Origin: Octopus sinensis
Lineage: Eukaryota
NCBI RefSeq assembly: GCF_006345805.1
Contig: NC_043007.1
Coordinates: 8,370,001-8,434,000, forward strand
DNA length: 64,000 bases
Direction: 5' to 3'
Both the position numbers and the translations under genes were made by a program. The notes under the pieces are model-generated. The model had not been told where the DNA came from. It did no database searches and was given only the letters and a program-made list of their open reading frames with translations. Positions 1-64,000 of this stretch are shown here, piece after piece. How positions within the stretch are numbered: the first letter of the stretch is position 1; each line of letters starts with the position of its first letter.

Positions 1-346
1 GTGCCTCCTCATCTCGGCATCATGAACCAGTATTGTAAAAGTGGCATCATTGGTTTCCAGAGTTCCATGAAAACATGTCCAGTTCTGAGGAAATATTAGT
101 TTGCTTGGAAACAAGCCAACTGAGGGTCGGTAGCAGTAAAGGAATCTGACTATAAAAATCCTACCTCAATGAATTCCGCTTGATTCGCATGAGCTTGGAA
201 AATGGACATCAAGACAATGACGATGAACCAGCATTAGTTTAGACTTCAAATATATGTTTAGGCTCAAACAACAACAACAACAATAAACAAACCAAAACTG
301 CATTGTTTAAAAAAAAAAAAAGGAATTAATGTGTGATAACACTTAC

Positions 347-439
347 ATGTAGATCATCAAACGATACTTTGGAAGGTTTTGGGACATTAGCCTTTAAATT
401 ATCACAATTCCAAACATGTAAACATTTCCCTATGTCAGT
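347..439 (-). CDS. UTP25: UTP25 coding exon 6 (gene continues beyond the window)
   Basis: tttcag acceptor and GTAAGT donor; 93 nt, TDIGKCLHVWNCDNLKANVPKPSKVSFDDLH, phase 0 to 0. Confidence 0.8.
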
Positions 440-1125
440 CTGAAATAGTTAAGAAACAATAATACAAAATTCCACAAGGAGAAACAGAAATATTTACAGC
501 ATTACATAAATTATTTTTCACCATATCTTTACATTTACCATTCCCAACAAGATTCCACAAATTCATATACGTCCATAAATAGAGAGACAGACAGACAAGT
601 GATGCATCATGGGTAATGATTTTGATGTACTTGTGTATATTATCATGATTGTAAAATATGTCCTTTAAGTTTTAAGAAACTCTTAGCTCCTTTGGTATGA
701 ACCTGTTTGAGACTGCCCTTGGTTTAATGATATAAATTTCCTATTACACAGTAATTTTAATTAAAATTCCCATCAATACGTTGTGTGAAGTTAGGTTTCA
801 AACACCAGGTTAATAAATAGTAAAATTATTCTACTGAATTCAATATTTTCAAAATTAACAAAAGTACTGTATTTCGACAGAAATATGGAAACAAAAGGGT
901 TAAAGAGTGGTTGGCACTTAACTCTGGTTTCACAGCACCAAACAGGTAAGAGACGAATCTCTTCTGAACAGGATACCAATCTGTCCAGTCTATGATACAA
1001 GTCACATCATCATTTAGCATCTACTTTTCCATGTTTGCATTGTCCAGAAAGAATTTGTTGAGGCAAAGTTTTCTATGGCCAGAAACCCTTCCTATTGTCA
1101 ACCCTCACCGGTTTTCAAGCAAGTA

Positions 1126-2300
1126 AAGTTTGCGAGTTTGGATATGTTGAGATGATTTTATCATGGCACCAGTACTAGAGCCATGTCTTTGACTATACTA
1201 CTTCCTCTCTTGACTCTGTTAGTTCAAGGTTGTGAGACGAAGAGGAGATGGCAGCGAGAAGAGAGAGTGATGTCAGCTGGACCAAGATGTGTGCACACAC
1301 GTGCACAGTTAAAAAAAAATTGCTTTTGATGAACTTTTTTTTTTCTTTTCGTGTGAGTGGTTAAATATGTTTTTTGCAGAATATTGGAAATGAATGACAC
1401 ATGTATGACAGTGATAAATATTATCCTGCTTGGAAACAGGAAGGACATCCATCTGTAGAAAATCTGCCTCAGCAAGTTCCACTTGACCCATGCAACCTTT
1501 TAAAAGTGGATATTAAAATGATGATGATGATGATGCTGTGAGGAGAAACAGTCTAATAGTTCACATAGAAACCTTCTCAGATAGAAACTATGTAGTTTGC
1601 AGTTTTCAGTTCCGTTCCTTTATTCTATAAGCCCAGATTCTGTTGAAGTTGCTTTTCGTGTCCTTTAATTTTTCGTTTTGCTATGGTTCAATCAGTGGAG
1701 AAAGGGGAGTGTCCATGCGATTTTTGAAAGGTCTCCAAGACAGGTGGGGAGGTCTAATTTGATTTCCTAAAATGGTGGGAAACTCCATTCAGGGCACTAA
1801 AAAGCCAGATAGCAGTGTTAAATTAAGTGATGATTAAATCTATACCACTGACAAATATCTGATAGGTTCTCACACATTTTCTGATAACCAAATTCCATTC
1901 CAAGGGCTTGAGTTGACTTCGGATTATGGTAGAAGCCATTTTACCCAAAGCACTGCACTGTGAGAACCCAGATCTCTTTTATTAAAAACAAACTTCTTTC
2001 CTACACAGCTATCTCTGCACCTGAAGGAGGTAATAAAATTAATACCATCCATGTACCAAGTTAAATCAATTAGGCGGAGTTTTCCCTTAAAAGCAAGAAA
2101 AGAAAAAAAAAAAAACTTCATTAAAAGCAACTTTTTTTTAACTGTGCACACATCTTGGTCCAGCTGACATCACTCTCTCTTCTCGCTGCCATCTCCTCTT
2201 CATCTCACAGAGTCAAGAGAGGAAGTAGTATAGTCAAAGACATAACTCTAGTATTGGTGCCATGATAAAATCATCTCAACATATCCAAACTCGCAAACTT
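1126..2300. mobile_element. Element or foldback with about 220-bp inverted arms
   Basis: 1126-1350 is the near-exact reverse complement of about 2095-2300; no TSD seen. Confidence 0.75.
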
Positions 2301-2736
2301 CGAGATAAGATTTTGGTACAAACCACTGTCTGTTACCTCTGGCACTGTTTTTAACGGCCATGTCCATGCGGCCCTCAGAGCAATGTTGTTGCTGACTGTT
2401 TAGCCCCCAGATCAAGCTAGCCTGAGCAGATCTACAAACAATTTCCAGTTATGATCATCACCACATCATATTTTTAGACATTATTCAACACATCCTTCCA
2501 TGATTTTCAGAATGAGATTTGGTTGCCATCTCTAGCCTGTCAAGTTGCTATGTGGCAGCCACAGAGCAACATAGTTTATTATTGTTAAACTGTGACAACA
2601 TGTAATTAAAAATAAAAAAAAGGGGTTAACTATAGGGGACAAATAACTCACCCCGGGAAAATTACGGAAACCACTGACACAAGAACTTGTAGCTAAGATA
2701 TGTGCCCCATGGAAGATAGAAATAACTTAACATTAC

Positions 2737-2828
2737 CCGTACAGTCTTCTTCTGCCAACCTTCACCAGCTTCTAATTTTTTAACAGAGGACTCTGGTATT
2801 AACTGTTCAAAGTGAACAATAAATGGAT
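2737..2828 (-). CDS. UTP25: UTP25 coding exon 5
   Basis: ttttctgtctag acceptor and GTAATG donor; DPFIVHFEQLIPESSVKKLEAGEGWQKKTVR matches the recalled DPFxxH motif that follows the acidic region of UTP25/DIEXF. Confidence 0.85.
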
Positions 2829-2979
2829 CTAGACAGAAAAAAGAAAAGCATTTTAACATCAAATCTTGTTTAAAATAAGTATGGACTAAAAGATTAGGTT
2901 ACTATGTTGTTTATTATTAATTCTTATTCATCCATTAAACTTTAGGCACATTTATTATTTACTGAAATACAAAGCTATG

Positions 2980-3940
2980 GAGCTAAGAAATCTGCTTCCC
3001 AACCACATGGTTTTGGGTTCAGTCCCACCAAGTGGTACCATAGGCAAGTTTCCTGTACGAAAGCCCTGGGCCATCCAAAGGCTTGAGCGGATAGATTTTG
3101 TTGGCTGGAACGGAGAGAAACCTGTCGTGAGTGTGGGTGTGTGGATGCATTTGTACCTCCTTGTCTTGACATTGAGTGATAGCTGTAAACAAGAGTCACT
3201 ACCACACAAGCAGTGTCGTTTGTTTTTAATCTTCCATGGAAACATATCTGGCCTTGGGGAAATGTTACCTTAGAAACAAATTTTATTCTAGGTGTTGCTT
3301 CCTAATCATGTGGTCTTGGGTTCAGTTCTAATACAGAGCACCTTGCACAAGCATTTTTCATTACAGCCCCAGGCTGACCGAAACTATAAAGAAGCCTGCT
3401 GTGGCCAGGCTGGAGCACCACCTCAAAGGGTGTTAGTCGAAGAAATCAACTCCAGAACTTATTCTATTGGTCTGTTTTGACGAACCACTAAGTTACAGAC
3501 ATAAGCACACCAGTATTAGCTGTCAAGCGATGGCGGGACACACACATGCAAACACATACACACATGACAGGCTTCTTCCAGTTTCCATCTATCAAATCCA
3601 CTTACAAGACTTTGGCCAAGCTGAGGCTATTGTAGAAGACACATGCCCAAGGTGCCACGGAGTGGGACTGAGCCTGGAACCATTTGGTTGATAAGCAACC
3701 TTCTTACCACACAGCCTATATATATATATATATGTGCATTTGTGTCTGTTTTTGTCCCACATTATGGCTTGACAGTTGGTGTTGGTTTGGTTATGTCCCC
3801 ATAACCTCTCAATTTTGCAAAAGAGAGCAATAAAACAAATACCAGGCTTAAAAATAAGTAACTGAGGCCGATTTGTTTGACTGAAACCCTCCAAAGCATT
3901 GCCCCAGCATGGCCACAGTTGAAAGACTGAAACAATAGAT
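2980..3940. mobile_element. Cluster of tRNA-headed SINE copies and fragments
   Basis: Repeated gggttcagtccca...gcaccttgggcaag head and ccagcatggccacag...gactgaaac tail, also seen at about 5148, 8867, 22840, 29715 and 51655. Confidence 0.7.
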
Positions 3941-4011
3941 AAAAAAACATGTGTGCCCAATGAGAGGAGTTAAAGAAGCACCAGCAGAAAGCAACCTCCT
4001 ACCTTTCCCAC

Positions 4012-5082
4012 CTGGGGTCACGTCAGGCATGGCTGGGTCTTCCAAATTGTTAGCCGGGTCATCACAGTCAGAATCATTTTCTGATGCACAGGAGTCATCG
4101 CTGCCATCACTTTCGGCCAAGACATCATCATCAGCATCATCACTATTTACATCTGTGTCATTTTCATCCTCTTCTGCACCACTGTCATCGTTTTCCTCCT
4201 CCTCCCCATCTGCCTCAACACTGCCAGCTTCTTCCTCCACTTCCCCGTCCTCATCTCCCTCAACACTACCAGCTTCCTCATCTGCTGTATCACCACCAGC
4301 CTCTTCTTCCTCATCTGCCACATCACTACCAGCTTCTTCCTCCTCTGCTGTATCACCACTAGCCTCTTCCTCCTCATCAGCCACATCACTACCAGCCTCT
4401 TCCTCATCTGCTACATCACTTCCAGCTTCTTCCTCATCTGCCACATCACTACCAGCCTCTTCCTCCTCATCAGCCACATCACTACCAGCCTCTTCCTCCT
4501 CATCAGCCACATCACTACCAGCCTCTTCCTCCTCATCAGCCACATCACTACCAGCCTCTTCCTCCTCATCAGCCACATCACTACCAGCCTCTTCCTCATC
4601 TGCTACATCACTTCCAGCTTCTTCCTCCTCATCACTACCAGCCTCTCCCTCCTCCCCTTCTTCCTCATCTGCCACATCACTACCAACTTCTTCATCCTCT
4701 TCTTCCTCATCTGCCACATCACTACCAACTTCCTCCTCCTCTCCTACCACATCACTACCAGCTTCCTCCTCCCCTGCTACATCACTTCCAGCCTCTTCCT
4801 CCTCCCCTTCTTCATCAGCCACATCACTACCAGCTTCCTCCTCCTCTTCTTCCTCATCTGCCACATCACTACCAGCTTCTTCATCCTCATCTGCCACATC
4901 ACTACCAACTTCTTCATCCTCTTCTTCCTCATCTACCACATCACTACCAACTTCCTCCTCTTCTCCTACCACATCACTACCAGATTCTTCATCTGCATCC
5001 TCCTCTGCCTCTCCACTATCATCATGCTCTTCTGCTTCTTCATCCTCTGGCTCTGAATCCTCTTCAGTTTCCCCATCAGAAT
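4012..5082 (-). CDS. UTP25: UTP25 coding exon 4, about 357 aa acidic tandem-repeat exon
   Basis: ttttttag acceptor at 5083-5084; open frame HSDGETEEDSEP...(EEEAGSDVAD)n...DVTP, phase 1 to 1. Donor is either GTGGGA (exon ends 4012) or GTAGGA 9 nt further on (ends 4003). Confidence 0.8.
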
Positions 5083-5309
5083 CTAAAAAAAAGAAAAAGA
5101 AAAAAGACCATCAAAACCTGCAAAAATAAAGATTTCTGATGCACAAGGCATGGGTGTGGCTGTGTGGTTAAGAACTTAGCTTCCTAACCACATGGCATTT
5201 GGATTCAAACTTACCTGGCACCTTGGGCAAGTCTCTTGTCCTACAACCCCAGGAAAACAAAGCCTCGAGTGGATTTAGTTCACAGAAACTGAAAGATGCT
5301 CACCACACA

Positions 5310-5350
<41 letters not shown>

Positions 5351-5605
5351 TACATACATACATACAACCCTTGATTCAATAACACTAAGTATAAACTGTA
5401 TACTTGGAATGACCAATTTTAAATACTATTAGATTTTACTCATAAGGTATTGGAATCTTATATGTATACCTTTCTGCCTAAAAAAATGGATCTACAAATG
5501 CAATATCCCTACATATGTCACATCTATTTTCTTTTATTTCCTCCACCTCACTCTCTATTTTATATCTTATCCAAATAAACTATTTCTTAACCATCCTCTC
5601 ACACC

Positions 5606-5653
5606 GTCTCTGATGAAGGGATATAATAAATATCTTGGAAACGGCTGTAAGAC
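5606..5653 (+). ncRNA. Minimal type I hammerhead ribozyme motif (Penelope-like)
   Basis: gtct-CTGATGA-agggata/tatctt stem-GAAAC-ggct-GTA-agac; stem I is gtct/agac. Confidence 0.65.
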
Positions 5654-6223
5654 CATCTACCTATAAATGTTCTAAAATCTACACAGCCTTGGTTTTTTTT
5701 ATCTCATTACAAAAAAATTTATACATACATACATGCATATATATATATATATAGTTGTTATTATGCAAAAGTGTCCTAAGTTCAAAACGTTGCTTTTTCA
5801 AAAGACGAAACAATAGTTTCACCATTCCGTTTCTTTTTACATTAGCAACAATTTCAGCTGAACTTTGTTGGGGGCATAAAATCGTAACTCCATGCATGAA
5901 TGATATTTTCAGTCAGAAATATTTTTGCAAAACTGTCATATGTGGGACTTACTACACTCTTGAAAAATGCTAAACTGTTGCACTACACTTTGACAACTTT
6001 TGATATCTTGGCATCTGAAGCAGCCAGAGATACAATAGTTTGACCAAAAGAAGCAGCTATTGCAAGCAAAATTAAATATCAACTCACTCCCTCCCCAAAA
6101 CTTGCTGGCCTTGGGTCAAAAATTTGCTTCAACAAACTCTGTCTGATCCACACAAGAATGGAAGTTGATGACACAATATACACAGAAATATCACCAGTAT
6201 CACAATAATGTGTTTCCATGCTG

Positions 6224-6278
6224 ACACAGGTAAGACAGGTAAGACAGGTAAGACAGGTAAGACAGGTAAGACAGGCAA
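6224..6278. repeat. 9-bp tandem repeat (ACAGGTAAG)n
   Basis: About six copies directly visible. Confidence 0.9.
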
Positions 6279-6761
6279 GGCAGCATCCAACAGGTCCAAG
6301 AACACCATCGTTTCTACAACCAGATGCCCTTCCTAGAGCCAACAACCTTACAGAATGGACTGGGGGCTTCTTTTTTTTTTTTTGTAATACCGGTACTACC
6401 CAAGTCGCCATGCAACTTGTAAGACGACGATCCCCTTTGCACTGAGTAAAGGAGAAGGTGGGTCTACACTAAGAGATGAGGAGTCATTATGCAAGAGAAA
6501 GAGGGCCAGAACAGATTTCTTTTTGTAGAGGAACTGGGAAGGGCTGGAAGGAGATAAAATAGTAATAGTGAGGTTGGGGGGGGGGGGTGAAAGGTTTTAT
6601 ACTTCATAAATAGGAATTCCAAGGAATCATTACCAACATGTGCTTAAAAGAAATCACACATAGCACCTGGAAATTAATAGTTGTTGGCATAAATACAACA
6701 TTATGCAAAATTGGTTTTATAGTTCTATATTTCAGAGATGAGAAATTATGCACATTATTTA

Positions 6762-7224
6762 CATTATTTACATTTGACGGATATTTGTCCTCATCTTATT
6801 TGGTGTTAACACGTTTCGGCTGATATACCCTCCAGCCTTCATCAGGTGTCTTGGGGAAATTTTGAACCTGGGTTCTCATTCCTAAGGTATTTTTCAATGT
6901 TACTGTTATTATTAATCTAATATTTTTCCTATCCTTTCTTAATACTGATTCCCATAGATTTATAAACCCCACAAAATTCACTCCATAATTGCTCACGGGC
7001 ATACGGCGTAGTGGTTAAGAGTGCGGACTACAAACCCCAAGATTCCGAATCCGATTCCAGGCAGTGACCTGAATAATAACAACAACATCGAAAAATACCC
7101 TAGGAATGAGAACCCAGGTTTGAAATTTTCCCAAGACACCTGATGAAGGCTGGAGGGTATATCAGCCAAAACGTGTTTACAACAAACAAGATGAGGACAA
7201 ATATCTGTCAAATGTAAATAATGA
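6762..7224. mobile_element. Inverted pair of Penelope-like terminal repeats with hammerhead-like cores and a tRNA-derived head
   Basis: 6762-6915 is the reverse complement of 7073-7224. The minus arm has CTGATGA-ggctg/cagcc-GAAAC; the plus arm has AAAAC instead. tRNA-like sequence at 6998-7070. Confidence 0.65.
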
Positions 7225-7686
7225 AAATTGGTTATATTGGGTAATTAGGAAATGATTGTAAACAAATGATTTAATCACTCCATTCTTTGATATTTGTCAT
7301 TTTACACACACACATATATATATACAGACACACATACTTCAATCTACCAGTACCTTCCACTGACCATTCTCCTACGCACATGGGTAGGCAGACACAAGAG
7401 TCACTCCTACTTCATTCTTCCTTGACCTTAAACGATACTAAGCCCAACCACAAACATAGATTAACAGCAACAACCACACACACACACACGTGCTATCATT
7501 ACACACATACACACACACAGACCCGCATGTGCACGCACATATCCACACTTACACACACACACTCTGTCTTTGAAAGAAATTTTTCTTCACCCATTCCCTT
7601 CCGGTCATTCAAAATGTGACCGTGTGTGTATCGCTGGCGATTTTTTTCCTCCGTTCTCCCTTCCTTGGATCTTTCCTTTTCCTTTG

Positions 7687-7719
7687 TTTCTGATGAAGAG
7701 CTCCGCTTGAAACGTTAAA
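7687..7719 (+). ncRNA. Minimal hammerhead motif in a Penelope-like repeat
   Basis: ttt-CTGATGA-a-gagc/gctt-GAAAC-GTT-aaa, with palindromic AACGTT in place of stem III. Confidence 0.55.
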
Positions 7720-7819
7720 TCCTCCTTGTTTCTTTTCTTTCCTGAGCATTCAATAACACTATACTTGTTCTACGTCCTCGCGTTGTTGTGTTTTCATGTT
7801 TGGATTAACTATATATATA

Positions 7820-7867
<48 letters not shown>

Positions 7868-8866
7868 GAGTATATAAGGATAACTTATCAAGGTGGGTAT
7901 TGTATGAGCACTCAATTATAATCCATGTTCCAGATAACCACTTTGAGTAGTGAGGATTACCTAGGATTACTGAGGGTGAGCAATCCCACTGTAATCCATC
8001 CTGAGTTCACTGGATTATGAATATTTGGGGAGTGTAAATCCAAGATAATTACAATGAATACGGAGACTGGTACATGTGCATATTTTTTGCTCTTATTTTT
8101 ACAGCTTAAATCGTTTACATATGACCGACACGTGTTTCTGCTGCATAGAGAATTAGCAATGACATTTGCATCCGTCTATTTCTAATTCTGCACCTTTACT
8201 TAAGGTCTGTCAACAGACCTTGAATGTGGTTTGAAGTGAACTTCGTGTGGTTAACATAGGTTACAATGGTTTTTAGACAGACAAAAAGAAAGGGACGGGG
8301 AAACGAAGACATCCGATACGGCGATAGAAATGACTGCGTGACTGACCTCATCCCAACCTTAAGTAGCAATCAATATTCTCATTAAATCGAAATATCTTTT
8401 TTATAAATCATAGCATGCAGAAACAGCATATTATCTAAAACTCGTTTACACACAGAATTTTCAAATTGCCATCATAAATTAGTTCCTTATAACACACATC
8501 TAATTTAATTTGATTTTATTTCACTTCATTTAGTACCCAGCTGTTGTACAAAACATTGAGAAATACACTTTGACCTACTTAAGCATCTAAGACTCTCAAT
8601 TGCAAACTCAAGTTTGTCTTACGTATATATAGTTTAAATTTAAGGAAAACAAAGGACGAAGACAGGTGAGGGAACAACAAGCAAGTGTATTAGATTGATT
8701 GCTTGGGAAAAATGAGAAAGTCTTTGATGTTTTGAGCCTACGTTTTTGAGACAGAAAGGGTTGAGAAGAAAAAAGTGCACAAGTGTGCGTGTTTGTGCAA
8801 ATGTTTTTGTGAGTGAGCTTAAAATTACGTGCCTTTGTGTGTGTGTGTATATGATATATACATATA

Positions 8867-9255
8867 TAGGCGCAGGAGTGCCTGTGTAGTAAGTAGCTTG
8901 CTTACCAACCACACAGTTCGGGGTTCAATCCCACTGTGTGGCACCTTGGGCAAGTGTCTTCTACTATAGCCTTGGGCCAACAAAAGCCTTGTGAGTGGAT
9001 TTGGTAGACGGAAACTGAAAGAAGCCTGTCGTATATATATGTGCGTGTGTTGTGTGTATTTGCCCTCCCACCACCACCACCATCACTTAACAAACGATGT
9101 TGGTGTGTTTACGTCCCCGTAAATTTAGCAGTTCGGCAAAAGAAACCGATAGAATAAGTACTAGGCTTACAAAGAATAAGTTCAGGGTTTGATTTGTTCG
9201 ACTAAAGGTGGTGCTCCAGCATGGCCAGAGTCAAATGACTGAAACAAATAAAAGT
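8867..9255 (+). mobile_element. Near full-length tRNA-derived SINE
   Basis: tRNA-like head with a B-box-like ggttcaatccc, a body shared with other copies, and an A-rich end. Confidence 0.75.
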
Positions 9256-9262
9256 ATATATA

Positions 9263-9750
9263 TCATCATCATCATCGTTTAATGTCCGCTTTCCATGCTA
9301 GCATAGATTGGACGATTTTGACTGAGGGCTGGTGAGCCAGATGGCTGCACCAGGCTCCAATCTTGATCTGGCAGAGTTTCTACAGCTGGATGCCCTTCCT
9401 AATGCCAACCACTCCGAGAGTGTAGTGGGTGCTTTCTACATGCCACCGGCAAGAAGGCCAGTCAGGCGGTACTGGCAATGACCTCGGTCGAATCTTTTTA
9501 CACATGCCAGTGAAGCGACGTTGGTAACGATCACGCTCGAATGGTGCCCCTTTACGTGCCACGGGTACGGAAGCCAGTTGGCTGCTCTGGCAACGATCAC
9601 GCTCGGATGGTGTTCTTGGCACCCTACTAGCACAGGCATAAGTGCCAGTAAGGCGACGCTGGTAACGATCATACTCGAATAGCCGCTCTGTCAACGATCA
9701 CACTCGTATGGTGCTCTTTGCACCCCGCTAGCACAAATGCCAGTCATCGA
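9263..9750 (-). mobile_element. RTE-LINE 3' UTR-type repeat with a (GAT)n tail
   Basis: Same sequence as the 3' UTR attached to the RTE coding remnant at 24957-25589; contains several roughly 60-bp subrepeats. Confidence 0.75.
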
Positions 9751-10199
9751 ATAAACACACACACATGCACACACATATATATATATATACATGCATACAT
9801 ATATATATAGACATAAGTAAATCTAAATATAGGGTAAAAATTAAATATTATTTCTTACTAGTGGTCAGTGTGAGTAAAAATGTCCGTAGACTGCAAATAT
9901 TATATGTGTGTATAAAAATTATAGATGAAGGGGAAAGCCACTGAGTGGTTTTCCAACATGCTAGAAATAGGAGTTAAATCCCTAACCTCATTTCAGCACG
10001 TTGAATATAGGCAGGCAGGACAATTTGAGAGAATTCAAAAATAATTAGCTATCCCCTTACTTCAAACTTTTGCCCTTAACAACTAAGAATGATTGAAGCC
10101 ACTTTTCCCCTTGTGCAAGATAATATATATATATATATTATATTATATTACATGTGTGTATAAAAATATACACAAGGAGAAAAGGGGATTCGAAGACCT

Positions 10200-10645
10200 G
10201 ACAAATGAAGTGAGTTCATGGCTCGCAGGACAGCCTGCTGTGCTGACCTTGGATCGTAGAGTGACCCCCTGTTCTTGAGGAGACCTGTTGAGTCAAGTTC
10301 ATCAACATCAAAAATTCGAATGGTGATTGTAGTTAAGACACCAGTGCTGGTGACACGTAAAAGCACCGTTCGAGCGTGGCAGTTACTAGCATCCGTGTCG
10401 GTGACACGTAAAATCACCAACCGATCATGGACATTTGCCAGCCTGCTCTGGCTCCTGTGCCGGTGGCACATAAAAAACACCCACTACACTCACGGAGTGG
10501 TTGGCGTTAGGAAGGGCATCCAGCTGTAGAAACACTGCCAAATCAGACTGGAGCCTGGTGCAGCCTCCATGGCTTACCAGACCCCGGTCGAATCGTCCAA
10601 CCCATGCTAGCATGGAAAACAGACGTTAAATGATGATGATGATGA
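10200..10645 (+). mobile_element. RTE-LINE 3' UTR-type repeat
   Basis: Ends with ccaacccatgctagcatggaaaacagacgttaaa(tga)n. Confidence 0.75.
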
Positions 10646-10932
10646 TATATATTATATTACAACGACCTCGAACACACAAGAGTAAACAAAAGAAACAGAG
10701 ACAGGCAGAAACAAGGAAAATGTCACTTGTATTTGAACACTATACAAATATTCTTTTTAAAAAACTTTTCTTTTATCATCATCGTTTAACGTCAATTGTT
10801 ACAGTTGAAAAAGTCTCAATGACTGAAACCAGAACTGAAATGTTTTTTATAAAATTATTTTAGCATTTCCTATCTTGACTTTTTTTTCCATATGTATATA
10901 TATATATTTATATACACACATATACACACACA

Positions 10933-12720
10933 CTAGCTGATTGACCCAGCATTGCTTGGGTTACTGCCGTCCTTATTCAGATTAGGAAACACATATAAAG
11001 AAATATTTTCATAATTATTTCAAAATATCTATATTTCATTTAAAAATATCCAAATTGTAGAATTTCAAACTGAAAATCTGTCAATGTAGAAGCAGCTCAG
11101 GGTAAACACTGTTCATTGGGTAATTTTTTGTTGGTCTCAAGATGAATAAATTGTTGCTGCTTCCAACTCACAAGCAAGCAACATAGAGTTGGCCATGGGA
11201 GGAGCATGTAGTAGAGAGATCAAGTCCAACTACCTTGAGGGATTGACCCTGAGATTTGTTGATTGAAATAACAAAACTTAGTTTGATTGGAAATGGAAAT
11301 GGTATGAGAGGAATTTTTGGAATAAAGACATTCTCTCCTTTGTTATGATTGTTGCCTCTAGGACATGTGGCTTCATGGAAATAACAATTACACAGGTGAG
11401 ATGGGTCAAGATTCTTAAGCAACGTAATGGGAGCACCCAGTTTTATTGTCAAGTTATGAGGTGGCATCCCAGTGGATTTAAGTGGGTTCAGAAATCCAAC
11501 AGGGTATTGAACAATCTGATTTTGATCAACTGTTGTCAATTGATTGAAAAGTCATTTATGATGTATTTGTTAACTTTTGAAGAAGTTTATGATTGAGTTT
11601 ATCAACCAATTCCTTAGTTGGAGCTAATAAAAGCTCTTTCACATAATTAGGAAACACTTTAGCCATAAGATCCGTAAGAGAAAGTATCAATTCACCGCAT
11701 GTAATTTCACAGAGCTGAAGTCTTGAGTTGAATGTTAATATCCCGTTACCAATCTTAAGAACCAATCATCTTGTAGAAGTACTCCGATGTTGCTTGTAAG
11801 ATGAAGTCTTTTCACGTGTCTCCAAATGTACGATTTTTTTTTTAAGCTTTTGATTCTTGGGGACAACTGGCAACGTCTGATGAAAATCCCCTGCAAGAAG
11901 AACTGTTACTCCTCCCATGAGCATGCTATTGTTCTTTTATGTCTCAGAGGATACGGTCAAGTAACTCTGGTGCTCCACGATGCACTCATCCCAAACAATG
12001 AGACAAGCTTGTTGGAGGAACTGTTGCCATTGCAGAGTTTTGGGAAATGATGCACGTATGAGATTCTTTCATTGCAAGGTTTAGAGGGAGCTTGAACATG
12101 GAATGAGCAGTTCTTCCCCCAGTTGAGGAGGGTAGCTGCAATACCAGAAGATGCAACACTGGAAGAAGGTTAGATTTTATTTCCACCCGTTTAAGATTGC
12201 AGGTGAAAGTGACAAAAAGATCTGCTTTTCCATTTGTCCTGGCAAATGTCATAGCATCTTGTGTTTGTTCATGCATATATCAAGGACCACCTGTGAATGA
12301 TGATGGGAAGATTATGAGTTGCCCCACGTTTTGAATACCACCATCTGTCCTTTAGCCCTTAACTATTTTTTGATTGTGGTGAATGTAGAGTAGACGCTGA
12401 CTCTCACCTTCAGCATAGACATCAACCAGGTATTGCTGAAATCAATACAGGTGTAATTGATTTGAATGTTCTGGTCTTAACATCAATTGTTAAGAATAGA
12501 AGGCATTCGATGACCCCCTTTTTTGTCTGTAATTGACTCTCCTGTTGCAGGTTCAATCTGTGGAATATTGAAATGACACCCATCTTGCCCATTCCACAGA
12601 ATAAGAGGAAACTGCAGAGCATCATAGGAGGGATGAGTCTCTGAAACATGCTTAAGGCAATAATGAGAATGTCACGATTTTCGTGGGGATCACCTACCAT
12701 AACGAAGGCTTCTTCATTAG
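10933..12720 (-). mobile_element. Degenerate, internally deleted Helitron
   Basis: PIF1-type helicase remnants (GMPPHNLTIKLGAPITLLKNL; ISINKSQGQSLKVVGLDL; HGQLYVA) and a Rep remnant (QDAM...DLFVTFTCN). The 3' end has a hairpin plus CTAG followed by T at 10933. The 5' boundary is approximate. Confidence 0.88.
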
Positions 12721-13002
12721 ATGTGAGCTCACTAAAACGGCACAAAATGTCCTTTACTATGGTTTACTATAAATGTAATGAATGCGGAAACACACACAGA
12801 CACACAGACACTCATGAAATCGATAATACTGAAAACAGCAAAACGTACACACACAAAGTTCAAGCGAAATGAAATGTAGTCAATATAGGTGCAAAACATA
12901 CTTTCTGTGGCATAGTTATGCTATAAAAACATCTTTTAGGGAATATTTCCAAAAGAAATATTCCAGCATTGGAAAGTCACCAATTTAGCAAAAATTACTA
13001 AT

Positions 13003-13567
13003 CCATTGATATGCAAAAATATTAATCATATTTGGTAATGAAACCGATCTGAAAGAAGGGTCTTTATGAGAGTGAAGAATAAATAAAGAAGAAGAGCAGA
13101 GAGAAGAAAAAGGGAAAAGTTGAATCTGGTTGTAATCCTACCACTTTGATTGTGGATCTCTTTGGGACATTAAGTAAAAGACTAAGCCAAAATAGCGATT
13201 AGTGGATTAATCCTCTATAAAAAGAGGGGGGGAGGTTATAAGATGGTTAAATAAAAATATAAAAAAACCAAAAATAATAGTGGGATACGTCAAAAGGTTT
13301 TAGTCGGAATAAGGGTACCCCACAATTAATTTTTGTTTTTTTATTATTTATCCATCTTACCCCACCCTGTACAGAGAATTAACCCACTAATAGCTATTTT
13401 GGTTTAGTTTTTTTTTTACTTAACGCTCTAAAGAGATACACAAGCAAAATGGTAGGACTACAACCATATTCAACTTTTCCTCTTCTTTATTCTTCACTCT
13501 GATGAAGCTCCATGTTTCAGATTGGTTTTATTAACAAATATGATTAATATTTTTAGCTTATAAATGG
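13003..13567. repeat. Degenerate inverted repeat with about 200-bp arms
   Basis: 13003-13218 is reverse-complementary to 13368-13567. Confidence 0.7.
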
Positions 13568-14040
13568 CAATACCATACAACATTGGACGCAGATACAGCT
13601 GTTAGATGGGGTGCAGACTATTTGCATTGAATAAGAATAATTCAATAATAATTGAATTAAAACTATTGAAAAGGTTGCAAGACGCAACAAAAATTTTAGG
13701 AGAATAAAAATAAGAAAAATGTGGAAATTTTACCGGTGAGTGTGTTACATAATAAGGCAAAAAAAGAAAATGACTCTCCCCAGACAATTGAATTAATAAT
13801 AATAATAATAACTGATGTAAGTCAGTTGTTGTTTGTCAGTACTTCTCCATTTTCTGTTTTCTTCAAATTTTGATTCTTGATAAACTCAATTTATGGGCAT
13901 AATATGCTTGCATGTGTATGCCCCTCGTTAAATACAGGTAATATACCAGTAGCGTAATGGATTTCTTTCCTTTAGACGGTTATTTTAACCATCGTTAGCC
14001 ACTACACACATTTTTTCTCTCCTTGTTTCTTTCTGTGTCC

Positions 14041-14076
14041 CTTTCTGTAGAAGAGCATAGGCTCGAAACGTAAAAG
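14041..14076 (+). ncRNA. Variant minimal hammerhead motif
   Basis: cttt-CTGTAGA-a-gagc/gctc-GAAAC-GTA-aaag; the core has an A>T change. Related to the motif at 7687. Confidence 0.45.
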
Positions 14077-14166
14077 ACTTTTTCTATTCCTGAGCGTTAT
14101 ACAAATACATCTGTTTGTTTTCTGCACCACCTGTCTTTGTCTTTTGTTTCTTTCGTAAACTCTCCC

Positions 14167-14201
<35 letters not shown>

Positions 14202-14434
14202 CCATGTATATGTTGCAAGTACCTCTCCTGCCATTCCTTATGCTATTCTAGATTACCATTCCTCTTGAGTTACCAAATGTAAACAACCAGCATCCATAGC
14301 ACCACCACACAAACATCCTTGAACCCATAAGTTTCAGTGTGTTTTCTGTACATTTTTGTATCACAATTACAGACAACTTCAGGAAGACTAAATCAATACG
14401 TTGACCCCCAACTGGACACAAAACCTGTACTTAC

Positions 14435-14543
14435 GTGCTCTTTTGGTGTCTTTTACTAAATCTTGTACAAGCTTCATGAATGGATCTTCCTCTTCATCCT
14501 CAGAAGATGATGATGATGATGGCAGCAGTGATGCTGAAACAGG
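14435..14543 (-). CDS. UTP25: UTP25 coding exon 3
   Basis: ttcttattcag acceptor and GTAAGT donor; PVSASLLPSSSSSSEDEEEDPFMKLVQDLVKDTKRA, phase 0 to 1. Resembles the Ser/acidic stretch followed by a helix in DIEXF. Confidence 0.8.
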
Positions 14544-15069
14544 CTGAATAAGAAGAGAATGAAAGTCAAAAACCTGTCAAGTGGCATTTAGATTTCTGAC
14601 TCAGATTTAAGGGGAAGAGTTAAGCTGACAATATCAAGATTGATATGTTGAGTAGTACTTCATGTTATTGACCCCAGAATCATGAAAAACGAAGTTAACC
14701 TAGGTGGGATTTGAACTCAGAATGTAGAGATTTGTAACTAAAAAACCATAAGCCATTTTAACTGATCCTCTACCAGTTCTGTCAATTAGTAAAATATTGA
14801 GGGAAATTATGTTTTTTTCCCCTCTGTAAGTAGCTTGAGAACACACCAGACACACACACACTGACCTAATTTATAGTTCAAAGAAGGGGACCGGCTCGAC
14901 TGCCTTCCTCCACTAAACAATTCTTGACTAATAATGGATCCTCAATGGGTTGGACAAATATATTGAGACATTGACAGCCAGTAAATAAAATAATATTGCA
15001 AAATTCTGGTTTCTTTGGGGGTACCCCCCACTCATATTTATTAAGAAATATAAAATAAATAACACTCAC

Positions 15070-15106
15070 ATGCTTTTCTGCAGGAAAGGGATCAGGAGGA
15101 ATATTT
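15070..15106 (-). CDS. UTP25: UTP25 coding exon 2 (37 nt)
   Basis: ttttctcttttag acceptor and GTGAGT donor; reads (K)NIPPDPFPAEKH, phase 2 to 0. Confidence 0.75.
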
Positions 15107-18039
15107 CTAAAAGAGAAAGAAAAAAGGAAAAGGAAATAACTTCAACAGACGATTTAGGAGATAAAGATGTTGTGATGTTCATGCCTTTCCCACCCTGAAC
15201 TAACAGATACTCTATATCAATACTGTAAGACAGCAAAATTGTTGTTTAACCCTAAATGAACCTGATCTAGCAGACCAAGCACCAAAAACATTCCAGCTAT
15301 GGCCATCCCATCTATCTTTTAGGGCTGTGCAAGATTATTTTCTGTAATGTTTCATTTCCTTTATTGAAGATGCTAGGATGTAGATCAGAGAAATCTGGCT
15401 GCTATTTCTAGTAGGGTGAAACGAGGAAGGACACTTCAGGTAATATCGTCCTAGAAACATCATGGTTTGAATATGTAGGATCATATACTCAATCAGGGAA
15501 GACATGGAAGGAAATGGAAACAAGTGTAATACATTAATTAATTAATGTAATACATTAATCAATGCAGCTGTAAACAGCATCGATCTTAACACCACACTGC
15601 CTCATGTCGTGGCAGCATGGTCAAATAAGTTCCCTTTACTATCAACCCTAAGGTCTCAGGTCCAAGGGCAAGTGTTGTGTATGATAGCCTGGAAACCGGG
15701 TAGATAGAAACCGTTTGGAAAGATACAAGGGTGCATAGCCAGGGTGAGCTGCTACTTCCCTGCATCAAGATATCACAGCTTTGGCACAACGCACATTAGA
15801 ATGTCAAAGGAAAGAAACCAAAACGGATGCTTTGTGCTAAGTCAACTGGCAGGAGGCCCACAAAATTTTTTTTCCACAAGAGTTCTGGACCTCAGTAACG
15901 AACTCATTTACATATAGCCAATCAGAGCAGAGCCACCTTTATCCTTTCTAGTCAGTGCAGTGCATTCTTTACTCTTTCCCCTCTCTATTGGTAGACAGCA
16001 ACTTCTGTCTAGGTTAATGTTGGTTTCTTTTTGTTATTGAGCATTGAGGTGGATGTGAAGTGTGCTAAAAATAACAGCTAAATAAGATTTTTTGGATAAA
16101 TCTTTTAAATTAAAGTTTATTTGCAAACATCTCACTCAGAGATTTAAAACTGTTTTTCTCTTTTAAATTAACAGACATTTATTGACATGAAAGAAAATTA
16201 CCAGAGAACTTTCATCTAATTCTTTTAAATCATCATCATCATTTAATGTCTGCTTTTTATGCTGGTATGGGTTGGACGGTTTGACCGAGGACTGGTGAAC
16301 CAGAGGCTGTATCAGGCTCAATCTGATCTGGCAAAGTTTCTACAGCTGGATTCCCTTCCTAACGCCAACCACTCCAAGAATGTAGTGGGTGCTTTTACAT
16401 GCCACCAGCATGAGGGCCAGTAAGGCAGTTCTGGCAGTGATCATGCTCAAAGATGTTTTTACATGCTACTTGCATGGGAACCAGTCCTGCGGCACTGGCA
16501 ATGACCACGCTATTTGTTAAAAATTGTAATGTGTTGTTTATCACATTAAATACTGGTGGTTGTAAGGTGTGCTAAAAATAACAGCTAAATAAGATTTATT
16601 TACATGAAATAAAATTACCGGAGGCATAACATGTTTCCAAATATTCTTTTCAACTCAAGGCACAAAACTTTTGGGAAGGGGACCAGTTGATTAGATCGAC
16701 CTCAGTATGCAACTGGTACTTAAATTTATCGACCCTGAAAGGATGAAAGGCAAAGTCGAGCTTGGCGGAGTGCCGTTTTCATAATATTGACAGCAGTGTA
16801 TCTATAAACCCTTCAAGCAGCTTCCATACTTTCATATTCGTGCAAAACATTATCTTTGATTGCTATAGTAATTTAAACCTATCGCTAACGAGCGAATGAA
16901 TTCAGCATCGATGATTTTGGCATTTGAACGAGAGCACAATACAAGATTCGCATGGTAATCGGAGGTGGCCATTTGGAATGCCAACATTTGTTAACTTAAC
17001 AAGGTGAAAGTGAGCTCTGACTGGCTGAATGCAGACACGTACTTTACTGAGTTCTAGAACTCTCATGGGAAAAAAAAAAAAAATTTGCAAGAGGCCCAGG
17101 GGTCAACAAATAACAAGAGATGGTTGGATAATTTCCATAGTCTCAGTTGATCACGTTTGGGAAATTAACAGGAAAGTCTAATGACAGCTGCTTCTGATAG
17201 GACCCTCTTGCAGAAGGGCCTGAGGACTCTACTTCCAGAAGTGGAGATGGATGGATGAATTGCATTAAGGGTATATATGCCTGCAGAATACTCAGCCACT
17301 TATAAGCTGATTTAGTCAGAAGGTAGCTCAAGTGATTAAACAGCTGAATATTCTTCCTTTAATGTGATGGAGCTCCATCATAAAAGTATAAGGACCATGA
17401 AGAGGTTCCCTTGTTTACTTGTATACACAAAAGAGTTGTGCATGCAAGCTAACAAGATTGTATATACAAACAGAGTTTGACATAACAACATGTTTATGCT
17501 GAGGAAAGGAATATTCAACCAAATTCCAAAAATTGCTTTTTTCATCTCATATTTGACACTTCATCATCCTCCACAAATAAGAAAAAAAAAAGGTTAGCCT
17601 ACACTTCCACATTGAAATTTGGTAACAAAGAGGGACTGGCACAGAGAAATCTAAGTGCTGGTTTCAATATATCAACACTTATATACCGTGGTCAATATAT
17701 TTGACCAAGCATTTAATTATTAATTTTATGGTGATACAAATCTACAACCATCACCCAAAGTCAAGACAAAAAGACATCCCCTCCCACACCCACATATATA
17801 TCAGCATCATTACTCACAGTCCATTTCCCATGCTGGCATGGGTCGGACAGTTTGACAAGAGCTGGCAAGTCAAAAGACTGCGCCAAGTCTTACTGCATGT
17901 TTCGGCATGGTTTCTATGGCTGGATGCCCTTCCTAACACCAACCGTAGAGTACACTGGGTGCTTTCTTCTCCATGTGGTGATATGCAAAAGCACCCAGCA
18001 CCCTGTAAACTGGTTGGTGTTAGGAAGGACATCCAGCTG

Positions 18040-20063
18040 GGATCTCTTCAGTTTTGCTTACAGATATTTTAATTATTTTTTAACTAAACAGTTTGAAACT
18101 TTGTATACAGCTGTAATTTCTCACACTGACCATGGTTTACTTTCAACATTTTTAACAAAATTTCATATTTTAGAAATTATTTCGTGTTAAAGTTGTTGTA
18201 TTTGGGTAATTTTAACCCATTAATGGTGTGTATTCACCTGAAGAAAGCTGCTGCTGCTTACACAAGTAATCGAAGAGGAACAACTTCTGGCTCATTTCTA
18301 AATGTCACCATCCTGTTCCATTTTATTTTTGTTTACTGCCTGTGCTGTATACGAGGGACGTTCAATAAATAATGCCCCTGACCCAGTTGCAGTTGTTTGA
18401 TCTAGCTGAAATTTTGCATGCGCAATTATTTATATCTCTATAGATTAAGTGGTAAATTACAGCTCTAAACTAATTGTGGTTTCTGATTTACAGGTGTTTG
18501 AACTGAGTCAAGTATGAAATGGAGCCTCTTAAGTGTCGAGCAGTGATCCGGTTTTTGTATTTGAAAGGACGCACACCACGGGAGACTTTTGATGAAATGA
18601 AAGTAACTTATGGTGATGATGCCCCATCATATGACCTTATAAAATGCTGGCATCGTAAATTCAAACATGGTCAGAACTCTGTGGAAACAGCTCCCAGATC
18701 TGGTCGCCCCCTTCTGCTATTGATGAGGCATCTGTCCGTCAAGTTGAGGCTGCCATTTTAGAAGATCGACGCATAACTATTTGTCAAATAGCCCATGAGG
18801 TCAAGATTAGTACCGGGTCTGTGGAAACTATCATTCATGACCATTTGCATATGCAAAAGGTGTCTGCCAGATGGATTCCCAGGTTGCTCACACCTTTCAA
18901 GAAGCAAAAACGTGTCGAGTGCTCGAGGATGAATTTGGAGATGTGCCAAGAAGATGAGTCAAAATTTTTCAAAAGACTGATTACACAGGATGAAACCTGG
19001 GTCCATCACTATGATCCAGAGACCAAAGCCTAGTCAATGCAGTGGAAGCACAGTGACTCACCTCCTCCAAAGAAGGCAAGGGTGCAGCCCTCCGCTGGCA
19101 AGGTCATGCTCACAGTCTTCTGGGACCAGGACGGAGTAGTGATGACAGATTTCCTGGCAAAGGGTACCACAATTACAGGAGCCTATTATGCTTCACTTTT
19201 GAAGAAATTAAGAGAAGCTATCAAAATCAAGAGGCGGGGCAATATCAGCAAAGGCATCCTCCTCCTGCAGGACAACGCTCCGGTTCACAACTCGCGTGTT
19301 GCCAAATCAGAAGCACAGGCATGCGGCTATGAACTCCTCTCCCATCTCCTTACTCTCCTGACCTTGCACCCTCTGAGTTTCACCTCTTCCCAGCCATGAA
19401 GTTGTTTTTGAAAGGAAAGCGTTTCCCAGATGATGCAGCTTTGATTTCTGAAGTCACGTCGTGGTTGGAGGACCAAGCTGAGGTCTTCTACAAAAACGGT
19501 CTCAAGAGCTGCATCAAACAATGGGAGAAATGCCTAACTCTGGGTGGTTCCTATGTAGAAAAAGACTAATAACTGCGCCAAGTTTTGTTGCTCAACTGCT
19601 ATGGGACGTGGGTCAGGGGCATTACTTATTGAACGCCCCTCGTATTACACTCCTTAGCTTTTTTTATTGCGTTTTGATTGCCTCTTTGCACAAGTGGTAA
19701 AAGTGCAAATGTATAAAGAGGCAATTGAAAAGCAAACAAAGAGTGTAGTATGCAACACAGGCAGTAAACAAAAATAAAATAGAACAGAGTGGTAACATTT
19801 AGTAGAGATGGCCCGGAAGATGTTCTTCGATTACTTTAGCAAACAGCAGCAGCTTTCTTCAGTTGATTACACATCATTGATTGGTCAAAATTACCCAAAT
19901 ACAACAACTTTAACATGAAATAACTTCTAAAACACGAAATTTTGTCAAAAGTGTTGAAAGCAAACATGTTCAGCATGAGAAATTACACCAATATACAAAG
20001 TTTAAAACTGTTTAGTTAAAAAAATAGTAATTTTAAAATCTGTGAGCAAAACTGAAGAGGAAC
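18040..20063. mobile_element. Foldback non-autonomous DNA transposon with an 8-bp TSD, interrupted by a mariner
   Basis: Arms 18040-18351 (plus 19645-19690) and about 19712-20063 are reverse complements. TCCAGCTG is duplicated at 18032-18039 and 20064-20071. Confidence 0.85.
18352..19642 (+). mobile_element. Full-length mariner transposon with a disrupted transposase
   Basis: About 35-bp TIRs (CGAGGGACGTTCAATAAATAATGCCCCTGACCCA) with a TA TSD. Transposase 18519-19569 has WIPRLL, TQDETW and QDNAPVH motifs, broken by frameshifts and a TAG at 19031. Confidence 0.95.
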
Positions 20064-20384
20064 TCCAGCTGTAGAAACTATGCCAAATCAGACAGGAACC
20101 TGGTACCAGCATGGTCAATGGACATTAAATGATGATATATATATATATATCATTACCACCATCATTTAATGCCCGTTTTCCATGCTGGCATGGGTTGGAC
20201 GGTTCGACAGGTCTGGAAAGCCAGGAGGCTGCACCAGGCTCTAGTCTGATCTGGCAGTGTTTCTACAGCTGGTTACCCTTCCTAATGCCAAACACTCCAA
20301 GAGTGTAGTGGCTACTTTTTTTACGTACCACTGGCACAGGAGCCAGTCAAGGCAGAGCTGGCATTGACCACGTTCAGATGGTGC

Positions 20385-20415
<31 letters not shown>

Positions 20416-20444
20416 TTAATAACAACAATACCAGGATGGAATTT

Positions 20445-21245
20445 ACAAATGTTTAATACATCACTATCTACATTTCCACCGATCAGATACTTTTGACATC
20501 AGAGTCAGTATTATCCGTGGGCATCATCAGCAGTCCAATTCACCAGGCAATACTGAATAAATGGATGAACTACAGAGGGAAGATTATCACTTCTTGCCAG
20601 TATGAAGGGCAATCCAGCTATGTGGGTTTTTCTGTATGTAATTGGTAGGGAGGTAGGTGTAGGTGTTGGAATTATTTGCTATTCATTCTGCAGATTTAAG
20701 GATTGTAGTCTATCTCTTTGTTCTATTTCATTCAAGAAAGGGACTCTCCCTCAATAAATTCTGAACCCAACAGGTGGTCAGCTGTTATATTATCACCATA
20801 AGAAGGGTGGTATTAATCAATGTAGTGAACAAACCCTACTTTTATAGCAGCTGACCACCTGTTAAGTTCAGAATTCATTGAGGGAGAGTCAGGTTTTGAA
20901 CAAAGATATAAACTACAATCAGTAAATCTGCTGAATGAATCAATGACCATCTTTAAAATCAGCAGATTGAATAGCAAATACCCCACCCCCCAATATTACT
21001 CCCATCACCTACCACCCCCTACTAATTACATACAGAAATACTCAGAGCTAGATTGGCCTTCATACTGGTAAGAAGGGATAAGCATCCTTCTGTGATTCAT
21101 CTAATTATACAGTATCGCCTGATGAAATGGCTCAATGATGATTCCCATGGATAGTATGAACTATACTGTACTAATCTCAAGGATACCGACTGATGTCAAA
21201 ATCGTCTGATCTGTGGAAACGTGTGTAGTGATGTATTAAATATTT
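20445..21245. repeat. About 800-bp degenerate foldback, Penelope-LTR-like
   Basis: The left and right halves are reverse complements around about 20790-20850; the arms carry CTGATG...GAAAC-like segments. Confidence 0.7.
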
Positions 21246-21313
21246 ATCCCACATTATATCAGTATAGCCATGATGCAACACCGAAAATCTGACTCACTAG
21301 TCAGTAACATTAA

Positions 21314-21527
21314 CCCTTTCGTTACTGTATTTATTTTGAGATGTTCTGTGTTTCTTTCAATTAATTTTAAATATAACAAAGAATTTAGTAAAATAACTTA
21401 GTTATCATTAAGCTAGTATTAGGAATATAAATTGCGACTAAGGTTTGGTGGAAGATTTTAATTCAAAACTTATGAAAACAAGACATTTGTACTCAGAGTC
21501 AGTTTCAGTTGAGTTATTCACGAAGGG
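21314..21527. mobile_element. piggyBac-type MITE
   Basis: TTAA-CCCTTTCGTTAC ... CACGAAGGG-TTAA; same terminus as the element at 40986. Confidence 0.8.
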
Positions 21528-24407
21528 TTAAACGGTAGCCAACAAAATGAAATGGAAGATTTATTTGCATAACCCTAATGCTACCTAAACAAATTTAAAA
21601 GATATCATCATCATTTAACATCTGTTCTCTATGCTAGCATGGGTTGGACGGTTCGACCAGGGATCTGGGAAGCCAGAAGGCTGCACCTGGCTCCAGTCTG
21701 ATCTGGAAGTGTTTCTATATATATATATAAGACACAGGCAGAGCTGGGTGTAAGACCTTTAATCATTAATTAACGAAGTTAACATTTTTGTTAAGGATTT
21801 AATTTTTAAGTTAACTTTGATAATCATTATCGGACTAATAATGCCACTTATCATAAATAACTTGCAGGACCTCATTTGGCCCTTCCTGGATTTGAAACCA
21901 AATCCACCTAGTTGTTACTTGCAAAGACAGCAGGAAATTTCTTTGTCCTGTCAAGAGAGACTGCAAACAAATAAGCATTACATCTGACAGATTAATATGA
22001 ACAATAAAGATGTTTTTAGGTGCTTTTTCTTACACACACACATAACATGGCCTTGCTTGGTTGGGACTACACGTGTGTTACTTTGACATTATCATTCCAT
22101 AAAATTTGTTTTGGGGAGAAAAATATTGAAAAATATCAATAGATGTGACAACAGCCAGATCCCCCTTAAATCACACATTTTCCTCTGAAATTATTAACAA
22201 TTTTCTTTTAACCCCAAAATGTTTCTCTCACAGGTTTTAAGTGCATAGTGTAAAAAAAAAAAAAAGGCCAAAATCATTTCAGAGTTGGGTGGTGTGAGGG
22301 AATAAAATAAATTTTCAAAATTTTTTTTCTTTTTATTCATGAAAAGATGCGTCCCATCATTCTGAAGACTTTGGGGAAAAATACTGGAAAAAATCCCTGT
22401 CAAAACAGAAATTCCAGCTTATGTAGACCGTCAGATCTGAAACTCCTCTCTCAGTCCCCTTCCAAAAGGTATCTGTAAATTCCATTAAAAAATACCTATT
22501 TTCCAGAAAGTTACAAGGGGGAAAATGTCGGGTTCTGTGAATTTTCTGAAACTCCTCTCCCCAACCTCTTGGAAAAACTTTCCAATAAATCTTCACATAC
22601 ACTCAATCTACAAGATATAAGCGATTAATTGGTGAAGGTTTTGTGAAAACATATCCATTATTCTGAAGTTATTAGGCAACGAAATCGGTGGGGCATTAAA
22701 CTGTAGTTATGGCTTTTTTCAATAAAAGTTAACGTTAACTTCCGTTATATTTTCAAAGAATTAACTTTTCAACTAACAGTGACCACCCCTGCATATACGT
22801 ATTTCTCAGGGAGGTTTAGCATGAGAGAAAGTAACAAGGTTGGCTGGCCCTTTGAAATACAGGTACAACTCATTTTTGCCAGCTGAGTGGACTGGAGCAA
22901 CGTGGAATAAAGGGTCTTGCTCAAGGACACACACACACACACATATACCTATGCACATATATGATGGACTTGTTTCAGTTTCGGTCTGCCAAATCCACTT
23001 TTGACGTTTGGGTTAGCTTGGGACAATAGAAGAAACAACTGGCCCAGGGTGCTGCACAGTTAGAGACTGAGCTTGAAACCACATAGCGGGGCCAAAAGTT
23101 CATTAACCGCATGGCTACGCCAGCACCTGTTTTACACACAGGTGGGTGAGCAAATGCTTCTGTTTACATCTACACTTGCTCCTACTATAACCACAACATT
23201 CAAGCTTTTTTTTTGTGGATATTTTGGTCAATAAACTGTCCACTTGCTGAGTTGAACAAGAAATCCCTGATTTGCAAAGTAAGGGTCAGTGTTAGAAAAT
23301 GGCTCTGACTGTAATGTAAAACAATGCCACAATAACAATTTCATCTCCTATATATACAGCAAGCTTCTTTCTGTCTCCCAAATCAATTCACAAGGCTGTG
23401 GTGGGCCAGGGTTTTTTGTAGAAGCAAGGTACCATGCAGTGGGTCTGCTAAAAATAGTAGCCAAAGCTCCGTCAATGCTTTCTTAAAAGACAATGAACAA
23501 TATAGTCCCAGATATACAAAAAAGATGGAATGGCCATGGTAGGATTGACTTTAATGACAGGTTTGCTCACCAGGGGTTAAATAACAACTCTCTTTTACAC
23601 AGTTCCAAGAATTTTACAATTAAGGTTTTCTTAAGTAGACAAGATTATTTGAACAATATGGAAGAGGAAAAGCACATTGTGGTATTCATGCCTTGCCTCA
23701 AAACAATACAAGTGAACCGAAGCAGCTACAACCAAGAATTGAAATCCAGTTATAAAAGCAAACAGCATTTGCTATGAACTAACAGAGGCTGCATTCAATT
23801 ATTTTCCCTCTCCAAAGAAGGATGGGTGGTGCTCTACTTTTCGAGAAGCACCAATATTAAATAAATCAAATTCTCTTTTACTCTATAATACATATCTTCT
23901 TTCCCCACTAAATAGCAGGCATAGCATCCTGGCTTCTCTAAGCAGATATTATTTTAACACAACATCAGAGAAAACACAAGAGGATTTGAAGCATAAATAT
24001 TTTATATTTTTTTTTATAGTTTTTGATTGGGAAGCTGCAGAAATGAATAACAAAATTCCTGAATAAAACCTTGGGCAAATTCTAGTTTAATTTATTTTGA
24101 ATTGCTTCACACTCTTCTTGTTCCTAAACCATTTTCTTTTCAGCCTTTCCACCTCACTGTATGCTATTTACTATAAATAAATAGCTATCATATTTTATTT
24201 TATAGTCATTATATAACTATTATTATTATTTTTATATTCGGTCTTGCTTCAGAGGAAGTAGCAATTATGTTGATTATTGTGAAAGGAATTACTAAGATAT
24301 ACGATATCTTAAAAACCAGCTATCTGTTACAGCTGTGGTAACCGAACTTATTCTTGAAGAGTAAGCATCTACTGTAAAAAAAAAGTATGTTAGAATTATA
24401 CAAACAT

Positions 24408-24452
<45 letters not shown>

Positions 24453-24956
24453 GGAACAGAAAAACAAAACAAAAAAAAAAGTAACAATTAGTATCATCAG
24501 GGGAAAACCAGCACTTTTATGAAAAGGGTGACTAAAAAAAAACTGCCATCTGCATAAATACTTTGTAACTAAAATTAGAATTATGGCTGGTGTTAGGCCC
24601 TAGGTAATTCCTGATCTAGATCAGGAATGTCATGTGTCCTTTTATTTTTTAAAAACAATAGGATGTATTTTAAGAGCTTTTTGACTGCTATTTTTAGCAT
24701 GTTGAGTAACCTACATAAGAGACTCAATAGTTAAGGAGGGTGGCGGATTAGTAAAAATGGTTGAGTGGCAAATAAACTGCTTTGTGGCATATAATTTTGT
24801 TCTTTTACATTCTAACTAAGTCCCCACCCCTAATCAGGTTCAACTCTACATTCCAGCCTTCTGGTGGGAGGAGAGAGACTTGATTAAGACACCAGTTGTG
24901 TATTTCAACAATGCCTCAGAAGGAGATCAACATTTGAGTTGAAGCAAATTGTGTAG

Positions 24957-25589
24957 GGATGAGGAGAGCTGTGTGAAAAAGTGTCCCACCCTAGCAGTTG
25001 AGGGAACCTGTGGAAGAGGTAGACCCATGAAGACATGGGATAAGGTGGTAAAGCATGACCTTTGAATGTTGGGCCTCACAGAGGTGATGACAAGTGACTG
25101 AGACCATTGGAGATATGCTGTGCTTGAGAAGACCCGGTAAGCCAAGTGAGACCATAACTAGCCCCTTTAAGAGTACCCTTCAATCATTGGGCAATAAACT
25201 GTACTTGAGAATATCTGTTGAGTCAAGTGAAATCATTATCGTGGCTGATGCCAGTACCTCCTGACTGGCACCCGTACCAGTGGCATGTAAAATGCACCAT
25301 TTGAGTGTGGTTGATGTCAGTGCCGCCTCACTGGTCCTGTGCCAGTGGAACCTAAAAAAGCACTATTTAAGTGTGGCTGTTGCCTGGGCTGCTTCACTGG
25401 CCCTCGTGCCAGTCGCACGTAAAAAGCACCTACTACACTCTCTGAGTGGTTGGCGTTAAGGGAATCCAGCTGTAGAAAACTTGCCAGATCAGATTGGAGC
25501 CTGGTGTAGCCTTCTGGCTAGCCAGTCCACAGTCAAACTGTCCACCCCATGCCAGCATGAAAAGAGGACATTAAATGATGATGATGATG
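24957..25589 (+). mobile_element. 5'-truncated RTE-clade LINE (ORF C-terminus, 3' UTR and (GAT)n tail)
   Basis: Degenerate DEESCVKKC...VEGTCGRGRPMKTWDKVVKHDL...W matches the RTE ORF end motif, followed by a subrepeat-containing UTR. Confidence 0.8.
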
Positions 25590-28208
25590 TAAAATGTTGA
25601 ATAAAAATCATTGTTTTCATGGCTCCAATTAATGTTGGTATGGGTTGGACAGATTCTCATCATCTAGGTCAGTTCTTATTCAGAATTACAGCATTCCAAA
25701 GTCGGAGGACCAAGCTCCACTTGAATGTTCCACTTTTGGCATCTTTTTGTAGCTGTGTCCTTCCTGACACCAACCATCTTGCAGTGTGCATTTTATTGTG
25801 ACACCAGCACTAGAGAGGTGGTGAAATCCTTTACATGATTGAAGAGGACTATTAACCTTAAAACTGATTGCATTTGATCACTAGCAATTTTAAAGAACAT
25901 ACTTAGTGCATTTTATATCCTTGCGTAGATCAGACAGAATGTGTTGAGGTAGATTTTGTATGGCCAGATGCCCTTTCCAAGTAACGTGATATTCCTTCAT
26001 GACTGGACAGGTTTACATTGATGACTCAAAATTAATGACACCCATTTGTTAATACCATGCAACTGGCCTCTTTCAGTTTCTGCCTACCAAATCCACTCGC
26101 AAGGCTTTGGTTGGCCCAAGGCTATGGTAAAAGCTGCCCAAGGTACCAGGCAACGGGACAAAAGTCAGATTGTTCAGAAATTGACGAAATCAGTTGATGA
26201 GAGAATATTTAAAGTTTAAAGATCTTAAAGGAGGCGTATATAAAGATGTAAAATATATATTCATGATTGTTTGCAAATATGGTGGAAGATATATGTATAT
26301 ATTAATGGTCTGGTTATGGATTGTTCTATATGTGAATCACATTACATGTAGTTCATATAATACTAGCAAACGCATCGGTCTTTTGGATGGTTTAAGTTGC
26401 TTTGGTGGTATTTTTTCATCAAATAATTGAACTCCCGAGGTTTATGAGTAGCACAGCAATCTATGTTTCTGATTAACGTAGAAATGGAAAGTGAAATTGA
26501 AGGCCGGTTATTGTGGAGGAGGTCGTTGCACTTTAATGATCATTGAACATATAAGTTTGCAAGCGATGCAAAGTGGAGCTGCTGAAGTGTTTTGGGAGTA
26601 GATTATGGATAATGACTACAAAATACAGTTGTTTTACATGAAAACGAAATTTCTTGTCAGAAACAGCCACATAATTGGTGTAAGGAAATTTATGAAGATG
26701 TTGAAACTTCCCTCTGCAAATTTATTTTTTTCAACAGCAAAGGGAGCTATTTTTTCAGAGAGATAAGCTAACAAAACCCCTTTTATTCTGTCTTCCCACA
26801 TACCCTGCACATAAACTAACAGCGAATGATGCATAAAGTTAAACTGGTATGGAGCTTTCTGAAAGATATGTATAGCTTTCGCTAGTGGAAGCAAAACTCT
26901 TATTTAAAGGGTCTTTGGGACAGATATGTGACTGTTTAAGAAAAGCTAGAATGGCAATGCTAAAATGTATTTCAAACAATGGACAACAGTTGAAGTATCG
27001 ATGTGGATGGGTGGGTAGATAAGCATCTTAAAGTGAAACGACAGGTTGGTAGGTAAACAACGGTATCAACAAATAGAAGAGAGGGAAGGGAACATCACCT
27101 TTCAAGTATCTCAGAATAGGTAAAGGTAAGCTAGCCAAAGCTTAATGCAGTTTAAATATGGATACCAAGAATGTTTTCTATTGGATATTCATCGCATAGT
27201 GTTCCTAGTCAATATAATCACCGTGGCAGGTGGACAGTCGAAATAAATAGACAAAATCCTTTCACTTTTATAAAAAGATTAAAAAAGTAAGGAAGACCCT
27301 ACATACAAAAAAAAGAACCATGTCCATCCTTGGGACATAAGTAAGATGTGTGTAAAGCTTGGTGAAAATCGGCTGAGAATTGTGGGAATGTATGCGTTAG
27401 TCATCATACACGCACATACTGGGATTTACATATACTAAATTAGTTAACTTGCATAATAAAAAGAAACACTCTATAAAAGTGTTTTTCTTCTTTTCCATTT
27501 TAAATGTACGTGAGACATGGGACACATAATCCTGTACAGAAAATCAGACAAGGGTTTTGATTTTATTGAGGAATGACTGACTTGCATAATAAAAGGAAAC
27601 ATAGGGTAGTTCTGCCACTTATCATCATCATCATTGTTTAACGTCCGTTTTCCATGCTAGCATGGGTTGGACGGTTCGACCGGGGTCTGGGAAGCCAGGA
27701 GGATGCAGCAGGCTCCAGTCTTTATGTGCCATTAAATTAGTCCTGCCATTTTTAATACTTTGAAAAGTATATTTCTTTATCTTCAAGAAATTTCCAATGA
27801 CGATGGTCAGCATCCAGTCATCAGTGCTGTGTTGTGCCCTTTGTTAATCTGTGACCAATGGTTCAATCTCAGTCCTGAGCAGTTCACCCCTTTTTTAACT
27901 CCAGACATAGGACATTGCACGTTTGATAGTCAACATATCATCCCTGACAGTGAGATGGTTTAAGGGCTGTTTGGCTGCTATTTTCAGCAGGTCAAGCAAC
28001 AGCATAGATACATCCTTGCTGATTCACCAAATTCTCCGTAGTAGTGCAGGTGGTAAGCAGCAAAATTGATATTTCTTTGGTTTTTAGCGCTGGGTAACAG
28101 CTACCAGTAACAGACTAGCTTTAATGCCACAGAAAACCACAGCTAAGCTCTTCAGATTACATTAGAGGTGAATTTCATCCTTAGCACCACCATCATCATT
28201 TAATGTCT

Positions 28209-28482
28209 GGCATTCTTTTGATATAACTCAACAAAATCAAAACATTTCACTTTGGGTATTTCCGTGGGTTGTGGCGTATAGGATATAACGAAATTATGCC
28301 AGCGATGTCTCGTTTTAAACTTGAAGAAAAAAGGCCTTGCACATTTGTTCTTACCTGTTTCAGGTGTGTATGTAAAATCCGCAAATTTCCAAGCAGAAAA
28401 CAGAATCAAACTGTCATTTGCTTCCATGGAAATAGCCGAAGTGAAATGTTTTGATTTTGTCAAGTTATATCGAAAGAATGCC
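28209..28482. mobile_element. MITE with about 57-bp TIRs (GGCATTCTTT...), inserted into a retroposon tail
   Basis: TIRs are visible; flanks aatgtct and tatgtct form an imperfect TSD. Confidence 0.8.
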
Positions 28483-29311
28483 TATGTCTGTTATCCAGCA
28501 TGAGTTAGACAGGATCAGACAAACTTGCACCCAGTTCCAGTGTCAGCTTTGGCATGGTTTCTATGGACAGATGCCCTTTCTAAGGTCAACCAAATTAATC
28601 ATGTATTCAGTGTTTTTTTCTCTACCACCAGTGCTAATGAGGTTGCTGAACAACTTGCAAGGCAGAAAAAGAAAACAATCCCACAGCTAAATGGGATGGG
28701 GTTTAAGAGGGGAAGGTGGATTTATCCCAGGTGTTGAAAGGCTAAAGTATGATAGAGAGACAAGCACAGGCGTCTTGCTAGAGAGGAGATATACATGGCT
28801 ACCCCACATTAGATAGGAAACGGCAGGAGTAGTTGAAAAGGAGATAAAAAAAGGTAATAATGGAGTGCCAGAGAAAACACTTTGGTACAAGAAGGTGAGC
28901 ATAAGAGAAGAGATACTTTCATAAGAGTGTGAGGGGAGAGTAACAGATGGTTTAATCCCTAATTAAGGTTAATTGGAGAAATTTTTAAGGGAGCTCTTCC
29001 ACATGAGGAATGTCCAGTTAATTGTAGTGAGCAACTAAATAATTCTTAAGCTGAAAACACATTGGTAATGGGAAGAAAGGTTTGTTAGTGCTAATGATAT
29101 TTCATGCTAGGAAAGGTAAGAACTTGGAGATTTAAATTCTCCTGTTATAATTCCAGCCACATCTAAGGTTGTGTTATACAAAAGTAGTTTGACTCCAGTA
29201 CTTGCCTGTTACTTTATTTTACCTGTCTGGCAGATTAAAAGGCAAAATCAACTTCGGTTGGAACTGGCTTCTATTGCAGAAAACAAATGCAAAATATAGA
29301 AGGCATTAAGT

Positions 29312-29626
29312 AGGGTGCTAAGAGCACCATCCGAGTGTGATCGTTGCCAGAGTGGCTAACTGGCTTCCGTGCTGGTGGCATGTGCAAAAAGATTTGAGCG
29401 AGGTCGTTGCCAGTACCGCCTGACTGCCCCCCCCCCCCATGCTGGTGGCACGTAAAAGCACCCACTACACTCTCGGAGTGATTGGCGTTAGGTAGGGCAT
29501 CCAGCTGTAGAAACCTGCCAGATCAAGACTGGAGCCCGGTGCAGCCATCTGGTCCGCCAGTCCTCAGTCAAATCGTCCAACCCATGCTAGCATTGAAAGC
29601 GGACGTTAAACGATGATGATGATGAT
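29312..29626 (+). mobile_element. RTE 3' UTR-type repeat
   Basis: Same family as the copies at 9263 and 10200. Confidence 0.7.
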
Positions 29627-30299
29627 TAAGTGTTTTCTACAAAGAAAGTAATGTGGAAGAGTGAAAGCTTTGGTATTTTACGCTTTCAAAATGCTTCTAT
29701 TTCCTGACACTATGGTTTTTGGGTTCACTTGGCATCTTGGGAAATGTCTTCTATTATTAGCCCTGGGCTGAACAAAGCCTTGAAAGTGAATTTGATAGAT
29801 GAAAACTAAAAGATACTGCTGGATGTATTTATAAACATACATATTCATAGAAACAAATAAAATGTGTTTTTCTCTCCTTGTGTTGACCTCATGTGATAGC
29901 TGTAAATGAGTGTCACCATCATACAAGCAGTGTCATTTGCTTCGAAAATATGCCCAGCCATGGTGAAATATTACTGTGCTTGGAAGTAGGAAGAGTATCT
30001 GGCTGCATGTTCAAACGATGGTAGTTGTTTTGAGATCTCTTAACCTTATAACAAAGAACATTTTCTCAGTTTCAATTCAAATGACGACCAGGTACATAAA
30101 TTATAATTTGTAATCATATTTTCACCAGCATGTAAAAAGCACCCTGTACACTCTGTAAAGTGGTTTGCATTGGGAAGGGCATCCAGCTGTGGAAATTGTG
30201 TCAAATGAGACAATTGGAGCCATGACAGCTCATGTCAAACCATCCAACACATGCTAGCATAGAAAATGAACATTAACTGATGAAGATCGAAATAGCTTC

Positions 30300-32010
30300 A
30301 GAGAATGGTATCCCCAAAACAGGAAACTGGGTCCTGTATGCTTGCAATAAGAGTGAACCAACCCAGCGGGGAGGGGTCGAAGAAAGAACGTGTGCGACCG
30401 TTCAAAGGACAGTGTTTCCGGTGCCAGGGTGCAGCAGAACGTCGGTAGCAGCGACTGCAACAATGAAAAGTGGCCGAGCTAGGAGCAGCGGAGAGGGGTC
30501 GAAGAAAGAATGTGTGCGACCGTTCAAAGGACAGTGTTTCCGGTGCCAGGGTGCAGCAGAACGTCGGTAGCAGCGACTGCAACAATGAAAAGTGGCCGAG
30601 CTAGGAGCAGCGGAGAGGGGTCGAAGAAAGAATGTGTGCGACCGTTCAAAGGACAGTGTTTCTGGTGCCAGGGTCCGCAACTGCGAGTCACCCAAGCCTG
30701 AGGTCATTTGCTACCAGAGACAGTGCTTGACTTCCAAGAGCTGAATGACCATGTATCATGTCATACAGGTGGCGAGGCCACAGATGTCTGTGAAGACACC
30801 TTGCGAAAGTGGAGGCAGATGACAGGGGCCTTCACGATCGTTGATTTGAAGTCGGCATTCCTACAGGTGCATGTGGCTGAGAAACTGTGGAAGTGCCAGC
30901 TTGTCAGGTATAAGGGCTGGATGTACTGTCTGACCAAGTTGGGGCTCGAGCTGAATTCAGCGCCAAAGATTATGGCAACAATTCTCAAAGCCATCCTGGG
31001 AAAAGTGGACAGAGTAAAAAAGGCCACCAAATTCGTACATTGATGATATTCTGATGGATGAAACCGTAATGCCAGCAATGGAGGTCATAGGCCACCTGAA
31101 GAGTTTTGGACTGATCGCCAAGCCACCAGAGGCAATGGAGGGAGGTGCTGCACTGGGCCTTAAGCTATGGAGAGACAAGGCCGGCGCGTTGGTGTTTCGG
31201 CGAGGGAATGAGATCCCAGAACTGGGCGCCAGCATGAGTAGACAGGAACTGTTCTCTGTGTGTGGGAAGCTGGTAGGACACTACCCGATTGCAGGATGGC
31301 TCCGGACAGCATGTAGCTTCATCAAGAGACGAGCCGAAGAAGTGAAGTGGAACGATAGAGTGGGGGAGAAGACAATCGACATGATGCAGGAAGTCTTGGT
31401 CAGAGTAAGAGCAGAGGATCCAGTGAGGGGTAGTTGGTATGTTCCCAAATCAAAGAGCGGGATTGTATGGTGTGACGCTAGTAGCATCGCAATAGAGGTT
31501 GTCTTAGAAGTGGGAGGCGTCATGGTGGAAGATGCAGCCTGGCTCAGGAAGACGGATGACTGCAGTCATACCAATGTGGCGGAGTTGGATGCCGTGTTGA
31601 AGGGGGTGACCTAGCCTTGAAGTGGGGGTTGCACACCATAGAAATCAGGACTGATTCGGCCATTGTACTTGGTTGGGTGACAGCAGTCATCACCAATGAG
31701 CGGAGGGTGCGGACCAAAGGGGCTGCAGAGATGCTGGTAAAGCGTCGATTGGGGATACTGCGTGAACTAACCACCGAGTTCAATCTGAAGCTGAGCGTGA
31801 TCTTTGTGCCTTCCGAGAAGAACAGGGTGGACGTCCTGACCAGGGTAAAGCGAGCCTGGTTGCAGGTGCCAGAGGATGCGGAGCAGGCTGTAGCTGCAGT
31901 ATGCCGTCTGAGTGACTCAGAGTTGCGGAGACTGCATACCATGCATCACATGGGTGTGGACAGGACATTGTTCCTAGCCAGAAAAGTTGACTCCGATGTA
32001 ACAAGATGGA
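30300..32010 (+). mobile_element. Degenerate Ty3/Gypsy-like LTR retrotransposon internal fragment
   Basis: GC-rich block with a gag CFRC knuckle remnant, RT (IVDLKSAFLQVHV; YIDDIL across a frameshift), RNase H (WCDASS...AELDAV...TDS) and an integrase HH remnant (HTMHHMG), in RT-RH-INT order. No LTRs identified. Confidence 0.82.
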
Positions 32011-32669
32011 GCGAGGGAATTTCAGTCGCTGGAATTCACTCGATAAATATTCTTGGAATCCCCTAACATAAAATGGCGGGAGGGTCACAGCTGGAAAACC
32101 TTTGCTCATAGGCCTGGTCTGGAGTTACACAACAACTGGAAGAAATCTTATAATTATTTCAGAAGATATAAAACAGAAACAAGAATTCGGTTTGAAAAAT
32201 GGTGAATCGAAACTAATTCTGAACATGAAGCAGCTTAGGCGACTGATTAAGAAGGATTTAAGTTTAATGATTGGCTTTTAACACTGACACAAGGCAATAA
32301 ATTTAGGGAGAGAGCGTTATTTATAGATTAAATCCATGCTAAATAATCGACTGTTTATTTTGAGGAAATCGTAAAAATGAAAAGTAAATTATAAAATGAG
32401 ATGAAAGGGAGGGGGGGAGCACGTGGCATTTTTTTCCTGTCAGAGATACTTTGGTTCGGTATTATACGGCACAGAAGTATTTCGCAAACGTAGTTGAAGT
32501 AGAAATCAATTAATTGTGCTAGTTATCGATATTTAGGAAGACAGTGTCACTAATTAATAAATTTAATAAACTAAATACCGAAATTAATTAACTGGAGTTT
32601 TGTTTTCCTTTTAACATTACGTTCACGTCGATATTGCGCATGCGTCAATACATACATACACGCGTGTTG

Positions 32670-32708
<39 letters not shown>

Positions 32709-32825
32709 GTGCGTGTGTGTGTGTGTGTGTGTGTGTATATATTTATATATACATGTGTGTATATAGATATATATACACACACATATTTATTTGTTATTTA
32801 AAATTTTTAGATTTAGATAACTTAC

Positions 32826-32920
32826 TTCGGGTTCCCTGCTGGCTTTTCACAACTTTTCTTCACCCTTTTCGCAGATTTCCTGCTGTGGACATGGGTCAAT
32901 TTTTTCCTTTTATAACCCAT
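32826..32920 (-). CDS. UTP25: UTP25/DIEXF (U3 snoRNA-associated protein 25) coding exon 1
   Basis: ATG at 32920 reads MGYKRKKLTHVHSRKSAKRVKKSCEKPAGNP plus AA, then a GTAAGT donor. Phase 2 fits the exon at 15106. The basic N-terminus is as in DIEXF family proteins. Confidence 0.8.
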
Positions 32921-32949
32921 TTCTTGCCACTTCGTTACAAGTGCCAAGG

Positions 32950-33100
32950 TGCTGCGAACTTTTACTTTTTTTCCCCCCCTCTGCTATTAATTGCTTTTCT
33001 CAAACGGCAAAAGCGATTGGTCTTTTCCAAAGCGGACCAACCAATCGCGAGCCGTTATACATAAAGCTGTCAAATGACGTCATTAATCTTCCCCGATCGC
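32950..33100. promoter_or_regulatory. Bidirectional promoter shared by UTP25 and the RRM gene
   Basis: CpG-rich patch between divergent first exons. Inverted CCAAT boxes GCGATTGG (33013-33020) and CCAATCGC (33041-33048); palindromic CRE AATGACGTCATT (33073-33084). Confidence 0.7.
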
Positions 33101-33213
33101 CATTTCGAAGCACGTTGAGGCTTCGACTGAACGTCACTTTTCTGCGAAGAATCGTTGTTTTTTTTTTCCTCCGAAATCCTTACAACTTAGGATCTTAAAT
33201 ACAACTGACAGCG
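33100..33213 (+). other. Probable non-coding first exon of the RBM4/lark-like gene
   Basis: Lies just downstream of the promoter motifs and ends in a GCG|GTAAGA donor. The start position is approximate. Confidence 0.55.
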
Positions 33214-34417
33214 GTAAGATCTCATGTTTTTTCTTGAAAAGTTTCTTGCAAATATATTTACTTGGCGATATATAATTGCCTCGTCGTCCCCCGCCAAAAT
33301 CGCTACGACGATGATGATGATGATGGCGATTGTGTTGGTTCTGTTGCAGGAAGAAAAATTAAAAAACCCCCAGAAATACTCTGTCCATTGTTTGCCAGCA
33401 TCGAATAAAGAAGACGATGCAAGACCCGTTTAACTGCCTGACGAGACCCGTTCCCTCTTTTCTCCCGACCGAAGAAGCCTTTCCCTCTTTTCTCTCTTCT
33501 TTCTCTCCTTCGTCCCGTTCGCCATTATTTTTTTTCTTCTTTCTTTTAAGAAAAAAAAACTAGAAACAAAAAATGATTCATATTTCATAATTAACCTATA
33601 AAAAATCATTGAAACACATCCCTGCTGTCCTCATTTTCAATCCTCAATCATTTTCCTGCATCGAAATTCATTAAACACCGAATAAATTACAAAATATTTC
33701 TCTAATATTCAACACCAAAAACCATCTGAAATTGATTTCTTTTGTCCTTTGAAATAGAAATCCGTCATTTTCACTTTTATTTTCTCTTCATTATTTCGAC
33801 TCCTAATTATTCCTTATATATTTCACTCCTTCACACAACATCGAAGATCAATAATTACAGTTTGCCCTAAAATCAAAGCTAAATCATTCTGACACAGTTT
33901 CACATTTCTCTCTTCTTGTTTCAATCTGAGGATTTCTTCACATCTCAAAGGAAATTATTTATCGAATACAATAAAACACGATATATTATTATGTAACCTG
34001 CACAATGTACTTTTAATCTGCTACGATTTGTTCTAAATTCATTGAGACGTTGATTTATATTAATCTATGTCGACGAAAATTGTGTTTTATCTCTTTAGAC
34101 ATTTCTTCTGGGTTAAGCACAAAGAAATGAGGCATGTGCGGTTTTCTTGGCATTAATTTCTTGCTGTTTCCCAGATAAATATTTTGCTTTTTATTCAGAA
34201 ATTTCTCATGAAAATAAAAAAAAAAAAATTTCATTTTATGTTTAGGTTTATAAAAAAAAAAAGATAATCTCTGTTTGTATTAAAATCGGTTGTTTAAGAT
34301 GGAGAAGGAAGAAGATCGGGGGGGGGGGCAGTGGAGATTTTAGTTGGAATTCAATAGAAATGTTATTTCTCGACGATTCTAATCGAGAAATGCATTGAAG
34401 TGAAGGAAACCGTGGAA

Positions 34418-34532
34418 AGGCGGCGGCTGCAGCGGTGGTGGTGGCTGCAGCGGCGGTGATGGTGGTGGTGGTGGCTGCAGCGGCGGTGATGGTGGTGGTG
34501 GTGGTGGCTGCAGCGGCGGTGGTGGTGGCGGC
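34418..34532. repeat. GC-rich 30-33 bp tandem repeat built on (GGT/GGC)n
   Basis: Four gctgcagcgg...ggtggtggt units. Confidence 0.85.
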
Positions 34533-34696
34533 ATCGATGCGCGGGAGGCGACATTTGAGTGAGAAACATCTTTGGCTCCCAGCACGCATGCGCTCCTTCT
34601 CTTTTTCTCTCTCTCTCTCTTATCAGCTTCTTGTTCTGTCTTTCTTTCTATCTCTGATCGATACCGACCCGTGTCTCGATTTCTCCTCCTTCACAG

Positions 34697-34754
34697 CATC
34701 ATCGTCGTCTACCGTACTCGCTTGCCTGCCATACCTTTAGTAATTTAGTGCCAG
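34697..34754 (+). other. Probable 5' UTR exon of the RBM4/lark-like gene
   Basis: Long pyrimidine tract with a tcacag acceptor and a CAG|GTGAGC donor; no ATG. Confidence 0.55.
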
Positions 34755-35253
34755 GTGAGCCTTGATCGAGCGTAACACATCCGACCAGTGACCTTTTAAG
34801 CGAGACCATTGTCCTTTCTTACACAATTAAGCTGACCAGTGCGGCGAACCTTGGCTACTGTTTCTAGCGTATCATGCGACTGCTTTCGATAGCGCGGTTT
34901 CTTATTAAATGAGAATTTCCATCAAATTCTGAGATGTTCCTGGTTGTTGATTTGTAAGTAGACCGTCCCCCGATGATCTAAGGTTTGACTCCTACGAGAA
35001 GGGCGACCATGTAGAGGTTACCTCGTGCCTGCCCGCTGCATGCTTCATGCATGTGAATACATGTGGATTAGTCATTCGGGTTGCGTCGGAAAGTGAAATA
35101 GTTTTGTCCTGATGAAGCTGACAAGTGTAGGCATTTCCAACAGAATCCCCCCCCTCACCTTTTTTTTCTCGTCTGAGATATAAATAAGATCGCTAAAGGT
35201 CCACAAATATCTCCTGCTTTCAGTGATATATTTTATGTTTTTATGCTTTTAAT

Positions 35254-36713
35254 GGTACTAGTAGCGTAGAATGGACCCGGTTGCGCACACGCGCAATTTG
35301 TATATATATATACACAGACGTTTATAATTTTGAACAAAGTTTCGGTGGTGATGGTGGTGGTCATTAATGAACAAATTATTGATATATGTGCAGAATATGT
35401 TGCACAATATTGTGCAACATATTATTCTGCACATATATCACGGCAAAAATTTCTCCAATCTGTTACGGTTACATTTGCTATACGACATTCCTTTGCTAAA
35501 TCTTCTTTTGCCCAATAATATAATATATCAATAATTTGTTCACTAATGACCACCACCAAAACCGCGCGTAATTCAAAGTTGTTCACTTTGATATCAACAC
35601 GTGCGAAAAAATTTTGAGTATGGCTTCTGCATATCCAAGTGTAAAAGGAATTAATCACCGCGATATTGCCATCGCTTCAACAGCAGATAGTATTAATTGG
35701 CTTAAGAGACATGGACTTTTAAATACCCAGAAAATATGTACATCGTGTGGAGCTAGCATGAGCGAAGTAGCTAAAAAAAATTTGTCGGATGGAGTGATAT
35801 GGTCATGTGGAAGGCCTTGTAGAAAAATGGTTTCAATTAGAAAAGGAACATTTCTAGAAAATAGTAAATTGAAGTGTGAACAAATTATTGATATATTATA
35901 TTATTGGGCCAAAGAAGATTTAGCAACTCTCTGTTGAAAATTATATTTTTATATTCTAAATAATTTTGCAATTTCAAAAAATATATTAATTTTGCGTTTT
36001 TTAATTTGATAAATTCTAGGGAATAATTTTGCGCGTTTTTTGATAAATTCTACGGAAAGAATTTAGCCTGACAACTAATTCCGTGGTAGTGCCAAAAAAT
36101 TTATACATTTGTGTGAAGAAATTAATTCATTAAGTTTAACAAATTATATACGTCTGTGTAAAAAAAAAAATAATTAAGTTTCAGGAATTATATACGTTCG
36201 CGTTTGTGTAAAAAAAAAATTATTTAAGTTTTAAAAATTATTTACTTTGTTCGAAAAATATTGTTAATATTAATTACTTTTCAAGAATTATTTAATTTAT
36301 ATAATTAATTCATTTATCTGTAAAATAGTAAAAATATTCTGCAAATCCGCGAGGGAATCGCTATGTTGTCACTCAGCCAGCTAGAAATAGCAGCCAGATT
36401 TCCCTCCAATAACACCTTATTGTCTTAAAAAGCAGAAAAGTATCTAAAAAATCCGAGTTTTTTTATTTTGTTTTAGTGAAAATCGTGCGGGTGTTATTCT
36501 GTAATTTTACCAAAAAAGTTATATACATTTCTGTGAAGAAATTAATTCATTAAGTTTAACAAATTATATACGTTTGCGTGCGCGCACGTAACGCGCGATA
36601 CAAGTATATATATATCGCGCATGCGCCAGTCAGCTCGTAAGATCGGCTACATGCGTCTGGCTAGCGCGGACGCGCGTGTGCGCAAACCGGGTCCAGTCTA
36701 CGCTACTAGTACC
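35254..36713 (+). mobile_element. Rearranged Merlin (IS1595/ISXO2-like) transposon derivative
   Basis: About 40-bp TIRs (GGTACTAGTAGCGTAGA...). Truncated transposase N-terminus 35620-35937 (WLKRHGLL..CxxC..DG.W.C..C..SIRKGTF) typical of Merlin. No TSD seen. Confidence 0.8.
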
Positions 36714-38244
36714 TGATGTCAATTGATAATCAAAACCGACTCACCCCTCCCTCTGCGCACACGTTTTCTTTTCATTCCAAAGTTCTTTGTTGCGTTTTCA
36801 TTATTATCCACATCTAGCATTGGGATGCGGGAAAGTGTCTCAAAATTCTTCAGTTGAATATTCACATCGTTAATTTCAACACTGGTTTGACCAACATAGC
36901 TATGATCAAATCTGTTCTAGGCATTGTGAAGCCCTCCATTCAAAACAAAAAACTGTTTAACCCAACGTTTTGCGATGATGAGTTTTCGTCAAATGGTGAA
37001 CACTCATAATTTATCAGTTGGAACAAACTATTTTTAAGTTTCTTTCGTGATTTTATCGGGGTCCTCAAATCAGTTAGTAACTCTAACCACGTCTCCAGCT
37101 CCCCCCTACGCGCCTTTGTTTAAGAAGCAAGCTACGAACCAGCGCGGCTGAACACTAAATGTTCTTTCCAGTCCTCACCATGTTGCCTGAGAGGAATTTG
37201 GCTGTTATTTCTGAAAGATCTAATGATTATGAAGTAGTCCCCCCTTCTGTTCAAAACGAACTTTTCGATGACTACAAGCAGACATCGTAAATGCCTTTCA
37301 CATATATTCTCTTGGTCGGTTTCTTTTACTATCGAGCATCATCCATAGATCTAATTATTGGCCACTGATATCTACCGATTCAACACAATCGATTAGCCAT
37401 TCTCTAATCATTGGCCTTGTTTAGTCGAAACCTACTCGATCCGCTAACCTGACGCTGCGTAGCATCTGTTCATTTAATTGTTTCTCTATGATTACTGGTT
37501 ATCTGTGTTGAATTAATAGAAATGACACAATTAGCTCAATTGTATCTATTATTTTAACGAGTTTATTTTCTATTCAATTAGCATTCCCATATCAGATGGA
37601 GGAAATTGAATGTTAATAAAAATTATATATTGCCTTTTTTTTTCCTTCAGTAATTTCCTTTCTGGCAAAATTAAAAAAAGAAACAAGACTTATTTTGTTT
37701 AATTTCCTGAGTAGCAAATAAATAGACTAAAAACCTTTTGCATTCTACGGCTCCTTATTCAGTTTCAAGTGACGGGAGACATTTTAAAAATAAAGCAACG
37801 AAACCATACCAGCGCTATAATAATATAACTGTCTTTGGGCACCTTGTTACTTTCGTAATTTCCCCCGTTTTGATACACATCGGGTTCTGCAATGTTTATA
37901 CGATATAATATATTCAGAAATGTTTCACAACCGAATCCAATGTGCCAGTCTTCGGTCACGCAATAGCGCTGATAATACCAAAAGAAGAAAAAAAAGGCAC
38001 ATATTTAAACACTTGTTTTCATTTATTACTACAGATACAAGTTTATTTTCGTTGTGTAATGCGTGTGTTTTCTGAAGTAGTTAACCGTCGCAAATGAAGC
38101 TAAACTAAAAATAGAATGGAGTTAGATTCGACTGAAGGCACTCGGTGCTTGCAACACAGCACCCGACCGTAAAGCACTTCTTTTTGCAACAGTTATATTA
38201 TTGCCTTTTTTGATGTGGAGAGTATAACGAAAAAAGGATTATTT

Positions 38245-38272
38245 GGCATTCTTTCGCTACAGAAAGAATGCC
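38245..38272. mobile_element. 28-bp mini-MITE with a perfect 8-bp TSD
   Basis: GATTATTT-GGCATTCTTTC-gctaca-GAAAGAATGCC-GATTATTT. Confidence 0.85.
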
Positions 38273-38361
38273 GATTATTTCTGTGTTTTTTATTTATTTG
38301 TTAATAAACGATGCTGCGATGTGTAATTGATTCTTTGTTCTCCTTTCAGCAGCCGCTAACA

Positions 38362-38484
38362 ATGCCTACAAAAATATTCGTTGGTAACGTGAACCCCACC
38401 ACCAAAGCAGAACAATTACGGGTTTTGTTCGAGAAATATGGCAAAGTCACCGAGTGTGACATCATAAGAAATTATGCTTTTGTG
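38362..38484 (+). CDS. RBM4/lark-like RNA-binding protein, coding exon 1 (N-terminal half of the RRM)
   Basis: [10 protein letters not shown]...[19 protein letters not shown] contains RNP2 and RNP1 of the lark/RBM4 type. NAGNAG acceptor (cagcag, 38347-38352) and GTAAGC donor. Confidence 0.92.
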
Positions 38485-38925
38485 GTAAGCGCTTTTGTTT
38501 CTTTTATTTGAAAACAGTAATCGCTGTAGATTGGTTTTAAATAGCTTCGTTTTAAAAAGCATGATTAATCGCTCAGCAGTGCGAGCCAGTTGAACCTATT
38601 TATTTGAATGATGGTGAATCTGATAACCACAAGGGTGGATCTGCTTTTACGGAGGTAATTTTGTCTCCTTTACCGTTTCATGTTAGGCTTCTGCTAAAAT
38701 TCCTTCATTTCTCGGCGAGGATAAAATATGCACCAATGTTTATGCGGAGTCTATACGATTTAGAAATCAAGGGATAATTTGTGCTGGTGAATCGGAATGG
38801 TAGTCAAAACCGAAGTCTAAGTTTGTTTTTAGTCCAGGTTTGTCTTGTTTGAACGATATTCTAGTCTTGGCCGTATTTTTTCCAGTATGGATGCGATTTC
38901 TACGAGGTCCAGTAATTGCATAGGG

Positions 38926-39298
38926 CAATGGTTCCCAGCCCGTTTATTTAAATGAGTTTTCCCACGGACCCCTTTTAATATGCTTATCCTTCATCATCAT
39001 CATCGTTTAACGTCCGTTCTCCATGCTCGCATGGGTTGGACAGTTCGACTGGGGATCTGGGAAGCCAGAGGGCTGCACCAGGCTCCAGTCTGATCTGGCA
39101 GTGTTTCTACAGCTGGATGCCCTTCCTAACGCCAACCACCCCGTGAGTGTAGTGGGTGCTTTTTACGTGCCAGGCGAGGCTGGCATCGGCCACGTTCGGA
39201 TGGTGCTTTTTTACGTGCCACCGGCACGGAAGCTAGTCTGGGTGGCGCTGATATAAAATTTTGAATTTAGTTCACGGACCCCAGGTTGGGAACCACTA
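38926..39298. mobile_element. hAT (Charlie-like) MITE with a nested RTE-UTR repeat
   Basis: CAATGGTTCCCA ... TGGGAACCACTA termini; degenerate 8-bp TSD gcataggg/gcttagag; retroposon inserted at about 38992-39250. Confidence 0.65.
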
Positions 39299-40985
39299 GC
39301 TTAGAGGTTCCTCTGTTGTGTTGTGAGATCTGTCAGAGGATAACGTTTCCGTTAAAGCCCTTCACCAGGTGAGAAGCGTGTTGGAAAGGTATATTTAGGC
39401 CTACTAATGTAGTGTGTGGAGGAAAGGCTGTCTGAAATGTAACTCTACATATGAACCAACAAGACCAGCCTCCCGTGCAGAAATTTCCACCCCTTTTTGT
39501 TTTTTAGACATTTTGATGTGCTCATTGCATTTTGTTGGAAAGGAACATGCATGCATTGGAGCTGTGCATTGAAACGCTCAAGTTTTCTAAATATCTTAGG
39601 CGTCTGTGTTTCTTGAACTGCTAAAAACAGGTCCTGGATCTGTTCAGAGTTGAATAACTGCATGCATATATCTTGCCACTTATCTTCTGTCTCACTCATA
39701 TTACGGAAAATGCCTTTGGTTAAAATTAAACATAAAATGCACCATCCGAACGTGGCCGATGCAAGAACACCCCAACTGGCTCTCGTGCCAGTGGCACGTA
39801 AAACGCACTATCTGAACGTGATCGATGCCAGGTCTGCCTAACTGACTCCTGTGCCAGTGGCATGTAAAAAGTACCCACTACACTCTCAGAATGGTTGGCG
39901 TTAGGAAGAGCATCCAGCTGTAGAAACAATTCCAGATCAGATTGGAGCCTGGCACAGCTGTTGACTCTCCAGACCTGTCAAACCGTCCAACCCATGCCAG
40001 CATAGAAAACGGACGTTAATAATGATGCTGATGATAGGCAACAATTGCCTTTTCTTTACAACTTCAATGAAACCTGAATAAAGGAAATACTTTAAAAAGA
40101 AATTAGTCCCTATGTGTTATAAAGAGGTGACCAGAAGAGCTGGTGATGGGAAGGGCTTTGGAAGTCTGCCTTAGAAAACCCATCCAACATGTGACAGCAT
40201 GGAAAAGTGACTTGTGCTTCTTCTTACATTAAAAGAGAACTTTTTATCGATCTTCAAAGCTTGTACTAAACTCTAAAATTGAACAAACTGGCACAAATGA
40301 TACTTTGTTCAGCCTCAGATCACAATGCCTTTAAAAAGTAGGGAAGGATACATTGTTTAATGCAGTCCCACATCTGGTATGCATTCAAAAAATGTGTAAA
40401 CCAGATGATTGTAGCTGATTGGTTAAAGGGGCTTTTTGATCAGAGCTGGCATGGAATTAAACAATGATAACACTAGTCTACACAATGCCAGTTTTGTATT
40501 CTGTGCTTTCTCACTTCAGTAGGAGCAGGTAGGTACAACAAACAACTGGTGTCTCATTGAAAAAAAAAAAACCCTACTGTATATGCAATATTGTATACAT
40601 CCTTTGAAATCAGTAGAAAATGAATCCTTCCTATTGATAACTTGGGAAAATAGTTTGAATTTTATGCGAAACACATTACACAACAGGTGTTGTGAAGAAC
40701 AGCAGCACAGCCCCAGATGTCATCCTGGTGTATATTCTTTGAGTAAACAAAGTTAAAAATAGAAGCAGTAATGGGGTGCTATATTTAAATAATGGAAGAA
40801 TATAGCACTTGGCATGATGGAAAAGTGAAGGCAGTTGATTCTAAGATTTGAAGAAGGATGGGGGTGAGAGGATATGTTTCTACTTGTTCCATCAGGCATT
40901 GGTTGAAGTTTTGAAAGCTTGGAGATGATTTTGAATGGAATTCCATAAAATTAGGATGGATCAGTTATGAGTTAAACATGTTTAA

Positions 40986-42018
40986 CCCTTTCGTTACTAT
41001 ATTTCTGACCAAAATACACCCCTTATGTGTTTCAATTAATTTCTAACATAATCATAAATTTAGTCTGGTTTCATTAAACAACTATAACTTTTTTTATTTA
41101 TCAATATATTAACGTAAATTTTGGAAGATAATTTAATGAAATGTTCTCAACCAATTCTAAACTATAATTTTTGTCACAAAGTGACTCTAATTGCAGGTAG
41201 ATACAGGTAAATTCAACAAAATATAAAATTATTAAAATTTTGTTCAAACATCGCTATAGAAAATGGATTATTAGCTAATATTCAATTGGGTATACAACAA
41301 AATTTTACGATAGAATTTGTTATTCTGGGTAACTTTCTGATACCCATAATAATATTTATGGCAAAATAGTCTTAATTTCATTTAAGGTTATGGGAAACCA
41401 CTAACAATCCTTTCTTTCATTTTGTTTACGTTTAGCGTAACGGTTCGTTTCTGCCGTAATGATTTCAAATAGGCTCATTCGAAAAAGTAAAAAGAAATAG
41501 TCTAAGGCTTTACTCTTCTGGGAAAGTCTGTGGCTTGGTCCAGTTTCTTCAGAAAAATCGCCGAAAGAAACAGTTTTTAAATTTTCACTCCATTCAGGTG
41601 CCAATTCATTTTCTTTATCACTGTCGGAGCTCTTGGATTCACTGTTTTCACTTTCGGTAAATGAAACATCAGATTCATTATCAAATGCCACATGCTTTTT
41701 TTTTTCAGTCATAGAGTTAGATTTATGAAGGTCTTCAGTAGAAAATCCTTCGAATTCTGACTCGCTGCTTGATATAATGAAATTCGTATCCATTTTTTGT
41801 CAGAATTACAAATTTTGAAAACACAATAGGAACAAATTTCGGAAAAAAATCTCCCAAAATTCACGGAATTAAAATTACACTTCGATTATTGTTCAAAACT
41901 GTAGTTGAACTCTTTACGAAGTATAATACGTGTTTTCACGAATGTACTAAAGAGATTTGCTCTGATATTCTCATTTAAATATGAATAGGTAAATTCGGGC
42001 GGTTTGATAACGAAAGGG
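40986..42018 (-). mobile_element. Internally deleted piggyBac transposon
   Basis: TTAA TSDs and CCCTTTCGTTA TIRs. ORF 41401-41793 resembles a piggyBac transposase N-terminus (acidic leader, DYFFLLF...IITAETNRYA). Confidence 0.88.
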
Positions 42019-42051
42019 TTAAAGCATTAGGACGGACAAAATTGTAAAATA

Positions 42052-42396
42052 GGCTAATGCAGTTTTGCACCTCACTTTGAGAAATGCCTTTGTTTGAAAA
42101 TATCTTTTCCGATTCCTACGTTTTAGATGTTGGAGATTACAAATATACAAAAAAAAATTTTTTAATCCCCCCTCACCTCTCCACCCATGTAAAATTTCAA
42201 CCTGCCTCTCCAGTGGACCTCATGCACAGCTAACCCCCTCCCCACAAAAACAGACATTCCTTTTTTTATTTTTAAATTTGTGGGGTGGGTGAAATCTAAG
42301 AAAAAATTTCTTTTTGCATATTCATAATCTCCGACATCTAAAAATATTTTCAGAAAAAATGCATTTTTCAAGGAGAGGTGTGAAACTGCATTAGCC
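42052..42396. mobile_element. MITE with long imperfect TIRs
   Basis: GGCTAATGCAGTTTTGCACCTC ... GAGGTGTGAAACTGCATTAGCC, with complementarity extending inward. Confidence 0.75.
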
Positions 42397-42881
42397 TCAT
42401 AAATTGAAAACTAAATTTATTTTTAAAACTTTTCAACTATGGGATGAAGTCTGAGTTACAAAGTAATTGCATGGGCTTCTTGAATAGATACCATAAAGTA
42501 GAAGTTTGACAATACATTTGGAATTTGAAATAAAGTTTGTGAAATGTGTAATGAGATACTGTTTTTCTTATCAGTTGTGGTTCTGTCTATTTGGGCACAG
42601 ATGGTAAAAAAACTCTCCTTTCTTTGCCTTCAGTTGTCAAAAATAATTTTAGGGTCAGTTACATTAGAAATGCTTTCTTTTTCTTCTAGGACACTAAACT
42701 TTGTTATATTTAACCATTGAGTACTTTATACTCTGACATTCTCTCTACTCAATAAGGAAACACTTGGGTTTTAAACCTTTTAATATTTGTCCACCTGGTT
42801 TAGAACATTTCATTATAATTAGAGTCAGAGTAAGCAGGTGCTCAAGGCTTCCTATTTGGTGACCCTACAATGTTAACTTAA

Positions 42882-43080
42882 CCTTTTAGTCCTCAGAATA
42901 CAATGTCAAATGTAATGCATATTTATTCAGATTGTTTTGAATTAATCTTGCATTCTCCTCTTGTGGCTTTGAGATTTCAATGATGTGATTGTTTATTTTT
43001 AGAATGACATTGTAGGGTAGGGTGTGGGAGGCCAGGTAGAATATTTGGGCCGGATGGGACTGGTTTAAATGCTAAATGGT
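42882..43080. mobile_element. Degenerate TTAA-flanked MITE
   Basis: TTAA-CCTTTTAG ... CTAAATGGT-TTAA. Confidence 0.5.
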
Positions 43081-43763
43081 TTAAGCAAGGTTTGATGTCA
43101 GTAAAGAGAGCCAGAGCAAATTAGCCATTGGGCATTTAACCTGCTGCTCTGAGGCCTGTGTGCCACATAAATTGATAAAGATGTAAATTAAATGTGTTGC
43201 TATATGAATGTAATGTCTAATATAAACATTGAACAACTGAAGGGAAATGGATGCTGCTGATAGTGTTTAAGGTTATAAATATATATAAAAAGATGGTTTG
43301 AGCATAATAGGAATATTGTTGATTATTTGTTTGGCATGTGGACAAAAATTCATTAGTTAGTAAATGAGCTTTCCCGATTTTAATACTCATTGAATCTGAG
43401 GGTTATATTTCTCCATTGATATGGATTTTGTCCTGCTGTAGTTATTGTACTTCAGTATTTGGCATCACAAAGCACATTTTTGTGTTTTATCTTAATAAGT
43501 GTGTATAAGAGATATTTGGCTGTTAATTCTAGCAGCTTAAGTTGCCATGTAGAGAATCAGTCTTTAGCTTGGGGCTGTAATACCTGAGTGTATGGAAAAT
43601 TTGTATATTGTAAAGGGTTACTTTCTGTTGAAGATTTCTATAATTTTAGTCTTTGAAGAAGAAACCTATTTTTATTACATGATGACCACAGTTTATCTTT
43701 CATAACTTCTTATTTGAACTATTACAATTGCTATAATCTAAAAATGGTGTTTTCTTCATTTAG

Positions 43764-43847
43764 CACATGGAATATGACTCTGAGGCAGTTCAGGCTATCA
43801 GACAGCTGAATGGATACTCAGTCTGCAATTCAAGAATTCGAGTTGAG
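43764..43847 (+). CDS. RBM4/lark-like coding exon 2 (C-terminal half of the RRM)
   Basis: ttcatttag acceptor; HMEYDSEAVQAIRQLNGYSVCNSRIRVE; GAG|GTAAAA donor; phase 0 to 0. Completes the RRM. Confidence 0.92.
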
Positions 43848-46800
43848 GTAAAAATTAAAAAAAAAATTCTTTTTTTTCTATCAAACCTTGTTTGTTGTAT
43901 GATTGTATGTTAGTGAACAGAAATAAGTTAGAATGAAAAAGGTTTATATTGAAATATCTTTTAGTCATTCTGGGTATATCAAAGTATTTAAATATTCATA
44001 AATTAGACTTTTTTTTTCTTATGGTTTTTAATGATGCTTGTATATGTTTAAGCATCATTTACATTATTCTGCTGCTAGCTATCATCTGTTAGGTCAAGCT
44101 TGTTGGTTTGATTGATTTGTTATCCTGACTTCATCCTGGAGTAGGGGTGGGGCTTAATGCTAATCTTATTGATCTCTTATATTGGATCAATGTTGAAGTA
44201 TTTGCTAAAAATACTTAAGCGAGAAAAACATTTCTGTTGGTTATTAAAGATCATTTACTGTTGTCATCCTTTAAAACACGAGGGAAATATATCTTTGGTC
44301 TGGAGGGAGCTTTTAGCAATGGAGGTTTCTAATTCTGAGTATTTTCCAATATTCAGCACATTTGTTTTTAAAAAAAAACCATTGGAGAAAGGGCATGATA
44401 ATGAAAAAGTCATTGTAATTAAGAATCTATTCTGAGTTGAATTTAGTGATTAAATCATGATGAAAGAAATTGATATTCTAATTTCCAGGTACAATAAATA
44501 TTTTGAACTTCAATGTAGATTTAGAAGACTTACTGATAGATTAAAATGTCTAGACCAAAAATAATTTTGGTTGCCCAGGATATTTTAAACCTAGTTTAAT
44601 TGAAAACACTAGTTACATTTTATTTAATTTCAACTAACTTTTCTTTTATAAACACTAATATTTTTCCAGCTACTTTTCTAAGATTTATTCATGTCAGATT
44701 TTATTCTTGATCACTGACATTCTCAAACTAAAAGTTTTAGAATTAGTTTTTTTGGGGGGGTTTCCATTTTTATTCTTCCGATGAAGATTTATAAAAATAA
44801 AATTTAATCTTTGTTTAATGACAAATGAGTGGCTTTGTGTTTTATCTTTTACCAGTGATATTTACTTTTATATTTTCCCAATATGCACATTAAATGAGAT
44901 ATCCTCTAAGTAAAATAGCAACTAACAGAAAATTGCTAATTTTGTCCCATCGTTATGACTTGCATATGAAGTTTTAATTATAATTTTGATTTTCATTACT
45001 TAATTGATCTAATGATACTGGGGCGTTTTTTTTTTTTTTTTTTTTTTTTCCAAAAATGAAAAAGAAAAGAACATATTCTAAAATTAGAGTAATAGTTATT
45101 ATACTAACAAATCACGGTATCTATGTTATCAGTGTTTGTCTTGCAACAGATTTTTGCTTGTAGTGAGCAATAAACTGTTTCTTTGTGCTTTGTTTTTGTT
45201 GTTGTCTTAGTCAAACTTGCATCTCAAAATTTAGTTGAGGTTTCAACAAATGAGATTTTGAGTCCTTGTATTGCTTATTAACTTGTTTCATTTACTAATC
45301 TGTTCATGTTGCTCTATGAGAGTCGGTAGTGTGTGTGTATGTGTGTGAGCCCAGAGAGAGAGAGGGATTGTTTGTATTTTGTGTTTGGTTTATTTGTACA
45401 GCATGCCTTGTTAGTTCCATGAAATGTAATAAAATAAAGATTTAGGTTTAGTAGTTTTTTTGTTCATTTTTAATTCTGCCTTGGCTTTTCAAACCATAAA
45501 TAAAAACAACTAATGATGAAAAAATGGCAAAATAAAAGCTGTTTTGTTTCATTTTGGAGAAATTTTGGTTTAATAAGTAGATATACCTTACTTCCTTGTA
45601 GTATATAAACTGAGTTTTAATCAATAAAATGGAAGAATGGGCTTAAAAGCATTGTATGCACCACATGCAGTGTGAACTTCCAAGCTTTACACTGCATGCA
45701 CTCCACACATTCTACATTTCTTTTGAAGTGCACAATGGCCAAAATGAAATATAATAATCTAGTGTATTAGAACTCTTATTTCTCATGTCAATTAAAAAAT
45801 TTCATTAAAGTAATATCAACAATTAGTACTTTCATTTTCTTCTTTTTAAAAAAAACAAACAAAACAAAATAAAGCAATTGTTTTGGGTTGGGTTTCCTGT
45901 GGCATACTGCAGTGGTACTGCATTAACTGCAGTTTGTGTACATGCACAGAAGTACTGCTGCAATTTTAGTGTTAAAAATGCTAATAATACATGCAATAAG
46001 TTATTTTCTTGAGAATTCCACAGAGGCAAGATTTGTGAGTTTATTCGGGAGCTTAATTCGTATTTGAAGCAATGTCGTAGGTGCCCACGAGCAAAAGGTG
46101 GATCACAATTCATTTGCCCTCGTGTATTAGTAAACTCATTTGGATATGATTGGTCATCTTGTTCATTTGTGTATGCAAAAACTATCAATTGACAGAGAGC
46201 TGGCAGCTACTTTGTCTATTCAACCATGCTGAAAATCAGTTACTCTAAATATTATGTTTAGGTTTGAATTTGCAGATCCATCCAACCAAAATAACTGTAA
46301 CATAAAAAAGTTTAAAAGTTTCTTTGCAGCTGAATTAGTTTTATATGTATATATAACTGTGTGTGTGTGTGTGCTGACAGAATAGCTAATTTGCTTTTTG
46401 TATTTTGCTTGTATGTAATTAATGTTCAATGGACAGACTACGTTCTGCTATGTGCTTGTGATTTTGTTTGTGTGAGATATTTATGTATTCACAATATGTA
46501 TGTATATACATAAAAACACACACTTGACGTATGCACAGTGAAAACTGCTTATTATTATCGTCGTGGATAATGTTATCAGATGGCTGTTGAAATTAGTGGG
46601 CCCCAAACATGCTCGTAATATTGTTTATCTTCTGCTTGATTTATTAGCAGCTTATTGTTATCTGAAAGGCTCTGTCCCAAACTGATAATAATAAGCAGTT
46701 TCCACTATATATACATATATATTTTATGTTCATTTTGCACTTTGACATGGGGCTGGACTATGATATTGTATGCGTATTATTGAGGTTTTGGGGTTTGTTT

Positions 46801-47168
46801 CTCTTTCTCTATGGAAATTCTTCATTATTTTGCTACAGGTCTTTCTCCATTTTCTACATTTATTTTGTCTTGTTGCCTGTCTCTCTGACTGTTGCCTATC
46901 TCCCTGGCTCTTTTCTGCTCTCTCTCTCTCTCTCTCTCTTTTATAATTCTTTATTTTTCTCCTGCTGGCTCAGTCACTCTTTTTTTTTCCAAATTATTTT
47001 TTTCCCATTTCACTTTTTTAGTTTTCTTTCTCTGTTATAAAACTCTTTCTTCATACAACCATTCCTGTCTTATGTTATTCCTTCCTTTCTTCCTTGACCG
47101 CTTAATAGTCTCTTTCTGTCTTTCACCTCACATCTGTTTTCTCTTTCCATGTTTCTGTAGCATGATAG

Positions 47169-47228
47169 AGGGGGGGAGACATCGGCAAGCAGAAAAAGGG
47201 ACATCTGCCTCGGTACTTTTATATACAA
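47169..47228 (+). CDS. Candidate alternative exon (RGGDIGKQKKGHLPRYFYIQ)
   Basis: Follows a roughly 370-nt pyrimidine-rich tract; acceptors at 47160 and 47168; CAA|GTATAG donor. The peptide mirrors the protein's C-terminal motif. Confidence 0.5.
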
Positions 47229-50200
47229 GTATAGTGTCTGTGTATGTATACGATACACACACACACACACACACTGTTTGTGTATCGATGTTTCTCAACT
47301 GTCTTTTGTCTCAAACTCCTTCATTTTTCCAAAAAGAAGTTTTATTTAAATTGTTTTTGCAAGATTTTGCTTGTTTCTTCTTGTAAAGTAATCCATGTCC
47401 CACTTTGAGAAACATTGGTGTGTGTGTGTGTGTGTGTGTGTGTGTGGCATATGTCAATATAACCTATGTAAGCATTGGGAAACATAAAAATTATATATGA
47501 ACGCACATATGTGGGGATAAAATGCATGTATTTTATTATATCAGTGTGCTGAGTTGTCAATTGTCTTTCAATATTTCTTTTGGCTCCTGACACACCACAT
47601 TCAAACCCTGCCTTAGTCAACTTTGCATTTCATCCTTCCAGGGTCGATAGAATAAAGCACCAGTCAAGTGCTGTAGTTGGTTTGGTTGACTTGCCTTGTG
47701 CCTTTATTAGAAACCGTATATAATGTACAAGATTGTCATTATATATATGTATATATATATATATTGCAGTCTTGTCTAAGTTCCTTCATGTTTTGCCCTT
47801 TTTTCTTTTTGTTTATCCTCATGTTTGTTTATTGTTAACATTCCCTTTAAAAAAAACCCTAATTTTTTTTTGTTGCATTATTATGGTGTTAAAAATCCCC
47901 AAACAACTTATTCTATGATAGTGTGTAGAATTGTGAGGCTGTTTCTGTTTTGAGGTACAGATTTTGGAGTCCTTTTCTAATACTCAAATTAATTGTGTGA
48001 AAATAACTACAATTTTGAAAGCTGGTATTTATTTAAAATCGTACATTTTAAATCATTTATATTCATTTTCTGGATACCAGTATTTTGTTTTCCTATTTTG
48101 TTTTATTGGGTGGGTGGGTGTCATTCTAATAAACATTACAAAGTGCTCTTTTCAGATTAAATAATCAAAGCATCCAATCTTTAAAATAGATCAAAAAAGC
48201 AAAAAGAGTTTAATTTTTGCCTGCTTCTCTCTTCAACTGCAAAGATGCTAAAATAAATTATACTTGAAGCAATGTTCATGAAACTATTTCTATCATATAT
48301 ATTATATCCAGTAGTTTGTTTGGGTTTGATTTCCAATGGTTTCAACTTTTCATTCTTTTAGTCTGATTTTCAAACTGATTAAACCAAATTATTATTTGTA
48401 TAAAAACTATATATGCCATACGTTTGTAAACTTCGTAATATATTTCTTAATATCTGGGCACCTCTCCAGATGTTGGATCTATGTTATTTTCTAATCTGAA
48501 GACACATGAAATCAAATATTGTGCCCTCCATTAGTCTCTCTCTATATATATATATGAAATGACAAATAAAAGTATTCCTTTGTGAGACCATGGTAAATTG
48601 GATTTGTATAGCCCTGAACTTATGGGGATTTCAACATGATTCCTTAAGATAGCAGTTCTCTTGGCTTGCAGGTGAACAACCACATGTTTCTAAGTAAAAT
48701 ATAGGTCAAGGAATTAAGTTGTCCATCATTCTCTAAACTTACACTAAACCAAGAGGTCAACTGAACTTTTTTGACTGTATAAACCTGATGAAATATTGTT
48801 TTATGTAGCTTCACATTCTTAAAATATAAAAAAAGTTTTTAAACAGATTTGTTTTTTTACTATATCCTATGTTAGTCAGTGACTTATTAACAAACTTATT
48901 TTCCATTGATATCCCTGTTTGTATTTGTGGCACATGATAAATTCTCCGTTAATTGATGCCACAAACCAGTTGGGATTCCTTCATTTAAAGTCATTTGACA
49001 GCACTTGAAATTACTAATGTCTTCGGAAAAGTTATGGATGCTGCAGTCTACCATTTACACTCTTCATCAAAAAAAGAAAAGAAGAAAAAAAATCTTAAAG
49101 TATATTGCTACTGGACATCATAAGCATCCATTCATTTGCGACAGGTCCACCAATAGCTGACCTGCTACTCTTCTTAAAATTAAATTAATCCTTAAAATGT
49201 TTAAAATCTTTATAAGAATTGAAGTTGAGTAAAAAGAAGCTATTTTGTTCAGTGACATAGAAATCCACTTGTTCTATCTTAACTCTTTCATCACTGTATC
49301 TCTCCTAAAATAAAACTGCTTTCTCTGGGGCAGTTGATTTTGAAATTTGGTGGGATTTATCAAAGCACCCTCCTCCTGATTAACCAGGAGTCTGGACATA
49401 AAGGGTTCTTAATAGTAAATATGCACACTTCAAAAAGAGGATTTTTTCCCCTTAAAAGCAGTGCCACAGACAGATTGGTACCTTGATTTAAGTGCAGAGT
49501 ACAATCAATGCATTATTAGATATTTATTTTTTGCTGTTGCCAATTTATTTAATACCAAAGCCAGCAGATTGGATTGGCTTTGAGATCTTTTTCCCATGAT
49601 GAATTTACCTGTCATTTCAGTACAGCTACCTTCACTCAGAATGGCTTATATGGTGAAGCTGGAAGCTGACTTTCAATAATCCATATTACTCCACATATAT
49701 ATTTGCTGCTAAGTTCTTTGGTAACAATCATTGTTAAAAAAAAATAAAAATGGTTAAGTTCAAAGCTTTAACTGTAGTTGAAAGTTCTTCAGAAGCAGTT
49801 AATTCTCGCACACAAAACACCTGCATATAATCCTATAAGCATGATTTCTTAGATTCTTGATATTTGCTCAGATTATTTATCTTGCCTCTTAGCAGTCACC
49901 ATGGAGTTGTACTCCTCACTCATGCTTGAAAGCAGACCTGTTCTATTCAGTCTATCTGAAAGGGAGAATTCACTCTGGGATAGAATAACTTATACTGGCT
50001 TCATCTCTGATGAAAGCTGCTATAATTCTTTCCTAATTTATCTGGAAGTTTTCTGATAGATGTACTTGTGATAGTTTTCTTTTGTCACTGCAAACTATGG
50101 TTACCACACTTCAACTCTTAAACCTTGACAATGTTCAATATGATTTTGGGGAAATAATATAAAAAAAAAGCAAAATGGTATTCATCAATGAAAATGTGTG

Positions 50201-51300
50201 TGCCTATATATGCGCATTGCATGTGCATATGTAATATGCATGTTTTATATATATATATATATGTGTGTGTGTGTATATACATGTATATATACATATATAT
50301 ATATGTGTGTCTGTATATACATGTATAACTTGAATTCATGCATATATAGGCATTAATGATGGGGAGGGGAAGCAGCTCATTGAACGATTGGTTTTGAATT
50401 AAGCAAAGGGTCTATAAAATTTCCACTATCTTATTCAATTCTCTTTTTAATTCTATTTCTAATTAGTTGCTTCAAAATATAATAACTGTAGAATGAGAAA
50501 TTGTAGGTGGTTATTCATTCCTTTATTCATGGTTATAATTATTTTTGGAATGTTTTAAGCAAATTCAAAAAAAAAAATGAAAAGAAAAGAAATAATTTGT
50601 TGATAGATTTTTATAGCCCTTATAATGCCATATATATTAACAAATCAAAAAGATTACTCCATAGTCTATTTTAAAAAATTATATAAAATATTTTCTGGCT
50701 ATGTTTATAGATATTTAATTCAATATTAAAAGACTCTTGAATCTATTTCATCAAACATAATGCTATATAAAAAATTCTGTTTAAAAAAAAAAAATTGGTG
50801 CAATTTTATTGGAAACTTAAGGCATACATTTTAAATCTTGTAATATATATTTCAGAAAAAGGGATATAAAATTTATTTCACTGCATATACAAACTCTCTC
50901 TGTGGGTGTTTGTATCTATGCATGTAAATATATATATATATATATCTATCTATCTATATATATATATATATATATTGTGTACGTATATACATACACAAAT
51001 TGAGATTAAAGGTATATATCCGTTACCATTTATGGTTTTACTTTTTTTAAAGTATTGAAAGTAGCTTGTGTTGTATATATATATATATATAAATATATGT
51101 GTGTATAAATACTCCTTGGAATTGGCCGATAGATTTAATAAACGCACTTTACTTTCCAAAGTAGCTATTTGTTTAGATGGCAAATTGTTGTTGTTGTTGT
51201 TGTGCAAATTCATACCACCTCCGTGTTTACCAGTGTTAGGGCCAATCCCCAAATTCAGCCGTAACGCTTCAGAGTACTAAATTGCTGCCAGCTTTTCAAG

Positions 51301-51417
51301 GACGGACCGTTATTTAGTTTGCGCCTGTGTCATCGTGAATAGATTCTGCCAAGCCCCCTGACGTAAACAAGAATAGCATTCCCAAGGACAAGGAAGTCCC
51401 CAGCGAGCGTCATAAAG
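51301..51417 (+). other. Candidate stop-containing alternative exon A (DGPLFSLRLCHRE*)
   Basis: tactaaat branch-like site, ttttcaag acceptor and AAG|GTATGT donor. TAG at 51340-51342, with stops in all three frames. Confidence 0.6.
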
Positions 51418-52184
51418 GTATGTTAAAGTGGTTTTACGTTCTGCAGATATTTTTGCGTGCGTTCCTTTTTACTAGTTTATGATTGAATAGAGAGAGTGTG
51501 CTCTGTCTGTGTGTTGTGTTGTTTTGTGAGAATCTGCTCTGAAATGTCAAGAGTGCCAACCTGCCAATGTTGTTGATTTGTGACATAAAGTTTCTTGGTA
51601 TGTGTGCTTGAGTGAATGTGCATGTGTATAAAAGCTTCAATTAATGTCTGTATGGTGCAGGCAAGGCCAAATGACGAAGCAGTTTTGTTTCAGAAGTATT
51701 TGGTCTTGGGTTCAATCTCACTGCACAGCACCTTGGACAAATTTCTTCTACCATAGCTTTCGGTTGACCCAAATCTTGTGAGTGAAATTGGCCAGGTAGA
51801 AACCAAAAGCCTGTCAGATGGATGGGACTTTTTGAAAGGTCAACCATGTTGCTATATCATTGATTCCGCCTGAGGATTACAGTGAATGTACAAGACTCAG
51901 AACCTTACATGATCTTATGGTCAATGACTGTGTTGTCCAGTTGATCAAAGAACTGAAATCAATTCTTGTTTAAACCAAGAGAGGAAACATTTGCTATTTT
52001 ATACACGTGTATATTTTAGTTAATGCCTTTTTTTTTTTTTTTAATGAAATTTGAAAAGCTTCTTAGAGTTAACTTTTAATTTTTTTTTTTTTTTTTTCAA
52101 AATTCAAATTGGGTGAACTTTCGTACCAAAGTGAAGTTTCAGCTCACTGAATATTATATTTGGTGTGTTCTCCAATCCATTCAG

Positions 52185-52255
52185 TACTACTGTTTCCGCT
52201 GCGTAAACAATTTGTACAAACATCTGCGACGTGTTGATCAGCATCGTTCAGTTGC
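52185..52255 (+). other. Candidate cassette exon (YYCFRCVNNLYKHLRRVDQHRSV)
   Basis: ccattcag acceptor and GTAAGT donor; 71 nt, open in phase 0 and ends in phase 2; locally CpG-rich. Confidence 0.45.
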
Positions 52256-53609
52256 GTAAGTTAGAATATGGTGATCTCCTCGTCCTCTTTTAAAACTATT
52301 CGGTCTACACACTGCGTTGTTAAGCGTGTTTCCCACAACTTGGAGCATTGCCCGTTCTATGGTTTCAAAAACAGACAAAATCGAAATGCGTTATCTATTC
52401 GTTCTTAATTTTATTGACCGAAAATCATCGATTAATTTTTCAAGAAGCATCTCTTTACTTTTGATAATTTGTCAGTTTTCTAAAATTGAAAATAAGGATT
52501 AAACCTAATGCAAATACAGCTGAACTGATAATTATCTAATTTTCAAGATTAATTAATTAGGATGTTGGTAATTCATGAAAGCTGCTGCTGCTCATTTTTG
52601 TAGTTTTATTTTACTTAATGTTGGAAGCTCCACAGAATTGAACCAACTCACTTCTGTTGTGTCCTATATTTCTTATATCATTGATATTGTTTCTTTTTTC
52701 AGCTCATTTCATTTTTCACTTATTTAAAAAAAAAAAAAAAAAAAAAAAGAAATCTGGTCGTGTTGGATTGAGAATCTACAATTTCTTTCGCTATCTGCTT
52801 TTTGTGGAAGATGTTTTAGGCTTTAGACTGAGGTTATCTTTATATTTACTAACATTTTTGAGAATTGATTTTTAAATATCATTGCAAATATTGAAAAGAA
52901 TTTTAAGGAAATGAAAATTTGTCAAACCAAACATTGCGAAGAGAATGGTGATGATTTTCTACGTTATCAACATTTATTTGATTGGAGAGTCATTAGAAGT
53001 GTTCAAGGAATGGAGAAACTAAGCATTCTGTGCTTTTATCCATCATCTCAGATTGAGGAAGATAAAGTGTTTTCACTTGGGTTATGAGCTAGCAAAATCA
53101 GACAAAAAAACCCCCAAAAAAACCGGCAGCCATGCTTTCTCTGTCCTTGTCTTAGATGATGTGCAAAATCCTGAAATGTTGGATTCTTCAATCCTTATAA
53201 CAATTGACCCTATTTAACTCTCCTGCAAATACCAAAATTGTTTCTTTGTATCATCCTTTGGTATCTTTTGTCTTTTAATGAATTTTCTGATTCCCCGCTT
53301 CCCCCCATAATTATATATTTCTTTCTGGCAGACCACTTAGTGCCTTGTGATATTTTAAGCATTCCTACAGTCTCAATTTAGCTCGACCAGTTGCCACCTG
53401 CCTTTTTTTTCTTTTTCCCTTTTTTTCTCTCATTTTTTTTACCTTTTAAGCCATTCTTCATTACCATTATTGAATAAATGGTTGAAGATGCTGTGTATGT
53501 ATATATATTTTTATATATACACACTTGCAAATTTTATTGTTTTATAGTTGTCTGCTTTAGTCTTGCTTCATTTTAGTTGCTAAAGCAATTTTTTTTATTT
53601 CTTTTCCAG

Positions 53610-53729
53610 GATGGCCCCTTGCATATTGGAACATCTGATTATTCTGTATCAGCAGATTTGGCGACGCCTTCATATTTTAAGAACCACATAGTCATGCCAC
53701 TCAAGAGTATAGCATCCAGTATCAAATAA
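53610..53729 (+). CDS. Candidate alternative terminal exon B (DGPLHIGTSDYSVSADLATPSYFKNHIVMPLKSIASSIK*)
   Basis: Strong tttatttcttttccag acceptor, 39 open codons, and a TAA that overlaps AATAAA (53725-53730). Confidence 0.55.
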   Translation, partial: DGPLHIGTSDYSVSADLATPSYFKNHIVMPLKSIASSIK

Positions 53730-54172
53730 AGTATTTTAGACTTGTTGAGTCTTTGAGAATCTTATTCCATTATTGTATTCTGTTCTGTAATTCAATTGCT
53801 AAAATGTGTGGGGTAAAATTGAACATTTTACTGTTTTCTTGTAACATTTTAATCGTCATGATTTAAAGGTCTAAAAATATCAAACACCTCTTCAATGGGT
53901 AGCAAACACTGGTTTTATGTAACATTCCTATACGGTGTCTTAATATTCCTGGTCTTCAAAATCTGTACCTCTTAATTCACTCGGTTTACACTTTGTTGCA
54001 TGCTTTTTGCAATTGAGGATTTTTACAAGTTTTTTCTTATGTTGTGTGCGTGTGTGAGTCACAAAAGAAACCAATTTTATCCATTAAAAAATGCTATTTC
54101 AATGGTTTAGAATGGATTTCTTAATCATTCTGTGTAGGGAATTCTTGCTGATTTCTTGCATTTTCCTTTCAG

Positions 54173-54231
54173 TTGTCACATGGTAAAAAGACAGAAAATG
54201 CTGACAAAAAACCAACAGATAGAGCATTTCC
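54173..54231 (+). CDS. RBM4/lark-like coding exon 3 (long isoform)
   Basis: ttttcctttcag acceptor and GTGAGT donor; LSHGKKTENADKKPTDRAFP, phase 0 to 2. Gives the usual RRM end VE-LS. Confidence 0.85.
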
Positions 54232-55125
54232 GTGAGTTGCTTGACATTATTTTGTTTTCTCCATTTTATTTTAAAAACTTCATTCCAATTAGCTCTGTTA
54301 ATTAACTAGGACTTGGCTCTTGATCCCAACATGTGCCTCAGACCTCTTGGTGATATAGTACAAAACAGCCCATTTCAAAATGTTAATGCTTGAATTAAAA
54401 TTGTTGACAGCATCTTAAAAGCAACACAGTCTTGATTATGGAAAGATTGTGTTTGGTAGCATCCTATCTGAGGCCTCTTGTTTGTGGCCTATTTTAAATT
54501 GTTTATATTTCAGTTAAAAATATTTTATCGGAATTTTGTACAAGAACATGCTGAGAAATCATTTTACTAAATTTGTAGTTTTTTTTTAAAATTAATTCCC
54601 AAATTTATTGAAATACAAGCAATACATTTTATTAAAGTTTTATTGTGAAGACTTAACCATTAATTCCCTTTTCCTTCTAGCAAGAGGTAGACCCAATGTT
54701 GGGGAATTTGACCCACTCAATTCCAGTGTATGATCAGAGGGCACAGTTCATAGCTTCAGTTCATTTTTGACCCTCATAACCTCTGTAACTTTTGAATGCA
54801 TCAATAACTCAATTTGAAAAGGCCTGTATGTTTATTGGAAATTATTTTGATAGGGGCCAAACATCTCAGCTAGCCATTCAATTTTATTTAATTAGTTTAG
54901 TTCCTGGGTACATTCTGAAGACGTTAACTACTACTGTGTTTCAAATTCATAATTCCTGTAATTGTGATCTTTCTCAAGAATTTAGAACAAAATTATCAAC
55001 TGCTTTCAAATATTCCTGGGTTCTGTGGAATAATGTTGGTTTTATTTGGCTTTTACTCTTTTTAACCTGTCTGTGTTGCTTATGCATCTGTAGTTCATCA
55101 TGTACTTGTGTTTTATCTATTGAAG

Positions 55126-55587
55126 ACCAAGAAAGCCTTTGGGTCAAGGAGGACTATCCAATTTTAACAGTCGTTTCACACCCGGCAGCTTTAACAACAA
55201 CAACAACAACAACTGGTCAGACAACTATGACCAAAGGCCACGGTTTCGTGACAACTTCCCAGATTATTATGAAAGGGATGGACGAATGCCATCTGTTCCA
55301 GACAGGTATCCAGGTGGGCCGATGTCCGACAGAATGGGATCCATGCAAGACAGGTACCCTGCACAAGGACCACCAAGAGATCGCATGATGCCTCCACAAC
55401 ACTCAGAAAGATTTCCTTCCTCCCAGCCTGACAGAATGAGACCCTCCAGTCCATTTGATAGGAGAGGAGCACCGCCGCCTCCTCATGCCATGAGAGACAA
55501 CTACTATATGGACAGAGACCCTTACTACCGTGAGAGAAGTCCTCTTTCTCGGATGCCTCCTGATTATTATGATAGAAATATGAAACG
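55126..55587 (+). CDS. RBM4/lark-like coding exon 4 (R/D/P/Y/M low-complexity region)
   Basis: A phase-2 entry continues into ORF 55139. Contains DPYYRERSP-type motifs typical of lark tails; CG|GTCAGT donor. Confidence 0.85.
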
Positions 55588-55697
55588 GTCAGTATTTTCC
55601 CCTTTTTGATTGTCAACATTTCGTTATATGATAATTAATTTAGTCAGTCCTCTCTTCTTGCAAAATCTCTCTTACCTCACTTTTCGTTTCCTTACAG

Positions 55698-56381
55698 AGA
55701 CTACCCACCTTCTCCATATCAGAATAATGATAACATGGGTGGTTTCAAGAGAGACACCCCGATGGGTCGAGACATGGGTATGCGATCGATGGGCATGGAT
55801 GCTCCAGTCCGAGACCAGATGCCATCTTCTCGTGGTGGAATGGAACCAATGAGGAGAGACAATATGGTTGGCAATAGGGGTCCTGGTCCTATGGGGGTCG
55901 GTCGAGATTCCTACAGGCAAGGAGATTCAATGGACCATCACAACATGGGAAATCGACAGATGGGTTCAATGATGCGAGACCGTCAAGAGATGGGTGGTGG
56001 AGGAGGTGGCATGAACAACTCTGGCGGCTATAACAGCTACAATGGTCAGCAACAGGGTGGTGGTGGTGGCGGCGGCGGTGGTGGGGGAGGTGGTTACGGC
56101 ATGAACCATTCTTACAACAACTTCAATAATGACCGATCGAGATCTGGTCCTGGTATGGACAATAACTACAGGGAGAACTACAGAGATAACAACTATAGAG
56201 AGAATAATTACAGGGAGAACAACTACCGAGACAACTACCAAGGAATGGGGGGAGGAGGAGGAGGCGGGGTGGTGGTGGTAATATGGGGGGTGGTGGAGGT
56301 GGAAGACAGCAAATGGGCTCGCAAAAAAAGGGTAACTTACCTGACCAAAGTTTTTTACAGACAGGTCCAATATTTTTTTAA
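55698..56381 (+). CDS. RBM4/lark-like terminal coding exon (G/M/N/R-rich prion-like tail), with a probable 1-nt assembly deletion near 56266-56269
   Basis: ttccttacag acceptor, phase 2. As assembled the frame ends at 56388 with an atypical VVVVIW tail. Adding one G gives GGGNMGGGGGGRQQMGSQKKGNLPDQSFLQTGPIFF* ending at 56381. Confidence 0.8.
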
Positions 56382-58127
56382 AATATGAATCCTTTCTCAG
56401 ATTATAGATACTACTAATAATGATAATAATAGTGGTTCTTTGAAAAGTAAAAAAAGAAACATCTTCACCTGGTATTTTTGTTGGTGTTTATAAAAAAAAA
56501 CAAAGAAAAACATATTTTTAAGTATCAAGATTTCATTGAGATTAATATTGTTTCCCAAGTGTTAAATACGAACAAAATACTTTTAACTCCTCATCCAAGT
56601 TTGTTCACTATACATAACATACCATCACAGACTGCATCAGTCAGTTTCTTTTCCCATCCCACCCCACATTTTATCCCCTACTTAGTATAATTCCCACACA
56701 TCTTTAACTGGATTATATATTATACAAATGAAATAGAAACAAAAGATTCCACACTTTGTTCTTTTCTTTTCAAAGTCTTGTCAATTCACTCTTGTAGGAT
56801 AAGCTTTCTATAGATATCTTCCATTGTGTGTATTTGGTGTTTCTTAAGGGCCCAGTGCTTTGAATTGTCTTCACTGAAACCATTTTTGATCCTATCTGAA
56901 TCCTAACCATTGGAGGGCAGATCTTCATTTTCCAACTCCACTTTTCTCATTTCAACTTTCAATCAACATCCACACTCTAATTTCATTTCTTTGGTATTCC
57001 AACCTATTTTCATAATTCATTACTAAATTTATCGTCTTTTTTTTTTTTTTAACCTTGTTTTTCTTGATACCTCATATGCTGGTTTCCTTTTATTTCAGTT
57101 GATTCTTTAGAATTTTTGTGATGTGCTCAAATTAAATATGTTCTAAATAATTTATTAGTGTGACATAATTTCAACATCATGTACCTAATTGCTGCCTCAA
57201 TTCTGCGAAAGTTTCTGACTTCTGTCTCGATTTAACAAAGGTAACTAGAAAACTGATTTCATGTGTTTCTCTGTTGAAATTGTTTGTGATATTTTAAGGG
57301 TATAGGTATTAGTGATTGCTTTATTTGTCTTTATTATTTACAGTGTTATTTTTAATTCCCATAAACTGTTAGGCCTAAACCCACACTGATTTAATTTTGA
57401 ATTTCAAATGTGATTAGAAGTTGTTGTTAGTTGATGTCTCTTTTCAAATCATCTTTCATACCTCATAAATCTGTTAGCTCAGTGCAGACTTTAGCTTTCT
57501 CCATTGAGAATGAAGAATTAACCATAAAATATGACACATGCTTCCATATACTCACTGATCAATGTTTTGATTGTCATTTAAATTTTATTTCCATTCCTTA
57601 GTTTTTTTCTTGTTTTATTTTTTAAGACAATGTCCCTTTTGCTTGTGATTATACCCAATGATTCACTTCCAGCAAAATAAAATCACCTTTCCCTATTTGT
57701 CTTCCCCCTTCTTATCAGTATTAAGGTCTGCCGTTGTTTTCTATTTTGCTTTGAAATGTTTCTTGTGTAGAGAAAGATAAAAGTCCTTTTATAGGATCTC
57801 TATTCTGACAGTTCTATTCTTAATGTTCTCCGACTCTACCCGTGTGGAAACCTGCTCAATGTACTGCCTGCATTTCTTCATTCCATGTTTCCAATGTCTA
57901 TCACTTAAAACAGAGCCATTACAAACTTTCAAAAAAGGAAGAAAAAAAAAGGTGGCAAAGCAGAGTGAACAAAAACCTTTTTTTTAATCGTTATTATTAT
58001 TTTACAAATTGTAATTTTAATATTGAGAGAAAAAAAAAATGGAAAATATTTCCCCACCTTTTTTGTGTTTGATATTTCTTAGCTGTAAGTTACCAATGTC
58101 TTAGATGTCTGTAAAATTTTTTTTAAA

Positions 58128-58145
58128 AATAAAAAGAATATTAAA
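58128..58145 (+). terminator. Probable polyadenylation signals of the RRM gene
   Basis: AATAAA (58128) and ATTAAA (58140) followed by U/GU-rich sequence, at the end of about 1.75 kb of repeat-free U-rich putative 3' UTR. Confidence 0.45.
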
Positions 58146-59322
58146 AGTTCGTTTTTCTTTCATGGTTGTTTGTTTTAGCTTAAAAAAATGCATGTTTCTG
58201 GATTCTATTTGCGTCTGGGAAGAGTCATTCTGTTTTAACACATTCTATTAAACATACTCACTGGTTCAATTTTGCTCCTCCCACCCCAGTTGTCATTGCG
58301 TCTTGCAACCTCTTCAATGTCTGTTATTAAAGAGGTGTAAGAAGCAACCTAAATTTTAAGTTGGAAAAAAACTGAGTGGAAATTGAACTACTGTGTTAAT
58401 TAATAAGGCATTAAAACAGAATGACTCTTCCAACACAACAAACTATGCTTCAACACACAAATTCACATAAAAAATCTTGTAAACTAAATACAAAAACGAG
58501 ATGGCATGTAAAAAGCACCATTCAAACATGGTCGTTGCCAGTGACACTTAAGAAAGCCACTACACTTGGAGTGGTTGGCGTTAGGAAGGGCATCCAGCTG
58601 GAGAAACTCTGCCAGATCAGATTTGAGCCTGGTAGATCATTATCATCGTCGTTTAATGTCTGCTTTCCATGCTGGCATGGGTTGGACGGTTTGACTGAAA
58701 ACTAGTAAGCTGGGAGGCTGCCCTAGACTCCAATCTGATTTGGCAAGGTTTCTACAGCTGGATGCCCTTCCTAATGCCAACCACTCTGAGAGTGGGTGTA
58801 TTTTATGTGGCACTGGCATCAGCCATGCTTGAATGGTGCTTTTTACATGCCAGTCAGGTGGTGAAATAAATTGCTAATCATGTGGTTTTGAGATCAGTCC
58901 CACTCCACAGCACCTTGTATATGTGTGTGTTCATGTCTCCTTGTCTTGATATAAACAAACATCACCACCATCCTATGTGTTATGTCTCATAGTTCTAGTT
59001 TTCTGTCAAAACATGCCAAGCGTCCATCCTTGACATGACCATGGAATGTTGAAATAATGTGATCTGGAGGTGGTGGGGATTTCTCTCCATGCTAGCGATA
59101 TGAACAAGAGTGTATTTTGCACCAAGAAGACAATATCAGAGCTTCTCTCGTGCTATCTACCACAGTATACTTTGTTCTAATAGAACATCCATGTTTTAAG
59201 TGGGGATAAATATTCCCTCTTGCTAATATGTAGAGGCTAGATATTTTTCAGTATGTCCACAGCTATTCCTCATCGTCTTCATATTCTAATCATGTGTTGC
59301 AGGAGAAACACCTAGGCATACG

Positions 59323-59641
59323 TCATCATCATCGTTTAACGTCCGTTTTTCCATGCTGGCATGGGTTGGACTGTTTGTCCGAGGACTGGCAAGCCAGGAG
59401 GCCACGCCAGGCTCAAATCTGATCTGGCAATGTTTCTACTGCTGGATTCCCTTCCTAACGCCAACCACTCCAAGAGTGTAGTGGGAGCTTTTTACATTCC
59501 ATTGGCACAGGGGCTAGTCAGGTGGCACTGGCATCAATCATGTTTGGATAGTGCTTTTTATGTGCCGCCAGTCAGGGAGTATTGGCATCGCCCACGTTCG
59601 GATGGTGCTTATTACGTGCTACTGGCATGACAGCCAGTCAG
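59323..59641 (-). mobile_element. RTE 3' UTR-type repeat that hosts the satellite
   Basis: Starts catcatcatcgtttaacgtccg and grades through diverged subrepeats into the array. Confidence 0.8.
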
Positions 59642-62600
59642 GGCACTGGCATTGACCATGTTCGGATGGTGCTTTTTATGTGCTACCAGCACGGGAGCCA
59701 GTCAGGGCACTGGCATTGGCCACGTTCGGATGGTGCTTTTTATGTGCTACCAGCATGGGAGCCAGTCAGGGCACTGGCATTGGCCACGTTCGGATGGTGC
59801 TTTTTATGTGCTACCAGCATGGGAGCCAGTCAGGGCACTGGCATTGACCATGTTCGGATGGTGCTTTTTATGTGCTACCAGCATGGGAGCCAGTCAGGGC
59901 ACTGGCATTGGCCACGTTCGGATGGTGCTTTTTATGTGCTACCAGCATGGGAGCCAGTCAGGGCACTGGCATTGGCCACGTTCGGATGGTGCTTTTTATG
60001 TGCTACCAGCACGGGAGCCAGTCAGGGCACTGGCATTGGCCACGTTCGGATGGTGCTTTTTATGTGCTACCAGCACGGGAGCCAGTCAGGGCACTGGCAT
60101 TGGCCACGTTCGGATGGTGCTTTTTATGTGCTACCAGCATGGGAGCCAGTCAGGGCACTGGCATTGGCAACGTTCGGATGGTGCTTTTTATGTGCTACCA
60201 GCACGGGAGCCAGTCAGGGCACTGGCATTGGCCACGTTCGGATGGTGCTTTTTATGTGCTACCAGCACGGGAGCCAGTCAGGGCACTGGCATTGGCCACG
60301 TTCGGATGGTGCTTTTTATGTGCTACCAGCATGGGAGCCAGTCAGGGCACTGGCATTGGCCACGTTCGGATGGTGCTTTTTATGTGCTACCAGCACGGGA
60401 GCCAGTCAGGGCACTGGCATTGGCCACGTTCGGATGGTGCTTTTTATGTGCTACCAGCACGGGAGCCAGTCAGGGCACTGGCATTGTCCACGTTCGGATG
60501 GTGCTTTTTATGTGCTACCAGCACGGGAGCCAGTCAGGGCACTGGCATTGGCCACGTTAGGATGGTGCTTTTTATGTGCTACCAGCATGGAGCCAGTCAG
60601 GGCACTGGCATTGGCCACGTTCGGATGGTGCTTTTTATGTGCTACCAGCACGGGAGCCAGTCAGGGCACTGGCATTGGCCACGTTAGGATGGTGCTTTTT
60701 ATGTGCTACCAGCACGGGAGCCAGTCAGGGCACTGGCATTGGCCACGTTAGGATGGTGCTTTTTATGTGCTACCAGCACGGGAGCCAGTCAGGGCACTGG
60801 CATTGTCCACGTTCGGATGGTGCTTTTTATGTGCTACCAGCACGGGAGCCAGTCAGGGCACTGGCATTGGCCACGTTAGGATGGTGCTTTTTATGTGCTA
60901 CCAGCATGGGAGCCAGTCAGGGCACTGGCATTGTCCACGTTCGGATGGTGCTTTTTATGTGCTACCAGCATGGGAGCCAGTCAGGGCACTGGCATTGACC
61001 ATGTTCGGATGGTGCTTTTTATGTGCTACCAGCATGGGAGCCAGTCAGGGCACTGGCATTGGCAACGTTCGGATGGTGCTTTTTATGTGCTACCAGCACG
61101 GGAGCCAGTCAGGGCACTGGCATTGGCCACGTTCGGATGGTGCTTTTTATGTGCTACCAGCACGGGAGCCAGTCAGGGCACTGGCATTGGCCACGTTAGG
61201 ATGGTGCTTTTTATGTGCTACCAGCACGGGAGCCAGTCAGGGCACTGGCATTGTCCACGTTCGGATGGTGCTTTTTATGTGCTACCAGCACGGGAGCCAG
61301 TCAGGGCACTGGCATTGGCCACGTTAGGATGGTGCTTTTTATGTGCTACCAGCATGGGAGCCAGTCAGGGCACTGGCATTGTCCACGTTCGGATGGTGCT
61401 TTTTATGTGCTACCAGCATGGGAGCCAGTCAGGGCACTGGCATTGACCATGTTCGGATGGTGCTTTTTATGTGCTACCAGCATGGGAGCCAGTCAGGGCA
61501 CTGGCATTGGCACGTTCGGATGGTGCTTTTTATGTGCTACCAGCACGGGAGCCAGTCAGGGCACTGGCATTGGCCACGTTCGGATGGTGCTTTTTATGTG
61601 CTACCAGCACGGGAGCCAGTCAGGGCACTGGCATTGGCCACGTTCGGATGGTGCTTTTTATGTGCTACCAGCATGGGAGCCAGTCAGGGCACTGGCATTG
61701 GCCACGTTCGGATGGTGCTTTTTATGTGCTACCAGCACGGGAGCCAGTCAGGGCACTGGCATTGGCCACGTTCGGATGGTGCTTTTTTGTGCTACCAGCA
61801 TGGGAGCCAGTCAGGGCACTGGCATTAACCATGTTCGGATGGTGCTTTTTATGTGCTACCAGCATGGGAGCCAGTCAGGGCACTGGCATTGGCCACGTTC
61901 GGATGGTGCTTTTTATGTGCTACCAGCACGGGAGCCAGTCAGGGCACTGGCATTGGCCACGTTCGGATGGTGCTTTTTATGTGCTACCAGCATGGGAGCC
62001 AGTCAGGGCACTGGCATTGGCCACGTTCGGATGGTGCTTTTTATGTGCTACCAGCATGGGAGCCAGTCAGGGCACTGGCATTGGCCACGTTCGGATGGTG
62101 CTTTTTATGTGCTACCAGCACGGGAGCCAGTCAGGGCACTGGCATTGGCCACGTTCGGATGGTGCTTTTTATGTGCTACCAGCACGGGAGCCAGTCAGGG
62201 CACTGGCATTGACCATGTTCGGATGGTGCTTTTTATGTGCTACCAGCATGGGAGCCAGTCAGGGCACTGGCATTGGCAACGTTCGGATGGTGCTTTTTAT
62301 GTGCTACCAGCACGGGAGCCAGTCAGGGCACTGGCATTGGCCACGTTCGGATGGTGCTTTTTATGTGCTACTACCAGCATGGGAGCCAGTCAGGGCACTG
62401 GCATTGGCCACGTTCGGATGGTGCTTTTTATGTGCTACCAGCACGGAGCCAGTCAGGGCACTGGCATTGGCCACGTTCGGATGGTGCTTTTTATGTGCTA
62501 CCAGCACGGGAGCCAGTCAGGGCACTGGCATTGTCCACGTTCGGATGGTGCTTTTTATGTGCTACCAGCATGGGAGCCAGTCAGGGCACTGGCATTGACC

Positions 62601-64000
62601 ATGTTCGGATGGTGCTTTTTATGTGCTACCAGCATGGGCAGCCAGTCAGGGCACTGGCATTGGCCACGTTCGGATGGTGCTTTTTATGTGCTACTAGCAC
62701 ACGGGAGCCAGTCAGGGCACTGGCATTGGCCACGTTCGGATGGTGCTTTTTATGTGCTACCAGCATGGGAGCCAGTCAGGGCACTGGCATTGGCCACGTT
62801 CGGATGGTGCTTTTTATGTGCTACCAGCATGGGAGCCAGTCAGGGCACTGGCATTGGCCACGTTCGGATGGTGCTTTTTATGTGCTACCAGCATGGGAGC
62901 CAGTCAGGGCACTGGCATTGGCCACGTTCGGATGGTGCTTTTTATGTGCTACCAGCATGGGAGCCAGTCAGGGCACTGGCATTGGCCACGTTCGGATGGT
63001 GCTTTTTATGTGCTACCAGCACGGGAGCCAGTCAGGGCACTGGCATTGGCCACGTTCGGATGGTGCTTTTTATGTGCTACCAGCACGGGAGCCAGTCAGG
63101 GCACTGGCATTGACCATGTTCGGATGGTGCTTTTTATGTGCTACACCAGCATGGGAGCCAGTCAGGGCACTGGCATTGGCCACGTTCGGATGGTGCTTTT
63201 TATGTGCTACCAGCACGGGAGCCAGTCAGGGCACTGGCATTGGCCACGTTCGGATGGTGCTTTTTATGTGCTACCAGCATGGGAGCCAGTCAGGGCACTG
63301 GCATTGGCCACGTTCGGTTGGTGCTTTTTATGTGCTACCAGCATGGGAGCCAGTCAGGGCACTGGCATTGGCCACGTTCGGATGGTGCTTTTTATGTGCT
63401 ACCAGCACGGGAGCCAGTCAGGGCACTGGCATTGCCATGTTCGGATGGTGCTTTTTATGTGCTACCAGCATGGGAGCCAGTCAGGGCACTGGCATTGGCC
63501 ACGTTCGGATGGTGCTTTTTATGTGCTACCAGCACGGGAGCCAGTCAGGGCACTGGCATTGGCCACGTTCGGATGGTGCTTTTTATGTGCTACCAGCATG
63601 GGAGCCAGTCAGGGCACTGGCATTGGCCACGTTCGGATGGTGCTTTTTATGTGCTACCAGCATGGGAGCCAGTCAGGGCACTGGCATTGACATGTTCGGA
63701 TGGTGCTTTTTATGTGCTACCAGCATGGGAGCCAGTCAGGGCACTGGCATTGGCCACGTTCGGATGGTGCTTTTTATGTGCTACCAGCACGGGAGCCAGT
63801 CAGGGCACTGGCATTGGCCACGTTCGGATGGTGCTTTTTATGTGCTACCAGCACGGGAGCCAGTCAGGGCACTGGCATTGGCCACGTTCGGATGGTGCTT
63901 TTTATGTGCTACCAGCACGGGAGCCAGTCAGGGCACTGGCATTGGCCACGTTCGGATGGTGCTTTTTATGTGCTACCAGCATGGGAGCCAGTCAGGGCAC
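59642..64000. repeat. 64-bp satellite array (about 68 copies, runs off the window)
   Basis: Unit GGCACTGGCATTGGCCACGTTCGGATGGTGCTTTTTATGTGCTACCAGCAYGGGAGCCAGTCAG; period measured as 64 (59642 to 59706). Confidence 0.97.

Follow-up and report, generated by a model that had tools for sequence, protein, structure and literature searches.

Truncating alternative splicing after the RRM of a lark/RBM4-like gene of Octopus sinensis and an echo of its conserved C-terminal tail

The Locus and Its Main Transcript

The analysed window is a 64,000-nucleotide stretch of the Octopus sinensis genome (NC_043007.1, positions 8,370,001 to 8,434,000, forward strand). It contains a single-RRM, zinc-knuckle-less, lark/RBM4-like gene, the exons and related features of which are given in Table 1. 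The splice evidence consists of assembled contigs from four runs (X4, X1, X13 and X15). By guess, 14 of 20 runs were RNA, none being recorded as such; X4, X1 and X13 were treated as RNA because GT..AG joints are present there and absent in X15. The joint 38484>43764 was found in X4 and X13 and was absent in X15, and the joint 54231>55126 was found in X4, X1 and X13. All five donors of the main transcript carry G at −1 or at +5 (at least one of the two). The intron following the RRM is 10 kb long. The long mRNA includes the exon 54173-54231, and its product ends with the conserved tail.

In the assembled sequence of the window, a 1-nt frame break near 56262-56267 puts the tail in a different frame from the rest of the last exon. 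The spliced contigs restore the frame of the tail, by +1 behind 56267 in X4 and X13 and by −2 in X1; no frame-restoring row was present among those listed for the DNA-like run X15. The relative P0001 ends in the same tail.

Table 1. Features of the lark/RBM4-like gene (positions in the window)
Feature	Position	Strand	Remarks
5' UTR exon	33158..33213	+	donor GCG/GTAAGA; start is a lower bound; an X4 contig has a loose end ahead of 38349 that matches here
Exon with ATG at 38362, first 41 aa of RRM	38350..38484	+	
Exon completing RRM, ends IRVE, phase 0	43764..43847	+	donor common to alternative paths
Polypyrimidine tract	46899..47160	+	81% Y over 250 nt, the intron's highest; reached by 8/80 control strands
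Candidate cassette	47161..47228	+	acceptor 47161 (68 nt, frameshifting) or 47169 (60 nt, motif-like frame); donor CAA/GTATAG
Candidate poison cassette	51234..51417	+	two acceptors, 51234 (stop after C) and 51301 (13 aa to the stop at 51340); donor AAG/GTATGT
Used alternative acceptor and extended exon	53610..54231	+	39-aa tail from DGPLHI, stop 53727-53729, AATAAA 53725, spliced to 55126
59-nt long-isoform exon (LSHGKK...)	54173..54231	+	matches P0001
Exon, R/D/P/Y-rich low-complexity region	55126..55587	+	contig joints
Last exon: G/M/N-rich region, tail, 3' UTR	55698..58113	+	end is the reach of an X1 contig
C-terminal motif, ends TGPIFF plus TAA	56322..56381	+	tail proper 56322-56378

Gene Family and the C-Terminal Tail

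Relatives retrieved by the protein search are named 'lark-like' or 'RBM4.1-like'. Pfam places RRM_1 at residues 5-67 in both P0001 and P0002, the latter being an O. vulgaris protein of NCBI that is identical over the product of the exon 38350..38484. In the RRM tree, P0002 joins P0001 at 100/97, deeper forks not being resolved. The lark-type RRM (MPTKIF...NYAFVHM) is common to RBM4, Drosophila Lark and the octopus gene. A second RRM is a feature of canonical RBM4/Lark, and two-RRM proteins are present among the lark/RBM4 matches. The octopus gene differs in having one RRM stretch only, as judged by Pfam and AlphaFold, and in having no CCHC knuckle: the pattern C-x2-C-x4-H-x4-C was not found in P0001 or P0002, whereas lark/RBM4 matches have one. 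These matches end in RY(A/T)(P/Y/F)-type residues, in contrast to the mollusc-type hydrophobic tail of the octopus protein. AlphaFold is confident for about residues 1-70 only, the ESM Atlas search returned RRM clusters only, and Rfam gave no match within 33000-58500.

Closer likeness is found in the single-RRM lark-like proteins of Tegillarca (P0014), Crassostrea (P0019), Haliotis (P0056), Lottia (P0095) and Aplysia (P0182). The octopus protein has the features of this mollusc group: a single RRM followed by LS[HT]GK, an R/P/Y-rich middle with the RPPP.YY segment, and the terminal Q-S-x-[LF]-[QA]-[TS]-x-P-I-[FY]-F (QS...PI[FY]F in short). It differs from these proteins by its longer G/M/N-rich region and the QKK.NLP lead-in.

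The last 12 residues of the tail are conserved across molluscs, while the first seven are common only to P0001-type relatives. Judged by these alignments, the tail is a real motif conserved in molluscs. Pfam has no match for the tail and none for the candidate cassette. In the preliminary description, the motif was not recognised from RBM4/lark proteins. The HMMER search with the 37-aa tail gave 0 matches, and literature searches found no publication on this mollusc-wide motif. In AlphaFold predictions for 33 aligned orthologues, the tail has a pLDDT of about 55 and no secondary structure; its docking on the RRM is therefore unsupported. Gastropod and bivalve isoforms include the tail in some cases and drop it in others. 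An RRM plus short-tail splice form similar to P0002 or P0007 was not found among the non-cephalopod proteins retrieved.

Alternative Splice Sites in the Intron after the RRM

An AG precedes both 51301 and 53610, from which DGPLFS and DGPLHI, respectively, are read, as previously described; among control AG sites, 0 of 42,947 begin with DGPL. The acceptor 53610 is in use. An X1 contig covering 53608-54231 carries a 30-nt foreign leader ending in AG and then the joint to 55126, and an X4 contig covers 53810. The end of the leader fits 43847 or 51417 and not 47228, where the exon ends in CAA. The 53610 path is a minor one, coding for the RRM plus 39 aa. In P0002, the RRM is joined directly to DGPLHI without a cassette. 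The short RRM isoform without the domain of about 390 aa, which the preliminary description had proposed, does exist as a form (the 53610 path and P0002, with roughly 400 disordered residues absent), whereas the presence in it of the motif that it was supposed to carry is not supported.

The stop of the 53610 form is premature because the X1 contig continues to 55126. AS-NMD calls for a stop at a distance of over 50-55 nt from a junction downstream of it; here the stop lies 502 nt before 54231>55126 on one X1 contig, and NMD is therefore favoured over a stable isoform. P0007, a relative represented by six Logan contigs, is built in the same way, though its 8-aa tail is another one and cannot be aligned with that of P0002 past the proline. 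When compared with TGPIFF, the P0007 tail scores 17, a value with a frequency of about 1e-4 per control AG site; scores of this kind are, however, raised in T-rich introns, and 2 unrelated ones among the 457 AG sites of this intron reach 15.

Upstream of 53610 lies the candidate poison cassette, whose donor is among the two best of 626 GT sites of the intron by U1 match. One X4 contig starts exactly at the AG before 51234 and continues unspliced beyond 51417, which is a weak hint of the cassette.

The candidate further upstream, 47169-47228, is indeed a 60-nt open frame bounded by AG and GT that codes for the peptide reported earlier. Its acceptor is second in line, 8 nt past the stronger 47161, from which a different frame is read, and its donor has neither G−1 nor G+5; judged by sequence, both sites are weak. 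Of the junctions proposed earlier for a search in RNA, the use of 53610 was borne out, while joints at 47161/47169, 47228 and 51301 were not among the 15 listed of 176 joints in the contigs of the four runs, nor was a joint at 51234. This absence weighs little because the joints from 43847, the main one included, are also unlisted, the adjoining repeat having been skipped in contig placement. An X13 contig passes 46951-47375 unspliced, crossing the cassette. The contig depth in the cassette bin is low (X4 2.28, X1 0.92 and X13 5.19, the last due to the unspliced contig), though contig depth cannot rank parts of one gene. The cassette peptide in either frame is absent from all 188 retrieved proteins. 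The short-protein search, with six candidates only, is insensitive, since the demonstrably used 53610 form also has no Logan copy. No cephalopod DNA other than the source was present among 80 metagenome loci. Splice paths were modelled through the cassette and the three candidate acceptors, and the long frame is preserved only by 47169>54173.

Unproductive Splicing as the Proposed Reading

The locus is best read, with moderate confidence, as a gene in which alternative splices after the RRM truncate the product and serve self-regulation, either through AS-NMD or through an RRM-only form similar to CoAM. The 10-kb intron holds alternative acceptors that shorten the reading frame. The 53610 path and the cassette 51234/51301-51417 would yield unproductive isoforms cleared by NMD; 47161-47228, if used, would likewise be unproductive, its natural acceptor shifting the frame. 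The amount of these isoforms may be set by the level of the protein itself, as in SR and hnRNP genes, and any protein escaping decay would act as an RRM-only competitor. In AS-NMD of SR and hnRNP genes, for example SRSF3 with its truncated product, post-RRM splicing brings a stop before later junctions, as here (PMC4379411 and PMC10592454). The octopus gene differs in that it does not code for an SR protein and is an NMD target predicted from sequence and contigs. P0002 and P0007 have the truncation in common and differ in the peptide, in agreement with the turnover of unproductive splicing described in PMC4379411.

Several observations stand against this reading. In X1, the sequence assembled upstream of 55126 follows the 53610 path, which makes this path more prominent than a fast-decaying RNA should be. 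The echo of the tail described below is strong for chance, and the shared DGPL starts and the P0007 tail score add to it.

As a further point against it, the AATAAA overlaps the stop codon of the 53610 form and is followed by a GT-rich stretch; part of the 53610 RNA could therefore end there, escaping NMD. In an alternative given a small probability, some cells would polyadenylate the 53610 exon at 53725 with no involvement of the cassette, a stable RRM-only protein would compete with the long form, and the xP[LIV]F-like start may be selected. This would agree with the AATAAA and the GT-rich stretch, with the O. vulgaris annotation, which gives the short isoform as the protein, and with the predicted RRM-only form P0007, which has a TLPVF start. 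The precedent is CoAM, the RRM-only dominant negative of RBM14 (CoAA), whose RRM part remains after a repetitive low-complexity C-terminal domain has been spliced out (PMC1874587). CoAM differs in keeping two RRMs and arising from a competing 5' site, whereas the octopus form has one RRM and alternative 3' sites known from RNA contigs and annotation. Against this alternative, contigs pass 53725 to 54231 and 55126 (X1, with the X4 cover at 53810), and the P0002 and P0007 tails diverge after the proline.

The Echo of the Tail

The 19-mer joined across 47228 aligns without gaps to the tail, as had been reported: 10 of 19 residues are identical, with BLOSUM62 scores of 38+18. The best spliced match in the gene scores 58, compared with null means of 29-36. 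This score was reached by 0 of 81 real 10-kb control strands and by 0 of 400 (moderate sites) and 0 of 150 (any AG/GT) motif permutations. With 46 protein windows as targets, 0 of 81 controls reached 58 and 3 of 81 reached 52, close to what the match scores when the used acceptor 53610 is taken; the Gumbel p over the 46 windows is 2e-4 to 5e-3 for 58 and 0.02 for 52. The best-matching window of the 46 is exactly the conserved tail, and the match runs three residues further upstream (IGK/MGS, score 45). By these comparisons of sequence, the echo of the C-terminal 19-mer exceeds chance within the gene.

The echo matches the non-conserved half of the tail, without the conserved Q-S and the terminal F. 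The profile score of the internal copy is 8.0 or 5.4 against 26-42 for 27 non-cephalopod ends, and it holds residues never seen in those ends at −11, −10, −9, −6 and −1. The tail is defined by Q at −11, S or G at −10, P at −4, an aromatic at −2 and a last F; in the internal copy the P is present, and the 51301 path alone adds F at −2. It would stand 7 or 33 residues from the protein end. The earlier proposal that the short form keeps the same terminal signal is not supported. Different codons for shared residues (6 of 10) had also been taken as a sign of protein-level selection; this argument is void because 5.6 of 10 are expected to differ in unrelated DNA coding for the same residues, and it was rejected.

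On the best reading, the echo across 47169-47228 would not function as a second terminal signal and would be either a rare coincidence from a very large scan or a decayed relic. The relic, thought quite unlikely, would be an old cephalopod-lineage duplicate of the tail-coding segment, split by an intron, decayed and serving as raw material for poison exons only. The similarity peaks (6/7) in a part of the tail where non-cephalopod orthologues have little in common with it (mean 0.56/7), as descent from the gene's own tail predicts, and the DNA identity is 33/57 in register. However, the DNA match is non-significant (best p 0.02, for cassette and tail, among 20 comparisons) and stops at the exon edges, the genome search gave no other copy at E < 1, and an intron gain exactly at Q/D is required. 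Recent DNA duplication was rejected on the non-significant match. An origin of either the cassette or the 51301 exon from a repeat was rejected on a single genomic match for each, with the caveat of common words in the method.

A working split-motif switch is possible at a low probability. In its improbable specific form, 47169-47228 is spliced in in some tissue and rebuilds, with DGPL(F/H), a working copy of the tail beside the RRM, so that the short isoform keeps the partner of the tail and loses the disordered domain. The unmatched score, its p after the look-elsewhere correction, the choice of the tail among the windows and the upstream extension of the match speak for it, as do the long pyrimidine tract before the exon and the junction in register with a used acceptor. 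However, it requires the second AG and the poor donor, the X13 contig is unspliced across the exon, and the X1 leader has the wrong end; the conserved core and terminal F are lost, the copy is not terminal, the codon differences match chance, and both products have stops before later junctions or donors.

Broader and still unlikely is the proposal that cephalopod lark-like genes keep a tail paralogue split over post-RRM alternative exons, the cassette being the first half and interchangeable acceptors (DGPLF and DGPLH; TLPVF in the relative) the second. If true, splicing would decide whether the tail signal is separated from the RRM by 400 disordered residues or attached to it directly, which would complement the gastropods and bivalves, whose isoforms lose the tail entirely.

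Significance

Truncating splices after the RRM are a known control device, and unproductive splicing, as the best reading, would therefore add a cephalopod example. The echo of the tail motif at alternative splice sites is statistically strong and so far without explanation; should both use and conservation of the cassette be established, this would be an uncommon example of alternative splicing that reassembles a short linear motif over a junction. The mollusc-wide tail without a Pfam family offers a handle for finding a binding partner or a localisation signal.

Gene architecture and main splice path

The window contains one plus-strand gene, whose lark-type RRM is split over 38362-38484 and 43764-43847. 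The 69 residues encoded there match the short O. vulgaris protein P0002 (RRM plus DGPLHI), annotated as 'RNA-binding lark-like'. The RRM is the sole Pfam match above the cut-off, and no zinc knuckle was found in the protein. AlphaFold models (33 orthologues) are confident only at about residues 1-70 of P0001, the long protein of a relative; the remainder is predicted to be disordered. Two more RRM loci in the genome, L008 (G000:C12) and L010 (G000:C7), match P0001 at 36-37%.

The main path follows from contigs of the three spliced sequencing runs (X1, X4 and X13): 33213>38350, 38484>43764, exon 54173-54231>55126 and 55587>55698. None of these joints occurs in the DNA-like run X15. The long form probably also uses 43847>54173, as P0001 reads IRVE and then LSHGKK; this joint is absent among the 15 of 176 joints listed. 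An X13 contig begins at exactly 54173 and does not take in the shared AG that precedes it by two bases. This may point to one more upstream exon, with a last base other than G, or to a mere coverage break. Other features of the window are collected in the table.

Repeats and mobile-element remnants in the window
Feature	Position	Strand	Remarks
Purine/pyrimidine-skewed repeat array	3848-5129	both	each strand carries open frames, among them a 420-aa E/D-rich repeat on the minus strand
GC-rich long tandem array	59552-64000		units of ~117 nt, long open frames; apparently derived from a dispersed repeat also at 39000-39250 and 58640-58860
Broken mobile-element frames	18659-19399, 30298-32124, 11168-11551, 35572-35937		putative, from translations: mariner-like, retrotransposon-like, helicase-like and IS1595-like pieces

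The conserved C-terminal tail

As assembled, the last exon is out of frame ahead of the tail motif. The frame is restored in the spliced runs, by one additional base behind 56267 in X4 and X13 and by the loss of two bases nearby in X1; no frame-restoring row for X15 is among those listed. The break is either an assembly error or an allele. P0001 ends in the same tail, as do the full-length proteins clustering with it. P0001 groups with P0002 at 100/97 support and presumably comes from another cephalopod.

The first seven tail residues are common only to P0001-type proteins. The last 12 are conserved in bivalves and gastropods: the pattern fits 48 of 188 fetched proteins (24 distinct ends) and 4 of 80 metagenome loci, the invariance of the Q, P and F columns in the alignment being partly due to selection by the pattern. 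The literature searches turned up a circadian review but no paper on this gene group.

Five sets of gastropod proteins (P0182/P0120, P0164/P0085/P0166, P0178/P0169, P0171/P0168 and P0172/P0170) are identical to about 16 residues before the end, one member having the tail motif and the other lacking it; those from Aplysia and Biomphalaria bear isoform names. Judging from these proteins, gastropods include or omit the motif through a switch at the 3' end. In bivalves, many forms 190-220 aa long (P0003, P0142, P0045, P0157) stop at RPPP.YY.RR, the position of the octopus 110-nt intron 55588-55697, which suggests a conserved retained intron dropping the tail. The octopus contigs listed are spliced at this intron.

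Within the tail codons, a T-run and CAG at 56345-56361 directly before TGPIFF form a splice-like site whose register is that of the Q|D junction. A donor-like word, GGTAAC, lies at 56329-56337 within KKGN. A direct 43847>56361 splice would yield RRM plus TGPIFF; none is among the joints listed.

Truncating splice paths

Acceptor 53610 is used. An X1 contig starts with a 30-nt foreign leader; its aligned part begins with the AG at 53608, extends to 54231 and there joins 55126. Judging by the alignment start, the last leader bases are AG, as expected of donor 43847 or 51417 and not of 47228. By rough figures, X4 contig depth is 52.8 at 53810 versus 611.7 for the main joint. P0002, a genome annotation, corresponds to the direct 43847>53610 product. 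The stop of this path lies 502 nt upstream of the next junction. An AATAAA at 53725 could instead give a stable competitor resembling CoAM, the RRM-only dominant negative form of CoAA/RBM14, for which PMC1874587 offers a precedent; given that the short path continues through later junctions, we consider this unlikely.

Acceptor 51301 is part of a likely cassette closed by AAG|GTATGT at 51417, a donor that ranks first or second among 626 GT sites. On entry at 51301 the frame stops 75 nt before this donor, and entry at 51234 brings an immediate stop. The relative makes RRM plus 8 aa with a different peptide (P0007, 6 contigs). GTAACG, an RBM4 binding word, occurs four times in 33000-58200, with one copy at 51261-51266 inside the candidate cassette 51234-51417. 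A 23-A run at 52726-52748 may prime oligo-dT on pre-mRNA, explaining the intronic contigs at 51232-52705.

The echo of the tail at 47169-47228

The preliminary description proposed that an exon at 47169-47228, joined to DGPL at 51301 or 53610, rebuilds the tail motif on a short protein. Its peptides and their gapless match to the tail were reproduced (10 of 19 identities); its argument from codons for protein-level selection does not hold, as 6 synonymous differences were counted where 5.6 are expected.

To score the echo, the tail was matched to every open cassette joined to a downstream acceptor, and the highest-scoring spliced match was taken. The real intron scores 58, at donor 47228. Controls were 81 strands, made up of both strands of 40 genome tiles plus the reversed intron. 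They score 29.1 +/- 3.3 when sites must be plausible and 35.8 +/- 2.5 when any AG/GT is allowed, and at most 43; the highest of 550 permutations is 50. With 46 protein windows allowed as targets, 58 is reached by 0/81 controls and 52 by 3/81. The extrapolated p is 2e-4 to 5e-3 for 58 and 0.02 for 52. For one gene the echo is unusual, but a scan of very many windows would be expected to yield some events of this size. As side facts, not one of 42,947 control AG sites is followed by DGPL, against two in this intron, and the short tail of P0007, a match noticed post hoc, scores 17 against TGPIFF. Both add weight, although the T-rich intron raises scores of the latter type: 15 is also reached at two unrelated sites among its 457 AGs.

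Although controls and permutations fail to match the score of 58, a working second motif made through the cassette seems improbable. The motif frame is read only from 47169, an AG that follows 47161 and is the weaker of the two (pyrimidine share 0.60 versus 0.85); entry at 47161 gives a different, frameshifting peptide. All five main donors have G-1 or G+5, whereas donor 47228 lacks both, and by the U1 consensus two GT sites nearby match equally well. The terminal F is absent and 7 or 33 further residues would follow, so the copy would not be terminal. An X13 contig runs unspliced across the cassette, and among the 15 of 176 joints listed for the contigs of four runs none enters or leaves it. 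Speculatively, if the final base of the exon, at 47228, underwent A-to-I editing, the donor would become CAG|GT and improve, with Gln unchanged; no such change is among the rows listed.

The copy agrees with the tail at 6 of 7 positions where orthologues do not match and at 4/12 or 3/12 where they do, versus an orthologue mean of 6.7. On the tail profile the copy scores 8.0 or 5.4, whereas members reach 26-42. That the echo is a decayed duplicate of the tail is doubtful in our estimate.

Proposed function of the short path

Two forms are shown for this gene: a long one ending in the conserved tail, and a short path with a stop 39 residues beyond the RRM, whose RNA runs on across later junctions. 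The short RRM form of the preliminary description is thereby supported, but not a terminal motif on it. In SR and hnRNP genes, as PMC4379411 and PMC10592454 describe, truncated forms are NMD substrates for self-limitation, the exact exons behind such unproductive forms are replaced over evolution, and weak NMD lets truncated RRM proteins accumulate. By analogy, the octopus short path would be an NMD substrate serving self-limitation, and we put unproductive self-limiting splicing of this gene at slightly better than even. The gene would be a variant of a known truncating splice device that also carries a conserved tail and an echo of it.

Follow-up and report, generated by a model that had tools for sequence, protein, structure and literature searches.

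Two duplicate-like candidate exons predicted to truncate an octopus lark/RBM4-like protein behind its RRM

Why should one intron of an octopus gene for an RNA-binding protein hold two candidate exons that both begin with the residues D-G-P-L immediately behind a 3' splice site, and what would splicing to either of them do to the protein? The question was addressed in a 64-kb window, that is, the whole stretch of DNA that was analysed, and all positions are those of the window. Elsewhere in the window, a CpG-rich promoter-like region was observed at 33000-33220 and 34260-34760, with a minus-strand exon that starts around 33210 and the end of a plus-strand first exon around 34755; it is likely a head-to-head promoter. 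Broken retrotransposon-like pol frames, which we take to be reverse transcriptase and RNase H-like, were found at 30277-32066, and broken transposase frames, presumably mariner-like, at 18507-19399. A long tandem repeat at 3848-5139 gave an acidic frame of 420 codons on the minus strand. A large tandem array with a GC-rich unit and open frames occupied 59550-64000, and related pieces were seen in intron 2 near 39000-40000.

The exon frames and Pfam matches described a lark/RBM4-like gene with a single RRM and, behind it, a long region of low complexity:

38350..38484, plus strand: exon 2, coding, with the ATG at 38362; its 41 codons cover the RRM's first half (Pfam RRM_1), and it is spliced to 43764 in 4 of 4 runs

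43764..43847, plus strand: exon 3, which completes the RRM (Pfam) and ends RIRVE in phase 0; its 3' end was seen as a loose end before exon 4

54173..54231, plus strand: exon 4, the productive acceptor (LSHGKK...), from loose ends and matches to proteins P0003 and P0019

55126..56388, plus strand: exons 5 (55126-55587) and 6 (from 55698), from spliced joints

The RNA evidence consisted of assembled contigs from six of 24 runs. Five of these (X1, X5, X8, X14 and X18) were spliced-RNA runs, their RNA nature being judged from spliced joints or loose ends; such contigs drop rare forms and cannot show RNA ends. The joints between exons 2 and 3, 4 and 5, and 5 and 6 were present in all four runs of the first contig set. 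The joint between exons 3 and 4 was found as loose ends in three of the four runs of the second set, X17 being without it, and exon 4 was flanked by exon 3 before it and exon 5 behind it as loose ends in X5, X14 and X18. The contigs of X17 differed from the window at few positions and were too close to it to gauge conservation. At position 53038, contigs of X1, X5, X14 and X18 carried A>G, which may be an allele, an assembly error or editing. Small insertions and deletions were also seen in RNA contigs near 56250-56267, and the frame at 56250-56390 finished in an odd tail that differed from that of P0004; the Gly-rich repeat there may have been assembled with an erroneous frameshift.

The first-pass annotation had taken the locus for an RNA-binding protein gene, and this assignment held. 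The single RRM was closest to RBM14/RBM4, the nearest solved structures being RBM14 and RBM4-type RRMs (E 3e-18 to 2e-15), and the named relatives were 'RNA-binding lark-like' of O. vulgaris (P0001) and 'RNA-binding protein lark' of O. bimaculoides (P0019). The gene thus shares the RRM subfamily and the database name lark with Drosophila Lark and mammalian RBM4 and RBM14, as far as the available part of PMC3602429 describes them. Unlike Lark and RBM4, the octopus protein has one RRM (one RRM_1 stretch in P0019 and one in P0004) and no CCHC knuckle (Pfam zf-CCHC was absent from P0019, P0004 and the frames of exons 5 and 6). Because the second RRM and the zinc knuckle are both missing, the gene product is not a canonical Lark/RBM4 member. 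Splicing-regulator activity has been shown for Lark and RBM4 (available part of PMC3602429), and by inference the octopus product would act like a lark-type RNA binder. An intronless lark-type paralog with one RRM, a CCHC knuckle and a 294-codon open frame was observed in the G000:C12:67385948 region (L003/L016) and is possibly a retrocopy.

The donor of exon 3 opens a phase-0 intron of 10,325 nt, in which both candidate exons lie:

51301..51417, plus strand: exon A, candidate poison cassette of 117 nt (39 codons) ending KSPASVIK, with donor AAG/GTATGT, from sequence

53610..53729, plus strand: exon B frame, 39 open codons (DGPL...KSIASSIK) and then TAA, from sequence, gene model and contigs

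The intron is in phase 0 behind RIRVE, and therefore DGPL is the correct frame for A and B, both of which are in frame with the upstream exon. Exon A starts GAC GGA CCG TTA at 51301, preceded by ...CTTTTCAAG, and exon B starts GAT GGC CCC TTG at 53610, preceded by ...CTTTTCCAG, so the reported twin starts, each right after a 3' splice site, were confirmed. In the 64-kb window, AG followed by D-G-P was found at A and B only, and of the 7,394 AGs on its two strands these two alone precede DGPL. Given that B is real, 0.0006-0.004 further AG+DGPL sites were expected among the 456 other intron AGs. When any pair over the 457 intron AGs was allowed to match, one other pair (LTFN) also shared four residues. 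The first-pass annotation had stressed that every codon is synonymously different, which is true of the four codons and carries no weight: four differing codons are expected in 16-23% of cases for unrelated codons of the same residues, and for this reason the synonymous differences do not support duplication.

We favour, at a probability of roughly 0.6, the reading that A and B are two old copies of a 39-codon, frame-preserving exon, each of which would now truncate the protein after the RRM. Copy A would have kept its donor and gained stops, becoming a poison cassette whose mRNA would be degraded. Copy B would have lost the G/GT of its donor, leaving a TAA inside AATAAA; splicing to B would give a reading frame of 108 residues with the RRM alone, on an RNA continuing into exon 4. 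With its premature stop the B-spliced RNA would likely be degraded, and perhaps it would sometimes end at the AATAAA. Both A and B would divert transcripts from the full-length protein, and by analogy this diversion is probably a negative feedback of the protein on its own pre-mRNA. The Pfam RRM (residues 5-67) is kept whole in both short isoforms and the remainder is lost. Absent from both is the Arg/Asp/Pro/Met/Gly low-complexity C-terminal region encoded by exons 5 and 6, in whose frames no Pfam family was matched.

Exon B ends, as had been noted, in a TAA (53727-53729) fused to a poly(A) hexamer (AATAAA at 53725-53730). Its acceptor is probably used, as contig starts and a gene model indicate. 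Three of the five spliced-RNA runs had a contig start at the B acceptor, at 53608: it was preceded by 28 foreign letters in X8 and in X14 and by 3 in X5. In X14 the exon 4 contig opens with 28 letters from the 3' end of exon 3, the same geometry as in the B contigs. A contig of X1 crossed 53608 unbroken, and X18 had no cover over the B reading frame. The O. vulgaris gene model P0001, in a cluster of one, consists of exon 2, exon 3 and B (108 residues), with a tail identical to that of B. From the contig geometry and this model we infer the joint of exon 3 to B. The RNA evidence also covered the sequence downstream:

53730..54172, plus strand: sequence between the B stop and exon 4, from contigs running on to 54200

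Single contigs passed through the AATAAA of B to 54200, inside exon 4, in four of the five runs (X1, X8, X5 and X14). On the simplest reading, splicing to B uses an acceptor upstream of that of exon 4, which lengthens exon 4 to 622 nt and leaves the stop 502 nt short of the following junction; cleavage at the AATAAA is possible.

The first-pass annotation had divided the roles between a degraded A and a stable short isoform from B. Given the same duplication and a degraded A, B could be used mainly as a genuine terminal exon with cleavage near 53745, which would yield a stable and functional 108-residue RRM-only protein. The AATAAA overlapping the stop of B, the gene model P0001, the 39 open codons with a GC of 0.41 vs 0.31 on both flanks, and the peptide match at both ends, which suggests past selection on the protein, all agree with this, as does the early polyadenylation described for frog and zebrafish SRSF5 poison exons in the available part of PMC4379411. 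Against it, the contigs of X1, X8, X5 and X14 are unbroken through the hexamer, the intron has AATAAA 18 times, and 60 of the 457 AGs precede at least 39 open codons. Because 18 of the 271 intron TAA triplets sit inside AATAAA (and 32 of 271 have an AATAAA not farther than about 30 nt away), the hexamer of B alone is weak evidence for a poly(A) site. In protein searches the B tail was found in one real record only, P0001; a search of representative proteins with the tail gave P0001 plus two repeat-rich chance matches, and among 70 proteins no further one had DGP following its RRM. We therefore hold a mainly terminal B as a tentative possibility. A relic of a second RRM in B was rejected (400 of 2,000 shuffles scored as well), and a Pfam YorP match on B was below the family cut-off.

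As for the duplication itself, exon A measures 39 codons from acceptor to donor and exon B 39 codons from acceptor to stop, both in phase 0; the first stop falls exactly at codon 40 after two of the 457 intron AGs. At codons 32-39, A reads KSPASVIK and B reads KSIASSIK, with six of eight residues identical in register. With DGPL fixed, this match of the last eight residues was reached by 2 of 200,000 shuffles of A, and six of eight in any in-register window of eight by 7 of 200,000; six of eight at the end was reached at 0 of 63,615 window positions, and the C-terminal likeness in any frame and offset by 7 of 6,000 shuffles, all these tests being post hoc and incompletely independent, as the match had been spotted by eye before testing. 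The score of the global nucleotide alignment of A and B without the first 12 nt, a test likewise made after the match had been noticed, was reached by 3 of 3,000 shuffles. A likely donor remnant was also recognised from the sequence at the end of B:

53724..53732, plus strand: AAA/TAAAGT, likely a dead donor that agrees with the consensus at 6 of 9 positions, lies in register with the donor of A and shares bases with the stop and the AATAAA

This site misses the core G/GT only, and nine of the 271 intron TAA precede AGT. Between the ends the two exons did not resemble each other: none of the 27 residues at codons 5-31 was identical. The identity count over codons 5-39 alone was modest, being reached by 4,138 of 200,000 shuffles, and the BLOSUM score was unremarkable (rank 7,791 of 63,640). 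A frameshift-tolerant alignment of the middle was not significant (703 of 1,500 shuffles as good), and local DNA alignment of the A and B regions was no better than that of random intron pairs (188/279). Both matched serines switch codon family (TCC/AGT and AGC/TCC), which counts against duplication because chance yields such switches more easily than descent. Origin of A and B from a repeat was rejected, each being single-copy in the genome. The old exon duplication proposed in the first-pass annotation is supported by features that it had not named, namely the equal length, the in-register C-terminal match, the donor remnant and a weak DNA alignment, and not by the synonymous differences; homology of A and B is quite probable.

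If there was no duplication, B would be an alternative 3' splice site of exon 4, A an independent poison exon or conserved element, and their matches coincidental. The unrelated middle, the serine switches and LTFN as a chance four-residue pair fit such an origin, and, according to the available part of PMC4379411, poison exons can arise again and again and do not depend on coding constraint. However, DGPL (0.0006-0.004), the last eight residues (2/200,000), the equal length and the donor remnant would all have to coincide, and we regard separate origins as rather unlikely.

Under the favoured duplication, copy A would be the cassette that kept its donor; by sequence it has a moderate acceptor and a donor. 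With 8 of 9 consensus positions the donor scored highest among the 626 GTs of the intron, and the four constitutive donors that were scored reached less, 6-7 of 9. The acceptor was a weaker AAG with 71% pyrimidines vs 94% for B. Stops were found at codons 14 (TAG, 51340-51342) and 22 (in-frame TAA, 51364-51366), and the annotated stop upstream of a strong donor proved correct, the TAG lying exactly 75 nt before AAG/GTATGT at 51417/51418. Under the NMD rule, an in-frame stop has to precede a junction by more than 50-55 nt; the 75 nt exceed this distance, the reach of the rule in invertebrates being doubtful and its validity in molluscs uncertain. Exon A would be a poison cassette with a degraded mRNA. 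Among the contig features listed, from which rare forms are dropped, a joint or contig start at A was found in 0 of 5 spliced-RNA runs, and contigs crossed the splice sites of A unspliced. Two blocks of the intron stood out by their CpG content:

51210..51470, plus strand: CpG-undepleted, GC-richer single-copy block around exon A, from CpG counts and one genome match

52180..52420, plus strand: second CpG-rich single-copy block, 15 CpG vs 2.0 expected, with one match in the genome

The block around A held 13 CpG vs 2.2 expected (observed/expected 0.95 vs 0.22 upstream). In octopus, genes with high expression are methylated in their bodies (available part of PMC9476566), so that the CpGs kept at A, within a depleted intron, suggest constraint or a local lack of methylation; with CpG retention as a proxy, the block may be constrained. 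The second block is possibly a regulatory element or a third small exon (52185-52255); an exon drawn there would have 71 nt and donor C/GTAAGT and would shift the frame. No RNA structure was found locally at A (z 0.1-0.5), and A-block C pairing likewise gave none. Rfam matches were sub-threshold, lay on microsatellites only and were rejected.

Exon A might also never be spliced, being a conserved intronic element or a dead exon, with B alone as an alternative splice site. Its weaker acceptor would agree with this, and so would the second CpG-rich block: because that block has no strong donor, CpG richness need not mean an exon. The best donor of the intron lies exactly 39 codons downstream of the A acceptor, however, and A resembles the spliced stop tail of a relative (see below); we consider an unspliced A doubtful.

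Cephalopods show heavy recoding by A-to-I editing. It is very improbable, however, that an ancient coding cassette was duplicated, that its copies were made different off-switches, A by stops and B by its donor becoming a stop plus poly(A) signal, and that the peptide match persists because A is sometimes read to its end through recoded stops. Least probable of all is the full translation of A as an in-frame 39-residue insert with both stops recoded by editing or read-through: the 117 nt preserve the frame, and recoding would account for the match to B, which follows the two stops, but three edits would be required, the duplex partner of the stop region was no better than shuffles (34/40 as good), local structure was lacking, no A-to-G at the stops was found among the contig differences listed, and recent stops, or a sequence frozen once it had become regulatory, are the likelier answers to a match behind stops. 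If recoding were true, editing would decide in octopus whether the message is degraded or yields an RRM carrying an insert of 39 residues.

The favoured reading was also compared with other species. A relative whose protein is 77% identical to that of O. bimaculoides has a 77-residue isoform (P0012; 6 contigs) that ends RIRVE-TLPVFLER; this relative is likely another cephalopod. Conservation of DGPL in orthologous introns had been proposed as a check, and the outcome was divided: a stop isoform recurs at the same junction, but its tail begins with TLP and not with DGP. A truncating event at this RRM junction is thus common to the octopus and a more distant relative, whereas DGPL is not. In peptide likeness to the tail of the relative over 456 AG sites, A was third (tied) and B 33rd. 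At the DNA level A came only to 61/457 and was not singled out. A candidate for the tail at 47364, from back-translation, was rejected (17 of 300 shuffles as good). No cephalopod DNA was found in the metagenome contigs (12 distant loci).

Several known systems resemble this arrangement. Drosophila Rbp1, an SR protein, reportedly has a tested feedback via alternative 3' splice sites; there, as is said, and in the octopus gene, an alternative acceptor behind the RRM removes a low-complexity effector domain. The octopus gene shares with the unproductive splicing of SR and other RNA-binding proteins, as described for SRSF4/5/6 in the available part of PMC4379411, alternative exons with stops in a gene for an RNA-binding protein, RNA that contains neighbouring intron sequence, a probable local sequence constraint, a possible competition with early polyadenylation, and an exact event that turns over between lineages. 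Unlike SRSF4/5/6, it is of the lark/RBM4 type and not an SR gene, and NMD and feedback would apply to it only by analogy. In SRSF4/5/6 poison exons coding constraint is not expected (same part of PMC4379411), whereas the octopus pair is duplicate-like and has kept a peptide match. Exons 3a and 3b of U2AF1 are likewise equal-length homologous exons in one splicing-factor intron with a link to NMD (available parts of PMC6547761 and PMC9013439). They are, however, 68% identical coding alternatives, one of which is always included (available part of PMC6547761), while the main octopus mRNA skips both A and B, the likeness is at the ends only, and both carry stops. Self-regulation of RBM4 is not described in the available parts of PMC3602429 or PMC8501971. 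Within the library searched, no paper on unproductive splicing of a mollusc lark/RBM4-type gene was found, nor any case of such a gene in which two probably duplicated exons are both left out of the main mRNA and have been disabled in different ways.

Tandem duplication of exons and the unproductive splicing of genes for RNA-binding proteins are both already known, and it is their combination that appears to be new. If the favoured reading is right, the intron would hold a feedback splicing switch born from a duplicated coding cassette and not from raw intron. Its two copies would have been inactivated differently, and in one of them the sequence would still show how a donor turned into a stop and a poly(A) signal. 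Unproductive splicing would thereby be extended to a mollusc lark/RBM4-type gene and, as the regulatory logic is well known, the gain would be a worked evolutionary example.
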